Part shown: piece after piece, positions 1-64,000 of the stretch
Position numbering within the stretch: position 1 is the first letter of the stretch
Layout of the letters: every line of letters starts with the position of its first letter
From: an uncultured Actinomycetes bacterium
Lineage (GTDB): Bacteria; Actinomycetota; Acidimicrobiia; IMCC26256; PALSA-610
Length of the DNA: 64,000 nt
Reading direction: 5' to 3'
Assembly: GCA_963761055.1 (NCBI GenBank)
Contig: CAVXFO010000007.1
Span: 147,287-211,286, forward strand
Notes under the pieces: generated by a model
The model's input: only the letters and a program-made list of their open reading frames with translations
Databases searched by the model: none
Told to the model about the DNA's origin: nothing
Made by a program: the position numbers and the translations under genes

Positions 1-1
1 C

Positions 2-991
2 TACACCATCGCCGCGATCCGCCAAGACCTCGCCAACGGACAAGCCATTCCCCCGGGCACCGTTCTCGTCGTTGACGAAGCCGGCATGGCCGGCACGCGC
101 ACCCTCGCCCCCCTCCTCGATGCCGCCAAGACCGCCCGCATCAAGATCGTCCTCGTCGGCGACCCCAAACAGCTTCCCGAAATTGACGCCGGCGGCATGC
201 TCCGCGCGCTCGACCACCACATCGGCGGCATCGACCTCAAAGAAAACCGTCGCCAGCACGAAGCCTGGGAACGCGAAGCCCTCACCCACCTCCGCGAAGG
301 CCGCGCCCACCAAGCACTCCCCCTCTACGACCGCCACCAGCGCATCACCTCCGAACCCACCGCCCACGCCGCCCGCGCCTGCCTCGTCCACGACTACCTC
401 GCCGCCTACCACTCCGGCGACCGCGTCCTCATGATCGCCATGCACTGGCGCGACATCCACGAACTCAACCACCGCGCCCGCAAGCAACTCCTCGACACCG
501 GATACATCGACGGTCCCGTCCTCGAGATCGCAGGCCGCGACTTCCAACCCGGAGACCGCGTCATGACCCTGCGCAACCAACGCCGCCTCGGGATCACCAA
601 CGGCACCACCGGCACCATCGAAACCGTCGACCCCAACACCCGAACCCTCACCATGCGTACCGACGACGGAACCTCCGTCGCGCTGCCCGCCAGCTACCTG
701 CACGCCGACACCATCGTCCACGCCTACGCCACGACCATTCACAAGGCCCAAGGCACCACCGTCGACCGCGCGTTCATCTACGCCGACGACCAACTCGCCC
801 GCGAGACCGCCTACACCGCCATGTCGCGCGGCGCGACCGAAAACCGGATCTACCTCGCGCACACCCTCGCCAGAGAACCCGACCACGGCCACCACCAAGC
901 CCTCGATCGCCGGCGAGAGCTCACCCGCAACCTCCAACGCAGCCAAGCCCAACACCTCGCCGTCGAACACGACCACGGCATCGAGCTCTGA
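2..991 (+). CDS. C-terminal helicase part of a MobF/TraA-like relaxase-helicase (5' end outside the window)
   Basis: Frame open from base 2. Contains VVDEAGM (Walker B), LVGDPKQL, ENRRQ, NGTTGT, HAYATTIHKAQGTT and YTAMSRG, typical of RecD/TraA SF1B helicases. Next to xis and int. Confidence 0.88.
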   Translation, partial: YTIAAIRQDLANGQAIPPGTVLVVDEAGMAGTRTLAPLLDAAKTARIKIVLVGDPKQLPEIDAGGMLRALDHHIGGIDLKENRRQHEAWEREALTHLREGRAHQALPLYDRHQRITSEPTAHAARACLVHDYLAAYHSGDRVLMIAMHWRDIHELNHRARKQLLDTGYIDGPVLEIAGRDFQPGDRVMTLRNQRRLGITNGTTGTIETVDPNTRTLTMRTDDGTSVALPASYLHADTIVHAYATTIHKAQGTTVDRAFIYADDQLARETAYTAMSRGATENRIYLAHTLAREPDHGHHQALDRRRELTRNLQRSQAQHLAVEHDHGIEL

Positions 992-1171
992 TGGAACGTC
1001 GAGACGAACTCCTCACGCCCGAAGAGCTCGCGGAGTACCTCAAGTTGTCGGTGAAGACGCTCTACGACTGGCGGTACGAGCGGAAGGGTCCGACCTCACT
1101 CAAGATCGGGCGACACCTCCGGTACCGACCGCGCCGACGTCGACGATTGGCTCGACGAACAAGCGTCGTAA
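991..1171 (+). CDS. Excisionase / helix-turn-helix protein (one extra base near 1128)
   Basis: LLTPEELAEYLKLSVKTLYDWR...GPTSLKIGRHLRYR continues in another frame as RADVDDWLDEQAS*, TAA at 1169-1171. Confidence 0.85.
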
Positions 1172-1188
1172 CGACTCGGTTGGCTTGG

Positions 1189-2268
1189 CTAAGCAGTTCG
1201 GCCGATTGCGTCGAGTTGTGCCGCCACCTCGTGGCCGTGGCTCGGAAACAGGTGGCCGTAGAGATTGAAGACCGTCGCCACCGACGAGTGCCCGGCCCAG
1301 CGGGCCACCTCGACCGGAGTCGCGCCGTGCGCGATCCACAACGACACCGCCGTGTGCCGCAACTCGTGCACGTCGAGGCCGTCGAGACCAGCGGCGGTAC
1401 ACGCCGGGTTCCATATCCGACGCCGGAAGTTGCTCGTGCGCAAGGGCCCGCCACGCGTGTCCGTGATCACCAGGTCGTCGTCGGATGCCGTGCCGCGAGT
1501 CTCGCTCAACGCTTCGCACACGAAGGCCGGAACCGGAACGCGGCGATAGGCGGCCTTGCTCTTGAGTCGGGGGGTGACCTCCACCACGCCCGCGACGTCG
1601 ATCACCTGCTGGGCGACGTCGAGCGTTCCGCCCCGCACGTCGATGCGTCGCCAGGCGAGCCCGGCCAGCTCACCGATCCGCAAGCCGCAGTACGCGCCGA
1701 CGAGCACGAAGGCCCGGTATTGCGGATCGATGGTCTTCGCGAGCGTCCCGATCTGTTCGACGGCAAGCGCGCGGGGTTCCTTGCGGATGATGCGCGGCAG
1801 CGGCAGGTGATCGGCCGGGTTGACGCGAAGCTTGCCGTCCTCCACGGCGGCCTGGAGGAGCTTCCGCAGTGCCTGGTGGATCTTCTGCACCGTCTCCGGC
1901 GCCAGTCCGGAATCCGACAACATGGTGATCCACTCGCGCACCGCGGACCGTTCGACACGATCGAGCCTCATGTTGCCGAAGGCGGGCTTGACGTGGTTCT
2001 TGAACGAACGTTCGTCGCGGTCCCGCGAGTTCTTGGCGAGGTGCACGTTGGAGGGCCACCACTCGTCCCACCATTCGGCAACCGTCACTCGGCCGGCCCG
2101 GGGATCGACGTAGGCGCCGGTCTGCATGTCGCTCGTCACCCCGGTGAGATGGATACGAGCGTCGCGCTTCGTCGCGAATTGCTTGGAGCGTTGGCCGCCG
2201 TTCGGGTCGCGCCAGCGCACCAGGTAAACGGTCTTACCGCCGCGCAGGCGCTTCTCGATGCTTGCCAC
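1189..2268 (-). CDS. Tyrosine recombinase / integrase
   Basis: N-terminal VRWRDPNGGQRSKQF arm-binding domain; catalytic motifs GLRIGE, HELRH, AGHSS, LYGH. GTG start 6 nt after TACGAT. Confidence 0.95.
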   Translation of the reverse strand: MASIEKRLRGGKTVYLVRWRDPNGGQRSKQFATKRDARIHLTGVTSDMQTGAYVDPRAGRVTVAEWWDEWWPSNVHLAKNSRDRDERSFKNHVKPAFGNMRLDRVERSAVREWITMLSDSGLAPETVQKIHQALRKLLQAAVEDGKLRVNPADHLPLPRIIRKEPRALAVEQIGTLAKTIDPQYRAFVLVGAYCGLRIGELAGLAWRRIDVRGGTLDVAQQVIDVAGVVEVTPRLKSKAAYRRVPVPAFVCEALSETRGTASDDDLVITDTRGGPLRTSNFRRRIWNPACTAAGLDGLDVHELRHTAVSLWIAHGATPVEVARWAGHSSVATVFNLYGHLFPSHGHEVAAQLDAIGRTA

Positions 2269-2287
2269 GCCAGGATCGTACCGGCGC

Positions 2288-2317
2288 GTGTACCACTTGT
2301 GTACCAGGTGTGTACCG
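2288..2317. repeat. Three direct repeats GTGTACC(A/G), 11-bp period; probable integrase arm-type sites
   Basis: GTGTACCA-ctt-GTGTACCA-ggt-GTGTACCG between the int start and the tRNA. Confidence 0.7.
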
Positions 2318-2375
2318 GCGGGCGTGGCCGAGGGAGGTGGTCCACCTTGCACAGCTCTGACCAGGTGATTTACGG

Positions 2376-2449
2376 TGGGCGGTAGAGGACTCGAACCTCC
2401 GACCTCATCCGTGTGAAGGATGCGCTCTAGCCGACTGAGCTAACCGCCC
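2376..2449 (-). tRNA. tRNA-Val(CAC)
   Basis: GGGCGGTTAGCTCAG...CATCC-TTCACAC-GGATG...GGTTCGAGTCC...CCGCCCA cloverleaf. Confidence 0.96.
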
Positions 2450-2465
2450 GGGAGAGGTGACGAGG

Positions 2466-3690
2466 TTAGCGCGCGGCGTCTGCGCCGGAAGAGCGAGCGA
2501 GGTACTCGATCGCGAGCGCGGCGTACATCGCGGCGCCGGCGCTCATCGCGTCCTCGTCGAGAGTCATGCGGTTGGAGTGGCACGCGTGCGCTCGGGCCGG
2601 ATGTTCACCCGGGGGGCATACCCCGAGGAACGACATCGCGCCCGGCCGTCGTTGCAGCACGTAGGAGAAGTCCTCCGCGCCCATGACCGGGGCCGGCATG
2701 TTGCCGGTCTTGTCGCGGCCGAGCAGACGGCCCGCGACCTGCCCGACGAAGCGGGCGCTCTCGTCGTGGTTGATCGTGACCGGGTAGCCCTGATGCACCG
2801 TCAACTCGGCATCCATGCCGTGCGCGCTCGCGATGCCGCGCGACCAGCTGGTCCATCGACTCGAGCGCGAGCGCGCGGCTGGCCTCCGACACTGCCCGCA
2901 GCGTGCCGAGCATGTCGACCGTCTCGGGGATCACGTTGTCGGTGGTCCCCGCCCGGATCTTGGTGATCGTCACCACGACCGGGTCGAACGTGTTGATACG
3001 ACGCGTCACCATCACCTGCAATGCCTGCACGATCTCGGCCGCGATCGGCATCGGATCGTTCGCGAGGTACGGCGTCGAGGCGTGACCTCCTCGCCCTGTG
3101 ATCTTGATCGCGAGCACGTCGGCCGACGCCATCAGCGGGCCGCCCCGCGTCCAGATCGTCCCCGCCGGCAGGTTCGGGGAGACGTGCAGCGCGAATGCTG
3201 CGTCGACCGGTTCGTCGCCGTCGAGCACACCTTCGTCGATCATGAACTGCGCGCCGTGATGACCTTCCTCACCCGGTTGGAACATGAAGCGCACCGTTCC
3301 GGCCAGTTCTCCCCGACGGGCGTGCAGGAGTCGCGTCGCGCCCACGAGCATCGCGGTGTGGGCGTCGTGGCCACACGCGTGCATGCACCCGGAGACCTCG
3401 CTCGCGAAGTCGAGGCCCGTGTCCTCGGGCATCGGCAACGCGTCCATATCGCCGCGGAACAGCACGACCGGACCGTCGCTCACCTCGAGATCGGCGACGA
3501 CCGACGACACCGACGTTCCGGTCCGTACCGCCAGGCCGAGGCCGTCGATCGCGTCGAGCACCGTCGCCTGGGTCTTGGGCAGGATCAATCCGAGCTCGGG
3601 ATGGCGGTGGATACGTCGGCGGAGCTCCACGAGCTCCGGGAGCATCTTGCGCGCGTCCGCAAGGAGCGTCGTGGATTCGTTCGTCGTCAC
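2466..3690 (-). CDS. M20D family amidohydrolase (frameshift near 2840)
   Basis: IHRHPELG, RGDMDAL, MHACGHDAH, FQPGEEG, GGHAS; C-terminal MGAEDF and HACH in a second frame. Confidence 0.92.
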
Positions 3691-3699
3691 GCGGGAACC

Positions 3700-4515
3700 C
3701 TAACCCTCGTGATGTCGGAACCATGTGCGGAGCGCCTTCGAGAACTCGTCCTCGTACGCGCCGTACGACGCGCCGGAGCGCGGTCCCGGCCGATGCATCG
3801 ACGACCAGCTCCTCCGGAAGCAACGGGTCGGAGCGAAGGTGCGCGAGCGCGGCGGCCCCCGCGACGAAAGCGCCCGCCAACGCGCGGTCGGGTGCGCCGG
3901 CCAGCGCGGTCGTGAAGGCCCCGAGGCGCACCTCGAGCGCCAGCGCTCGCCGCTCCCACTCCCGACCGTCGAACAGCACGCCCGCGAGCGCGACCGGATC
4001 GCCGTCCGGACGTCCCGACCACCACGCGGCACTGCGCGTCGGCCGCCCGCCACGCCTCCGCGGGCGCCGATTCTCTCGGGAGGTTGTCGGGCCGGCTCCA
4101 CACCCCCTCGCGCACCGTTGCGAAGCGCATGCGCCGCAGCGCGTCGCGCGAACGCGCTCCTGTCGACGGCCGGTCGCGCGCCGGGCGCCACGATCCCGAC
4201 CCGCCAACTGCCGTCCCAACTCTCGAGCACCGGCGCGAGGCTCCAGTCCTGGCTCCCGCGCCGGCCCTGGACCCGCCCCGCCAGTTCGTAGACGCCGTCG
4301 TGCGACCGCAGTTCACCCCGTTCGACCATCCGGCTGAGCGCCGTCCGGGTGGCACCCTCGGAGATGCCGAACAGCCCACACCACTGGACCAGCCGCGCGC
4401 CGCGCATCCGGGCCGGCCGGCTTCTCAGCAGCAGGCTGGCGACGAGCGACCGCGCCGACAGGGGCCGGGTGAGCAACGGCTCCGCCGCCGTGTTCGCATT
4501 ACGGTCTCGATTCAT
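3700..4515 (-). CDS. PaaX family transcriptional regulator (frameshifted)
   Basis: RPLSARSLVASLLL, LFGISEGATRTALSRMV, WDGSW; C-terminal LRSDPLLPEEL in another frame. Confidence 0.85.
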   Translation of the reverse strand: MNRDRNANTAAEPLLTRPLSARSLVASLLLRSRPARMRGARLVQWCGLFGISEGATRTALSRMVERGELRSHDGVYELAGRVQGRRGSQDWSLAPVLESWDGSWRVGIVAPGARPAVDRSAFARRAAAHALRNGARGGVEPARQPPERIGARGGVAGGRRAVPRGGRDVRTAIRSRSRACCSTVGSGSGERWRSRCASGPSRPRWPAHPTARWRALSSRGPPRSRTFAPTRCFRRSWSSMHRPGPRSGASYGAYEDEFSKALRTWFRHHEG

Positions 4516-4541
4516 CTGTCTTAAGAGTGTAATATGAGGGC

Positions 4542-5528
4542 GTGGCCACCACGATGATCCCCGAGCCCGACCTCCTCGAGCCGGTGCACCCCACCGACCG
4601 GATTGCGGCGACGGGCCGACCGACGCCGGAGTTCCGGGAGGAGCTGCGGCGCATCCCGAACGAGCGCAACGCGCTGGCGGTTGTCGCGGTCTACGCGCAG
4701 ACGATCGCGATCGTGGTCGTCGCGGTGCACTTCGAGAACTGGCGAATCTGGGAAACCTGGCTCGTCTGGGCCGCCGCGTTCGTCCTCATGGGCCGCGCCC
4801 ACGCGCAGTTCGCCGCCCTGATGCACGAGGCCGCGCACCGCTTGTTGTTCCGCAACCGCAAGCTGAACGACTTCGTCGGCCGTTGGCTGCTCGGCTTCCC
4901 GTCGTTCACGCCGATCGACGCGTACCGCCGCGGACACATGGCGCACCACCGCGACGAGTTCGGCCCCGACGAGCCCGACATCCCCCTCTACCGCGGCTAC
5001 CCGATCTCCCGCGATTCGATGCGCCGCAAACTCGTCCGCGATGCGCGGGGCAGCACCGGCTGGAAGCTGTTCAAGGGACTGCTCGGCGCGGTCCGATCCG
5101 ACAATGCAGCGGCGCGTGCGCAGGCGCGCAAGATCGTCGCCTGCCAGCTCGTGCTGATCGCGGTCGGCGTCGTGTTGCACCACCCATTCGTGTACTTCAT
5201 CCTCTGGCTCGCGCCGTTCCTCACGGTCTGGCGTGTCATCAACCGACTCCGTTCGATCGCGGAACACGGCGGGATGCAGCGCTCGAAGGATCGGCGACTG
5301 ACGACCCACTCGGTCCGCCAGTCGCCCGTCGCCCGCTTCTTCGTCGTGCCGTTCCACATCGGGTGGCACCTCGCCCACCACGTCGACGCCGGCGTCCCGA
5401 TGGCTCACCTGCCCCGGCTGCACGAGGAGCTGCGGCGAGCCGGGTACGTGACCGACGGGCTCGAGTACCCGAACTACACGTCGCTTTGGCGCAAGCTCTC
5501 GAGCGGTGCAAGCCTCCCCCGGTACTGA
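4542..5528 (+). CDS. Membrane fatty acid desaturase family protein
   Basis: Three His boxes HEAAH, HMAHH, HLAHH, plus RSIAEH and hydrophobic segments. Confidence 0.9.
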   Translation: MATTMIPEPDLLEPVHPTDRIAATGRPTPEFREELRRIPNERNALAVVAVYAQTIAIVVVAVHFENWRIWETWLVWAAAFVLMGRAHAQFAALMHEAAHRLLFRNRKLNDFVGRWLLGFPSFTPIDAYRRGHMAHHRDEFGPDEPDIPLYRGYPISRDSMRRKLVRDARGSTGWKLFKGLLGAVRSDNAAARAQARKIVACQLVLIAVGVVLHHPFVYFILWLAPFLTVWRVINRLRSIAEHGGMQRSKDRRLTTHSVRQSPVARFFVVPFHIGWHLAHHVDAGVPMAHLPRLHEELRRAGYVTDGLEYPNYTSLWRKLSSGASLPRY

Positions 5529-5560
5529 CGAGCCGAGCCTCCGGGCGAGGGAGCTGTGTA

Positions 5561-6238
5561 GTGACGACGTTCGACGACATCGCCGGGCTCATGCGGAGCC
5601 AGGCGGCGCATCGCCGACTCCTCCACGATCCCGTCGACGACGACACCGTGCTCGCCGTCCTCGACCTCGCGGCCCGGGCGCCTACGAGTCGGCCCCAGCG
5701 GCGGGAGTTCGTGGTCGTGCGCGACCCCGACGTCCGCCACCAGCTGGCCCGGAGCTACCGCCAGGGCTGGTCGATCTACAAGCGCGTGCTGCGCAGCCGC
5801 TGGAGCGAGGACGCGCTGCTCGAAGACCGCCAATGGGAGTCCGACCACTTCGAGGACGTCCCCGTGCTCGTCGTCACCTGCCTCCGGGGGCGCCGGCCAC
5901 TGTTCCCCGCCATCGGGGCCGCGGCGTTCTACGGGGCGGCGTTCCCGGCGGTGCAGAACCTGCTGCTCGCGGCGCAGGCGCGCGGGCTGGGCGCTTCGTC
6001 GACGACGTTGCCCCTGTGGTCGGTATGGGAAGCGCGCCGGACGCTCGGGCTGCCGAGGAGCGTCACGCCCGTGTCGGTGGTTGCGCTCGGATGGCCGCGC
6101 GACTTGGCGGGAGGTCGCGGCACGGCGGGCAATTCGGACACTCCGACGACTCCCACCGGCAATGTGGTCCACCTCGACCGGTTTGGTCACCAGCCCTTTC
6201 GCGCCCGGCGCGACCCAGAGCGCAGCGGTACGGCATAA
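5561..6238 (+). CDS. Nitroreductase family protein
   Basis: DPVDDDTVLAVLDLAARAP, EFVVVRD, AVQNLLLAAQARGLG, VVALGWP. Confidence 0.85.
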   Translation: MTTFDDIAGLMRSQAAHRRLLHDPVDDDTVLAVLDLAARAPTSRPQRREFVVVRDPDVRHQLARSYRQGWSIYKRVLRSRWSEDALLEDRQWESDHFEDVPVLVVTCLRGRRPLFPAIGAAAFYGAAFPAVQNLLLAAQARGLGASSTTLPLWSVWEARRTLGLPRSVTPVSVVALGWPRDLAGGRGTAGNSDTPTTPTGNVVHLDRFGHQPFRARRDPERSGTA

Positions 6239-6269
6239 TGGCTCCCACGACTTCGAGGCAGGTGACGAC

Positions 6270-6479
6270 GTGCCCAGAAAAGGACGAGCACGCCGCTTCC
6301 GCGAGGCGCGTCAACTGAAGCAGGGGTTCGACGACGGGCTGTTCCGGGAAGGTTCCGGCACCCTCGCAGATCTCAGCGAGAACGGTGACAGCGCGGCGGA
6401 CAGCGACGACGACTTCGACGACGAGTTCGAGGACGAAGAAGAAGACTGGGACCCGGACCACAAGCTCGACAGTCCCTGA
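6270..6479 (+). CDS. Small protein with basic N-terminus and very acidic C-terminus
   Basis: GTG after GAGGCAGGTG; PRKGRARRFREAR...DSDDDFDDEFEDEEEDWD; host-like codon usage. Confidence 0.6.
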   Translation: MPRKGRARRFREARQLKQGFDDGLFREGSGTLADLSENGDSAADSDDDFDDEFEDEEEDWDPDHKLDSP

Positions 6480-6532
6480 CCCGCCCCAGGTGTACCGGGA
6501 CTCGGTCGACCGGTCCCGGGCGTGCGGTGAGC

Positions 6533-9220
6533 TCAGGCGGTGCGGGGATCGGGAGCGTCGGCGTCGATCGCGAAGCGTTCGATCGCTTCGGCGACCGTTT
6601 CGGCTTTGACCTCTCCCATCTGGGCAAGGCCGTCGAGCACTGCCACCACCACGTGGGCGGCGTCGACCTCGAAGTGGCGCCGCAACGCGGACCGCACGTC
6701 GGAGAATCCGTAGCCGTCGGTTCCCAGCACCACGTACGGCTGGGGCACGAACCGTGCCACGGAATCGGGGACGGCGCGCACCCAGTCGGAGACCGCGACG
6801 ATCGGCCCGGCCGCGTCGTTGAGCAACTCGGTGACATACGGCGTCCGCGGCGGCTCGGCCGGGTGCAGCCGGTTCCAGCGCTCGCACTCGAGCGCGTCGT
6901 CGCGTAGCTGCTTCCAGCCGGGGACGCTCCACACGTCGGCGGCGACATCGAAGTGCTCGGCGAGCGTGTCTTGGGCTTCGAGCGCCTGCAGCACCATCGG
7001 CCCGCTCGCGAGGATCTGCGCCCGGTGGGTGTGATCACCCGCGGCGGCCTTGAGCAGATACATGCCGCGCACGATGCCGTCCTCGACGCCCTCGGGCATC
7101 GCCGGCTGCACGTAGTTCTCGTTGTAGAGGGTCAGGTAATAGAAGCAGTCCTCGGGCTCGGGCCCGTACATGCGCCGAATGCCGTCCCGGACCAAGACGC
7201 CGACCTCGTAGGCGAAAGCGGGGTCGTATGCACGACAGTTCGGGTACGCGAGCGCGTACATCTGTGACTGCCCGTCGCAGTGCTGCAGACCTTCGCCCGA
7301 CAGCGTCGTGCGCCCCGCAGTCGCGCCCAGCAAGAAGCCACGACCGCGCTGGTCGCCGAGCGACCAGATCATGTCACCGACGCGCTGGAACCCGAACATC
7401 GAATAGAAGATGAAGAACGGGATCATGGGTTGCGCCCACGACGCGTACGCGGTCGACGCGGCCGTGAACGACGCCATCGCGCCGGCTTCGGTGATCCCCT
7501 CTTCGAGGAGTTGACCGTCGGATGCCTCCCGGTACGAAAGCATCAGCGCGGCGTCGACCGGCTCGTACTGCTGACCGAACGGCGCGTAGATCTTGAACTC
7601 CGCGAACAGCCCGTCGAGCCCGAACGTGCGCGCCTCGTCGGGGATGATCGGCACGACGCGCGGGCCGATCTCGGGTTCCTTCAACAGCACGCGCAACAAG
7701 CGCGCGAACGCCATCGTGGTGGATGCGGGGACCTTCTCCCCCGTGCCGGCGGTCAACTGGTCGATGATGCCGTCACGAGGGAACACGATCGTCTTCGAAC
7801 GCTCGACTCGATCGGGAAGGAAGCCGTCGAGCGCTCGGCGGCGCTCCATCATGTACTCGTACTCGGGAGACTTGTACCCCGGGTGGAAGTAGGGCGCCAT
7901 CCCCGACTCGAGCTCGGAGTCGGGGATCTCCATGTAGAGACGGTCGCGCAGCGCCTTCAGCTGGACCGGCGACATCTTCTTGATCTGGTGGGTGGCGTTG
8001 CGGGCCTCGAAGTCGGTACCGAGCGTCCAGCCCTTGACCGTCTTGGCGAGGATCACGGTCGGCGTACCCTCGTGCTCGACCGCGGTCTTGTACGCGGCGA
8101 AGATCTTGCGGTAGTCGTGGCCGCCGCGCGGGAGCCGCTGGAGCTCGTCGTCGGAGAGGTGCTCGACCATCTTGCGCAGGCGCGGACCGCCGCCGAAGAA
8201 GTGCTCGCGGATGTATGCGCCCGACTCGACCGCGTACTTCTGGAACTCGCCGTCGACGGTCGAGTTCATCTTGTTGACGAGGACGCCGTCGACGTCGCGC
8301 GCCAACAGCTCGTCCCACTGCCGGCCCCACACGACCTTCAGCACGTTCCAGCCCATGCCCCGGAACGTCGACTCGAACTCCTGGATGACTTTGCCGTCAC
8401 CGCGTACCGGACCGTCGAGCCGCTGAAGGTTGCAGTTCACGACGAAGATCAGGTTGTCGAGACGCTCACGCGCCGCGAGGTCGAGCGCAGCAGTCGCTTC
8501 GGGTTCGTCGAGCTCGCCGTCACCGACGAAGCACCACACCCGCGCGTTCGACGTGTCGACGATCTTGCGGTTGTAGAGGTACCGGTTGAAGCGGGCCTGG
8601 TACACCGCGTTGAGGGGGCCGAGCCCCATCGACACAGTCGGGTACTCCCAGAACGTCGGGAGCCGGCGCGGATGCGGGTACGACGGCAGGCCCTTGCCTG
8701 ACGTTTCCCGGCGGAAGTGGTCGAGTTGGTCCTCGGTGAGTCGACCCTCGAGAAAGCCGCGGGCGTAGATGCCGGGCGCGGCGTGACCCTGGAAGTAGAT
8801 CTGGTCGCCGCAGCCACCGTCACCCTTGCCCCGGAAGAAGTGGTTGAAGCCGACCTCGTACAGCGACGCGGCCGAGGCGTACGTGGAGAGGTGGCCGCCG
8901 AGACCTTCGAACCGGTGGTTGGCACGGTCGACCATCGCGACCGCGTTCCAGCGCACGAACGCGCGAATGCGGCGCTCGATGTCCTCGTTGCCCGGGAACC
9001 AGGGCTCCTGCTCGGGTGGGATCGAGTTGATGTAGTCGGTCGTGACCATCGCGGGCACGAACGAGCCCTTCTCGCGCGCCCGCTCCATGAGGCGCGCGAG
9101 CAGGTAGTGCGCACGGGCCTTGCCCTTGACGTCGATGACGGAGTCGAGTGACTCGAGCCACTCGTTCGTCTCCTGCGTATCGACGTCCGGAAGCTGGTGG
9201 ATGGAACCGTCGCTGAACAT
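6533..9220 (-). CDS. aceE: Pyruvate dehydrogenase E1, homodimeric
   Basis: 895 aa; ETNEWLESL, GGHLSTYAS, YFQGHAAPG, PTVSMGLGP, GDGELDE, NCNLQRLDGPV, EEGITEAG. Confidence 0.98.
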   Translation of the reverse strand: MFSDGSIHQLPDVDTQETNEWLESLDSVIDVKGKARAHYLLARLMERAREKGSFVPAMVTTDYINSIPPEQEPWFPGNEDIERRIRAFVRWNAVAMVDRANHRFEGLGGHLSTYASAASLYEVGFNHFFRGKGDGGCGDQIYFQGHAAPGIYARGFLEGRLTEDQLDHFRRETSGKGLPSYPHPRRLPTFWEYPTVSMGLGPLNAVYQARFNRYLYNRKIVDTSNARVWCFVGDGELDEPEATAALDLAARERLDNLIFVVNCNLQRLDGPVRGDGKVIQEFESTFRGMGWNVLKVVWGRQWDELLARDVDGVLVNKMNSTVDGEFQKYAVESGAYIREHFFGGGPRLRKMVEHLSDDELQRLPRGGHDYRKIFAAYKTAVEHEGTPTVILAKTVKGWTLGTDFEARNATHQIKKMSPVQLKALRDRLYMEIPDSELESGMAPYFHPGYKSPEYEYMMERRRALDGFLPDRVERSKTIVFPRDGIIDQLTAGTGEKVPASTTMAFARLLRVLLKEPEIGPRVVPIIPDEARTFGLDGLFAEFKIYAPFGQQYEPVDAALMLSYREASDGQLLEEGITEAGAMASFTAASTAYASWAQPMIPFFIFYSMFGFQRVGDMIWSLGDQRGRGFLLGATAGRTTLSGEGLQHCDGQSQMYALAYPNCRAYDPAFAYEVGVLVRDGIRRMYGPEPEDCFYYLTLYNENYVQPAMPEGVEDGIVRGMYLLKAAAGDHTHRAQILASGPMVLQALEAQDTLAEHFDVAADVWSVPGWKQLRDDALECERWNRLHPAEPPRTPYVTELLNDAAGPIVAVSDWVRAVPDSVARFVPQPYVVLGTDGYGFSDVRSALRRHFEVDAAHVVVAVLDGLAQMGEVKAETVAEAIERFAIDADAPDPRTA

Positions 9221-9409
9221 GTGTCTCCGTCCTTCGACGGATCATCGGCCAATTTGGCCGGGGTCGAGAGCCGTCGGCGATGACCCGCTCGTCTCGCCCA
9301 GCGTAGGACCGGCGCGCGGGCGCCCAGTGCCAGCGCGAACCGGCGAGGCACCGGCCGGGGATTCACAGCCGGTGCTCGTCGCGGCGACCCACGACGTGGG
9401 CCTATCGGG

Positions 9410-9483
9410 TGGGCGCGGAGGGATTCGAACCCCCGACCCCTGCCGCGTCATGCAGGTGCTCTGCCAGACTGAGCCACGCGCCC
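9410..9483 (-). tRNA. tRNA-Val(GAC), anticodon loop reads 8 nt as sequenced
   Basis: GGGCGCGTGGCTCAG...CCTGC-ATGACGCG-GCAGG...GGTTCGAATCCC...CGCGCCCA. Confidence 0.85.
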
Positions 9484-9526
9484 GAGTGAGCGCGCCAGGA
9501 TAGCGCGCCAATTACCGTCGGCGACC

Positions 9527-9679
9527 ATGGGACTCCTCGACGGGTACACGGCGGTCGTCACCGGCGGCGGGTCAGGTATCGGCGCCGAGACGTGCCGGAG
9601 GATGGCGGCCGAAGGCGCTCAGATCGCGGTCTTCGACGGGGTCCTCGCCGTGGTCCGCGATCTCCTGTCCGGCCATTGA
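9527..9679 (+). pseudogene. N-terminal fragment of a short-chain dehydrogenase/reductase
   Basis: MGLLDGYTAVVTGGGSGIGAETCRRMAAEGAQIAVFD, stop after 50 aa, no continuation seen. Confidence 0.8.
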
Positions 9680-9724
9680 CCGCAGCTTCACGACCCCATG
9701 ACATTTGGGGGCGATGCTGCATCC

Positions 9725-10183
9725 ATGAGATTCACCAAGACCATCGCAACCGCAAGTGTCGCAGCCGTCATGGGCCTCACCGGGGTCTCGGTCGCCGGTG
9801 CCGCCTCGACGAGTACTTCCTCCCCCGAGGCTTCGACGGCGGCGTCCGCGCCGGCCGCCAAGCACCACCCGAAGGCCGCCAAGGCGCTGCGCCAGTACAT
9901 CCGGCGCCACGGCGGTTTGCTCGTGGCCAAGACGATCGGGATCAAGCCCGCCGACCTCCGCAAGGAGCTCCTCGCCGGCAAGACGATCGCCGCCGTCGCC
10001 ACCGAGCACGGTGTGGCGCCCCAAAAGGTGATCGACACCGTCACCGCCGCCGCGGATGCCAAGATCGCCTCCGCGGTGACCGCGCACAAGATCACGGCCG
10101 AGCGGGCAGTCAAGCTGAAGACCCGAGTCGACGCGGCGATCCCGAAGATCGTCAACGACTGGCACCCGAAGGCAAAGAGCTAG
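9725..10183 (+). CDS. Secreted Lys/Ala-rich hypothetical protein
   Basis: Signal peptide MRFTKTIATASVAAVMGLTGVSVAGA; helical domain IGIKPADLRKELLAGKTIAAVA. Confidence 0.8.
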   Translation: MRFTKTIATASVAAVMGLTGVSVAGAASTSTSSPEASTAASAPAAKHHPKAAKALRQYIRRHGGLLVAKTIGIKPADLRKELLAGKTIAAVATEHGVAPQKVIDTVTAAADAKIASAVTAHKITAERAVKLKTRVDAAIPKIVNDWHPKAKS

Positions 10184-10218
10184 TCGGAGCAAAGCTCTCA
10201 ACGATCCACTGAAGCTGC

Positions 10219-10249
10219 GAACCGGCCGCGGGATTCCCGCGGCCGGTTC
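10219..10249. terminator. Hairpin between convergent genes, probable bidirectional terminator
   Basis: GAACCGGCCGCGGG-ATT-CCCGCGGCCGGTTC, perfect 14-bp stem. Confidence 0.75.
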
Positions 10250-10270
10250 TTCGTGTCCGAGCGGGAATCG

Positions 10271-13200
10271 TCAGCGCAGCGCGGCCAGCGTCTCGCCGGC
10301 GTGACGGCAGAACGCGTCGGTCGAGCCCTCGACCGGTTCGATGCGGTGCTCGACGAAGGTGTCGGTTGCCGGGCTCGCCACCCCTTCGGACCGGGCCCGG
10401 AGCAGATGACTCCACGCCATCTCGGTCCGCGCCCGCAGCATCGGTGCGCGCAGTCGCTCACACAGAGCGATCGCTTGTTCGAAGTAGGCATCGGCGGTGC
10501 TGTCGCCCGCCGCCGCGGCCGCCAGGGCGATGCCGTACGCGACCGGCGCGACCACCCACACTCCGTTGAACGCCACTCGGTCGGCGAAGGGCTGGAGCAG
10601 ACCGAGCACCGTGCGACCGACTCGCGCGTCGCCGAGCATGCACGCGACCTCCGCCGCGGCGATCAGCGAACCCGACCAGTGCGGTGTGCGCGGGAGATCG
10701 TCGAAGCCGTTCGCGTAGGCCCGGGCCAACACGTCGACAGCCTTCGGCCTGGTCTCGGGCTCACACGCGAGCGCCTTCGCCAGCAGGACCGACGCGGCGA
10801 CGTCGTCGGCTCGCGTGGTCACCCGAAGGAGCGGGAGAAGGTCGGAGAAGCGCCCTTGTTGCCACCGGATGCCGCCGAGCTGCATGCCGGGCCCGACGAT
10901 CGCGAAGTCGATACCACTGCGCGTGCCGAGCTTCATCGCCGCGAACGCGAGCCGCTCGGCCTCGTCGAGATTACCGGCCAGACCCGTGCGCCACACGCGA
11001 ACAGACTCGACGTTGTAGGCGAGCACCGGGACGCCCGAGGAGCGGGCGATCGCGAACGCGCGGTCGAGATGTTCGTCGGCCTCGTCGAGCTCGGCAGTCT
11101 CGATCGCCGCGGCGGCGGCCATGGTCAACGCGAAGAAGCGCTGGATCGGGTCCGAGGCGCCTCCGGTCGACGCGAGTACCTCGTGCATGTACGCGCGGCG
11201 CTGGTCGAGGTTGTGAGGCGCGCCCGTCGCCTGGAAATGGCGCATGCACACTTCCGCCCTTGCGCCCGCACCCGAAGGATCCCGAACTTCGAGCAGGGCT
11301 GCGTCCGCGAGGCTCCGGGCCCGTTGCCAGTCCGACGACGTGATCTCCGTGGCGAGGCGGGCCCGGAGCTGCGCTCGGACCGAACCGGCCGGGGCGCGGC
11401 TCGCGGCTTCCGTCAACAGATCGACGCGCTCGGTTCGGGTGAGCGTCGGCATCGACGACCAGATAGGCGTCCAAACCGTCGCCGCCTCGACCATGAGCTC
11501 CGTGTCGTCGAGCGAGCGCACGATCTCGAGCGCTGCCCGCAGCGAGTCGGCACCGGTGGCCTCGCCCGAGCGGCACTGGGCTTCGGCGAGACGCACGAGC
11601 AGGTGCGCTCGCAAGCGCAGCTCGGTGGCGCGGTTGGCGGCGAGCAGAAACCAGCTCGCGGCAGCGTGGGCATCGAGGTTGCGCAATGCCTCGTCGCCGG
11701 CGCGCTCGGCCCAGACCGCGACGCTCGCGTCGCCTTCGAAGCCGTCGACCAGGCTCCAGTGGGCGGCCACACGAGCCGGAGATTCGACACGTCGCTCCAG
11801 CACCGCCGCGATGTCACGGTGCACGGCGGAACGCGCTTCGGCATCGATGGACTCTGCGATCGCGCGCCGGGCGAGGTCGTGGGCGAAGTCGAAGGAACCG
11901 AGCCGGGTCACGTGCAGCAGACCGGCCCCGATCGCCCGGTCGACAAGCGTTTCCGTGGACTGCTCCGTCCCCCGTGCGAGCTCGGTCAGCAGCGCGACGT
12001 CGAACTCGCCGTCGATCGCGGCCGCGATCCCGAGGAGGTGGGCGCCCGGCTCGCCGATCTCGGCGACCCGGCGCAGCACGAACTGGCGGACACGCGCCGT
12101 CACGTCGACGTCGGACGCCGCGACCGCGCCGCGATTCGGCTCTCGCAACATCTCGCCGAGGAGGTACGGATGACCCGACGTCACCTGTGTGAGTTCGTGC
12201 GCAATAGTCGACGCGTCGGGGTGGTCCAGCTCGATCAGCAGCCGGTGCACCGAGTCGGACGCGAGACCGCAGAGCTCGAGCCGTTCGAACACCTGGCGCC
12301 GATCGAGGCTGCGCGCCAGTTGCTCGAGGCGCGCCCCGCGATCGCTCGCCGACCGCGCAGTTGCGAGCGCGAGCACCCGCGAGGGTTCCTCATCGACCAT
12401 GAGCGCGCCCAGCAACAGGAGCAGCGCGGGCCCGGCACGGTGCACGTCGTCAACGAGCAGAAGCACCGGCGCCCGTTGCGAGAGTGCCGCGATCCACGAC
12501 ACGACCGCGGCTCGCAAGCACGCCGCCGCCGCGTCTCGTCGTCGGCGTCGAGCGCGGGTGGGAGGTCGGGCAACCGTCGGCGCAGCGCGGGAACCATCTC
12601 CGCGAGGTCGCCCGGCCAGCGCCCGAGGCTGAGGCGCAGCTCGGAGTCGCCCAGATGCGATGAAGCATCGGCGAGCGCGGCTGCGATCACCTGCAGACCC
12701 GGGCGCAACGCGTCGGCGCCGTCGACAGGGAGGACGATCGCCTCGTCGTGGGCGCGGCGCGCGACCTCGAGCGCGAGCCGCGTCTTCCCGATGCCGGCTG
12801 CGCCTTCGATGAGGATCATGCGACGGGCACCCGCGGCGACGGCACGGAAGCGGTCGAAGATGACCGACTCCTCCCGGCCACGGCCCACGAAAGGAAGCGA
12901 GCACGGCGTCCACGGCGGCAGCGCGCCGACAAATCCTGCACGTTGCGCGACCAGGGTCGGGTCCTGTTCCCGCATGCGTGCGTGGAGCTCGAGCACGTAT
13001 GTGCTCGGCTCGACACCGAACTCGTCGGCGAGACAACGACGCAGATCGTCGTAGACGGCTAACGCCTCGACCCGGCGTCCGGCGCGATAGAGGGCGAGCA
13101 TCTGGTGCGCTCGCAAGCTCTCGCGCCAGCGCTCGGCACTGACCCACGCAGCGATGTCGGCGAGGATCTCCACGTGCCTTCCGCAGCGGAAGTAGGCCCG

Positions 13201-13704
13201 GTTGCGAAGTTCGTAGATCGAGAGTCGCAACTCGCGGAGCTCGGCGTACGCCGCGTCGTAGAGGAGACCGCCGCCGCGATCAGCGCGCGCGTCTCCGGTC
13301 CAACAGCCGAGCGCAGTCTCGGCCGCCGACGCCGCGGCCGCGAAATCGTGTTGTTCGTAGAGCTCCTGTGCGCGGAGGAACGTGCGACGGACACGCAAGT
13401 GATCAACCTCGTCGTCGGCCACCTCCAGCCGGTACCCGGCCGGCCCCGACACGAGGCGGCCGGCCGCGGGACCGAGCGCGCTTCGCAATCGCGATACGAC
13501 GATCTGCAGCGCAGCGTCGGGATGCTGCGGGATCGCGTCGCCCCAAATGCCTTCGATCAGCGCGTCGGGATGCAGCGAACGGTTCGCGTCCAACAACAGG
13601 CGTACAAGCAACGAACGCTGACGGGCCGCGCTGATGACAACGGGCGTACCGTCAACTGTGACGTCGAGCGAGCCCAGTATCCGAAATCGAACGTCACAAT
13701 CCAT
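10271..13704 (-). CDS. Large SARP/AfsR-type regulator: winged helix + BTAD + AAA ATPase + helical C-terminus (frameshift near 12530)
   Basis: FRILGSL, LQIVVSRLR, QMLALYRAGRRVEAL, PFVGR, GAAGIGKT (Walker A), LLVDDVH, SGHPY. Confidence 0.88.
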
Positions 13705-13843
13705 CGGAGCCCCACCCCAGGCGGTCGGGTGCGAACCCCCGCAACCGACCGCCAATTGTAGGTCCTGTTATCTCACGGCGAGAAGTTGGGTTCCTCCTTC
13801 ATTGGCGCCACGTTGAAGGCTGCAGCGGGTTCCCCGCAGTCGC

Positions 13844-14115
13844 GTGCCGGAGAACTCATCGGTGAGTAAAGCTCCCGAGATCGCGATCACCCGGCGGCGT
13901 TCGGCACCGTCACAGGAGAACGACGAGCGCCTGCTCGACGCCGCGCTCGCCGAGATCGCGTCCGTCGGGATCGATCGGCTCGGGATGCGCAGCGTCGCCC
14001 GCCACGGGGCTCACGACCGGTGCGCTGTACGGCCGGTACGTGAACGTTAACGAGCCGGCCGCCGCAGTGTCGACGACGCGCGTCCGCGAAGGTCAGGACA
14101 CGGCGCGAGGTCGGA
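13844..14115 (+). pseudogene. Truncated TetR family regulator
   Basis: ERLLDAALAEIASVGIDRLGMRSVAR then GLTTGALYGRY in a shifted frame; runs into a convergent gene with no ligand domain. Confidence 0.7.
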
Positions 14116-14685
14116 CTACGCCCCGGGCGGACCCTCGAGGACCGTCGGGACGTATTCGAGCAGCTGGATCCGGGCGTCGAACGTGCGGCAGTCGATCATG
14201 CGGAGCGAGACATCGGGATATTCGTCGTAGATCCGCTCCTTACCGGTCTTGCCGGTGATGAGGGGAAACACAACGACGCGGAAGCGGTCCGCGAGACCGG
14301 CCTGGAGTAGCGAGCGGCACAAGCTGACGCTGCCCATCGTGCGCAGGGTCGCCGCGCCTTTCTCCTCCTTCATCTCCCTCACGGCCTCGACCGCGTTGCG
14401 GTTGACGAGCCGGGTGTTGGCCCACTCGAGTGGCTCGGTCAGTGTGCTGGAGAACACGATCTTCGAGACGTCTGCGAGCGCGTCGGTGCCCGGCTCTCCC
14501 TCGGCGGCGAAGCCGGACATCAGGCGATACGTGTTGGCGCCCATCAACAACGTCGAGTCGGCGTCGGGGCGCTCGGCGAGCCAGGCGAGGAACTCCGGGC
14601 CTTCGAGGCCCCAGTAGCCGGGCCAGCCAACGGCCCCTCCCCATCCGTCGAGCGTTGTGATGAAGTCGATGACGAGCTCGCGCAT
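14116..14685 (-). CDS. Dihydrofolate reductase-like (RibD C-terminal) protein
   Basis: ITTLDG, LLMGANTY, KIVFSSTL, MGSVSLCRSLLQAGLAD, VFPLITG. Confidence 0.9.
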   Translation of the reverse strand: MRELVIDFITTLDGWGGAVGWPGYWGLEGPEFLAWLAERPDADSTLLMGANTYRLMSGFAAEGEPGTDALADVSKIVFSSTLTEPLEWANTRLVNRNAVEAVREMKEEKGAATLRTMGSVSLCRSLLQAGLADRFRVVVFPLITGKTGKERIYDEYPDVSLRMIDCRTFDARIQLLEYVPTVLEGPPGA

Positions 14686-14749
14686 GATCGGCTCTCCTTG
14701 TGCGTGGGTCGTTCGAGCGACGTCCGGCGCCGATCGGGCGTCGTTCGCG

Positions 14750-15472
14750 TCAGCCGCTGTCGCGTGTCTGGTCGCCGTAGAGCTCGGCGATCCGCTCGGA
14801 GTCGAGCCATCCGGCGTAGGTAGGCCCCTGGGGCCAGCCGTCGGGAACGTCCTGCCAATCCTCCTGCCGGCCGTACAGGAGAATGTCGATCAACGGGAAC
14901 GTGTGGGACAGCTGCTCGGTGCCGCGCCCGGTCGTGTGCCACGTGCGGTAGACGGTGCCGTCGTCGCCGCGCAGGAACACGTTGACGGCGAACCCGCCGC
15001 CGGGCGGCGCGCCGACGTCGGTTCCGAACGAGCTGTTCGCGGTGGAGTACCAATCCATCCGGTTGCCGACGCGGCGCTTGTACGCGAGCGCTTCGTCGAT
15101 CGGTCCCTGGGTGACGATGACGAACCGCGCGTCGTAGGGCTCGAGGAATCCGAGGCGGACGAACTGGGCGGTGAGGCTGGTGCAGCCGCCGCATTGCCAC
15201 GTCTCGCCGGGGAACCACATGTGGTTGTAGACAATGAGCTGGCGACACCCGTCGAAGACGTCGACGAGACGCACCGGTCCGTCGGGTCCGTCGAGCGTGT
15301 AGTCGGGCATCGCGACGGCCGGCAGACGACGACGTTGCGCCGCGATCGCGTCGAGCTCGCGCGTCGCCGCCTTCTCTCGCACTCGGAGCTCGCCGAGCGC
15401 GCGTTGCCAGGTTGCCTCGTCGACGATCGGCGGCAACGGCGCGGAGGTGCGCGATGTCGGTTCGGTTCTCAT
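14750..15472 (-). CDS. DUF899 family thioredoxin-like protein
   Basis: REKAATRELDAIAAQRRRLP, QLIVYNHM, CGGCTS, YGRQEDWQDVPDGWPQ. Confidence 0.9.
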   Translation of the reverse strand: MRTEPTSRTSAPLPPIVDEATWQRALGELRVREKAATRELDAIAAQRRRLPAVAMPDYTLDGPDGPVRLVDVFDGCRQLIVYNHMWFPGETWQCGGCTSLTAQFVRLGFLEPYDARFVIVTQGPIDEALAYKRRVGNRMDWYSTANSSFGTDVGAPPGGGFAVNVFLRGDDGTVYRTWHTTGRGTEQLSHTFPLIDILLYGRQEDWQDVPDGWPQGPTYAGWLDSERIAELYGDQTRDSG

Positions 15473-15891
15473 GACCTCTCCTCGTCGTCGGCCCACTCCG
15501 CCGCGGTCATGCCGTCGGGATGGCCGGGGGGCCATTCGACGAGCTCGATCTCGCGGCCGTCAGGGTCGGTGATGGTGGTCGTGTGCATGTCGGGCGCCGG
15601 CGTCGCCACCGGGCCGGTGCGGATATCCGCGGCCTCGAGCCGCGCCAAGGTCGAGTCGAGCGACTCGACATGGATGGCGAAGTGACTGAAGCCCGGAGCC
15701 GACGTTGCGCCGGCCGAAGGATCGTGCACGAGCTCGAGCGCCACGAACTCGTCGTCGGGAAGCTTGAGCATGGTCAGGTGGCCGATGGGACTCTGGGGCA
15801 CTTCGCCGACCACTTCGTAGCCGAGCGCGGTGTAGAACGCGACCGAGATCTCGCGGTCGGCGACGCGGAGCCCGAACTGCAGCGTCCTCAC
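15469..15891 (-). CDS. VOC / glyoxalase family protein
   Basis: GLRVAD...FYTALGY, LELV, FSHFAIHV, ITDPDGREIELVEWP; start and stop overlap both neighbours. Confidence 0.88.
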   Translation of the reverse strand: MRTLQFGLRVADREISVAFYTALGYEVVGEVPQSPIGHLTMLKLPDDEFVALELVHDPSAGATSAPGFSHFAIHVESLDSTLARLEAADIRTGPVATPAPDMHTTTITDPDGREIELVEWPPGHPDGMTAAEWADDEERS

Positions 15892-16490
15892 GGGCGACGC
15901 ACCGGGTACACGAGGTGGATGACGCGATCCGAGCGGATGCACGTCGTGGGGTCGCCGAGCGGGATGTCGCCGGGCGAGAGCTCGCCGAAGAACGGACGAC
16001 CGCCCCCGAGCACGACCGGTACGAGGTCGACGACGACCTCGTCGAGGAGTCCGAGCTCGAGGCACTGGCGGGCGATCGTTCCGGCCGTCACGGCAACGAT
16101 CCGCTCACCTGCGATCTCCTGCGCGCGCGCGACCGCGGCCGCAACTCCGTCGGTCACGAACTCGAACGACGCGTCCGGATGCGCGGCGATCCAGTCGGTC
16201 GGCGCCTCGTGCGTCACGACGACGGCCGGGACATCCATCGTGTGGCGACCGCCCCACCCGTCGGTGAAGTCGAACAGCGTCCGCCCGCATACGAGCGCAC
16301 CGAGCTCCGACACCCAACCCTGCCAGTAGTCGAAGCTCGCCTGGTTGAGATGCAGCGTGATGTCGGGGTTGATCGTCCGGTACTCGACATCGCCGTTGTC
16401 GAACCAGTCGAAGAGGTGACCGATCGTGTTGTCCGCCTTGGCGATGTAGCCGTCGAGTGACATCGAGGCCGAGGCCACCACTTTCCCCAT
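15888..16490 (-). CDS. Dihydrofolate reductase-like (RibD C-terminal) protein
   Basis: SMSLDGYIA, LVCGRTLFD, VVVTH, GLLDE, PVVLGGGRPFF. Confidence 0.9.
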   Translation of the reverse strand: MGKVVASASMSLDGYIAKADNTIGHLFDWFDNGDVEYRTINPDITLHLNQASFDYWQGWVSELGALVCGRTLFDFTDGWGGRHTMDVPAVVVTHEAPTDWIAAHPDASFEFVTDGVAAAVARAQEIAGERIVAVTAGTIARQCLELGLLDEVVVDLVPVVLGGGRPFFGELSPGDIPLGDPTTCIRSDRVIHLVYPVRRP

Positions 16491-16561
16491 CACTCTTCCT
16501 TTCCCTCGGCGGCGGCGTCCGACTCATCTTCGTGTGAACTAGCTTTACAGGCAAACGGCAT

Positions 16562-17167
16562 ATGACTGGTGAGAACATCGACCTCACGGCGCCCCAGCCC
16601 GGTGGACGCCGCCCCGCCCCCGGTCGGCTCGCGACCGTGCAGGCCTTCGTCAACACCTTCTACGACCTCGGCGCCGACCAAGGCGGCGAGCTCCTGACCG
16701 ACGCGGCGGCGCTCCGCGACTGGTTGGCTGATCGCGACCTCCTCGCTCGCCGCACGCGACTCGGCCGCCACGACCTGGAGCGCGCGCTCGCGATCCGGGA
16801 AGGTCTGCGGGCGCTCGCCTATCTCAACAACGGGCAATCGCTCGACACCGGCGCGTTCGAAGCGATGCAGCGGGCGTCCGAGGGCGTCCACACCCAGGTG
16901 CGCATCGAGTTCGACGGACCGCGCTTCGACTCTCCGGCGGGATCGGCCACCGACGGGGCGCTCGGCGCGCTGCTCGGCACCGTCGCGGCGGCGATGATCC
17001 AGAACGAGTGGCCGCGATTCAAAGCCTGCCTCGGTCGCGACTGCGGCTGGATCTTCTACGACCGCTCGCGCAACCAGAGCGCACGATGGTGCGCGATGAA
17101 CGTCTGCGGAGACCGGGACAAGGCACGCGCGTACTACCGCCGCAAGACGTTGGACGCCGAGCAGTGA
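16562..17167 (+). CDS. ABATE / CGNR zinc finger protein
   Basis: AFVNT; RFKACLGRDCGWIFYDRSRNQSARWCAMNVCGDRDK. Confidence 0.92.
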   Translation: MTGENIDLTAPQPGGRRPAPGRLATVQAFVNTFYDLGADQGGELLTDAAALRDWLADRDLLARRTRLGRHDLERALAIREGLRALAYLNNGQSLDTGAFEAMQRASEGVHTQVRIEFDGPRFDSPAGSATDGALGALLGTVAAAMIQNEWPRFKACLGRDCGWIFYDRSRNQSARWCAMNVCGDRDKARAYYRRKTLDAEQ

Positions 17168-17204
17168 CCCACACGACGCGTTCCAGCCGCGCGATGCTGC
17201 GCCG

Positions 17205-17612
17205 ATGAGCGAACGCAGCGCACGAGACGTCGTCGACGAGATGTACCGCCGTCAGCAAGCCGGCGACGAGTCGGCGCTCGACGATCTGGTGGCCGGCGAC
17301 ATGGTGAACCACGCCGCCGGCCCGCAGGGTCGAGAGGGACTACGCCGGATCCTCGACAACATCGACCTCGATCTCGGGCCGGTAACCGTCGAACAACACC
17401 ATCTCGTCGGCGACGGCGATCTGGTCGCGCAGCACCTGACCCTGCACGGCACTCATCGTGCGTCGACGATGCCGCTCCTCGCCGATGCGCCGCCGTCGAA
17501 CCGGCCCGTGTCGTGGACGTTCATCCATCTCTGGCGCGTCGCCGACGGTAAGGTCGTGGAGCACTGGGCCTGCCGCGACGACATGGGGCTGCTCGACCAG
17601 GTTCGAACCTGA
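17205..17612 (+). CDS. SnoaL-like ester cyclase family protein
   Basis: LVGDGDLV, GTH, WRVADGKVVEHWACRDDMGLL. Confidence 0.88.
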   Translation: MSERSARDVVDEMYRRQQAGDESALDDLVAGDMVNHAAGPQGREGLRRILDNIDLDLGPVTVEQHHLVGDGDLVAQHLTLHGTHRASTMPLLADAPPSNRPVSWTFIHLWRVADGKVVEHWACRDDMGLLDQVRT

Positions 17613-17639
17613 CCTGTCGTCTATTGCCTGGTCCAGGTC

Positions 17640-18110
17640 CGTCCGCCATCGTTCCGCCCGTACTTCGCCGCGATGCCGGTCAACGCGGTGCGTCCGCTGC
17701 ATGGTCGAGCATTCGTCGCCGGTCTCGTCAACGCCGGTCTGGCGCCGGCGGCGGTGAAGAGCATCACGCTCACGACCTCGCAGGTTCTTGGCGGAGATGC
17801 TCGGCGAACATCTTCGGCGATATCCGTCGCCCGAGGGTTGGGTCTTCTCCGCCGCGGAGGGCGGGCCCGTTCATCACACAACTTCCGTCATCGGCACTAC
17901 ACGCGCGCAGTGACAGTGGCCGGGCTCGACGGAGTGCGGTTCCACGACCTTCGCTACACGTGCGCCGCGCTGCTCATCGCTGCCGGCCGCCACCTCGAAG
18001 AGGTGGAGACGTACCTCGGTCACTCGTCGATAGAGCGATCGCTACGGGCACTTGTTTCCGGATGCACGCGCGGCGATCGCCCGAGGCGCTCGACGTCACG
18101 TACCGAAAAG
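17640..18110 (+). pseudogene. Decayed tyrosine integrase (remnant 1)
   Basis: GLAPAAVK..., VRFHDLRYTCAALLIAAG...YLGHSS, then DRYGHLFP in a shifted frame; internal deletions. Confidence 0.88.
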
Positions 18111-18165
18111 CTCCCGCGGCCTACTCGCTGCCTGGAACCGAAATTTCACTAGCTCTGGGCGCGCA

Positions 18166-18189
18166 TCAGCGGCCACGAAGGGCCGCTGA
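18166..18189 (-). terminator. Hairpin downstream of the tRNA-Gly 3' fragment
   Basis: TCAGCGGCC-ACGAAG-GGCCGCTGA, paralogous to 22235-22258. Confidence 0.65.
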
Positions 18190-18203
18190 CGTGCAAGTAC
18201 TCC

Positions 18204-18251
18204 GAGAGCGGACGACGGGATTCGAACCCGCGACCCCAAACCTTGGCAAGG
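18204..18251 (-). repeat. att core: duplicated 3' half of tRNA-Gly(GCC)
   Basis: gagagcggacgacgggattcgaacccgcgaccccaaaccttggcaagg matches 22273-22319 apart from one extra A. Confidence 0.93.
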
Positions 18252-18705
18252 CTCGCGGGGCACCTCCGTGAACAGCCGTAAGGCACTCTGACCTGCGGAA
18301 ACGTGTCCAGCAGTTGTCCTCATTTGGCCAGTTTCGCGACCTCCCGCGGCCCCACCGCGGCCCGAAACGGTGGTGCAAAGGTGGACACCATAGAAAGCTG
18401 GGGATTTGCCTCACGGACCGGTGCCGAGCAGTACTTCGCCGATCAGATCCGCGAGCGGGAGCGACGCGCGCCGTCAGCGAGGTCGCGCCGGTCCATCGCG
18501 GACTTCCGCAGTCGGGTGCGGGTCGAATAGCTCGCGTCGCCGAACGTGCCAAAGCCGAACGTGCCAAGACAACCTTTAGAGGGCTTATCGGTCGGCAGCG
18601 CCTATGCGAAACCGCTCAAGACGGAACAGGGCCTGACGAACCGACTTGTGCTCGCACCGGCCTTCGGGGTTCCCCGCTGCGCGCGACTGTCGAAAGGATG
18701 AATCC

Positions 18706-20079
18706 ATGGAGCTCGAACGTCGGCTCTCGCGGGTCATGAGCGACTTTGCACGGACGGTCGCGACGGATTTTTCGATCCAGGCGATTCTGGATCAGCTTGT
18801 CGTTCGCATCGTCGAGGTGCTGCCGATCACTTCTGCCGGAGTCACGCTCATTTCCGCTCACACGGATCCGAAGTACATCGCTGCGTCCGACGAATCGGCT
18901 CTTCGTTACGAACAATTGCAGTCGGAGCTGGGCGAAGGTCCGTGCATGTTCGCCTACCACTCTGGTGATGTCGTCGCGGTCCCGAACTTGCAAGAGGACG
19001 ACCGCTTCCCGACATTCTCGCCGCGGGCGCTGGCGGAAGGCCTCGCCGCGGTATTTACGTTCCCCCTGCGCGATGGGGACTATCGGCTCGGCGCGCTCGA
19101 CCTGTATCGCACGACGAACGGGCCGCTGGACGTCGATGCCACAGTCGCGGCTCAGACCTTGGCGGATGTCGCTGCGGCGTATCTCCTTAATGCGCGAGCG
19201 CGTGACGATTTCAACGCAGCGGCCGAAGGGGCCCGGGTCGAACAGGTCCGCCAACTTGAAGCAGCCCGAGTCGAACAGATCCGCCAACTTGAAGCAGCCC
19301 GAGTCGAACAGGTCCGCCAGGTGGAGGAAGCGCACACCGACTTTCTCTCGAAGGTCTCGCATGAGTTGCGCAGTCCCCTCACGACCGTGATCGGCTACGT
19401 CGAGATGCTTGCCGACGGCGAGCCGAACAAGCCCACGAAGGGTCAGCGCCAGATGCTGGCGATCGTCGAACGCAGCAGCTACCGGCTGCTGGGCTTAATC
19501 GAGGACCTGCTGACGATGTCGAGCGTCGAGGACGGTAGTTTTGAGCTTGACCTCGGGCCGATCGATCTGCCGAAGATCGTGGAGCGGGCGCGGGAGGCAA
19601 CTGCGATCACCGCGGCGAAAGCCGGGGTCGCAATGACTCTCGATGTCCGTTCGGACGCCGATCTGATCGGCGACGCGGACCAACTCGAACGGGCGCTTCT
19701 GAACCTCGTGTCGAACGCAGTGAAGTTCACGAAACCAGGCGGGTTGGTCGAGATCCAGACTTTGACCGTTGGGGACCGGGTCGCGCTGTCGGTCCGCGAC
19801 TCTGGCATCGGCATCCCCGACGATGAACAACAACACCTCTTCACAAGATTCTTCCGCGGCACCCGCTCGAAGGATCAACAAATCGCTGGTACCGGCTTGG
19901 GCCTCTACATCGCCAAGCAAATCGTCGTGCTTCACGGCGGGACGATCACGGTCAGCTCGTCATCAGAGGGAAGTACCTTCACGATGTTGCTCCCGATCGC
20001 GGCCGGCCTCACCCACTTGTCCGCCGTCGCCGAACGCGGAAGAGCGACTCAGCCGGGCGCCCAAGCGTGTTCTGCTTGA
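18706..20079 (+). CDS. Cytoplasmic GAF-domain sensor histidine kinase
   Basis: GAF (QSELGEGPC, FTFPL, LGALDLY); H-box FLSKVSHELRSPLT; NLVSNAVKFT, DSGIGI, GTGLGL. Confidence 0.93.
   Translation: MELERRLSRVMSDFARTVATDFSIQAILDQLVVRIVEVLPITSAGVTLISAHTDPKYIAASDESALRYEQLQSELGEGPCMFAYHSGDVVAVPNLQEDDRFPTFSPRALAEGLAAVFTFPLRDGDYRLGALDLYRTTNGPLDVDATVAAQTLADVAAAYLLNARARDDFNAAAEGARVEQVRQLEAARVEQIRQLEAARVEQVRQVEEAHTDFLSKVSHELRSPLTTVIGYVEMLADGEPNKPTKGQRQMLAIVERSSYRLLGLIEDLLTMSSVEDGSFELDLGPIDLPKIVERAREATAITAAKAGVAMTLDVRSDADLIGDADQLERALLNLVSNAVKFTKPGGLVEIQTLTVGDRVALSVRDSGIGIPDDEQQHLFTRFFRGTRSKDQQIAGTGLGLYIAKQIVVLHGGTITVSSSSEGSTFTMLLPIAAGLTHLSAVAERGRATQPGAQACSA
19225..19323 (+). repeat. 3 x 33-bp in-frame tandem repeat (11 aa) in the kinase linker
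   Basis: EGARVEQVRQL / EAARVEQIRQL / EAARVEQVRQV. Confidence 0.95.
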
Positions 20080-20546
20080 ATCGCCTAGCCGTCACCTGCG
20101 CGACGCGCGTTGCCACCTCATCGTCGTGCGGTACGCGACAAGGCATCCAAGTGCGGTCAAGCACGCTAACAAGCTCCCCTCTTTGCGGAGTTCTGCCGAG
20201 GCGGTTACCGCGCGACGCGTCATGATTCTTGTCATGGAATGCAAGGAACCAGCCTGCTTCTCGGTCAGCAAGAAGGCGTTTGCAATCGTCAGCGTCGAAA
20301 GCCAACGAGGTCAACCCGTGTGCGAGAGATGCATTGACACCTACGTACAACGCAGAAACGATGGCAAACCCATCTGGATCGTTTGGCCGTGACGATGATC
20401 TCTGCGGCGCGGCGAGGACCCCTGCGGGTAGGCGAGCACGGATTCCTCACCCGATCGGACGCGATCCACGGCCTCACCTCTCTGAGGTGCCATGGATCCA
20501 CCGTCGGTCGGACAGCCGTCGACCGGTCCATCCCGTGCGACACGTG

Positions 20547-20738
20547 GTGAATGACCGCGACGACGGTGACCCGAGTTATCGCGTGCGCCAGGCCACCGGA
20601 GTGATCTGCATCCAACTTGGATGCGACCTGGATGAGGCGACCGGGCGGTTGACGATCCTGGCTGCCGCGATCGGCGAGTCGTTGGACGACGCCGCGCTCG
20701 ACGTGCTCGACGGCATACTCCGCTTCGATCTCAACTGA
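20547..20738 (+). CDS. Stand-alone ANTAR domain protein
   Basis: VRQATGVICIQLGCDLDEATGRL...SLDDAALDVLDGILRF fits the actinobacterial ANTAR pattern; start uncertain. Confidence 0.7.
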   Translation: MNDRDDGDPSYRVRQATGVICIQLGCDLDEATGRLTILAAAIGESLDDAALDVLDGILRFDLN

Positions 20739-20875
20739 CCCACCCATACCGCTCGCGTCCGCCGCTACACCATGATGGGTTCGTCGGCCGTGTTCCCGCG
20801 TTGCGAGCGATCGGCTTTCAGCACGACGCAGTGATGTTACGCAGCGGTGATGCTGTTCGTCCTACCATCGCGCGC

Positions 20876-21175
20876 ATGGACGTGAACCTGATCAGCAAGT
20901 ATCCCGACTCGGTACATCAAGCCACCGGGATGGTGTCGGTGCAAGCGGACTGCGACATGCTCCGCGCTCTGGGCATCGTGCTAGGCGCATCCGTACGCCT
21001 CAATCGAAGCGTGGAAGAAACCGCGATTGCCGTCGTCGCCCGTGAGATCAATCTTCTGACGCTCGTGGCCGAACCTTCACCATTGATCCGTGGAGCGCCC
21101 CTCACTCGGCGAAGGCGCAGCAGACGTTGTCCGCACCCGTCGCCAGCGCGCCTCCGCTCGCATCTCAGTCTCTGA
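20876..21175 (+). CDS. Stand-alone ANTAR domain protein
   Basis: VHQATGMVSVQADCDMLRAL...SVEETAIAVVAREI; ATG 7 nt after TACCAT. Confidence 0.7.
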   Translation: MDVNLISKYPDSVHQATGMVSVQADCDMLRALGIVLGASVRLNRSVEETAIAVVAREINLLTLVAEPSPLIRGAPLTRRRRSRRCPHPSPARLRSHLSL

Positions 21176-21379
21176 ATGCGGACGCTATGACTGCATCGCT
21201 ATGCGTTCGCCGGGATGGCGCTCTCAGGCCGCGATAACCGGGATATCCGCGCGGTGAGTTGTCGGACCACCAGGATAACCCTGTGCTCTGGCTGGCGACG
21301 GGAGCTGGATTGGCCGCGTACCGGACGACTGCGTATGCCGATTCCGCAATGCCTCCATGGCGTTGCTGCAGGCTTGGGC

Positions 21380-21620
21380 CGAGATGCCCAGTTCGGTTCC
21401 GATGCGCCATCGGGTGACGACTCGGACCTCTCGAACCGCGCGGCGAGTTCGTCGGCGTGGTCGAGGATGTCCAGCATCGATCGGGGCATGACGGTCACCT
21501 CAGGAGCTTGGTGCGGGGAGGCATGGCATGAACGATGAACTCCACACCCTCAGCGCTCGCGAGCCCTCGAGGAGTTGGCCCGCGAGTCGGCGCCGATCAG
21601 CATCGTGACGGCATCGAACG
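21380..21620 (-). pseudogene. Degraded two-gene toxin-antitoxin-like module
   Basis: MLIGADSRAN(LLE)...IVHAMPPRTKLLR* (stop 21495) followed 5 nt later by MPRSMLDILDHADELAARFE (start 21489); resembles a gene pair I recall from actinobacterial islands. Confidence 0.5.
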
Positions 21621-21789
21621 CGAACGAACCGCTGCACCAAGGTATGCACCGACCTTCTGCACCGACCGTCGCGAACGTCCAACGCGAGCCGACTGGCGTC
21701 GATCCCAAGTTCTTGTCGCGATGCCAGGGCCGAGCGTGCCATTCCTTCTTGAACCAAGACGGTGCGTGCGGACGTGCCTGACCGGCACG

Positions 21790-22180
21790 GAAGCGCCGCC
21801 GCGCGAGCGCTCGCAGACGTTCGCGACCAAGTCGGCTGCGCGGCAGTGGCTCGCGTCCGTCGAGACATCAAAGGCGCGAGACGAATGGATCGACCCGAAG
21901 CTCGGGAAGAAGCCTTGCGGCGCGTACATCGATTCTTGGGTCGAGACGAAAGCGGATGTCGACGCGTCAACGAAGCTCAACATCGAGGACCGGATCAGGA
22001 AGCACATCCGCCCCTTCTTCGAGGAGATGGCCGTGAGCCCCGTTCGACCGGCCGACGCTCGCACCTTCGTCGGCGGCCCCGTCGGAGCTGGACTCGCGTT
22101 ACCAGCGATCGGTACGGCCACCTGTTCCCCGGCGCGCACGCGGCCATCGCCGAAGCGCTCGACGCGACGTACCGCGAAGC
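21790..22180 (+). pseudogene. Internally deleted tyrosine integrase (remnant 2)
   Basis: RERSQTFATKSAARQWL...WIDPKLG...KHIRPFF joined directly to the C-terminal DRYGHLFP; catalytic core absent. Confidence 0.88.
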
Positions 22181-22234
22181 TCCCGCGGCCCCGCCGCGGC
22201 CCTGCCTCGAAATCGCGCTTCTCCCGGACGCGCA

Positions 22235-22258
22235 TCAGCGGCCCCGAAGGGCCGCTGA
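22235..22258 (-). terminator. Hairpin downstream of tRNA-Gly
   Basis: TCAGCGGCCC-CGAA-GGGCCGCTGA, perfect 10-bp stem, UUCG loop on the minus strand. Confidence 0.75.
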
Positions 22259-22275
22259 CCTGCGTACTTTGCGAG

Positions 22276-22348
22276 AGCGGACGACGGGATTCGAACCCGC
22301 GACCCCAACCTTGGCAAGGTTGTGCTCTACCAGCTGAGCCACGTCCGC
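22276..22348 (-). tRNA. tRNA-Gly(GCC)
   Basis: GCGGACGTGGCTCAGCTGGTAGAGCA-CAACC-TTGCCAA-GGTTG...GGTTCGAATCCCGTCGTCCGCT. Confidence 0.97.
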
Positions 22349-22409
22349 GTAGGCCGACACTATACAAGGCTCACCGGCGGGCGACGCCGACGGCAACTAG
22401 CCTCCGGGC

Positions 22410-23313
22410 ATGAAAATCGGCATCTTCGGAGGCGATACCGCAGGTCGGCTGATCGACGACGTCGTGGCCGAGGCTCGGGCCGCAGAGGCTGACGGCTTCG
22501 CGTCGTACGCACTGCCGCAGATCTTCGCACTCGACGCGATGGGCGTTCTCGCAATCGTCGGGACGCGAGGTTCCCCGCCTCACTCTCCAGACCGGAGTGG
22601 TACCCACGTACGGCCGCCATCCGCTCACGATGGCGCAGCAGGCGCTCACCGTGCAGGCCGCGAGTGGCGGACGGTTCGTCCTCGGCATCGGCCTCTCGCA
22701 CCAGATGGTGATCGAGAACATGTTCGGCCTGTCGTTCGACAAGCCCGTCCGTCACATGCGCGAGTACCTCTCGGTGCTGATGCCGTTGATCCACGACGGC
22801 ACGGCGTCGTTCCAGGGCGAGACGATCTCGACCGAGGCGAGTCTCGGAATCGAACCCCGTCTCGCCTGCCCGGTGCTCGTCGCCGCGCTCGGCACCCAGA
22901 TGCTCCAGCTCGCGGGCGCGATGACCGACGGCACGGTCACGTGGATGACCGGGCCGGCGACCCTCGCGAACCACACCGTGCCGACGATTACCGCCGCGGC
23001 CGAGAAGGCGGGACGCCCAGCACCCCAGGTCGCTACGTCACTGCCGATCTGCGTGACGAACGACACCGACGCGGCCCGCGAGCGCGCGGCGAGCGACTTC
23101 CAGGTCTACGGCTTCCTGCCGTCGTACCGCGCGATGCTCGACCGCGAAGGCGCGGGCGGTCCCGCCGACGTCGCGATCGTCGGCGACGAGGTAACTGTCG
23201 GCAAGCAGGTCGCCGCGCTGGCCGAAGCAGGAGTCACCGAGTTCGTCGCCTCGATCTTCGGTTCCCGCGACGAGCGAGCCGAGACGCGCGCGCTCCTCAA
23301 GTCGATGTTGTGA
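22410..23313 (+). CDS. LLM-class, probably F420-dependent oxidoreductase (frameshift near 22565-22590)
   Basis: AEADGFAS, VVPTYGRHPLTMAQQA, GRFVLGIGLSH, VAALGTQML, LPSYRAMLDREG. Confidence 0.9.
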
Positions 23314-23352
23314 TCCGCGACCTCGTGAACAGGGCTTCATGAACGGGATCGT

Positions 23353-24041
23353 GTGAGCACCGAATCGCCGCGCTCACCGCTCGAGTTGCTCGAGGCGCTC
23401 GGCATCGAAGAGGTCGAGATCATGCCGGGACTCGCGCACCTCGAGATCTACACCATGCGCGGCCTCCTCACGATCCTCTGGCACGGTCCGCGTGACGCGG
23501 CCGACGTCGTCGTCATGAGCGGCGGTGGGATGGGTGGTCTGCTCGGACCGGCCGACGGCCTGTACCACGACCTTGGAGTGCACCTTGCCGAGGTGCACGA
23601 CATCGCCACGATGCGTGTCGGCTACCGCAAGCCCAACGACCTGTCGCGTTGCGTCCACGACGTCGCCGCCGCGGCCGATCTCGCGAGTCGCTCGGGTGCA
23701 CGCGGGTTCGTCGTCATGGGGCATTCGTTCGGGGGTGCGGTTGCGGTCCAGGCGGGCGCGGTCCTCGGGTCCCACTGCCGGGGGGTCGTCACCCTTTCGA
23801 CCCAGTCGGCGGGTTGCGAGCACGCGGCCGACCTCGGCACCACTCCCCTGCTGCTGCTGCACGGCACCGACGACGAGATACTCCCCGCGGAGACGAGCGC
23901 GGTTGTGCAGATGCTCGCCGGCCACGGCGAGGTCGTGTTGCTCCCCGGCGCCGGCCATCTCCTCACGCAAGCCGCGACGGAACTGCGCGAGCGGCTCTCG
24001 GCCTGGATCCCGGAACGGTTCGCGACCCGCGCGAGAACTAG
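23353..24041 (+). CDS. Alpha/beta hydrolase (3' end uncertain)
   Basis: GHSFGG nucleophile elbow, LLHGTDDEIL, GAGHLL; the listed ORF runs on into the convergent gene, probably because of an indel. Confidence 0.82.
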
Positions 24042-24972
24042 TCAGATCCCGGCGAGCCGGGCGACGATCGGCGCGAACTCGTCGACGTTGTCGTCGCCGA
24101 TCACGACGTACGACAGGCCCCATTCCTCGCGACGCCGGTACAGCTGCTCCGAGATCTCGTCCTCGGTGCCGACCAGTGCCGCCCCCGACTCGAGTGCCGC
24201 TTCGGGCGAGACGCCGAACGTCGGGGCCAGGGCCTCGGCGAGCGTCATGCGGTCGGGGCGCACGCTCGTGATGAAGAAGCGCATCTGGATCTCGATGTCG
24301 TCGATGCGTGCACCGGCGGCCTCCCGGATCCACTTCACCTTGAGGTCGGTCTGCTCCCGCAGCGAGTCCTTGGCCGCGTCGAGCCCGATCTCGCCGGCGC
24401 GGAGGTTCGGGTTGATGCCGACGATGTCGGCATCCCGCGCCGCGATGGAGAGCACCCGCTTCCCGCCGCCGCCGATGAGCAACGGCGGGCCGGGCTGCTG
24501 CACCGGCTTGGGCCACGACGCGTAGTCGGTGAGGCGATAGTGCTCACCGTGGTACGTGAACCGCTCGCCGGTGAAGCACTGCTTCACGATGTGCAACGCC
24601 TCCTCGAACCGGTCGACGCGCACCGCCGGCGGGTCGTACGGCAGGCCGAGTTGGTCGTAGTCGCTGCGCATCCAGCCCGCGCCGAGTCCGAACTCGAACC
24701 GGCCGTCGCACAGCAGGTCGATGGTCGCGGCCTCCTTGGCGAGGATCGCCGGGTGCTTGTAGTCGTTGTCGAACACGAGCGAACCGACCCGCAGCGTCGT
24801 CGTGTGCGCGGCCGCCATCGCGATCGGCGGGAAGCGGAGCCAGCTCCTGACCAAAATGGTCGGGCATGAACAACGTGGAGTAGCCGAGGTCTTCGAGCTT
24901 GCGGGCCTTGTCGCGCCACTCCGACGCGGAACCCACCTGCGAGACCTGGACGCCGAACCGGAATGGGCGCAT
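24042..24972 (-). CDS. LLM-class F420-dependent oxidoreductase (frameshift near 24830)
   Basis: MRPFRFGVQ, LGYSTLFMPDHF, NDYKHPAILAKE, GRFEFGLGAGW, LIGGGGKRVL. Confidence 0.9.
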
Positions 24973-24977
24973 GGTGC

Positions 24978-25917
24978 CTACTTTCCTGCGAGCCGCGCGA
25001 CGATCGGTGCGAACGTGTCGATCGCGGAGTCCTCGATGACGTGGTACGACATCTGCCAGCGTTCGCGCCGTTCTTCGAGCGAGGCGACGATGTCGTCCTC
25101 GCTCCCGACGAGGCACGGCGGAGCGACGCGGGCCTCTTCGACGGTCACGCCGAACGCGTTCGCAATCCCTTGGAGCATGCTCCGGGTGTCGTCCGACACA
25201 TGCACGAAGCCCACCAACGCCTGTAGCTCGAGGTCGTCGTAGCGATCGCCGGCCGCGTCGCGCACCCACTGGACCTTCTGGTCGGTGGCGGCAGGAGTCA
25301 TCGACTGGGCCACCTCGGGCGCTGCGTCGGTACCCGCGCGGAGGTTCGCATTGATGCCGACGATCTGAGCCTCGCGTCGCCGCGAGCGCGAGAATCTTCG
25401 GCGCGCCTCCTCCGACGAAGAAGGGGACCGGCTGTTGCACCGGCTTCGGCATCCCGTCGAGCTCGGTGATTTGGTAGTGCTCGCCGTGGAACGTGAACGG
25501 GCCCGACGCGAAGAGACCCTTGATCACCGTGATCGCCTCTGCGAGCCGGGCGATACGCACGCCCGGGCGGTCGAGCCGGATACCGGCCTTCTCGTAGTCG
25601 ACCGTCATCCAACCTGCGCCGATGCCGAGCTCCACCCGACCGTCGGAGAGGAGATCGAGAGACGCGAACTCGCGCGCTACGACGACCGGGTGCTTGTAGT
25701 CGTTGCCGACGACGAAGCTCCCGACCCGCAACGTGTCGGTAACCGCGGCGGCATGCGCCAGCGCGACCATCGGCGCAAGGTCGTGGTCGACGAAGTGGTC
25801 GGGCACGAAGAGGGTCGAGTACCCGAGCGTCTCGGCCTTGCGCGCGAGCGCGGTGAAGTCCTTGCGAGACCGACCTTTGCTGCAGGCGATGCCGAAACGA
25901 AATCTGCGATCGTGCAT
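24978..25917 (-). CDS. LLM-class F420-dependent oxidoreductase, tandem paralog (frameshift near 25372)
   Basis: RRFRFGI, LGYSTLFVPDHF, NDYKHPVVVARE, GRVELGIGAGW. Confidence 0.9.
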
Positions 25918-25969
25918 CGGGCGACCCTACAAGAGGTCGCCTCCAATCCACTCTTGACCCGACTGATCG

Positions 25970-26413
25970 TCACCGCGTGCCGGTCGATCCCCAACCGCCG
26001 GTGCCCCGGGCCGAGTCGTCGAGCGAATCGACCGCCTCCCACGCGACGTCCTCCACCCGTTGGATGACCAGCTGCGCGATGCGATCGCCGCGGAGCACTT
26101 CGAACGGTGTCGAGGGATCGAGGTTGACGAGCAGCACTCTTATCTCGTCGCGATAGCCGGCGTCGATGAGGCCGGGGGTGTTCAGGCACGTCACGCCGTG
26201 GCGCAGCGCGAGACCGGAGCGCGGTTGCACGAAACCGGCATACCCGTTGGGTATCGCGATCGCGATACCGGTCGGCACCAGCGCGCGTCCGCCGCCGGGT
26301 TCGAGGCGCGCCGCGGCCCGGGCTGTCAGGTCGTAGCCCGCGTCGCCCTCGTGCCGGCGGGCCGGGACCGGGACGTCGGGATCGACCAGACGGAGTCGGA
26401 TGCTGAGCGGAAT
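25970..26413 (-). CDS. dut: dUTP diphosphatase
   Basis: GDAGYDL, VPTGIAI, PRSGLA, PGLIDAGYR, GDRIAQL, RGTGGWGSTG; first codon reads ATT as sequenced. Confidence 0.93.
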   Translation of the reverse strand: MPLSIRLRLVDPDVPVPARRHEGDAGYDLTARAAARLEPGGGRALVPTGIAIAIPNGYAGFVQPRSGLALRHGVTCLNTPGLIDAGYRDEIRVLLVNLDPSTPFEVLRGDRIAQLVIQRVEDVAWEAVDSLDDSARGTGGWGSTGTR

Positions 26414-26466
26414 GAGCGGAGGCTAGCCAGCGCCGGCCGCACCGACGACGACCGGGATCCTCGTGA

Positions 26467-27060
26467 TCACGACCGGTCCTGCAGATCGGAGAGCAGCTCG
26501 GCGTGCTGGTCCGGCCCGAGGAGCACGTCTTGGTCGTACTCCGGATGGTCGACAACGATGTGGACGGGCCCGCTCGCGAACATCTCGACCTCCGACGGCG
26601 TGAACCGGAACTTGAGGAAGTGCACCGCAGGCGTGATGTCGTCGCGGGTGAGCCGCGACTCGTCCGCCTCGGAGACCGTCCCGGGCACGCGCGCGCCGTC
26701 GGCCAGGACGATCGCAATATGACGTTCGATGCCGACGAGACGTGGGAGCCAGTCGCGCAGCGCGACCTCCGAGGTGAGCTCGATCATCAAGGTCGCCGAC
26801 AGCTCGTCGGTGTCGGGGATGAGTTGGTTGTAGGTCTCGACCTCGTGCGCGATCTGCTCGTCGCGCAACATCCGCTCGGCCCGCGCCATCTCCTGCACCT
26901 GCCACCGCATGGTCACGTTGTTCTCGAACACCATCGTCATGATCGGTCCGAGCGCGACCCTGCGTATCCGTTTGAGGTCGATGACGCGGCGGCGCAGACC
27001 GTCGCGTTCGCGCTCGTACGCACGCATGTCCATGATGTCGGCAACCGTGAGCTTCCTCAT
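26467..27060 (-). CDS. DUF3501 family protein
   Basis: [42 protein letters not shown]; downstream of rubrerythrin and the FeS oxidoreductase. Confidence 0.9.
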
Positions 27061-28358
27061 GACTCCTCCTCCAGGCCGTACGCACGAGCGAGTACCTGCA
27101 ACGGGTGGATCGGTCGCCGGCCGCTGCCTTCTTGGATTGCGACGTTGGCGAGTTGACAGTCGCCGGCGACGAGCTCCGCCTTCGACTCACGCACGTTGTC
27201 CATCAGTGGCTTGGCGACGCGCCGCGCGAGTTCGACATTCTCCTTGCGCAGACCCCAGGTTCCGTCGATCGCGCTGCAGCGCTCGACCATCTGTAGCTTC
27301 GCACCCGTCAGCTGCATCAGCTGCGAGCTCCGGGGCCCGATCTGTTGGGCGCGGTAGTGACACGCCGCGTGCCAGACGATCGTCTCGTAGGTCTGCCCGC
27401 CGAAGTCGGTGTCGAGCTTCTCTTGTTTGTGCGCGTTCATCAGGAACTCGGAGGTGTCGAAGGTCGCGGACGCGACCTTCCTCGCCGCTTCGGTGCCGAG
27501 AAACGCCGGATACTCGTCCTTCAGGACGTACGCGCACGTCGGCTGCGGCACGACGATGGAACGCCCGGCCTCGACCACGGGGAGGAGTGTGTCGACGTTG
27601 CGTTGCGCGTGCTCGCGGAACTTCTCGGAGTCGCCGGCGTCGAGCCACGGCATGCCGCAGCAGACCTGACCGTCGGGCAGTTCGCACGTGAACCCGTTGC
27701 GTTCGAACACGGCGACCGCGGCCTTGCCGATGGCCGGTTCCTGGTACTCGACCAGACAGGTCGGGAACAGTGCGACCGGGCCTCGGTCGGGGGTCGCGTC
27801 GATCGTCGTGCGCGCGCGATCGCGGGACCGGAACCACTTGGAGAACCGGACCCGTTGAAACGTGGGCAGCAACCGGTCCCGGGCGATGCCGGTCACCTTC
27901 TCCATCGCAACACGCGCGGGGCCGAACTTCGCGGCGGCGTTCACCATCGGCGCGAACGTCGTCGCGACCATGCCCTGCTGGTCGGTTCGAGCGAGGAGGC
28001 GGGCCGACTTCGAGGCCTCGCCCCCGGCGGTCTGCACAACGAGCGAGCGGAGCATCAACTGGGGGAAGTCGACGCGCCACTCCTGTTGCTGATCGGGCGT
28101 GTAGGGGCAGATGACGTGGCAGAGCTTGCATTGGTAACACTCGTCGACGACCCGCTTGTGTTGCGCGTCGCTGAGGTTGTCGACCTCGTCCGTCCCGCCG
28201 CGGCCGTCGATCATCTCGAAGAGGCTGCGGAAACTCGGGCACAGTTTCACGCACACCCGGCAGTCGCTGCAGATGTGGAAGGTGCGATCTCGCTCCGCGC
28301 GCGTGGCCGCCGGATCGGACCAGGCCGGGTCGAGAGGGTCGTAGAGGTGTTGCGCCAT
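27057..28358 (-). CDS. Rubrerythrin-associated Fe-S oxidoreductase (GlpC/HdrD-like)
   Basis: [44 protein letters not shown]. Confidence 0.9.
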
Positions 28359-28412
28359 CGTCAGCTCGCGATCGCCCGGGAAACGGGCATCGGGGAAATC
28401 GGGCTCGACGAG

Positions 28413-28445
28413 TGCGGCCCCGGGGACCGTTCCCCAGGGCCGCAG
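28413..28445. terminator. Intergenic hairpin after rubrerythrin
   Basis: tgcggccccgggga-ccgt-tccccagggccgca, near-perfect stem; second hairpin cgggtcgc-ga-gcgacccg near 28479-28496. Confidence 0.5.
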
Positions 28446-28501
28446 TCGTTCAATCGGATGCCGTACTTGCGTCTGTGGCGGGTCGCGAGCGACCCGTTCG
28501 T

Positions 28502-28921
28502 TCAGGAGACGCTTTCGAGGCCCTGCTGGAAGCGACCGGCGTGGCTCTTCTCGGCGCGGGCGAGCGTCTCGAGCCACTCCGCGATCTCTTCGAAGCCCTC
28601 GTCGTGGGCGGTACGCGCGAATCCCGGGTACATCTCGGTGTACTCGTACGTCTCACCGGCGACGGCCGACGCCAGGTTGTCGGACGTGGCGCCGACGGCA
28701 ACACCGGTGACGGGGTCGCCGACCTCGGCCAGGAAGTCGAAGTGGCCGAACGCGTGGCCCGTCTCACCTTCGGCGACCGAGCGGAACAGCGCGGCGACGT
28801 CAGGGAGTCCCTCGACGTCGGCCTTCTGCGCGAAATAGAGGTACCGGCGGTTCGCCTGGCTCTCTCCTGCGAACGCTTCCTTCAGGTTGTCGTGGGTCTT
28901 GCTTCCGCTCAGGTCGGGCAT
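28502..28921 (-). CDS. Short-chain rubrerythrin (no rubredoxin domain)
   Basis: [47 protein letters not shown]. Confidence 0.95.
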
Positions 28922-28940
28922 CGATATGGCTCCTTGTTGG

Positions 28941-29366
28941 TCAGGTTCGATCGGAACAGTCGGCGCAATGGCCGCGGAAGATCACCTGGACGTCGTCGAT
29001 GGTGAAATCGCGGCGGTAGCGAGGGGGAACATGCAGGCCGGTGAAGTCGACCGGGAGGTCGCGCACCCGGCCGCAATGGGTGCACAAGAGATGGTGGTGG
29101 TCGTCCTCGACGTTGGGATCGACGCGGACGCTGCCGGTGCCGAGATCGAGCACGCGCACCTCGCCCAGCGCCTCGAGGTCGTGCACCGTCTGGTACACCG
29201 TCTTCAGCGAGATCGTCGGCATGTCGGCGCGGGCCCGGTCGAAGAGCGACTCGACCGTGGGATGGGAGGCGTTGCCTTCGAGCAGACGGAAGATCGCCTG
29301 GCGTTGCGGGGTAACCCGCAGCCCCTGCTCCCGAAAGATCGAGGTGAGTGTCTCCGTGTTCTTCAT
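28941..29366 (-). CDS. Fur/PerR family regulator
   Basis: RVTPQRQAI, SHPTVE, ISLKTVYQ, HHHLLCTHCG, GHCADC. Confidence 0.95.
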   Translation of the reverse strand: MKNTETLTSIFREQGLRVTPQRQAIFRLLEGNASHPTVESLFDRARADMPTISLKTVYQTVHDLEALGEVRVLDLGTGSVRVDPNVEDDHHHLLCTHCGRVRDLPVDFTGLHVPPRYRRDFTIDDVQVIFRGHCADCSDRT

Positions 29367-29381
29367 GACAGGACCATACTA

Positions 29382-29395
29382 ACAACAATTGTTGT
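29382..29395. promoter_or_regulatory. AT-rich palindrome, probable Fur/PerR operator
   Basis: ACAACAATTGTTGT, perfect 14-bp palindrome just upstream of the fur -10-like TATGGT. Confidence 0.65.
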
Positions 29396-29448
29396 CAACA
29401 AGCAAGGGAAGGCAGGCGTGCGATCGCGGGGCGTGCGATATTGCCTCC

Positions 29449-30893
29449 GTGCTCCACATTGCCGAGATGCTCGCCAAGGCGGCACGGGTCGCACCCGACA
29501 CTGTGGCCGTGACCCTCGACGAAGACACCCTCACTTTCGCCGAGATCGACCAGCGTGCCAACCGCGTCGCGAACGGGCTGCGCGGGCTGTGGGTCGGGCG
29601 GGGCGATCGGGTGTTGTGGTGGGGCGACACGTCGCTCGACGTCGTACCGGTCTTCGCCGCACTGTCGAAGATCGGGGCGGTCTTCGCTCCGCTCAACGCG
29701 CGGGCCTCCGTCGAGGAGATCGCGCCGGTCGCCGAATACGCGCGGCGCGGCTGCTGCTCTGCGGCGCGTCCCATCTCGATGCGGGAGCCGAGCTCGCGGC
29801 CCGGGTCGACGTTCCGTTCACGCCCGAGATCCCGCCCGGTGCGGCCGAAGCCCCCGACCCGTCCGACCTCGACGAGCGCGACCCGCACGTCATCTTCTTC
29901 ACGAGTGGCAGCACCGGCCGGCCCAAAGGTGTGGTGCTCTCACACCGCGCAAACTGGCTGCGCACGTACGTCGGCGCGACCACCACACCCGGCGGCGCGG
30001 GGACTGTTTGCATGTTTCCGTTGTTCCACATGGCCGGTTGGACGATCGCACTCGGTGCTTGGCAGGGCCGCCGGCCCGTGCACTTGGTACGCACTCCCGA
30101 CGCGGCAACGCTGCTGCGCACCACGGAACGGCATCGCGCCGCTCGCCTCTACTGCATCCCCGCGGTCTGGTCCCGCATTCTCGAGCACGGCGTCGGCGGC
30201 TACGACCTGTCGAGTCTGGAAGAAGCCGATACCGGCACGTCGGCCACACCGCCCGAGTTGTTGCGCGCGATCAAGGAGGCACTCCCCCACACCCGCACCC
30301 GAGTCTTCTACGGGTCGACCGAGGCGGGACCCGGCGTTCAACTCGGCGACGTCGATCTCGAGCGCAAGCCCGGCAGTGTGGGCGTGGCCCAACCCGGCGT
30401 CGAGGTGAAGCTCACCGAGACGGGAGAGGTCGCCATGCGCAGCCCGTTCCTGATGGACGGCTACTTCGACGACGATGCTGCGACGGCGGAGGCGTTGCAG
30501 GGCGGCTGGTACCACACCGGCGACCTCGGGGCCTTCGACGACGACGGCTACCTCGCGATCGTCGGCCGGGCCCGCGACGTCATCCGCACCGGCGGCGAGA
30601 CGGTCGCGCCCCCCGAGGTCGAACAGGTACTCGGCGGACATCCGGCAATCGACGAGGTCGCGGTCGTCGGCGTTCCCGACCCACACTGGGGCGAGGTCGT
30701 CACGGCGGTCGTGGTCGTGCGGGCCGGCGCCGAGGCGCCCGCACTCGCCGAGATCCGAACCTTTTGCGAGGGACGACTCGCCGCGTTCAAGCAACCCCGC
30801 AGTCTCGCCATCGTCGACACCCTCCCTCGCACCGCCGCGACCGGCCAGGTCCAGCGCACCCTGATCGTCGAGCGCCTCCAGACCGAGTCCTGA
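29449..30893 (+). CDS. Acyl-CoA synthetase / AMP-binding enzyme (frameshift near 29745)
   Basis: FTSGSTGRPKG, PLFHMAG, FYGSTEAG, WYHTGDLG, GRARDVIRTGGE. Confidence 0.92.
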
Positions 30894-30951
30894 CTCGGAA
30901 CACTCCACCAACAGTTGTCGGAGATCTCCGCGGTGGAATAGTGTTCTGGAA

Positions 30952-31572
30952 GTGCAGAACATTGTTCCCGTCGAAGAGCGCCTGGCCGACGCATCCCTCG
31001 CCGAACGGCGTGGGCAATACGCGTCGGAGGTCCGCCGGCTGATCGACGGCGCGTTCGCGGTCATGCGCGCGACCGGCGACATCGACCCGCCGGTCCGCGA
31101 CATCGTCAAGGCCGCGGGTCTGTCGAACCAGGCGTTCTACCGACACTTCCCGTCGAAGGACGCCCTGCTCCTCGCGGTACTCGCCGACGGCCAGCGCCAG
31201 CTCGTCGACTACCTCGGCGCACGTGTCGCATCCACGACCGATCCCGAGCTCCAGGTCCGGCGTTGGATCGAGGGCATGTTCGCTCAGGCGCGCAACCGCG
31301 AGGCGGCGGAGGCGACCCGCCCGTTCGCGATCAACGGCGCCCGCCTCGCCGACCGCTACCCCGACGACCTCGCCGCGTCGCACGCGGCGCTCCTTGCGAC
31401 CCTCGTGCCGTCGATCGAAGCCCTCGGCGGTACCGAGCAGGACGGCGCGTTCGTCTGCGAGCTCGCACTGTCCCTCATGAACGACGCGATCATCCGTCGC
31501 CGTAACCCACAACCCCATGAGGTGCAGCGTCTCGTCGTGTTCTGCCTCGCAGGAGTCCGCCATGGAACGTGA
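30952..31572 (+). CDS. TetR family regulator
   Basis: VRDIVKAAGLSNQAFYRHFPSKDALL. Confidence 0.92.
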   Translation: MQNIVPVEERLADASLAERRGQYASEVRRLIDGAFAVMRATGDIDPPVRDIVKAAGLSNQAFYRHFPSKDALLLAVLADGQRQLVDYLGARVASTTDPELQVRRWIEGMFAQARNREAAEATRPFAINGARLADRYPDDLAASHAALLATLVPSIEALGGTEQDGAFVCELALSLMNDAIIRRRNPQPHEVQRLVVFCLAGVRHGT

Positions 31573-32135
31573 ACTGCTCATCACCGGCATCGGAGGGCAG
31601 GGCGTCCAGCTCTGCGCCCAGGTACTGGCGCGCGCCGCGACCCTCGAAGGCCGCGAGGTCATGTACCTCGGGCTGTACGGCGGCATGATGCGGGGCGGGA
31701 ACACCGACAGCACGGTTGTCGTCGCCGACGCGCCGATCCTCGCGCCACCGGTCGTGTCGCGTGCGTGGTCGGCGATCGCGATGCACGACGACTACTGGCC
31801 CGACGTCTCCGCCAAGCTGCGGCCGGGCGCGCTCGTCCTCGTCAACGACACCACGTTCACGAGCGACACGCGCGACGACGTCGTCGTACACCGGGTGCCG
31901 GCGACCACGGTTGCCGCCGACCTCGGCAGCCCCTTGTCGGGCTCCATGGTGATGCTCGGCGCGTTCTGCACCACCACCGGCATCGTCTCGGAGGACGCGC
32001 TCGATCTCGGCGATGCGAGCATCGATCCCGCCGTACCGCACCCAACACATCGAAGCCAACGCACGCGCACTGCGAGCGGGCGCCAAACTCCTGCCCGCAG
32101 GCGAGTTCCCGGCCTGGGAGACCGCGAATGTCTGA
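31562..32135 (+). CDS. 2-oxoacid:ferredoxin oxidoreductase gamma subunit (frameshift near 32010)
   Basis: ITGIGGQGVQ, YGGMMRGG, SMVMLGA; C-terminal EANARALRAG in another frame. Confidence 0.88.
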
Positions 32136-32172
32136 GTCGGCAATGTCTGAGTCGGCAATGTCTGAGTCCGGC
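32127..32172 (+). repeat. 3 x 15-bp tandem repeat at the gamma/delta junction
   Basis: AATGTCTGAGTCGGC twice, then AATGTCTGAGTCCGGC; encodes MSESA-MSESA-MSESG. Confidence 0.92.
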
Positions 32173-32430
32173 AACAGCATCAAGAGCCGCGGCACCGTCA
32201 CGATCGACATCGCGCACTGCAAGGGCTGCGATCTCTGCATCCCCGCGTGCCCGCCAGGTGTCCTGGCGATGACGACGACCGACGTGAACCACATGGGATA
32301 CCCGTACCCGCAGCTGTCGCCGGGTTGCACCGGCTGCGGCGCTTGCCTGTACGTGTGCCCCGACTTCGTGTTCGAGGTGTACCGCTTCGAGCAGCCCGTC
32401 GTCACCGAGATCGCAGGAGCCGCGCGATGA
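32128..32430 (+). CDS. 2[4Fe-4S] ferredoxin, delta subunit
   Basis: CKGCDLCIPACP and CTGCGACLYVCPD. Confidence 0.92.
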   Translation: MSESAMSESAMSESGNSIKSRGTVTIDIAHCKGCDLCIPACPPGVLAMTTTDVNHMGYPYPQLSPGCTGCGACLYVCPDFVFEVYRFEQPVVTEIAGAAR

Positions 32431-33594
32431 CCGCCACGAAAACCGCCACTCCGGCCGGCACCGAACGGGTCCTGATGGAAGGGTCCGAGGCCCTGGTGCG
32501 CGCCGCCATCGCCGCGGGCTGCCGCTTCTTCGCGGGTTACCCGATGACGCCGTTCACCGAGGTGCTCGAGAACTTCGCACGTCTACTTCCCGACGAAGGC
32601 GGCGTCTGCATCAATGCCGAGTCGGAGCTCGAAGCGGTCGGCATGGCGTGGGGTGCCCTCGCCACCGGCGCCCGAGCCGCGACCGGGTCGACGGGCCAGG
32701 GCCTTTCGCTGATGCAAGAGTCGTTCTCCGAGATCACGCTCGCCGAACTGCCGCTCGTGATCTTCAACATGGCGCGCGGCCAGCAGGACTACTTCCAGGC
32801 CACGCGCTGGCGGAGGGCACGGCGACTACCGCCACATCGTGCTCGCACCTCAGGACGTGCGCGAGGGCGTCGAGCACGTGCAGCTCGCGTTTCATCTCGC
32901 CGACAAGTGGCGCAATCCGGTGCTCGTGTACGGCGACTATCTCCTCGCGCACACGCAGGAGGCGATCTCGGTCGACCCGATCGTGTATCCGGATCTACCG
33001 AAGAAGGACTGGGCGGTCGACGGCTCGACGACGGGGAGCGGGAGGAGTCGGGACGTGACTCCGCTGGGTGTCGCCAAGACCGGCCAAACCGCGATGGGAC
33101 AAGAAGGTAAGGCTCAGTACATTGCCACCAAGATCCCGCTCATGGAACGTGAGGTCCGGTTCGAGCACGACTACTGCGACGACGCGGAGACGATCATCGT
33201 CGCGTTCGGTTCGCCCGCGAAATTCGTGAAGTATGCGATCAGGCAGCTCCGGGAGGCCGGTCACAAGATCGGATACCTGCGCCCGATCACGCTCTGGCCG
33301 TTCCCGTACGCGGCGTTGGCCGACGTCGCGAGCGGAGCGAGCGTGCAGCGCGTCGGGAGCTTCGAGCTGTCGGCGGGCCAGCTCGTGGAAGACGTGCGAA
33401 TCGGCGTCGCCGGTCGGGCGCCGGTCACCTACATCGGCGGCGTCTCGACCGACGGATCGGGATTCGGCGTGGGTCGCATCCTCGACGTCGAGGTGATCTC
33501 CGCGCGCATCCTCGCGCTGCACGAAGACCGTGAGCTTCCGCTCGTCCCCGGCTACGAGCTCCACTCGTACCAGATCCAGGAGCACCAAAAGTGA
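32427..33594 (+). CDS. 2-oxoacid:ferredoxin oxidoreductase alpha subunit (frameshift near 32808)
   Basis: FFAGYPMTPFTE, AESELEA, GQGLSLMQE, GGGHGDY, LRPITLWPFP, ELSAGQ. Confidence 0.9.
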
Positions 33595-34460
33595 CGATCA
33601 TCGACACGTCGAAAGCTCCGATCGTTCCGGCCCGTAAGGTCGAACAACTCAAGCCCGATCTCCTGCTCACGCAGGAGCACCACATGTGCCCGGGCTGCGG
33701 TGAGCCCCTTGCGGTGCGCCAGTTCCTCGAGTGCATCGAGGAGCTCGGCGTCGGGAACCGCTCGATCGCGGTCGCGGGCATCGGCTGCTACACGTCGTTC
33801 GCGGGCACGATGGACGTCGAGCTCGTCCAGGCGCTGCATGGTCGTGCTCCCTCGGTGGCGACGGGCGTCAAGCGCATGCTGGCCGACTCGCTCGTGTTCA
33901 CGCTGCAGGGCGACGGCGACATGGTCAACGAGGGGCTGCAAGAGGTGCTGCACACCGCGGCGCGCGGCGAGAAGGTCACGTGCATCTTGTTGAACAACGG
34001 GGTGTTCGGCGAGACGGGCGGTCACATGACGGCAACCAGCGTGATCGGTCAGCGCACCAAGAACTCGCTCGAAGGTCGCGACGCCGAGTACCACGGCTAC
34101 CCGATCCTGATCGGCGACCTGATCGCACAGCTCCAGGGCGCTTCGTACGTGGCGCGCGGCTCGGTGCACAACGCCGGTTCGGTCGCGCGTACCCGCAAGA
34201 TGTTCAAGCGGGCGTTCGAGTCGCAGCTCCGGGGCGAGGGGTTCACCTTCGTCGAGGTGCTGACGATGTGTCCGACCGGATGGTTCGTACCGGCCGCCGA
34301 CGGCCCGGAGTACATGCAGGAGACGCTCGGAGAAGTGCACATCATGGGTGAGCTCAAGGTCGACGGACATGTCCGCACCACCGAGGAGCTACACGCCGAG
34401 AACGTCGCCAGACAACGCGAGCTCGACGAGCAGCTCGCCCGCGGCGGGATCGAGAGATAA
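33591..34460 (+). CDS. 2-oxoacid:ferredoxin oxidoreductase beta subunit (TPP-binding)
   Basis: MCPGCG, GIGC, HGRAPSVATG, QGDGD...NN, MCPTGW. Confidence 0.93.
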   Translation: MTIIDTSKAPIVPARKVEQLKPDLLLTQEHHMCPGCGEPLAVRQFLECIEELGVGNRSIAVAGIGCYTSFAGTMDVELVQALHGRAPSVATGVKRMLADSLVFTLQGDGDMVNEGLQEVLHTAARGEKVTCILLNNGVFGETGGHMTATSVIGQRTKNSLEGRDAEYHGYPILIGDLIAQLQGASYVARGSVHNAGSVARTRKMFKRAFESQLRGEGFTFVEVLTMCPTGWFVPAADGPEYMQETLGEVHIMGELKVDGHVRTTEELHAENVARQRELDEQLARGGIER

Positions 34461-34462
34461 CA

Positions 34463-35632
34463 GTGGACTTTCGTTGTCCCGCCGAGGCCGAGGCGTTCCG
34501 CAAAGAGTTCCGGGCCTGGCTCGACGCCAACCTGCCGCCGGAGCTCGCAGGCGACGGCCTGGGCGGCATGTCCTTCGACTTCGGCGGGGAGCGCCTCGAA
34601 GAACTGCGGGCCTGGAACCGCACGCTCGCCGATGCCCGCTTCGCCGCCATCGCGTGGCCCGAGGAATGGGGTGGCCGAGGCGCGGGTGTGATGGAGCAGG
34701 TCGTGTACGCCGAAGAGATGCACCGCGCCCACGCTCCGGGCACGCTCAACCCGATCGGCCTGTCGAACATCGCGCCCGCGATCATCGAACACGGCACCGA
34801 GGAACAGAAGGCGGATCTCCTCCCCCGGATGCTGCGGGGCGACGACATCTGGTGCCAGGGCTTCTCCGAACCCAACGCCGGGTCTGACCTCGCGTCGCTG
34901 CGGTGCTCGGCCGTGCTCGACGGCGACAGCTGGATCGTCAACGGGCAGAAGACGTGGAACACACTCGGCAACCTCGCGAACTGGTGCGAGCTGCTCGTCC
35001 GTACCGACACCAGCGCGCCGAAGCACAACGGCATCACGTGCCTGCTCGTCGACATGACGTTGCCGGGGGTCGAAGTCCGACCGCTGGAAACGATCACCGG
35101 CGAGAAGGATTTCAACGAGATCTTCTTCACCGACGTGCGCGTCCCCGTCGCCGCGACCCTCGGCCCGGTCAACGAGGGCTGGCGCGTCGCCATGACCACG
35201 CTCGCGTACGAACGGGGTACGGTCGCCAAACTCCATCTCGGCACCCGTTCGAAGATCAGACGCCTGATCGACGAGGCAAAGCGCACTCCCATGGGTGACG
35301 GCACCCCGCGAGCGACGATCCCGTGATCCGCCAACACGTTGCGCGCGTCTACATGGAAGGCGAGCTGCTCAAGCTGATCTCCGAGCGTGCGCTCTCGGCC
35401 GAACTGCACGGGCGCGCTATGGGTCCGGAGGGCAGCATCGCCAAGCTGCTGTGGAGCGACGCCGAACAGCACATCACCGAGGTTGCGACCGAAGTCCTCG
35501 GCCCGGACGGACTGACCGGGCCGTGGGCACGCGATCGCGTTTACAGCCGCGCGCTCGACGATCGTGGGCGGCACGACCCAGGTCAACAAGAACATTGTCG
35601 CTCAGCGCATTCTGGGGCTTCCCCGCAGTTAG
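34463..35632 (+). CDS. Acyl-CoA dehydrogenase (frameshifts near 35305 and 35560)
   Basis: WPEEWGG, WCQGFSEPNAGSDLA, NGQKTW, FNEIFF, TTLAYER, SIAKL, GGTTQVNKNIVAQRILGLP. Confidence 0.92.
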
Positions 35633-35679
35633 CCGGGCCGCGACCTCCGGCGAACCGATCCCGGGCGTAGCGGAGCGAA

Positions 35680-36724
35680 TCAGACCGAGACGGAGCCGGA
35701 GCCGTTGGTCGTCGGCAAGGTCTCTCCCGGCGCGAGCGGGAAGTGACACGCCACGAACTGACCGCCGCCGACGAGACGCACCTGGGGCTCTTCGTCGGCG
35801 CACTTGGGTTGCGCCTTCGGGCATCGGGTGCGGAAGCGACATCCAGACGGAGGCGCCACCGGCGACGGGATCTCTCCGATCACCTTCGCCCGCGCGTCGG
35901 GTCGAACGCTCGGATCCGGCACCGGGATCGCGTCGAGGAGCACGCGTGTGTAGGGGTGCGCGGGCTGCTGGTAGAGGACGTCGGGCGTGCCGACCTCGCA
36001 GATCTTGCCGAGGTACATCACGACGACCCGGTCGCTGACGTTCTTCACGACCGCGAGATCGTGCGCGATGAAGATAAGTGTCAGCCCGTAGCGCGCCTTC
36101 ATCTCTTCGAGGAGGTTCAGGATCTGCGCTTGAACGGAGACGTCGAGCGCGGAGACGGGCTCGTCGCAGATGATGAGCTTGGGTTCGGTGATGACCGCGC
36201 GCGGCGATGGAGATGCGCTGACACTGCCCGCCGGAGAACTGATGCGGCCGGCGGCCGCGCTGCAGCATCGGATCGAGGCCGACCGCCAACATCATGTCGT
36301 CGACCTTCTTTTGCTGCTCGGCCGAAGTGCCGACCTTCCAGATGCGCAAACCCTCGGCAATGATGTCCTCGACCTTCCGCCGTGGGTTCAGCGACGAGAT
36401 CGGGTCCTGGAAGATCATCTTCATCGCGGTACGGGTCCGCCGGAGCTCCGCGCCGGACAGCTTCGACATGTCGCGACCCGCGAACACGACCTGGCCCGAC
36501 TTCGGCGGCGGCAACTGCATGATGGCCTTGCCGGTCGTCGACTTTCCGCAGCCCGACTCGCCGACGAGGCCGAGGGTCTCGCCCTCCTTCACGTCGAGAC
36601 TGATGTTCGAGACCGCGTGCACCTTCAAGCCGCTGTGACCGGCAGGGAACTCGACCACGAGATCCTCGACTCGGAGCAGCGCCTCGTCCGGTGGACGTAG
36701 GTGCGCGGTACCGGTACCCGCCAT
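35680..36724 (-). CDS. Oligopeptide-type ABC ATPase, OppF-like (frameshift near 36200)
   Basis: [40 protein letters not shown]. Confidence 0.92.
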
Positions 36725-37860
36725 TAGGCCGTCACCCCGGTGAGCACAGCCGCGCCCTCCCTGCGTACCGGGAGTCCCGTCGCCGTCTCTCCGGCCGCGA
36801 GGTTCCGTGTCAGCGCGTCGGTACCCGCCTGACTCCCGACCGGGAAGAAACAGCGGAACGCATGGCCGGGAATGTCGGTATCGACGAGCGGCGGCTCGTC
36901 GGCGAGGCACTTGGCCTGGGCGTACGGGCACCGCGGCGCGAACTTGCAGCCGCTCGGCGGCTTCACGAGGTCGGGCGGACGGCCGGCGATCGCGTCGAGC
37001 TTGGAGTGGCTGGGCATCCCGAGCTTCGGGATCGACTTGAGCAACGCCTCGGTGTACGGGTGACGGGTGTGAGCGAACAGCGACCGGGTCGGCGCGCGCT
37101 CGACGATCCGCCCCGCGTACATGACTGCGATGTCGTCGGTCCGCCCCGCGACGACGCCGAGGTCGTGCGTGACCAGCAGCATCGCCATGAAGCGGTCACG
37201 TTGCTGCTGCTGCAACAGGTCGAGGATCTGCGCCTGCACGGTCACGTCGAGCGCGGTGGTCGGTTCATCCGCGAACAGCAACTTGGGGCCGCACGCGAGC
37301 GCGATGGCGATCATCACGCGCTGGCGCATACCGCCGGACAGTTGGTGCGGGTACTCGCGGAGTCGCCGCTCGGCCTCGGGGATGCCGACGGACTGCAGGA
37401 GCGCGAGCGCCGTCTCCTCGGCGTAGTCCTTGGTGACGTCGAAGTGGAACCGCAAGGACTCCATGACCTGATTTCCAACTCGCATGACCGGATTGAGGGA
37501 GGTCATGGGATCCTGGAAGACCATCGACATCTGCGTGCCCCAGTAGTGCCGCATGTCGTCGCTCGAAGCGTCGCCGATCTCGTGGCCTTCGAACCGGATG
37601 CTCCCGTAGCGCACGACGTTGCCCGGGAGTAGGCCCATGATCGAGCGGGACAGAACGGACTTGCCACAACCCGACTCGCCCACGATCCCGATCGTCTTCC
37701 CCCGTTCCAGCGCGAACGAGACGCCGTCGACGGCGTGTACGAGACCACGCGGCGTCTTGAACTGCGTCTTCACCTCGTCGACCTCGAGGAGCGGGCCGTC
37801 GAGGGGTGCGTCGGCAAAGCGTTCCGATCCCGGTACGCCTGCACGCTTGTGGCGTCTCAC
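36724..37860 (-). CDS. Oligopeptide-type ABC ATPase, OppD-like
   Basis: [42 protein letters not shown]. Confidence 0.95.
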
Positions 37861-38852
37861 AGCACGCTCTCCCGCACATCGAACTTCGCCCGGATCACGT
37901 CACCGAGATAGTTGAGCGCGATGACGGTGAAGAAGATGAGGAACGACGGGGTGAGCCACACCCACGACGCCGTGTCGAGACTCCCTAGCTGGGAGTTGAT
38001 CATGTTCCCCCACGAGGGATTTGGTTCAGGGATGCTGAGGCCGAAGATCGCAAGCGCGCCTTCGAGCACGATCACGATGGCAACACTGAGCAATGCGATG
38101 GACATCATCGCGGGCAAGACGTTGGGGAGAACCTCCCGGAACATGACGCGCGCGCTCGTCGCACCCTGCGCTCTCGCCGCCATGACGAACTCGCGTTCGG
38201 ACCATGCGAGCGCGTTCGCGCGCGTGATGCGCGCGAGTATCGGTATCGAGATGATGCCGACCGCGATGATCACCACGGTCAGTCGATGTCCGTACTTCGC
38301 GCCGCCCGATTGATCGCCCGGAGCGAACACGGCGACGAGGACGAGCGCAAGTATCAACTGCGGGAACGCAAGGATGATGTTGAAACAGGCGCTGAGAATC
38401 GCGTCGGTTCGCCCGCCGACGTAACCCGCGATGAGACCTACGAGACCACCGACAACAGTGCCGATGAGGATCGAACCCAGTCCGATGAGCAACGATGACC
38501 GGGCGCCCCAGATCGCACGACTCAACACGTCACGGCCACCGCTGTCGTCGGTGCCGAGGAGGTGGCCCGCGGTGAACGGACCAACCTTCGTGTGCGCGTA
38601 GTCGACTCCGAAGAGGGGATCCTTCAGCGGGAGCAGCGGCGCAAGGATCGCGAGCAGGGCGATGAGAACGAGCCACCCGATCGCGATCCAGGCGAAGAGT
38701 CCGATTCCCCGCTTCTGATATTCCTCTTCGGGTTCCTCGGCCAGCGCGCCGACCCAAGTCGCGTCGGCATCGGCCTCTGCACTCGACGACGGCTTAGCGG
38801 ACTCGAGCACTTCGGATCCTTGGGTCCAAGACGCTGTAGAGAATATCGACAC
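37857..38852 (-). CDS. Oligopeptide-type ABC permease, OppC-like
   Basis: HLLGTD..GRD, EFVMAARAQGA, PSWGNM. Confidence 0.92.
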   Translation of the reverse strand: MSIFSTASWTQGSEVLESAKPSSSAEADADATWVGALAEEPEEEYQKRGIGLFAWIAIGWLVLIALLAILAPLLPLKDPLFGVDYAHTKVGPFTAGHLLGTDDSGGRDVLSRAIWGARSSLLIGLGSILIGTVVGGLVGLIAGYVGGRTDAILSACFNIILAFPQLILALVLVAVFAPGDQSGGAKYGHRLTVVIIAVGIISIPILARITRANALAWSEREFVMAARAQGATSARVMFREVLPNVLPAMMSIALLSVAIVIVLEGALAIFGLSIPEPNPSWGNMINSQLGSLDTASWVWLTPSFLIFFTVIALNYLGDVIRAKFDVRESVL

Positions 38853-39753
38853 CGAAGTTCACCAGGACGTACACAACTGCGACGACCACGACGAAGCCTT
38901 GCAGGGCCACGTACTGCCGACGGGCGATCGCATCGTAAATCGCGGATCCGATCCCGTTGATGCCGAAGATGCGCTCGACGATGAGCGCGCCGCTGATGAG
39001 CGTTCCTACGTTGAGGCCCGCCACCGTGAGGAGCGTGAGACTCGACGGCCGTAGCGCGTGCCGCCAAAGGATCCGACGGTCACTGATGCCCTTGCTCTTC
39101 GCCATCAAGATGTAGTCCTCTTGCAGCGTCGCGACCATGTCACTTCGCAACAGGCGCGAGTAGACCGCGATCTGTCCGGCGCCGATGGCGATCACGGGCA
39201 TGATGACGTGCTTGAAATGGGTTACCGGACCGTTCCCGAAGGCAACCCATCCGGACGACGGCAACAACTGCCATTTCACGGCGACGAAGAGGATCAACAC
39301 GGTACTGATCACGTAGACGGGGAGGCTGAGGAGCATGAACGCGGCCGCGTTCGAGAAATCATCGACGCGAGAGCCGGCCCGATAGGCGGTGAACACACCG
39401 AGCGGTATTGCGATCAGCAACGTCAGTATCTGCACGTACAACATCAGGAGCAGCGACCGTGGGGTCGTGTCCTTGATCCGGTTCCATACCGCTTCGCCCT
39501 GGACACCCGCGCCGGCGTAGTAGCGGCCCAGGTTGCCGTGCGACGCGTCAGAGAGCCACTGGCCGTAGCGCACCACGACGTTCTCGTCGAGGTGGAGGTT
39601 CTGGCGAAGCTGCGCCCGTTGCTGGGTCGTCGCGAACGGTGCGATCGTCGTTGTCGGATCTCCGGGCAGGAGCGCGGTCAGCAATGACGTGAAGAACGTG
39701 ACGACCACAAGGACGACGACAAGCTGAATCAGCCGCCTGATGGTCGCACGCAC
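38794..39753 (-). CDS. Oligopeptide-type ABC permease, OppB-like
   Basis: LPGDP, DYILMAKSKG, HALR, IVERIF. Confidence 0.92.
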   Translation of the reverse strand: MRATIRRLIQLVVVLVVVTFFTSLLTALLPGDPTTTIAPFATTQQRAQLRQNLHLDENVVVRYGQWLSDASHGNLGRYYAGAGVQGEAVWNRIKDTTPRSLLLMLYVQILTLLIAIPLGVFTAYRAGSRVDDFSNAAAFMLLSLPVYVISTVLILFVAVKWQLLPSSGWVAFGNGPVTHFKHVIMPVIAIGAGQIAVYSRLLRSDMVATLQEDYILMAKSKGISDRRILWRHALRPSSLTLLTVAGLNVGTLISGALIVERIFGINGIGSAIYDAIARRQYVALQGFVVVVAVVYVLVNFGVDILYSVLDPRIRSARVR

Positions 39754-39797
39754 TCAGCCTTCCTCCGCTCCCGGCCCGGACCTGCTTGGTACGCCCG

Positions 39798-41549
39798 TCA
39801 GCATTTCCCGTTGTCGCACCACAACCCGTCGACGGGATGACCCGTAGGCAACCCCGTGAAGGGCTTCGAACCATCGGGAAGGTCGGGTCCGAGAATGCCA
39901 TGCACCGTCGGCTTGAACGCCACCGTCCACAGCACCCACTGGCCCCAGCCGTTCCAGAGCTGCTTGGCGAATTCCCGGTTGAGATCCTCGTAGTAGCTCA
40001 CCCGCTTGGCGGGGTCGAGCGACGTGCGGCCGAGCTCGAGGTCCTTGTTGATGACCGGGTCGTTGAAACCGCCGAAGTTGACCGGGTTGTCGCACGGGGC
40101 GGCGCCGTTGGGATCGGTACCGGCCGGCGGCGAGTTGTCGCAGTGCCACCACACGTACTGCGTGTCGGGATCTGCACCCGGGTGGTTGCGCCACAACGCC
40201 GCCTGGAACCCGCGGGCAATGGCAAGGTTGATCAACGTGCTCTGGTCGGCGACGGGGTTGAGGCTCACCTTGATACCGGCGGTGTTGAGCATCTGTTGCA
40301 AGAGCTCGGCCGTCTTCGTCGTCGTGCTGTCGGTGGTGTGGGTCAGCGTGAACGTCAGCGCCTTCCCGGTCTCTTGCTTGTACTGCGCCGCGAACTGGCG
40401 CGCCTTGGTGAGGTCGGCGTGCGCAGGCAAGCCCGTGTCGGCGAGGTAGCCCGGGTTGCCGGGCGGGAACGGCCCCGACGCGTTGGTCAGCAGGTTGTCG
40501 TTGCGCAGCCGGTTGACGGTGTCCCGGTCGATCGCCCACGAGAAGGCTTCACGCGCCGAGAGATGGTTGAAGGGCTCCTTCGTCGCGTTGAACATCGTGT
40601 AACCGACCTCGGTGAACTTGTCGGACTCGACGTCCTTCAGCTTGCCGGCCTTGATGTCGTTGCGGATCGTCTGGATGTCCTGGGGGGTGTCCAGGTGGGT
40701 CATCGTGTAGTCGCCCGCCTCGAGGTTCTGCACTCGCGTCGGCGAGTCCTCCTTCGGGACGAACGTGATCTGGTCGAGATAGGGCAGCTGGTTGCCGGCC
40801 TTGTCCTTGCGCCAGTAGTGCGGGTTCTTCTTGGCGACGAACTTGTCGTTGACGACCCATGAGACCTTGGTGAACGGGCCGGTACCGATCATGTCGGTGT
40901 TGCAGTTCTTCGGGCTCCGGAGTTGCTTTTCGCCCATGATGCCCAGACGTCCACTGCTCCACAGGAACCACGGGAGGGCCGGCCAGGGTCGCGCGGTGGT
41001 CACCTGGACCGTGAGCGGACCGGTCGCCGCGACCGACTTGATGTCGGAGAAGACGAACGAGAACAGCAGCGGACTGCGGATGGGCTTCAGCGTGCCGCGG
41101 TAGGCGTCGAGATTGTCCTTGACCACGGTCGCGGTGAGGGGACTGCCGTCGGAGAACGTGACGCCGGAGCGCAGGTTGAAGGTCCAGACGGTCGCGTTCG
41201 CGTTGGACGAGAACGACTTGGCGAGGAACGGCTTGATCACGCCGTCGGCGTCCGGAGCGGTGAGGGTGTCGTAGATCGCTCGCGCGACCTGGATTCCGGC
41301 GATCGCGAGCTGGGCCTCCGCCAGGCAGAAGCCACCGGTCGTGTCGGCCTCGAGGCCGTACACCAACGAGCCACCCTCGACGGGCTTGGCGTTGTCGACG
41401 CCCCCGGTGACACCGGCCGTGGTAGCCGGACCGGCGTTCGTATTGGGAGTGGTCCCTTTCGAACTGCTCCCACACGCGGCCGCGATCACCGAGAGTGCGG
41501 CGATGACCGCAACTGCAGAGACCACGCGCGACCTGCGACTTCGTACCAC
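39798..41549 (-). CDS. Family 5 ABC substrate-binding lipoprotein
   Basis: Lipobox IAAAC; IYDTL, LRSGVTFSDG, IGTGPF, KNPHYW, PYLDQI. Confidence 0.92.
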   Translation of the reverse strand: MVRSRRSRVVSAVAVIAALSVIAAACGSSSKGTTPNTNAGPATTAGVTGGVDNAKPVEGGSLVYGLEADTTGGFCLAEAQLAIAGIQVARAIYDTLTAPDADGVIKPFLAKSFSSNANATVWTFNLRSGVTFSDGSPLTATVVKDNLDAYRGTLKPIRSPLLFSFVFSDIKSVAATGPLTVQVTTARPWPALPWFLWSSGRLGIMGEKQLRSPKNCNTDMIGTGPFTKVSWVVNDKFVAKKNPHYWRKDKAGNQLPYLDQITFVPKEDSPTRVQNLEAGDYTMTHLDTPQDIQTIRNDIKAGKLKDVESDKFTEVGYTMFNATKEPFNHLSAREAFSWAIDRDTVNRLRNDNLLTNASGPFPPGNPGYLADTGLPAHADLTKARQFAAQYKQETGKALTFTLTHTTDSTTTKTAELLQQMLNTAGIKVSLNPVADQSTLINLAIARGFQAALWRNHPGADPDTQYVWWHCDNSPPAGTDPNGAAPCDNPVNFGGFNDPVINKDLELGRTSLDPAKRVSYYEDLNREFAKQLWNGWGQWVLWTVAFKPTVHGILGPDLPDGSKPFTGLPTGHPVDGLWCDNGKC

Positions 41550-41704
41550 GGTTCCCCCCGATTCCAGCCGGAGCACGAGCCCCGATGCATCAGACCGATG
41601 TTGCGAATAGCTGCAAATACTGCCGAGTAGCGATCTGGCTCAACTGTGACCCAGGTCACACACGGGAGTGTAACGGTGGAAGCTACGGATGGCTTCGCAC
41701 CTTG

Positions 41705-43236
41705 TCAATCACGGCCCGCCCTCGGTGACACGCGGTTCACCACGGCGGGACCGAGGGGTCCGGCCACCGATTCGGAGCGCAAACGAACACGGGTTCCGAC
41801 GAACTCGTCGACCTCGGCTGCTGCGCAGACGCCCGCGTCACTCGTCGTGGCGTACGCCCGCGAACCGTCGGGCAGATCGCACACGAGGAGGGCCCGAACC
41901 TGCGTGCCGTCGCGGTCGTGGACGACCGAATACGCCGCGACCGTCGCGTCCCCGTCGTGGGCGACCACCACAGGACGAACGTCGGCGGCCGGAACCGGAT
42001 CCGGGGGCGTCAGGACGCCGGGCCGGCTCGAGTACACACCGAAGACGTGCTTGGTCATGTGCATGCCGACCCCGCTGACCAGGCCGAGTGCGCCCTCATC
42101 GCCCCGCGCAGCCGCTCGACCATCGCCGCAACCGAGTGGGTCAGGTACCCGCTCGCGGGGCCACCGTGGTATGCCAGGCCGCCGGTCACCGTCAGCCCGC
42201 GCGGATCGGTCGGCGCGATCCCGAGCGCGTCGACCGCGAAGTGCAACGAGCTCGGGAAACAGGAGTAGAGGTCGAAGTGCGCGACGTCGTCGACGTGCGC
42301 GCCCGCGCCCCGGAGCGCTCCCGTGGTCGCGGCGGCCATCGCGGGCGAGTAGCTGAGGTCGGGATGCGCGGCGACGAGGACCGGATCGAGCCCGTCGCAC
42401 CAACCACGCAGGTAGACACGACGATCCGTGGGGATCCCGAGCGCGTCGGCGCGATCGTGCGTCGAGATGATCAACGCCGCAGCCATGTCGACCTCCATGA
42501 CCGCGATCATGTACTTCGTGTACGGGTAGCCGACCATCCGGTTGTCGGGTGTCGGCGCCACGATCTCGTACGCGTCCCGCGGCGCGCGGAACCACGCGTG
42601 TGGATTCGCGGCCGCGACCTCGTTCATCGGCGCCAGCATCGCCCCGATTCCGAAGCGATAAGCGTCGAGGCCGATCCCGAGCCGGGCGCGACGCGCGTTG
42701 TCGAACAGCGCGAAGGTCAACCACGCCTGGAAGACCTCGTGCGCGACCTCGGTCGGGTTCGGCTCCGATTCCCATGGAAACGGACGCTTCTCCGCCGGCG
42801 GGTGGGAGTACGCAAACCTCTCGCCCCGCTTCTTGAACGACCGTTGGGTCGCGAGTGCTTCCGCGCTCGTGACCAGCGCAAGGTCGAGCTCACCGGCCAG
42901 CATGCGGGCCGCGGTTGCGTCCACGAGTTGCTGCGTGGTCGTGCCCCCGATACCGGAGTAGTGACGGTGCGCAGGATCAGCACCGAGCCGTTCCGCAAGT
43001 CGCGCGACCGGATCGTCGTACTGCCAGGTCTGGCAGTACACGATTTGCAGGCTCTCGAGCTGCTGCAGCAGCGCGGGCCGGCCCGCGTCGGCGGCCGCCG
43101 CTCGTGCGACCTCGTCCCACATTGCGAGCGGTTCGGGCGCTCCCTCGGCGCCGACCTCGTCGGGATGCCAGGTGCGTGCGGCCACGCCGACAATGCACGG
43201 CGCCCGCCCGTCGGCTTTCGCCGGGCGCGGAGGCAT
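41705..43236 (-). CDS. Thiolase-like (acetyl-CoA acetyltransferase family) protein (frameshift near 42100)
   Basis: SGIGG, DNRMVGYPYTK, VDMAAA, DLYSCFPS, TVTGGLAYHGGP. Confidence 0.85.
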
Positions 43237-44157
43237 CTACCGCGCCTTCCACACGGGCGGCCGCTTCTCGGCGAACGCTTTGGGCCCCTCCTTGGCGTCG
43301 TCGGTTCGGAAGATGACCCCGGAGATCTTCGACTCCTTCTCGAACGGCGACCTCAGCTCCGCGCCGAGCCGTTCGAGAATCTCCGCCGCGGCTCGGGGAT
43401 CGGCGCCGTCGACAACGGCCTCGCGCAGCTCGCGGATCGCGGCGCGCAACTGTCGGGTGAGATCCTCGTCGAAGTACAGGCCCTGCAACGCGCTCTGCTT
43501 GGTGGCTTGCACCGCGAGCGGCGCGTTGACGACGATCCGGTTGGCGTATTCGCGCGCCACGTCGAGCAACCGCTCCTTCGGCACGATCGCGTTCAACAAG
43601 CCCATCTCGAACGCGCGGTCGGCCGGGATCAGGTCGGCACACAAGAGGAACTCCATCGCCTGCGGCCACGGAATCTGACGCGGAAGGCGCACCGTCGTTC
43701 CGCCGCCGGCGAACAGTCCGCGCTTGGGCTCCATCACCGCGAACTTGGCTTCGGGACACGCGACGCGTATGTCACACCCGCCGAGCATCTCCATACCGCC
43801 CGCAGTGCAGAAACCGTTCACCGCGGCGATGACCGGCTTGTAGAGCGGCCAGTTGCGGAGGACCGCGCGGGTGCCGTCGTCGAGGCGGTATCCGTTGATC
43901 TCGGTGAGACCCGTCTCGGCGATCTCGGACTGGAACCTCGTGATCTCCGGGATGTACCGCTTGAGATCGGCGCCGGAGAAGAACGCCTCACCGACCCCCG
44001 TCACGATCGCCACCCAAGCCTGGTCGTCGGCTGCGAACCGCTCCCACGCCTCCCGCAAGAGTTTGAAATGCTCCATGTCGCACGAGTTGCGGGCTTCGGG
44101 CCGATCGATCGTGATCATCACGACATGGTCGGCGTCAGCTTCGTAATGGATCGGCAT
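43237..44157 (-). CDS. Enoyl-CoA hydratase/isomerase (crotonase)
   Basis: IDRPEARN, FFSGADL, KPVIAAVNGFCTAGGME, EPKRGL, DAKEGPKAFAEKRPP. Confidence 0.93.
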   Translation of the reverse strand: MPIHYEADADHVVMITIDRPEARNSCDMEHFKLLREAWERFAADDQAWVAIVTGVGEAFFSGADLKRYIPEITRFQSEIAETGLTEINGYRLDDGTRAVLRNWPLYKPVIAAVNGFCTAGGMEMLGGCDIRVACPEAKFAVMEPKRGLFAGGGTTVRLPRQIPWPQAMEFLLCADLIPADRAFEMGLLNAIVPKERLLDVAREYANRIVVNAPLAVQATKQSALQGLYFDEDLTRQLRAAIRELREAVVDGADPRAAAEILERLGAELRSPFEKESKISGVIFRTDDAKEGPKAFAEKRPPVWKAR

Positions 44158-44233
44158 CGTCTCCCCCGGCACGCCGTCGTCGGCCGCGGCTGCGGAGGCG
44201 TCACGTTACCCACGCGCGTGTAGCCTTCGGCCG

Positions 44234-45165
44234 ATGCGGGTGCTCGTGACCGGTGGTGCGGGGTTCATTGGTTCCCACATCGTCGACGCGCTCGTCGCCG
44301 CGGGGCGATCAGGTTGTCGTGCTCGACGACCTGAGCACCGGGTTCGCGGCGAACATCGACGCGGGGGCGACCCTCGTCGAGGGTTCGGTCGCCGACGAGG
44401 CCGCCGTCGGCCGCGCGATTGCCGGCTGTGAGATCGTCTTCCACGAAGCCGCGCACAAGGCCGTGCTCCGCTCGGTCGAACGGCCCCTCACCACCGACAC
44501 GGCAAATACGCACGGCACGCTCACCGTCTTGAAGGCGGCGGCCGACGCCGGAGTCCGCCGGGTGGTCCATGCGTCGTCGAGCAGCGTGTACGGCGGCGCC
44601 ACGACGGTGCCGACGCCCGAGTCGGAGCCGCTCGTTCCCCGTTCCCCGTACGCGGTGACGAAGCTCGCGGCGGAGCACTACTGCCGGGTCTTCGCCGAGC
44701 TGTACGGACTCGAGACGGTCGCACTGCGCTACTTCAACGTCTATGGCCCGCGGCAGCGCCCCGATGCCACGTACGCGGCCGTGATCCCCCTCTTCGTCGA
44801 CGCGCTGCTGCGCGGTCGCGACGTCGAGGTCCACGGCGACGGGCTGCAGTGCACGCGATTTCACCTACATCGACGACGTCGTCCGCGCCAATCTCGCGGC
44901 CGCGTCGGCGCCCGCGGAATCATCGTCGGGGAACGTCTACAACATCGCGGCGGGAAAGTCGGCGTCGCTGCTCGACATCCTCGGCATCCTCGGCGGATTG
45001 CTCGGCGTCACGCCCACGCCCCACTTCGTCGCGCCGCGGGCCGGTGACGTTCGCCGAAGTCTCGCCGACGCATCGGCGGCCGAGCGTGACCTCGGCTTCC
45101 AGTGCGCGATCGGCCTTGACGATGGTCTACGGCGTACGGTCGACTGGCTCCGCACGCTCGACTAA
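44234..45165 (+). CDS. NAD-dependent nucleotide-sugar epimerase/dehydratase (frameshifts near 44305 and 44850)
   Basis: VTGGAGFIGSH, ASSSSVYG, SPYAVTK, LRYFNVYGPRQ, RDFTYIDD, RAGDV. Confidence 0.92.
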
Positions 45166-45168
45166 CGG

Positions 45169-47067
45169 TTACGAACCACCGGCAACCGCGCGCCGGTCCT
45201 CCTGGATCTGATCGGCATCGGCCTCGTCGAGTTCGTGGCGCATCCGATTGCAGAGCTCTATGAGGGCTCCGGCCGCGCGCTCGGGAGTGATCGTCGTCGG
45301 GAAGTTGCGCACGCAGTCGCCGTCGAGGGACGGCACACCGACCGAACGGATCATTGGGTGCGCGGTCAACGTGGGCAACTCCGCGACGCCGAAGAGCTCC
45401 TCGTGCAGCTTTTCACCGCGACGTAGACCGACGAACTCGATCGGACACGGAGGCTTCACCGTCTGCGCGAGTTGTTCGGCGACCTCGGCGATTCTCACGG
45501 GCTCACCCATGTCGAGGACGAGCACGCGCCCGCCTTTGCCGATCGCGCCCGCCTGCAACACCAGCTGCACGGCTTCTTCCACCGTCATGAAGAACCGGGT
45601 TACGTCGGGGTGGGTCACGGTCAGCGGACCACCGAGCTCGAGCTGCTTTTGGAACGTCGTGAGGAACGAGCCGCGGCTGCCGAGCACGTTCCCGAAGCGG
45701 ACCGAGAGGTACCGACCGACGGCGTCGTCGTCGAGCCCGGCGGTGAGGCCCTCGGCAACCCGCTTCGAGTACCCGAGGATGCTGCACGGGTCGGCGGCCT
45801 TGTCGGTCGAGATGTTGACGAAGCACTCGACCTCGGCCGCTCTCGCGGCCTCCAGCACCGCCAGAGAGCCCCAGACGTTGGTCTTGAAGCCCTCGACCGG
45901 GTGCCCCTCGAGTAGCGGAAGGTGCTTCAGCGCGGCGGCGTGGAACACGACGTCGGGCCGGCGTTCGAGGAACAACTCGCGGACGCGGTCGCGATCGCGG
46001 ATATCGAGGAGCGCAACGTCGGGAGTGTCGAGCAGTGCACGGCCGCTGATCGACAACTGCACCGCGTGCAGAGCTGATTCGTCCCGGTCGACCATCAGGA
46101 GCTCGGCGGGACCGATGCGCGCGATCTGGCGGCACAGCTCCGACCCGATCGAACCACCCGCCCCCGTGACGAGCACGCGCTTGTTGCGCAGGAACGTTGC
46201 CGCCTGGTCGAGATCGATCTCGACGGAATGGCGGCCCATGAGGTCGCGTGCCGTGGGTTCGCGGATGTCGACGACGCGCACGCCGCTGCTCAGCAGCTCG
46301 CGCACGGACGGCAACACACGAACGGAAAGCCCCGCCTTGGTCGCGAGCTCCGACAGTTCGAGCACGAGTGAACTGCTCGCGCTCGGCACGGCGATCACGA
46401 CACCGGTCGCATGAAACTCCTCCGCGGCGCGCGCCATGTCGTAGCGATCACCGACGACCTTCACGCCGTGGGTACGCAACCCGCGCAGATTCGGATCGTC
46501 GTCGAGCAGCGCGACCGCGACGTATGCGCTCTGGGTATCGGCGAACATCGCCTTGATGGCCGCGCGACCACCACTGCCCGCACCGAAGACGATTACCCGC
46601 TCACACTCGCGCGCTTGCAGGCGCCGGCGCAGTTGGCGGTCGTAGTCCATGCGCCAGCTGAATCGGACCCCGACCATGATCAGCACCGCCGTCGTCCCGC
46701 CCGCGAGCACGACGGAGATCGGCAGCGGTCGGTCCGACGAGTACGCAGCGTCAACGACGAGGAGCAGGGTCCCCGAAAACAGGAACGACTTTGCGACGGC
46801 GCTCACTTCTTCGATCGAACCGAAGACCCAACGCCCGCGATACAGCCCGAACATGGTGCCCGCGACAAGCTGGGCTACAAGGACCAGCGGGACGAGCGGG
46901 ACGAGGCGCCACAACGAAATGCCGTCCGCACCCAGCCGCAGCCCGGAGCACAGGACGAGCGCGCTCGCCCACGCCGCCAAGTCGATGACCGCCTGAACGC
47001 GTCGACCCTGAGTGGGGCGACGCGGAATCCCTCCCAAAAGGCCTCTCACCCAGTGATCCCCCTGCAT
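45169..47067 (-). CDS. Membrane-anchored UDP-sugar 4,6-dehydratase (CapD/WbpM/PglF family)
   Basis: N-terminal TM segments; VTGAGGSIGSELCRQ, FHAAALKH, ISTDKA, RFGNVLGSRGS, GLRRGEKLHEEL. Confidence 0.93.
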   Translation of the reverse strand: MQGDHWVRGLLGGIPRRPTQGRRVQAVIDLAAWASALVLCSGLRLGADGISLWRLVPLVPLVLVAQLVAGTMFGLYRGRWVFGSIEEVSAVAKSFLFSGTLLLVVDAAYSSDRPLPISVVLAGGTTAVLIMVGVRFSWRMDYDRQLRRRLQARECERVIVFGAGSGGRAAIKAMFADTQSAYVAVALLDDDPNLRGLRTHGVKVVGDRYDMARAAEEFHATGVVIAVPSASSSLVLELSELATKAGLSVRVLPSVRELLSSGVRVVDIREPTARDLMGRHSVEIDLDQAATFLRNKRVLVTGAGGSIGSELCRQIARIGPAELLMVDRDESALHAVQLSISGRALLDTPDVALLDIRDRDRVRELFLERRPDVVFHAAALKHLPLLEGHPVEGFKTNVWGSLAVLEAARAAEVECFVNISTDKAADPCSILGYSKRVAEGLTAGLDDDAVGRYLSVRFGNVLGSRGSFLTTFQKQLELGGPLTVTHPDVTRFFMTVEEAVQLVLQAGAIGKGGRVLVLDMGEPVRIAEVAEQLAQTVKPPCPIEFVGLRRGEKLHEELFGVAELPTLTAHPMIRSVGVPSLDGDCVRNFPTTITPERAAGALIELCNRMRHELDEADADQIQEDRRAVAGGS

Positions 47068-47146
47068 CCGTGACCAGAAGAGTGTGGAAGATGGAGGGGT
47101 AAAGCCGCAAGGGAATCTGCGTAAATACTTCCTGAAGCCCGCGACT

Positions 47147-48313
47147 TCACCCTCGACCTCCGCCGAAATCACCCGAATTGTCGTGCACGCGCACGATGAG
47201 ACCGACGATGCCGTCGACCACACGATCCTCCAGTGCGGGATACACGGGCAGGCTGAGGACGCGACGCGCGACGTCGTCGGTCACCGACAAGGTGTCCGAA
47301 GCGACGTCGCGATACGCGTGCTGCCGGTGCACCGGGGGATCGAAGTAGGTGCGGGTGTCGACACCCTCGGCCGAGAGTGCGCGTCGTAGGCAATCGCGGT
47401 CGACGCCAAACGCCACCGCGTCGATGGCAACGGTGAAGTCCTTCCACGTCGACCGATCGTTCGCGCCGATGGCCTGCACGTGGACGCCGGGGATCTGTCC
47501 CAGCTGACGGCGGTACCGGTCGACGATCTCGAAACGGCGCGACTGGTACTCGGCGAAGCGTTCCAGTGACGCGAGCGCGGTCGCTGCGTGCATTTCCGAC
47601 ATCCGTCCGTTGAGTCCGACGAACTCGGTGTCGTAGTTCCCGGGATTCGCGTAGTCGCGCCCGATTCGGACATTGCGCGCGACGTCGTCACGAAGCGTTG
47701 CGACGAGACCGCCTTCACCGGCGACGAGCGGTTTCGTCGGCGTGAGGCTGAACACCTCCGCGTCGCCGAAACCGCCGACCCGAACACCATCGGAGATGGC
47801 GCCGAACGCGTGAGCTGCGTCGAACACGAGCGGGACACCTGCCGCGCGTGCGATCGTCTCGAGGTCCTGCGGCGAACACGGAGCGCCGAAGACGTGGGTC
47901 GCGAGGATCGCGCTCGCGCCAGGGAGGCGCGGTGCGAGGTCGTCGAGCGCGAGTTGAAATGACGAGGGGTCGCACTCCGCGAACCGCGGTGTCGCACCGT
48001 TCCACGCGACCGCGTGCGCGGATGCCGAGAATGTGAACGACGGCATGACGACGGGGCCGGTGATCTTCAGCGCCCGCAACGCCAACATGAGACCAGTCGT
48101 GCACGACGAGACCGCGACCACGTGCGGGACACCGAGATGCTCGGCCGCGCGCTGCTCGAGCTCTGCGACAAGCTGCCCGTTCGTGAGTGATCCGCGCTTC
48201 CATGAGTCGGCAAGGATCTCGGTGACGCGTTCGAGGGCCGGCGCCGGCGGACGTACGAACGGAATCCCCTCGGGGAACGTGGCGTCGCCACCGAGCAACG
48301 CGAGCTTTGTCAT
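47147..48313 (-). CDS. DegT/DnrJ/EryC1/StrS sugar aminotransferase
   Basis: VSSCTTGL, PSFTFSAS, FDAAHAFG, FSLTPTK, GEGG, NGRMSE, LSLP. Confidence 0.93.
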   Translation of the reverse strand: MTKLALLGGDATFPEGIPFVRPPAPALERVTEILADSWKRGSLTNGQLVAELEQRAAEHLGVPHVVAVSSCTTGLMLALRALKITGPVVMPSFTFSASAHAVAWNGATPRFAECDPSSFQLALDDLAPRLPGASAILATHVFGAPCSPQDLETIARAAGVPLVFDAAHAFGAISDGVRVGGFGDAEVFSLTPTKPLVAGEGGLVATLRDDVARNVRIGRDYANPGNYDTEFVGLNGRMSEMHAATALASLERFAEYQSRRFEIVDRYRRQLGQIPGVHVQAIGANDRSTWKDFTVAIDAVAFGVDRDCLRRALSAEGVDTRTYFDPPVHRQHAYRDVASDTLSVTDDVARRVLSLPVYPALEDRVVDGIVGLIVRVHDNSGDFGGGRG

Positions 48314-48426
48314 GTCGGGGCCCTCTCCGCCGTGAATCCATTCCTCCACATCTCAATGCCCGCGGGAATCGCACAGACGACGAACACCGTCGCGGATGAC
48401 CCACTCGGCCAGCCCGAGCCGTTCAC
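48310..48426 (-). other. 38-codon ORF bridging the glycosyltransferase and the aminotransferase; probable gene remnant
   Basis: GTG overlaps the upstream TGA (GTGA) and its TGA overlaps the downstream ATG (ATGA). Confidence 0.35.
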
Positions 48427-49624
48427 GCCGTCGCCCCTGCCCGCTTGCGCTCGAGGAGCGCGCCGTAGACGTCGAGGGTGAGGTCGATGCATCGCTGTTC
48501 GTCGAAGTCGGCGACGGCTTTCGCTCGCGCGGCGACCGCTATCTCGCGGCGGCGCGCGTCGTCGGCCGCGATCTCGGCTACCGCGTCGGCGATCGCCGAA
48601 GCGTCGCGCACGGGAACCAGGCGGCCGGTCCGGCCGTCGTCGACGACCTGGCGGCACCCGCGGATGTTCGTCGCTACGACCGGGAGCCCCATGGCCGCGG
48701 CTTCCATCGCGGAGCGCGGAAAGCCCTCGCGGTACGACGCGAGCAGGTAGAGATCGAACGCGGCGTAACACGCCTCCATGTCGGAGCGCTCGCCGACGAA
48801 GTGGATATTGCCGAGGGCCTCGGCCTGTTCGATGTCGGTGGGCGTGAGCGCCTCCGCCTTTGCTTCGTCGAGCGGGCCGACGACCACCATCTCGATCTGC
48901 GGAGCGCGGTCGCGCAACAGCCGGGCCGCCTCGATGACTTCGCGGTATCCCTTCTCCCACACCAGGCGGCCGACGACGCCGCAGACGACGGAGTTTTCCT
49001 TTACGCCCCAACTCGAGCGCAGCACGGCACGCGCCCCGCGTCGATGTGAGCGCGGTCGAAGCGGGTGAGATCGATCCCGTTGCCGAGCAGGTGCAGCTTG
49101 GCCTCGGGAAGCCCGAGCCGGCGCAGTACGCCCAGGTCTTCGACATTCTGCACGAGCTCGGCCTGCGAGCACTTCGCCGCGATGCGTTCCATGCCGTATA
49201 CGACGGTGCGACGCGTCCACGCGTCGCTGGGCTGGGCGTACAGGCCGTGCACCGTGTTGACGACCACGGGGACACGGCTGAAACGAGCCGAGAGCCGGCC
49301 GTAGACGCCGGGCTTGGGGTTGTGCGTGTGCACGATGTCGGGGCGCAGACGCGCGAAAACCCGCGCCAGCTCACCGAGCGCAGCGACGTCTTGCAACGGC
49401 GCCATGGAGCGGGTGGCGTGCTGCAGCGGTACGTGGCGAACGCCGAGTTCGGACAGCCGCTCGACGTACGGTCCCGGCGCGGAGACGCCGATGACCTCGT
49501 AGCCGGCAGTCTGCATGGCCGAAAGCTGGCGGCCCAGAAGGAGCGCCAGACTGATGTCGGTCGTGGTGACATGTACGACCCGGGGGGCTTTGCCGGTAAG
49601 AGTGGCGTCGGAGGGCGCGCTCAC
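48423..49624 (-). CDS. Glycosyltransferase family 4 (frameshift near 49030)
   Basis: PDIVHTHNPKPG, NTVHG, GNGID, GRLVWEKG, SYREGFPRSAMEA, TNIRGCR. Confidence 0.92.
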
Positions 49625-49926
49625 GATGCCGTCACTCCCGTCGCACGCCCCGCGCGGCCATCCGCACGCCGAGCGCGGTTACGCGGACTCTCGAAAATCC
49701 GCGACGCGTCTCCTGACGCCACCACTGTGTCCCCTCCCCCGTTTGAGCGAGACCAGCATCCGTACCGGCCACCGCCCGCCCGGAGATTGTAGTCGAGGCC
49801 GTCAGATGTCGACAATGGTCGTACGCGCATGACGGATCGGTTATCGCTTCCTTGCTCGACCCAGACGCGACTTCGGCTCCCCGTTTCGGGGAGCCGAAGC
49901 GTTCGAAACTCTGTGTTGCTTCGAGA

Positions 49927-50940
49927 TCAGGTCGTGCGTCGCCGCCGGCGAGTCAACAAGAGCAGTGCGGCACCTGCGTCGACCAACGCCGCGGCGATGA
50001 TCAGTAGGTACACACCGTTCGCACCGGTACGAGGCAGCGTGTTCGCAGCAGCCGCAACCGTCGTCGTGGTCGCCGCCGCGGCTGTGACAGGCGTAGCAGC
50101 AGCCGTCGTCGGCGTCGTCGTCGGAGGCGCCGCACCCTGCGCCGAGAGTACGGCGATCGTCGCCGCGCCGCTGCGGGTGCACGAGAGGGTCGAGGTGACA
50201 GTCAGCGTCGCAATAGTGATCTTCGACACGATGTGCATCGACTTCTCGGAAAAGCTCACCGGGTCCGTTGCGTTCTTCGGGTGCCACGTCGTCGGAGTCA
50301 GCGTGGTGGTCCCGACCAGGTCTTGGGCGATGCCGTTCACGATCTTGACCGTTGCAGTACCAGTGCCGGTAACCGTCTGCGTCCCCTCGGTCGTGTTCGA
50401 GCCGGCGATCACCACACTCAGAGTCGACGGGATCTGGTCACCATTCTTGAGGCCGGCGTCTCCCGGAAGTACGCCCGCCTGAAGCGTGCTCCCGCCGATC
50501 GACACCGTGACAGCAGTCTTCGTCAGCTTGATGGGCTGACCCTTGTGGGGTTGCGGGAATGCGCTTGTCGCGACGCCCACACCAACCTTGCTACTCGTCG
50601 TCCCCTGCTTCAGGATGTCGGGGTCGATAGAACCCGAGCAGTTGTTGGTGTCATTCGACGTGCCCGAGAGGCTCGTCTGCGTCAGGCCGACGGTCGTGGT
50701 CGTGGTCGGGCCGACCGTCGTGGTCGTCGCAGCCGCCACCGTCGTGGTCGTCGCAGCCGCCACCGTTGTGGTTGTCGCGGCCGCCACCGTCGTGGTCGTC
50801 GCGGCCGCAGCTGCGACGCCCGTCGTCGGCGTGGTGGTGAGCGCGCCCACCGAACCCCCGTTGACGAGAGCCATGAATGCCGCGGTGCTCATGAGCAGAC
50901 CGCCGTACACGGCAAACCGCTTGCGCCTGTTGAACTTCAC
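49927..50940 (-). CDS. Secreted, sortase-anchored (LPRTG) Thr/Ala-rich surface protein
   Basis: N-terminal signal/TM segment; AAATTTTV repeats; beta-rich domain with two Cys; LPRTG, hydrophobic stretch, RRRRR tail. Confidence 0.9.
   Translation of the reverse strand: MKFNRRKRFAVYGGLLMSTAAFMALVNGGSVGALTTTPTTGVAAAAATTTTVAAATTTTVAAATTTTVAAATTTTVGPTTTTTVGLTQTSLSGTSNDTNNCSGSIDPDILKQGTTSSKVGVGVATSAFPQPHKGQPIKLTKTAVTVSIGGSTLQAGVLPGDAGLKNGDQIPSTLSVVIAGSNTTEGTQTVTGTGTATVKIVNGIAQDLVGTTTLTPTTWHPKNATDPVSFSEKSMHIVSKITIATLTVTSTLSCTRSGAATIAVLSAQGAAPPTTTPTTAAATPVTAAAATTTTVAAAANTLPRTGANGVYLLIIAAALVDAGAALLLLTRRRRRTT
50686..50815 (-). repeat. Approx. 5 x 24-bp repeat encoding (AAA/GP)TTTTV
   Basis: ccaccgtcgtggtcgtcgcagccg-like units on the + strand. 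Confidence 0.85.
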
Positions 50941-51345
50941 GTGTGTTCCCCCCTCTGACGTCCGCCCGGGAACCAGAGGGAGAGACGCCGGCGCACGCGC
51001 GCCGACGAACCCGCCCCCGGCCTTGCGGCCAGCCTCCCCAACGGCGCCAGGTGTCCTGGTCACCCTTCGCGGTCAGCATGGCCCGCGCTCACAGGTGTCC
51101 GCAAGTAGGAATTACGGGTTTCTGTGGGGTTCCCGACTCGTGCCGCCGGATCGGCGCGGGAGAATAGGGACGAATGTGCCTGAGCCGGCGAAGGTGCGCA
51201 GCGAGAGTGGCCACTGCGTGCCGCGCACTGTGAACGGCGGCGACGGCTCCATCGGGCACGGTCACCGGACCTGACGTCGACGTCACCTCCACCGCGAGGA
51301 TGGCGTGTCCAACGCGCCGGCAACCGGCGCCGACCAAGGAGCCAC

Positions 51346-52330
51346 GTGGCGGATCGACCTCGAGCACTCGTCACCGCGCCATTTCGCGGCGAGGGCCTGG
51401 AGACCTTGCAATCCTTGGCCGACGTGGTCTACGACCCGTGGATCGAGCAGGTCCCGCTCCGGCTCTACAGCGGCGAGCAGCTCGCCGCTCGCATCGAAGC
51501 CGAGGGCGCGAACCTGCTCATCGTCGAGTCGGACTCGGTGAAGGGCCCGGTCTTCGACCTTCCCCTCGTGTGCATCGGCTCGTGCCGCGGCGACCCCAAC
51601 AACGTCGACGTCGCGGCGGCGACCGCGGCCGGGATCCCCGTGCTGCGGGCCCCCGGCCGGAACGCCAACACGGTCGCGGAGATCACGATCGCGTTGATGT
51701 TCGCGGTGAACCGCCGGCTCGTCCCCGCCGATCACGACGTCCGGGCGGGCGAGGTCTACGCGGGCGGCAAGATTCCGTACCAGCGCTACCGAGCCTGGGA
51801 GCTCAGCGGCCAGACCGTCGGCATCATCGGCCTCGGGGCGGTCGGACGCGCCGCGAAGTGGCGCTTCGAGGGTCTCGGCATGAACGTGCTGTCGTACGAC
51901 CCGTACAACCCCGATGCCACGCACAACGCCGATCTCGAAGCGATGCTGGCGGAGTGCGACGTCGTCTCCAACCACACGATGGCCACGCCCGAGACCGAGG
52001 GCATCATGGGCGCCGCACAGTTCGCCGCGATGAAGCCGGGCGGCATCTACATCAACTCCGCCCGCGCGATGTTGCACGACACCGACGCGCTCGTGGCCGC
52101 GCTGCTCTCGGGCCAGGTCGGAGGGGCCGGGCTCGATCACTTCAAAGGCGAGAACCTGCCGGTCGATCATCCGCTGTGTGTGATGCCGAACGTGGTGCTC
52201 ACGCCGCACATCGGCGGCGCGACCTACAACACCGAAGCCAACCACTCGAAGCTGATCGCCGACGATGTCGCCCGCATCCTGGCGGGCGAGAAGCCGGTCG
52301 AATTGTGTGAACCCGGAGGTTCTCTCGTAA
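51346..52330 (+). CDS. D-isomer-specific 2-hydroxyacid dehydrogenase
   Basis: APGRNANTVAE, GIIGLGAVG, YDPY, INSAR, LTPHIGGAT; removing one base gives the typical end VNCVNPEVLS*. Confidence 0.9.
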
Positions 52331-52986
52331 TGGCAGACGTCAAGGGAACTGCCGAGGAGATCAAGGCCGACGTGCTGTGGGTCGCCCAGGAGAGCCTGCG
52401 CACCAACCTCGTGCACGGCACCGCGGGCAACTTCTCGGCCCGGCTTCCCGACGGCAACGTCGTGCTGACCCCCTCGTCGCTCGCATACGAGACGATGACC
52501 CTCGACGATCTCGTCGTGTGCGATCTCGACGGCAACGTGGTGGAAGGCGAGTGCCAGCCCACCACGGAGAAGATGCTCCATCTCGCGTGCCTGAAGAGAT
52601 ACGACGACATCCACGCCGTCATCCACTGCCACGCGAAGTTCTGCACCATGTTCGCGCTCACGCACCAACCGATCCCGTGCGTCATCGAAGAGGTCGAGGC
52701 GTTCGTTGGTGGCGACGTCCCCGTCGCGGCTTACAAGTTCACCGGCTCCCAGGCACTGGCCGACGAGGTGTCGAAGTGGGTAGGCGACCGGGCCGCGGTG
52801 CTCATGGCGAACCACGGCCTGCTCACGGTCGGCAAGTCGGCCCGGGACACGTTGAAGATCGCGAACATGGTCGAGCTCACCGCGGAGATGATCTGGGGTG
52901 CGCGCCTCCTCGGCGAGATCGTGCCGCTGCCGGAGAAGACCCGGGCCAAGATGGCGCCGGTCTACAAGCTGATCCGCGGGATGTAG
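52330..52986 (+). CDS. Class II aldolase/adducin family protein
   Basis: GTAGNFSAR, TPS, PTTEKMLH, AVIHCH, LMANHG; GGAGG upstream of the ATG. Confidence 0.9.
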   Translation: MADVKGTAEEIKADVLWVAQESLRTNLVHGTAGNFSARLPDGNVVLTPSSLAYETMTLDDLVVCDLDGNVVEGECQPTTEKMLHLACLKRYDDIHAVIHCHAKFCTMFALTHQPIPCVIEEVEAFVGGDVPVAAYKFTGSQALADEVSKWVGDRAAVLMANHGLLTVGKSARDTLKIANMVELTAEMIWGARLLGEIVPLPEKTRAKMAPVYKLIRGM

Positions 52987-53028
52987 CTCGTGGTCCGTCT
53001 CCAAAATGCTGCGGCGGCGCGTACAATT

Positions 53029-53076
53029 CGTGTGCTACTTCCGGTGGTATCACGGGTGGTACCACCGGCAGTATCA
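53029..53076. repeat. 12-bp period direct repeats between convergent genes
   Basis: CGTGTGCTACTT / CCGGTGGTATCA / CGGGTGGTACCA / CCGGCAGTATCA. Confidence 0.6.
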
Positions 53077-53168
53077 CTCGGTTTTCCAGGGTCCGTGATG
53101 CGCGTCTCCTGGACCGTCCCCACCGTGTGCCGGGTGGCGATCCACCCGATCACATCGGCGACGGACTA

Positions 53169-53828
53169 CTAGCGCTTCCGACAGATCGTCAGACCGTCTG
53201 CGATCGGGAGCATGACCGTGTCGACCCGGTCGTCGTGCGCGACCTTTTCGTTGAACGCCCGGATGGCGAGGGTGTTCTCGTCGTCGGCATCAGATCGGAT
53301 GACCCGGCCGTCCCAGAGCACGTTGTCGACGAGGATCGCGCCGTTCGTTCGCATCTTCGGGAGGAGGGCGTCGAAGTAGCCCGCATAGTTGGGCTTGTCG
53401 GCGTCGATGAACGCCAGATCGAACGACTTGTCGGCGGGCAGGGCGGCGAGAGTGTCGAGGGCGGGCGCGAGCTTCAGCTCGATACGAGCCGATACGCCGG
53501 CTTGCTCCCACGCCCGGCGGCCGATCGCGGTCCATTCCTCGGAGACGTCGCAGCACGTCAGATGACCCGCCGGCGGAAGCCCGCGTGCGATACAGAGCGC
53601 TGAGTAACCGGTGAAGGTGCCGATCTCGATCGCGGTCCGGGCTCCGACCAGTTGGGTGAAGATCGTCAGAAACGCACCCTGCTCGGGCGCGATCTGCATT
53701 CCCGACACGGCACCCAGTGCGGCGGTTGCTTCGATCAGCCCTCGCTGCACCGAATCGGGCGGGCTTCCGTGAGCTACGAGGTATTCGGAGAGCTCGGCGG
53801 TCAGCAGGAAGGACTTTGGTTCGGCCAC
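53169..53828 (-). CDS. Class I O-methyltransferase (caffeoyl-CoA OMT-like)
   Basis: MQIAPEQG, IEIGTFTGYS, FDLAFIDADK, VDNVLWDG, LPIADGL. Confidence 0.94.
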   Translation of the reverse strand: MAEPKSFLLTAELSEYLVAHGSPPDSVQRGLIEATAALGAVSGMQIAPEQGAFLTIFTQLVGARTAIEIGTFTGYSALCIARGLPPAGHLTCCDVSEEWTAIGRRAWEQAGVSARIELKLAPALDTLAALPADKSFDLAFIDADKPNYAGYFDALLPKMRTNGAILVDNVLWDGRVIRSDADDENTLAIRAFNEKVAHDDRVDTVMLPIADGLTICRKR

Positions 53829-53927
53829 GAGCGCGCACGTTACCGAACCGCTGCGCCTGACACGCCGCGTCAGTTGGCGCGTACGATCGGGCACCCCGCC
53901 GGCCACGGCGAGCAAGCTGGAGACCAC

Positions 53928-56147
53928 GTGACCGACCTGCAAACTGCCGGCGAGCCCGAGGGGAGCGCCGCGTCGCTCGTGGCCGCGGTCCTCGACGAGG
54001 AAGCCGCCCGGCAAGCAGCGCAGGCCCGCGCCAAAGAACAGGTCATCTTCCCCGACGATCTGCTCCCGGGGGTCAACTCCGAGCCGGTCGGGTTCCGCAG
54101 CGCGTTCGCCAAGGGCGGGGCCTCGATGTTCGTCGTGCTCGGCCTGTTGGTGTCGCTCGACCAGCTCACGCTGAACGCGGTGCAGACGATCGAGCCCGAA
54201 CTGCGCCAGACGTTTCACATCAGCAACGGCTCGGTGGTGTTCATCGCCTCGGCGTCGAGCTTGTTCTACGCGTTGGGCGCGATCCCGATGGGCTGGCTCG
54301 CCGACCGGCGCAAGCGCGTCCCGATCGTCGCCGTCGCCACGCTCGTCGCCGCGTTCTTCACGTTCCTCTCGGGACTCGCCGGCAGCGCGTTCGTCCTCTT
54401 CTCCGCGCTGTGTCTCACCGGGGTCGCCAAGGCGAACAACCTGGCCGTGCATCAGCCGCTGCTCGCAGACAACTATCCGATCGGCATCCGGGCCCGCATG
54501 TCGGCGACGATGAACATCGGCCAGCAGGTACTCGGCAACCTGAGCCCGGTGATCGTCGGCGCGATCGCGACCTGGGCCGGCGGCGTCGAGGGCTGGCGGT
54601 GGGCGTTCTTCGTCCTCGGCATCCCGGGCGCGGCGCTCTCCTTCGTCGTGTACCGCCTCAAGGAACCGCCGCGCGGCCAGTACGAGAAGCAGGACGTGCT
54701 GGGTGAGGTCATCGAGGACGAGAACCCGGCCCAGCCATCGATGGAAGCCGCGTTCGCGCGGTTGAAGAAGGTCGCGACGATCCGCACGTCGATCGCGGCG
54801 TTCGCCGCACTGGGCTTCGGCGTGTTCGCGCTCGGCGCGCTCCAGGTGCTCTACCTGAACGACACGCTGCACGTCACGAACATCCTCCACCGTGGCTTCA
54901 TCCTCAGCCTCTCGGGCTGGACGGCTGTGCCGTTCCTCTACCCCGTCGGCCGCTATTTCGACCGGACGTATCGCAAGAACCCGTCGAAGGCACTCGTGCT
55001 CGTGGGCACGCTGATCCTGCCGTCGGCATTGTTCACACCGCTGCAGGTGTCGACCCACAGCGTCGTGTGGTTCGTGATCTGGGGCATCCCGCAGTCGGTG
55101 CTGACCGCGTGTGCTTTCGCCATGGTGACGCCAGTGCTGCAAGCCGTGTGTCCGTACCGGTTGCGCGGACTCGGTGTGGCGATGGGCGTCATGTACGTCG
55201 TGCTCATCGGCGGATTCGGCGGAAGCGTGCTCGCCGACTTCTTCACCAACGCGTTCGGCGTGCGCGACACCGTCTTCCTCCTCCTGGTTCCGACCAGCGT
55301 CGTCGGCGCCTTGCTCTTGATGAACGGCGCGCGTTTCATCCGTCACGATCTCTCGCTGGTCGTGGAGGAGTTACTCGAAGAACAAGAGGAGCAGCGAAAA
55401 CGAAACGTCGAAGGCGTCGAGACTCCTGTGCTCCAGGTCGCGAACATCGACTTCTCGTACGGGCCGGTCCAGGTGCTCTTCGACGTCAACTTCGAGATCT
55501 TCCGGGGCGAATGCGTCGCGCTGCTCGGCACCAACGGCGCCGGCAAGTCGACGATCCTGCGGATCATCAGCGGTCTCGAGGTTCCCGAACGCGGCGTGAC
55601 CCGCCTCAACGGCCGCAACATCACGTTCGTGGCGCCCGAGCAGCGGGTGCGCCACGGCATCGTGCAACTCCCGGGGGGAAAGGGAGTGTTCCCGAGCCTC
55701 ACAGTGATGCAGAACCTCGGCGTCGCGTCCCGCCTGCGGGGAGGAACGACCACCGAGATCGCCGACCGCATCGAAGAAGTGCTCGTCTTGTTCCCCGAGC
55801 TCACCGAGCGGCGCAAGCAACTCGCGCGCAGCCTCTCGGGTGGTCAGCAGCAGATGCTCGCGCTGGCACGAGTGCTCATGCAGGAGCCCGAGATCCTGTT
55901 GATCGACGAGCTGTCGCTCGGGCTGGCGCCCGTCGTCGTCCAGCGCATGCTCGAGTTGGTCGACCGGCTGAAGGCGCGGGGCCAGACGATGATCATCGTC
56001 GAACAGTCGCTGAACGTGGCGCTCGCGATCTCCGACCGGGCGCTCTTCCTCGAAAAGGGCGAGGTCAAGTTCGAAGGCAACGCCCAGGAGCTCATGGAAC
56101 GTGACGACCTCGCCCGGGCCGTCTTCTTCGGGACCGAGGGCGGTTGA
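53928..56147 (+). CDS. MFS transporter fused to a LivF-like ABC ATPase
   Basis: About 12 hydrophobic segments with MFS motif A (GWLADRRKR) and GWRWAFF; charged linker; then GTNGAGKST, LSGGQQQM, LLIDE, IVEQ in one continuous frame. Confidence 0.9.
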   Translation: MTDLQTAGEPEGSAASLVAAVLDEEAARQAAQARAKEQVIFPDDLLPGVNSEPVGFRSAFAKGGASMFVVLGLLVSLDQLTLNAVQTIEPELRQTFHISNGSVVFIASASSLFYALGAIPMGWLADRRKRVPIVAVATLVAAFFTFLSGLAGSAFVLFSALCLTGVAKANNLAVHQPLLADNYPIGIRARMSATMNIGQQVLGNLSPVIVGAIATWAGGVEGWRWAFFVLGIPGAALSFVVYRLKEPPRGQYEKQDVLGEVIEDENPAQPSMEAAFARLKKVATIRTSIAAFAALGFGVFALGALQVLYLNDTLHVTNILHRGFILSLSGWTAVPFLYPVGRYFDRTYRKNPSKALVLVGTLILPSALFTPLQVSTHSVVWFVIWGIPQSVLTACAFAMVTPVLQAVCPYRLRGLGVAMGVMYVVLIGGFGGSVLADFFTNAFGVRDTVFLLLVPTSVVGALLLMNGARFIRHDLSLVVEELLEEQEEQRKRNVEGVETPVLQVANIDFSYGPVQVLFDVNFEIFRGECVALLGTNGAGKSTILRIISGLEVPERGVTRLNGRNITFVAPEQRVRHGIVQLPGGKGVFPSLTVMQNLGVASRLRGGTTTEIADRIEEVLVLFPELTERRKQLARSLSGGQQQMLALARVLMQEPEILLIDELSLGLAPVVVQRMLELVDRLKARGQTMIIVEQSLNVALAISDRALFLEKGEVKFEGNAQELMERDDLARAVFFGTEGG

Positions 56148-59100
56148 TGCTCGCCTCGGTCTTCCAACCGCACATCTTCACCGCGAACCTCCTGTTCATC
56201 GGGCTCGTGCAGGGACTGATCGTGTCGGTGCTCGCGATGGGCATCGTTCTCGTGTACCGCTCGAGCCGGGTCATCAACTTCGCGGTCGCCGATCTCGGCG
56301 TTCCCGCGGCGGCGTTGCTCGCGGTAATGGTCGCCAAGTCGAACTTCCCGTACTGGCCCGCGCTCGTCCTCGCGCTGCTGGCCACGACCATCGGCGGGGC
56401 TGTCATCGAGATGTTCGTGATCCGGCGCCTGTTCAAGGCCCCGCGGGTCATCGTTCTGGTCGCCACCATCGGCGTCGCCGAGCTCATGCGGGCGATCGTG
56501 CTCCAGCTCCCCGACTATCGCACCGGCAAGTTCCAGACGGCCTACCCGAGCCCGATCAACAGCCAGTGGCACATCGGTTCGCTGATCAACCTGCGGGTGT
56601 CGAAGCTCCACATCCAGATCACGAACGTGACGATCACCGGGCCCCAACTCCTGGTGCTCATCGTCGTCCCGCTGATCACCTTGTTCCTATGGTGGCTGCT
56701 CGGGCACACCTCGTTCGGCGAGATGGTGCGGGCTTCGGCAACCAACTCCGACCTGGCCCGCCTCACCGGTATCAGCCCGAAGCTGATGTCGACCGCCATC
56801 TGGACGATCGGTGGGTTCCTTTCGGGGGTCGCGCTCATCCTGTACGCGACCCAGCAGGGTTCCGCCGAGCTCGTCCTGATCGGACCGGAGACGTTGTTGC
56901 TCGGCCTGACCGCCGCCCTGATCGGCGGCATGACCTCGTTCCCGCGCACTGTCGCGGGTGCGATCGTCGTCGGCCTCACATATCAGGTGCTGACGTACAA
57001 CTTCCCGAACACGCCCGGCATCGTGCAGTTCGTGTTGTTCGGTCTGGTGCTCGCGCTCGTCGCCCGGATGAGCCGGGCCGAGGCCGCCGCCGGCAACGAG
57101 AGCTTCGCGTTCGCACCTCGGGTTCCCCCCGTGCCGGAGCGGCTGCGACAGGTGTGGTGGGTCCGGCACATGCCAACCGTGGTCGCCGGCCTCGCGGTCG
57201 CGGTCGCGATCGCGGTGCCCCTGTTCGTCCGCCAATCCCAGCACCATCAGGCGTACACGATCGTCGTCGCGACCGCGATCATCGCGGTGTCGGTAATCGT
57301 GCTCACCGGTTGGGCCGGACAGCTGTCGCTCGGTCAGGCCGCCTTCGCGGGACTGGGCGCGCTCAGCGCCGCCGCGTTCGTCCGCGGCGTCACGCTCAAC
57401 ATCGGCTGGCGCTCGCGCTTTCGTATCGCCGACGGATCGATCCGCCCGATCCCGATGGCCTTCGCATTGGTATTGGTGGTCATCGCCGCGTCGGCGATCG
57501 GGTTTGCCCTCATGCGGCACAAGCGCGCGCGACAACGCGTCCTCGCGGTCGGTCTCACCGTCGTCGCGATCGCGGCGGGTGCCGCGGTGCTGCCCGGCAC
57601 CATCGACCGCTCCGACACGTTGCACCGGATCCCGTTCGTACTCGCGGTGTTCCTCGGCGCGGGCGTGTCGTGCCTGGTCGCCGTCGCCGTCGGCATCGGC
57701 GCGCTGCGGGTGAAAGGCCTCCTTCTCGCCATCAGCACGATGGCATTCGCGATCGCCGCCGAGCAGTACATCTTCCCGAGGCCGATCCTCGTCGGTGCCG
57801 AAGGCTCGCTCAACGCCGAGCTCGACCGGGGCAAGCTCGGTCCGATCGACCTGACGCTGCACAACCGGGCCTTCTATTTCTTCACCCTCGCGTGCCTCGT
57901 GCTGGTGCTGTTCCTCGTCGGCCACCTCCGGCGCACCGGCATCGGCCGCACGATCATCGGCGTACGGGAGAACGAGCCCGGCGCGTCGGCATTCACCGTC
58001 TCACCGACCCGCGCCAAGCTCACCGCGTTCGCAGTCGCCGGATTCGTCGCCGGGCTCGGAGGCGCGTTACTCGGCGGTTCCGTCGTCATCATCAGCTACG
58101 GGGAACGTTTCTTCCGGGTCGAGGACTCCTTGTCGGTCGTCGCGATGGCTGTGATCGGCGGCCTCGGCAGCCTGGCCGGCGCAGTGACCGGTGCGCTGTG
58201 GGTCGTGGGCCTGCCGCTCTTTTGGCCGAAGAACCAGACCGTGCAGCTCTTCACGTCGAGCATCGGGCTCCTCATCGTGCTGCTCTATATCCCCGGTGGT
58301 TTCACCCAACTCGGTTACGCGCTCCGAGGATGGATCCTGCGCTGGCTCGAACGCCGACTGCCCGAGCGGGCCACGAAGACGACGACGGTGCCGCCGGTCT
58401 CCCTGACACGGATCACCAGTGTCCCGATCGTCACCAACCCCGACGGCAGCGTCGTCGCAACCAGCGCACTCACGGTCGCGTTCGGCGGTGTCGTCGCGGT
58501 GAACTCGGTCGACTTCCACGCGAATGCCGGCGAGGTCATCGGCCTGATCGGGACGAACGGTGCCGGTAAGTCGACGCTGCTCAACACGATCGGCGGGTAC
58601 GTGTCGAGCAAGGGCACGGTGCAGCTCCTCGGCGACGACGTCTCGCATCTGTCTCCGCACGTGCGGGCCCGCGCCGGCCTCGGCCGCACTTTCCAGGCGG
58701 CGACACTCTTCCCCGAGCTCACGGTGCGCGAGACGGTGCAACTGGCGCTCGAAGCGCGCGGCCGCACGTCGTTCTGGGGTTCGCTGTTGTTCTATCCCCC
58801 GTCGATCGCGAAAGAGCGCAAGAAGCGGTCCGAGGCCGCCGAGCTCATCGATTTCCTTGGACTGGGCCGCTACGCCGACCGGTTCATCGCCGAGCTGTCT
58901 ACCGGGACCCGCCGAATCGTCGAGCTCGCCTCGGTGCTGGCGGTCCAGCCTCGGGTCGTGTGCCTCGACGAGCCGACCGCGGGAGTCGCCCAACGGGAAG
59001 CCGAGGCGTTCGGACCACTCATCAAGCGCTTGCAACGCGAGCTCGACGCGACGCTCATCGTCGTCGAGCACGACCTGCCACTCATCCTGTCGATCAGCGA

Positions 59101-59254
59101 CCGTATCTACTGTCTCGAAGCCGGTGCAGTGATCGCCGAAGGCAGGCCGGAGGAAGTCCGTTCCAATCCGTTGGTCATCTCGTCGTATCTGGGCACCGAC
59201 GACCGGGCGATCCAACGGTCGAACTCGACCGCCGCAGACCCCGCCGCGGTCTGA
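56147..59254 (+). CDS. Fused branched-chain-type ABC transporter, LivH-LivM-LivG-like
   Basis: RSSRVINFA, RASATNSDLARLTGI; GWAGQLSLGQAAF, GVRENE, AVIGGLGS; GTNGAGKST, LSTGTRR, CLDEPTAG, VVEHD. Confidence 0.92.
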   Translation: MLASVFQPHIFTANLLFIGLVQGLIVSVLAMGIVLVYRSSRVINFAVADLGVPAAALLAVMVAKSNFPYWPALVLALLATTIGGAVIEMFVIRRLFKAPRVIVLVATIGVAELMRAIVLQLPDYRTGKFQTAYPSPINSQWHIGSLINLRVSKLHIQITNVTITGPQLLVLIVVPLITLFLWWLLGHTSFGEMVRASATNSDLARLTGISPKLMSTAIWTIGGFLSGVALILYATQQGSAELVLIGPETLLLGLTAALIGGMTSFPRTVAGAIVVGLTYQVLTYNFPNTPGIVQFVLFGLVLALVARMSRAEAAAGNESFAFAPRVPPVPERLRQVWWVRHMPTVVAGLAVAVAIAVPLFVRQSQHHQAYTIVVATAIIAVSVIVLTGWAGQLSLGQAAFAGLGALSAAAFVRGVTLNIGWRSRFRIADGSIRPIPMAFALVLVVIAASAIGFALMRHKRARQRVLAVGLTVVAIAAGAAVLPGTIDRSDTLHRIPFVLAVFLGAGVSCLVAVAVGIGALRVKGLLLAISTMAFAIAAEQYIFPRPILVGAEGSLNAELDRGKLGPIDLTLHNRAFYFFTLACLVLVLFLVGHLRRTGIGRTIIGVRENEPGASAFTVSPTRAKLTAFAVAGFVAGLGGALLGGSVVIISYGERFFRVEDSLSVVAMAVIGGLGSLAGAVTGALWVVGLPLFWPKNQTVQLFTSSIGLLIVLLYIPGGFTQLGYALRGWILRWLERRLPERATKTTTVPPVSLTRITSVPIVTNPDGSVVATSALTVAFGGVVAVNSVDFHANAGEVIGLIGTNGAGKSTLLNTIGGYVSSKGTVQLLGDDVSHLSPHVRARAGLGRTFQAATLFPELTVRETVQLALEARGRTSFWGSLLFYPPSIAKERKKRSEAAELIDFLGLGRYADRFIAELSTGTRRIVELASVLAVQPRVVCLDEPTAGVAQREAEAFGPLIKRLQRELDATLIVVEHDLPLILSISDRIYCLEAGAVIAEGRPEEVRSNPLVISSYLGTDDRAIQRSNSTAADPAAV

Positions 59255-59260
59255 CCGAGC

Positions 59261-59548
59261 ATGCAGTTCAGCCGCGAACTGCGCCCCGGCGTGGCTTCCG
59301 GGAAGATCACGCTGTCTTTCCGACTGTGGACGCGCCCGCAGGTGAAGATCGGCGGGCAGTACTCGACCGCGGGCGTCAAGATCGAGATCGATTCCATGGA
59401 GATCGTTCCTTTCGGCAGCGTCACCGCGGCCGACGTACGCCGTGCCGGCGAACACGACCGCGAAACGCTGCGCAACCGAACCGCACATGCCGGCCCCGTC
59501 GACGACGACACGCTCGTCTATCGGATCGAATTCCACGCGATCGCGTAG
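59261..59548 (+). CDS. ASCH/PUA-like small protein
   Basis: MQFSRELRPGVASGKITLSFRLWTRPQVKIGG...VYRIEF. Confidence 0.7.
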   Translation: MQFSRELRPGVASGKITLSFRLWTRPQVKIGGQYSTAGVKIEIDSMEIVPFGSVTAADVRRAGEHDRETLRNRTAHAGPVDDDTLVYRIEFHAIA

Positions 59549-59553
59549 CTCGG

Positions 59554-60712
59554 TCATGGCGAACGTCCGGGTGGTGGGCGGAGTGTGCGTTTGCGGGTCT
59601 CGGGGTCGGGTGGCCCGAGGAGCCAGCCGCTCGTCTTGAGCCGGTGGTGGCGGTAACAGAGCCAGCACAGATTCTTGTACGACGTCGGGCCGCCCTTGGC
59701 ATGGTCGTGCACGTGATCGCGTTCCAGGTAACCGCGGTGGTTGCACCCTTCGGCGTCGCACTCGCGACCCCCGACGAGCAACGCGGTCATGAGCTCGGCC
59801 GGGATGTGCCGGCCGAGGTGCGCAACGGTGACGATGTCCTTGCCCTTCGTGATCACAGCGGTGAGGAACGCGGAACCGAGCTGCTCTCGCACCCAATTCA
59901 CGTCGACCGGGCCGACTCCGGGGATCTCGCACACCTCACCCGGCACCAGCTCACCGCTACGCAACGTCTCGTGACCGACCATGACATGCACGGTCACATT
60001 CGTCGCACGCGGTGAAGACTTCGATGCATCGTCGGTGCGGTCGAGAATGAACCCGGCGACCGCATCCGAGGCGTACGCGTCGTTCGACTCGTGCTCCGTC
60101 CCCGCCTTGTGCTCACGGAAGATCCGCTGGGCCTGCTGCTCGATCACCGTTTTCAGCTGCGCGCCGATCTCCGGCGAATACCGAAAGTGCCCCGCCCACA
60201 TCCCGTCGCGATCCGTCCACCACCGAAACGAACGATCCCGAAGGTGACGCTCACGCCGCTGCTTCGAGTCCTCGACCGCGGCCCGCGCCGCCACACACGC
60301 GTCGCGCAACGCCACCAGCCCCAACTTGGCCGCACCCAACAGGTCTTGTTCCGCGGCCGGGTTGATCGTCGCCGCGTCGGCGATCAAGCTCGCCTCCTTC
60401 GCCGACAAACGCCCGGCCCGCACCGCCGCTTCAGTGGCCGGCAACTCGTCGAGCTTCTTCGCAGTCTCGACCGCAGTCCGGACCTCGCCCGTACCGACCC
60501 CGAGCGAACGACCCACCGCCGCGCACCCGTTGTCGGCACTCGTCTCCGCGACTCTCCTCGCGGGCGCGCCCGATCATCCCGTCGACCACCCGCCGGATCG
60601 CACCCAACTGATCGACCACTCGAGTCGCCGCTTCCGGCGTCAACGCGGCCGCGTCGAACTCGAGAGCGACCGAGTTCAACGTACTGCGAGCCGTATCGAG
60701 CGAGGCGCACAT
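59554..60712 (-). CDS. DUF222-type HNH endonuclease domain protein (frameshift near 60550)
   Basis: LPATEAAVRAGRLS, CEIPGVGPV, RHIP, ECDAEGC...LERDHV...GGPTSYKNLCWLCYRHHRLKT. Confidence 0.88.
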
Positions 60713-60742
60713 ATGTTCGTATCGTAACGACGGGGTGTGACA
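60706..60742 (-). promoter_or_regulatory. DNA-damage promoter: PafBC/RecA-NDp-like motif plus LexA-box-like site
   Basis: Minus strand TGTCAC-N10-TACGAT, then CGAACATATGTGCG overlapping the ATG. Confidence 0.65.
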
Positions 60743-60760
60743 ACAACGATCCGCGCAACC

Positions 60761-61255
60761 TCAGCCGAAGGACATGCGGTACATGTCGGCGAGAAAGCCA
60801 TCGTCCACGATCGCCTGCTTCCAGAAATCGAAGCCGAGTTTGCCCGCCACGTTGCTCGACGGCGCGTTCGTCGGGTCGATCATGGCGAGCAGCTCCCCGC
60901 CAAATGTCTGCGCCATCAGAGCGAGGACCGCGTGCCCGGCCTCGGTCGCATATCCCCTGCCGCGAGCGTGCGGAACGAGCCGGTAGCCGAACTCGAGCCG
61001 ACGCTCTCCTTCGAAGTCGAACCATGCGACACCGCAGTAGCCCACGGTCAGTCCCGACGACAGCTCGACCACCGGCTGTTTCCCGTACGGGACCTCGAGA
61101 CAGGTGGCGAGCATTCCGTCGAAGCGCGCCCCGGCGGACTCGAGCGTGCAGACGCCGTCCGAGAACACCATGAACTCCGGATCGCGGAAGAACTCCACGA
61201 ACCGCGCCCGATCACTCTCGGCCGGTGGACGGATCTCGAGTCGCTCGGTCAGCAT
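60761..61255 (-). CDS. GNAT acetyltransferase (RimJ/RimL-like)
   Basis: LTERLEIRP, EFGYRL, RGRGYATEA, NAPSSNVAGKLGF. Confidence 0.92.
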   Translation of the reverse strand: MLTERLEIRPPAESDRARFVEFFRDPEFMVFSDGVCTLESAGARFDGMLATCLEVPYGKQPVVELSSGLTVGYCGVAWFDFEGERRLEFGYRLVPHARGRGYATEAGHAVLALMAQTFGGELLAMIDPTNAPSSNVAGKLGFDFWKQAIVDDGFLADMYRMSFG

Positions 61256-61265
61256 CGGCGTCGCC

Positions 61266-62135
61266 TCACGAACTCTGCGCGACGAACTCGAGCCGACCCG
61301 GTGTCCCGTCGGGCAACGACCGCTCCGCGTAGGCCGCAGTCAGCGCGACTCCAAGCGAGCGGCACGATGCGACGGCATCCACCGGGATGTTCGCGGTGAC
61401 AATGCCGAAGCCCGTGCCCGGGGTCGTCGCCTCGCCGAGATCACCGTCGTCACGAACGCTCGGGTCGGCTCGCGACTCCACCATGATGTCGCCGCACCAC
61501 AGGCTCGTGGCATCGACGCGTTGGAGAAGCTCGGCGAACGCCCATGCTCGCTGAGACGGCTCGGAGTAGCCGTACCAGTAGATCATTCCGCCTCCGCCAT
61601 TCGCGACTGCAGCGGCAAGATCAACCGCGCAGACGCCTTCGGGATCGCTCTGCCACGGGTCGTACGGGTCGACGTGCGCGATCAGGTCACTCGCGTCATC
61701 GCTGTCGGCCAGCTCGGCGTACAGCGCGCGATTGCCGTCGGAGGGCACGATTCGTGCGTCGACACCGAGACGCGAGGACCATTCGACGAGATCTGCGCAG
61801 CTGCCCGCGTCCTTGTCACACAGGATGTACGAGCACTCGTCTCCGAGCTGGAGCATCGCGAGCAGCGACGAACCGGGATACGTCTTGATCGTCCCTTGCG
61901 GATTCAGCTCGTGCAGATGGCGGAGATAGTGCGACGACGCGAGCTGCGGCACGCCCGGCGCGAGCTCGACGAAACTCAACGCGCCGTAGTGTTGCTCCGC
62001 GTCGGACGAGACTGTGTAGGCGGCGCTCCCGGCGTGACTCTCCCAATACCGCCGGGGTCGTGTGGTCGCCAGGATCTCCGTCAGAGGCAGGTGCTTCCAG
62101 ACATCGGCCAACTTCGCGTAGTGACGGTTAGCCAC
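61266..62135 (-). CDS. RlmJ-like SAM-dependent methyltransferase (divergent)
   Basis: HYAKLADVWKH, YWESHAGSAAY, YPGSSLLA, DG, HVDPY, MIYWYG parallel the order of RlmJ motifs. Confidence 0.6.
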   Translation of the reverse strand: MANRHYAKLADVWKHLPLTEILATTRPRRYWESHAGSAAYTVSSDAEQHYGALSFVELAPGVPQLASSHYLRHLHELNPQGTIKTYPGSSLLAMLQLGDECSYILCDKDAGSCADLVEWSSRLGVDARIVPSDGNRALYAELADSDDASDLIAHVDPYDPWQSDPEGVCAVDLAAAVANGGGGMIYWYGYSEPSQRAWAFAELLQRVDATSLWCGDIMVESRADPSVRDDGDLGEATTPGTGFGIVTANIPVDAVASCRSLGVALTAAYAERSLPDGTPGRLEFVAQSS

Positions 62136-62202
62136 GGTTCACACCGGCAACGCGGATCTCACAACGCTACGAGTCGCGGGAGACCGCCGCCCGCGAAATA
62201 TC

Positions 62203-63057
62203 TCAGGCTTGCGGACTGCCGAGAATCGGCGCGATCAGCTCGAGGGCCGGACTCGCTACGGCACGGTTGCCGTGAGTGGTGATACACGCCCGCGCCTCGT
62301 CGTACGAGACGCCACGCGAGAGCATCGCGACGGCTCGGTCGGGCGCGATCGTGACACGCGCGTCGGGGTCTGGCGGCTCGCCGTCGAGCACCGACCAGTG
62401 GCTCGATTCGCGCCGCCACGTCCAGGTGCCCGCCGCGCCGAACTCGATCGCGATCGTCGAGCCCGGCGTCGGTTCATAGTCGCGTAACCAGCGAGCGAGC
62501 GCATGCACCACGACTTGGGCCGCAGTGCGAACCATGTCGCCGTCGAGATCGGCAGCACCCACCGCGCGTCGGATCTGCGACTGATGGACGAATCGCTCGA
62601 TGTACTCGCGCGCGATCACCTGCCAATACGGCGACGGGCCGTCGGCAGCGAAGAATCCAACCGGCTCCCGTGAGACGGTTTCGAGGCCGACGTTGCAATA
62701 GAACTCGTCGCTCCACTCGCCGGCCAGACGGAGCAACTCGATCACCAAGGCAGTGCTGCAGAACTGTGCCGCCGTGACCCACTCCTCGTTGAAGCCGTCG
62801 AGGAGCTCCCGGAACGTCGCGCCCGGATGACGCACTGCGAACAACGTCAGGCTGTCGGTCGAGGCGTCGCGTTGGCGCGTCAGCAGCGACAGATCGTCGC
62901 CGAGAACGTGTAGCGCGACGCCCTTGACATCCCACGCCGGACACTCGGTCGGCAGTTCCCAGTCGGACGGAGTGAGCCCTCCGAGGAGGTCGAGAAAGAG
63001 GGAACGCTCCGGACCGAGCCGCGCGGTGACGTCGAGGATCGGGATGTCGGGACCCAT
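62203..63057 (-). CDS. Maleylpyruvate isomerase N-terminal (DinB superfamily) protein
   Basis: DWELPTECPAWDVKGVALH, REYIERFVHQSQIRRAVG; SCP2-like C-terminus. Confidence 0.88.
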   Translation of the reverse strand: MGPDIPILDVTARLGPERSLFLDLLGGLTPSDWELPTECPAWDVKGVALHVLGDDLSLLTRQRDASTDSLTLFAVRHPGATFRELLDGFNEEWVTAAQFCSTALVIELLRLAGEWSDEFYCNVGLETVSREPVGFFAADGPSPYWQVIAREYIERFVHQSQIRRAVGAADLDGDMVRTAAQVVVHALARWLRDYEPTPGSTIAIEFGAAGTWTWRRESSHWSVLDGEPPDPDARVTIAPDRAVAMLSRGVSYDEARACITTHGNRAVASPALELIAPILGSPQA

Positions 63058-63324
63058 GCGTCGAAGCTATACGCCCTCCAGGAAGCGGGCGATGGGTTGC
63101 TCGGCGCTCGCGATGAGTTCGTGGGCCGCCGCCGTCTTCGTCTACGAGGTCAATCCGCGCCGCGACCGCAGTCGGTACCGCCGAAGCGACCCAGGGTTCG
63201 ACGCGTTGGCGGTTCTGAAATCAGAGCGATGGGCGCCGCGCGCGCAGCACGTCATTTCGAGCGGCCGTCGGCGGCGGTTATGGGGCGGGCGTAGCGCGGC
63301 AGTCGGTGCGCTTGGACAGAGCGC

Positions 63325-63735
63325 CTAACCGGCGAGGAACGTGGTGGTGCCGAGCATGAGCTCGCTCGCGGCGACGATGATCTCGATCCCGTCTCCGACT
63401 ACGCCCCCACCGTTTCCACTGAACTCAAGTTGGTAGCCGTCGAGCCACCCGTGATGGTTCGTCAGAACACGCCGCCAACGCACGCTCGCGCCGATGAACC
63501 GTCTCCACGGTTCCTCCCGCTCTGCATCGTGACGCTCGCACTTCGGTCGACCGGCCGAACCGGCATCGGCCTCGTGAACCCAGATTGTGTCGTCATCCAG
63601 CGCCTCGAACGCGACGGCCCGGTTACCGAATGACAGCGCAGCGGATACGAGGTGCACCGCGTCCCGAAACTCTGCCACCGCGCTCAGCGAGTCAAAGTCC
63701 CACCACTCGATCCCGAAACCGTAAGGAGACTCCAC
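63325..63735 (-). CDS. Hypothetical protein (start uncertain)
   Basis: 136-aa ORF with protein-like composition (WRRVLTNHHGWLDGYQLEF); no recognised family. Confidence 0.5.
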   Translation of the reverse strand: MESPYGFGIEWWDFDSLSAVAEFRDAVHLVSAALSFGNRAVAFEALDDDTIWVHEADAGSAGRPKCERHDAEREEPWRRFIGASVRWRRVLTNHHGWLDGYQLEFSGNGGGVVGDGIEIIVAASELMLGTTTFLAG

Positions 63736-64000
63736 CCGACCAGAATGCCCGATCGCGCACCACCGGGCGAGCGCAGATCGGGAAGTCGGGTGCCTCGCGC
63801 CAGGTCGTCGACGCCCCCGCGCCCGGCTGAACCGATCAGCCGGGCTTGGTCACGTCTCGCAGCGGCGTCAACGCCTTCCAGTCTCCGTTCGAACCGGATG
63901 TCGGATCGAACGACACCAACGAGAAGTTGTTGTCGGCGTCGTACTTGCCGGTCCCCAGCGTTGCCGCCGCGGTTCCGACCAACGTGATCGTCCCGAAGTT

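Follow-up and report, generated by a model that had tools for sequence, protein, structure and literature searches.

A Liv/Urt-type ABC importer with an MFS domain fused to its LivF ATPase in actinobacteria

The stretch of DNA analysed here, 64,000 nucleotides from an uncultured Actinomycetes bacterium (hereafter the window), contains a two-gene operon which, judged by its sequence, is a binding-protein-dependent ABC importer of the Liv/Urt (HAAT) family with an accessory MFS module. ABC transporters are primary, ATP-driven systems and MFS carriers secondary, gradient-driven ones, and the textbook view is that the two work separately. Here both are joined in one predicted complex, a design that Acidimicrobiia-like actinobacteria and some Streptomycetaceae have retained despite deep divergence. 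The explanation we favour, although we hold it at slightly less than an even chance, is that of a complete binding-protein-dependent HAAT importer with a working MFS second lane that is coupled to the ATPase cycle. The main correction to be made at this locus is that the system has binding proteins; the initial annotation had described it as lacking one.

The first gene (positions 53928..56147, forward strand) encodes an MFS-LivF fusion of 739 aa in one open frame, which ends in a TGA stop at 56145-56147. It starts with a GTG at 53928 that has a GGAGA Shine-Dalgarno sequence 5' of it and aligns with the ATG starts of homologues. Pfam recognises MFS_1 in residues 75-426 (E 5e-37) and ABC_tran in residues 518-661 (E 7e-29), and UrtE and LivF are the top NCBIfam models. 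The second gene (56147..59254, forward strand), whose ATG at 56147 overlaps the stop of the first by one base (TGATG), encodes a LivH-LivM-LivG fusion of 1035 aa, identified with Pfam and NCBIfam, with the LivH domain at approximately 56147-57106, LivM at approximately 57146-58423 and LivG at approximately 58439-59251, all on the forward strand. BPD_transp_2 was matched in three stretches across the LivH and LivM parts (E 8e-54), alongside ABC_tran and BCA_ABC_TP_C (38.7 bits against a cut-off of 25.5). The top NCBIfam model was LivG (E 3e-58, below the curated equivalog cut-off), and the UrtC model covers residues 498-721. Searched by sequence, solved structures gave no match to the LivH-LivM part. 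LivH-like and LivM-like domains, a LivG with BCA_ABC_TP_C, LivF motifs and a presumably cognate LivK-type binding protein, the sequence features by which a HAAT system is recognised, are thus all present. The initial description of the first gene as a complete MFS permease continuous with an ABC ATPase with intact motifs, and of the second as two Liv-type permease domains plus a LivG ATPase, was borne out by the reading frames, coordinates, domain models and motifs. Since one each of LivF, LivG, LivH and LivM is encoded, a normal Liv-type assembly would leave the MFS domain tied to the ABC permease, and the earlier proposal that dimerisation of the ATPases would bring this about follows from homology.

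Three tandem LivK-type lipoprotein genes were found 4.6 kb downstream of the transporter. The 3' end of the first lies within the window (63836..64000, reverse strand; profile and fold matches) and the remainder of the three beyond it (L013:5123-9503, equivalent to G000:C7:211122-215502). The initial annotation was therefore right that no such gene is an immediate neighbour, but the window does contain the end of one, with two further copies outside. One copy is intact and has a lipobox, and two have frame breaks in this assembly, given which the local copy of the operon might be decaying. By profile, the lipoproteins match the structures of LivJ and LivK. The intact copy is very divergent (Pfam Peripla_BP_6, 45 bits) and has a LivK-type fold, to which binders of aromatic acids, fatty acids, urea and amino acids match about equally. 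Among 55 well-flanked related loci, a LivK-type lipoprotein gene lies at most 500 bp from the operon in 44 and at most 6 kb from it in 49, and in six no binding-protein gene was found within approximately 7-10 kb. This conservation of LivK-type neighbours contradicts the suggestion that the MFS domain stands in for a missing binding protein. The intervening 4.6-kb block (59255..63835; Pfam) contains a 97-aa ORF, a 339-aa unknown, a GNAT, a methyltransferase-like, a DinB/MDMPI-like and a DUF6334 gene. It has no nucleotide match across 80 related loci, in which its six ORFs gave one marginal protein match (E 0.001). A mobile-element origin of the block was considered and rejected, as no flanking repeats and no integrase or transposase were seen.

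On the other side, the immediate neighbour is a divergently transcribed O-methyltransferase gene (Methyltransf_3; 53169..53831, reverse strand), which had been overlooked; the apparent gap 5' of the first gene is thus not non-coding. No riboswitch or other RNA was matched upstream of the first gene in Rfam (E <= 1, positions 52800-54100). Homologues of the O-methyltransferase adjoin the operon in 26 of 80 loci, belonging to two separate clades, and the enzyme is possibly related to it in function. The enoyl-CoA hydratase and thiolase-like genes (42058-44205) are approximately 10 kb upstream, with polysaccharide-synthesis genes between, so that the hydrophobic substrate once read from surrounding lipid/acyl-CoA genes rests on distant genes. 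The recurring close neighbours, together with the fold of the binding protein, hint weakly at phenolic or organic-acid compounds instead.

Comparison across related loci indicates that the fusion is old, widespread in actinobacteria and no artefact. All of the best 120 database relatives of the first gene carry both domains fused, and a single frame covers MFS and LivF in 70 of 77 related loci, the seven exceptions breaking within a domain and never at the junction; the fusion is therefore real and its homologues are not usually unfused. Stand-alone-size relatives with full coverage numbered two (419 and 458 aa) among the best 150 representatives. The second gene behaves similarly, with LivH-LivM in one frame in 64 of 71 related loci and LivM-LivG in 59 of 62. 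Of 401 genomes sampled from the phylum, 40 gave a match across both MFS and LivF, a count that takes in the unpublished G082 and G268 (38 of 398 without three unpublished genomes). The fusion of approximately 739 aa is uninterrupted in independent assemblies from many sources, including complete genomes of cultured Streptomycetaceae, and is retained down to 40% identity. Orthologues of approximately 51% identity occur in Streptomyces nymphaeiformis SFB5A, Yinghuangia aomiensis JCM 17986, Embleya sp. and Streptomycetaceae bacterium NBC_01309. In the LivF tree, the LivF domains of the MFS-LivF arrangement form a single clade (support 100/100), and MFS-less systems (L101, L109 and L110) are nested in the same wider clade; the two fusion types, MFS-LivF and MFS-LivF-LivG, form an open polytomy as to a single origin. 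On the evidence of these MFS-less relatives, the MFS domain is best described as an add-on to the ABC core. It should be noted that open frames of 1,300-1,740 aa, which might be taken for larger fusions, are in reality high-GC read-through of adjacent frames. The initial remark that no functional characterisation of this architecture is known still stands: a search of the openly accessible literature found neither a description nor a functional study of it, and passages of PMC3924187 contain nothing on the MFS-LivF arrangement.

The MFS domain itself (residues 56-467; 54093..55328, forward strand) is complete, with 12 helices, in two halves of six, that cover its whole length in a confident AlphaFold2 model (pLDDT 80.4). 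Foldseek with the entire protein returned ATPase matches only, and the MFS part was matched through a wide VIA search, in which 365-410 residues align with solved 12-TM MFS structures at Z 35-39. Human Spns1 (Z 39.4, 410 residues, 21% identity) and SotB (also Z 39.4) score highest, and many other MFS folds score Z 27-37. By sequence, the best solved relative is HnSpns (6e8j, E 1.9e-6). Among the NCBIfam models, those of ACS and aromatic-acid symporters come first, with scores of 59-77 bits where the cut-offs are approximately 400 (395 for the top score of 77), and no curated MFS subfamily fits. Within the genome just one other MFS matches at E <= 0.001, and it belongs to the MFS-LivF-LivG chain of a paralogous system (27% identity). 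MFS motif A, G-x-L-x-D-R-x-x-R in the TM2-TM3 loop, is present in the first half as GWLADRRKR, with D126 and R130 invariant in an alignment of 42 rows, and has its counterpart in the second half in D345/R349 of the same alignment. Also retained are the Asp of TM1 (D78), at least 90% conserved in the 42 rows, and the Asp/Arg of TM4. At large distances the identity of the domain is 35-43%, comparable to that of the LivH and LivM domains.

Conservation extends to the cytoplasmic elements around the domain. The N-terminal extension (residues 1-55; 53928..54092, forward strand) has low confidence in the AlphaFold2 model and contains an FPDDLLPGV motif that is conserved on a par with the membrane domain, L45, L46, P47, G48 and V49 each at the level of at least 90% in the 42-row alignment. 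Between TM12 and the ATPase, the linker (residues 468-497; 55329..55418, forward strand; IRxDLSLVVEELxEE, from alignment and model) is predicted to be helical at residues 471-494; the 42 rows show no variation at D474 and at least 90% conservation at V479, E481, L482, E484, E485 and E488. In the MFS-LivF-LivG forms, too, TM12 is followed by a related D-[ILM] helix of much the same length, which the MFS-less forms lack. The N-terminal motif, the central loop and the linker helix are all conserved at least as well as the membrane helices. Motif A in both halves, with the conserved cytoplasmic loops and linker, indicates that the MFS module is under constraint. Conservation of the cytoplasmic elements could alternatively reflect folding or another partner.

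The LivF-type ATP-binding cassette (residues 498-739; 55419..56144, forward strand; Pfam, NCBIfam and structure matches) has 1ji0 as its best structural match with both Foldseek and VIA, and its Walker A (GTNGAGKST), LSGGQ, Walker B (LLIDE) and LivF-type VEQS motifs are all intact. Its H-loop residue is Gln, and its Q-loop, LPGGKG, has Gly where canonical LivF paralogues carry Glu/Gln. Because of this Gly-Gly Q-loop and the Gln H-loop, and because the site faces the non-consensus signature of LivG, the LivF nucleotide site is probably less active than that of LivG. The Q-loop Gly is found in every aligned row of this LivF clade; it is shared with the MFS-less relatives and hence is not tied to the fusion.

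In the scheme we favour, extracellular LivK-type lipoproteins would, by homology, pass the substrate on to the LivH-LivM permease, encoded by the second gene, and transport would be powered by a heterodimer of LivG (C-terminal domain of the second gene product) and LivF (C-terminal domain of the first), with LivF as the putative regulatory half of the pair. Sequence and model suggest that the MFS domain is held on the N-terminus of LivF through a conserved helix of approximately 25 residues, which would place one MFS beside each ABC transporter. It may serve as an alternating-access carrier whose own substrate, an organic anion or an amphipathic molecule, would be related to the imported one; possible roles of this second lane are those of a relief valve, an exchanger or a low-affinity route. 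The conserved cytoplasmic face and the linker would couple it allosterically to the ATPase cycle.

Several other readings have to be weighed. Possible, if less than likely, is that the MFS domain is an independent carrier of a related compound, fused for co-expression, 1:1 stoichiometry or co-localisation, without allostery. MFS carriers normally act alone, the MFS-less sisters in the same LivF clade imply that the ABC core is self-sufficient and therefore needs no MFS as a pathway, and the two stand-alone-size relatives point the same way; yet the linker, far from being a floppy tether, is in both fusion types a conserved helix whose length is fixed, conservation of the N-terminal motif and central loop equals that of the membrane core, and the fusion is kept down to 40% identity. 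More doubtful is the proposal that closure and opening of the ATPase dimer, transmitted by a rigid, conserved linker, gate or drive a Spinster-like MFS, so that import from the binding protein would be paired with ATP-controlled release or exchange of a related compound, for example to vent toxic phenolic or organic acids by a built-in relief valve. Equally hard to credit is a non-transporting MFS domain that regulates or stabilises the ABC importer, either as a substrate-sensing 'transceptor' or as a membrane scaffold. The attachment of the domain to the ATPase whose catalytic site appears to be the weaker would suit this, as would its place outside the curated subfamilies (77 bits against 395) and the replacement of the TM1 Asp-Arg of HnSpns; against it, the domain keeps what a cycling carrier needs, namely the charge networks of motif A in each half along with the Asp of TM1 and the Asp/Arg of TM4, and its 12-helix fold is full and has no deletions. 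The hybrid envisaged in the initial annotation, independent of binding proteins and with hand-off of substrate between MFS and ABC permease within the membrane, is very improbable: the six loci without a detected binding-protein gene and the two broken local copies are in its favour, but LivK-type genes accompany the operon in 49 of the 55 loci, one local copy with a lipobox is intact, and the clade has MFS-less members. That two genes were joined artificially by an indel in the linker can practically be dismissed, for despite frame breaks in nearby genes of this assembly the same uninterrupted fusion recurs in independent assemblies, among them complete genomes of cultured strains.

Should the coupling in the favoured scheme be true, it would represent a new mode of ATP regulation of a carrier, or a link between uptake and efflux, and would assign a role to hundreds of proteins that databases call no more than 'ATP-binding protein' or 'MFS transporter'. 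ATP-driven gating, if true, would mean an ATP-regulated MFS and a physical couple of import and efflux. As orthologues are present in cultured strains, the function is accessible to ordinary genetics and biochemistry.

The closest parallels are the members of the HAAT family (TC 3.A.1.4). With E. coli LivJ/K-LivHMGF and with the urea system UrtABCDE the present system shares one LivH-type and one LivM-type BPD_transp_2 domain, a LivG with BCA_ABC_TP_C, a LivF in which Gln replaces the H-loop His, and Peripla_BP_6 binding proteins. It differs from them in that five proteins are merged into two chains, LivF bears a whole MFS domain, the Q-loop has Gly and the binding proteins are very divergent. 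Nearer to home, a paralogue in the same genome (G000:C8, L014) consists of an MFS-LivF-LivG chain and a separate LivH-LivM chain. Systems of this kind have the MFS subfamily, the wider LivF clade, the post-TM12 linker helix and nearby binding-protein genes in common with ours, whereas they put both ATPases on the MFS chain, and some of them (L101, L109 and L110) have no MFS at all. They are accompanied by a conserved 476-aa neighbour without a Pfam match, which resembles the binding-protein profile weakly (hhalign probability 12%, E 0.0024). As to the MFS part, aligned with HnSpns (6e8j) it shows the same Asp in TM1 and the same D..P...R pattern in TM4, whereas in place of the TM1 Asp-Arg pair of HnSpns it has Asp-Gln, and most relatives have Asp-Glu; identity with the Spinster proteins (HnSpns, Spns1 and SPNS2) is only approximately 20%, and SotB ties with Spns1 at Z 39.4. 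We know of no Spinster protein that is fused to an ABC ATPase. A precedent of another sort is offered by the LplT-Aas fusions, in which an MFS lysophospholipid flippase is joined to an acyltransferase/acyl-ACP synthetase. There, too, an MFS carrier is covalently bound to a cytoplasmic partner on the same substrate stream, but that partner is an enzyme, whereas here it is the motor subunit of another transporter.

In the window, which spans G000:C7:147287-211286 and is rich in G+C (65-70%), the domain content of two genes is such that the architecture proposed in the initial annotation, an MFS permease fused to LivF beside a LivH-LivM-LivG fusion, is present exactly as described. Gene 1 (53928-56147, forward strand) starts with a GTG at 53928 preceded by GGAGA, ends with a TGA at 56145-56147 and encodes 739 residues, in which Pfam places MFS_1 at 75-426 (E 5e-37) and ABC_tran at 518-661 (E 7e-29). 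UrtE and LivF are the top NCBIfam models for its C-terminal part, each under its equivalog cut-off, and the ATPase carries Walker A, LSGGQ, Walker B and a LivF-type VEQS. Gene 2 (56147-59254, forward strand) overlaps it in a TGATG, its ATG at 56147 using the A of the gene 1 stop; Pfam finds BPD_transp_2 in three stretches, making up a LivH-like and a LivM-like part, followed by ABC_tran and a BCA_ABC_TP_C tail, with LivG as the top NCBIfam match. We did not find this architecture described in the full-text literature (TCDB and subscription journals lay outside that search); a two-domain name is already in the database annotations of fused proteins.

The AlphaFold2 model of the gene 1 product (pLDDT 80.4, pTM 0.72) lays out helices at 56-467 and, ahead of the ATPase, a distinct helix at 471-494. 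Compared with 48,161 solved chains, the MFS fold was closest to human Spns1 (Z 39.4, rmsd 3.1, 410 residues aligned, 21% identity), equalled by SotB (Z 39.4), with SPNS2 at Z 36.3, HnSpns at Z 29.5 (20% identity) and many further MFS folds at Z 27-37. By sequence, the closest solved relative is HnSpns (6e8j, E 1.9e-6), and the top NCBIfam matches are the ACS (D-galactonate), PgtP and aromatic-acid symporter subfamilies, all far under their cut-offs. Given the tie between Spns1 and SotB, the many similar folds and the low NCBIfam scores, the predicted domain is therefore Spinster-like solely in the sense of its nearest solved relative.

Strict or almost strict conservation across an alignment of 42 rows is seen for motif A, GWLADR (D126, R130), and the corresponding residues of the second half (D345, R349), for D78 in TM1, for D181, P184 and R188 in TM4, and for PYRLRG. 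Against 29 distant relatives, the N- and C-terminal halves of the MFS are 43% and 35% identical, the N-terminal FPDDLLPGV motif 56%, the central loop 52% and the linker helix 47%, with 61% for the LivF ATPase; by these values, constraint on the cytoplasmic face of the MFS is no weaker than on its membrane core. The linker after TM12 starts, in both fusion types (MFS-LivF and MFS-LivF-LivG), with Asp followed by Ile, Leu or Met, and is helical and approximately 25 residues long; no such helix is present in the MFS-less forms. Homology shows that the predicted stoichiometry of the importer would force one MFS domain into each complex. Our tentative preference, held short of probable, is that this domain would remain active as a carrier and that its conserved cytoplasmic face and linker would couple it to the ATPase cycle. 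Pure tethering of the MFS to LivF is a rather unlikely alternative, to be set beside the conserved motifs and linker helix; a role of the MFS as a sensor or scaffold, to be read against the near-invariant residues of motif A, TM1 and TM4, we regard as improbable.

The initial annotation had also reported that no LivK-type gene was adjacent, which holds for the immediate neighbours of genes 1 and 2, where Pfam found no Peripla_BP_6, but not beyond the window end, just past which lie two of the 17 Peripla_BP_6 matches in the source genome. Here three tandem lipoprotein genes are found downstream of the transporter on the minus strand, in L013, a stretch of the same contig reaching past the window. 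One is intact (L013:8118-9503, minus strand; 461 aa, lipobox LAAC, Peripla_BP_6 45 bits), and its predicted model (pLDDT 88) has a LivK-type fold. The copy nearest the window, whose 3' end occupies the last 165 bases (63836-64000, minus strand), has two frame breaks and the middle copy one (L013:5123-8000, minus strand; G000:C7:211122-213999 in source-contig numbering), with no obvious homopolymer at the break sites; these two may be pseudogenes or assembly errors. Past the three genes (L013:9597-15812), the contig encodes a double ATPase of the ABC-F type and an AftD-like GT-C arabinofuranosyltransferase of 1,539 aa that bears carbohydrate-binding modules.

In close relatives, homologues of the binding proteins immediately follow the operon on the opposite strand; in other relatives they immediately precede or follow it on the same strand. 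LivH-LivM-LivG is present in all 55 loci that have 3 kb or more of sequence on either flank; a binding-protein profile match lies within 500 bp in 44 of these and within 6 kb in 49, and none was found in six. When 14 of these profile matches were sampled for a Pfam check, seven were above the Peripla_BP_6 cut-off, three below it and four missed. Among PDB structures, a profile built from 36 of the binding proteins matched LivJ, LivK and urea binders (4gnr at 3.7e-10). By homology, the locus is thus shown to encode a predicted complete, binding-protein-dependent importer of the Liv type. Hand-off between MFS and ABC permease in place of a binding protein is very improbable beside the binding-protein genes of this locus and its relatives. 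Gene 2 is separated from the three lipoprotein genes by 4.6 kb (59255-63835) holding six ORFs (97 aa, a 339-aa unknown, GNAT, methyltransferase-like, DinB/MDMPI-like and DUF6334), with no nucleotide match and one marginal protein match in the 80 related loci, and with no flanking repeats or mobility genes seen; this block is specific to this lineage.

Of 8,000 proteins scored in a word-indexed search with gene 1, 1,959 reached E <= 0.001, and all of the best 120 (74-100% identity, 671-771 aa) contain PF07690 as well as PF00005, in agreement with the fused architecture first proposed. When one genome per species was scanned, 128 relatives emerged, and the 80 loci retained are mostly from uncultured Acidimicrobiia or Actinomycetota; relatives also occur in Streptomycetaceae bacterium NBC_01309 (two copies), Streptomyces nymphaeiformis, Yinghuangia aomiensis, Embleya sp. 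and Microthrix. MFS and LivF share a single unbroken frame in 70 of 77 loci, LivH and LivM in 64 of 71, and LivM and LivG in 59 of 62, and in 72 of 73 LivH lies no more than 640 nt beyond LivF. In the seven loci where MFS and LivF are split, the breaks fall within the MFS or LivF part, none at the junction, and most of these loci have further broken genes; an artefactual fusion is practically dismissed. When the phylum was sampled evenly, matches at E <= 1e-60 turned up in 53 of 401 genomes, and at least 40 of 401 had a match covering both MFS and LivF (38 of 398 when three unpublished genomes, G082 and G268 among those counted, are left out), a lower bound because only two candidates were scored per genome. 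Searched alone against a 50%-identity library, the MFS part matched 130 representatives at E <= 1e-30, 954 at 1e-10 and 4,358 at 1e-3; 22 of the best 150 covered it end to end, 16 of fused size (698-752 aa), four of 526-619 aa and two of stand-alone size. A search restricted to 220-700 aa returned chiefly fragments of fused proteins.

The source genome contains a paralogous system on another contig (L014:2331-12025, contig C8), with a LivH-LivM gene followed by an MFS-LivF-LivG gene. Its MFS, 27% identical to that of gene 1, is the sole other one in the genome matching it at E <= 0.001 (two matches among ten candidates). Downstream lie a 476-aa protein without a Pfam match and a Peripla_BP_6 gene; the former has a faint LivK-like profile match, adjoins this type of system in other genomes too and is present in three copies in L110. 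The second arrangement recurs in L095-L100 and L108; systems without any MFS were found in L101, L109 and L110, and ordinary unfused Liv operons with an approximately 50% identical LivF in L102-L108. A 61-row LivF tree unites the 32 rows of the window's arrangement in a single clade (support 100/100) within a wider one (100/99) that also takes in the second arrangement, the MFS-less systems and seven unfused LivFs, with poorly resolved internal branching; the other LivFs of the source genome fall outside it.

The lipid context from which a hydrophobic substrate had been proposed is weak, the genes concerned being approximately 10 kb distant. The modelled binding protein is closest to the Rhodopseudomonas aromatic-acid binders 4eyg and 4ey3 (E 1e-16), with nearly equal fold scores for a Thermomonospora fatty-acid binder (4n03), urea binders and Leu/Ile/Val binders. 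The divergent neighbour of gene 1 is a 220-aa Methyltransf_3 O-methyltransferase (53169-53831, minus strand), homologues of which adjoin the transporter genes in 26 of 80 loci (the close clade contributes 22 and a distant clade four, kin not being independent). A sulfatase and a PadR regulator are near the transporter in four of five Streptomycetaceae loci (L045, L047, L056, L061 and L064), and a sulfatase in L031, L044 and L074. Enzymes of these kinds, O-methyltransferases, sulfatases and glycosidases, use phenolic hydroxyls or conjugates of them as substrates. These neighbours and the NCBIfam matches of the MFS, which lean towards organic anions, weakly suggest phenolic or other organic acids as what the system transports.

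Other features of the surroundings were also recorded. The O-methyltransferase gene was hidden in an apparent 940-bp gap, and its frame continues antisense to gene 1 as a spurious 725-aa ORF. Less than 10 kb from the transporter, genes for a sulfatase, a sulfatase-maturing enzyme, a family-3 glycosidase and a PadR regulator are met repeatedly across L045, L056, L061 and L064, and also across L031, L044 and L074. A single gene at 51346-52986 (forward strand) is a D-2-hydroxyacid dehydrogenase fused to a class II aldolase; only the close clade keeps it upstream of the transporter. A polysaccharide-synthesis group (Polysacc_synt_2, DegT aminotransferase, GT4) with a 378-aa LPXTG-anchored protein occupies 45172-51063.

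At residues 582-585 of gene 1 (55671-55682), Gly-Gly stands for the Glu/Gln of the LivF Q-loop, and neither G583 nor G584 varies among the 42 aligned rows. The Q-loop reads PGG in every aligned member of the wider LivF clade and PEG or PQG in the five other LivF paralogues of the source genome; as MFS-less clade members have PGG too, the Gly-Gly is not peculiar to the MFS fusion. LivF further carries Gln in place of the H-loop His and opposes the LivG signature LSTGT, whereas LivG, all rows of which keep the usual Q-loop Gln, has consensus Q- and H-loops and opposes the LSGGQ of LivF. The pair would thus combine one consensus and one weakened ATP site, as occurs in other heterodimeric ABC proteins.
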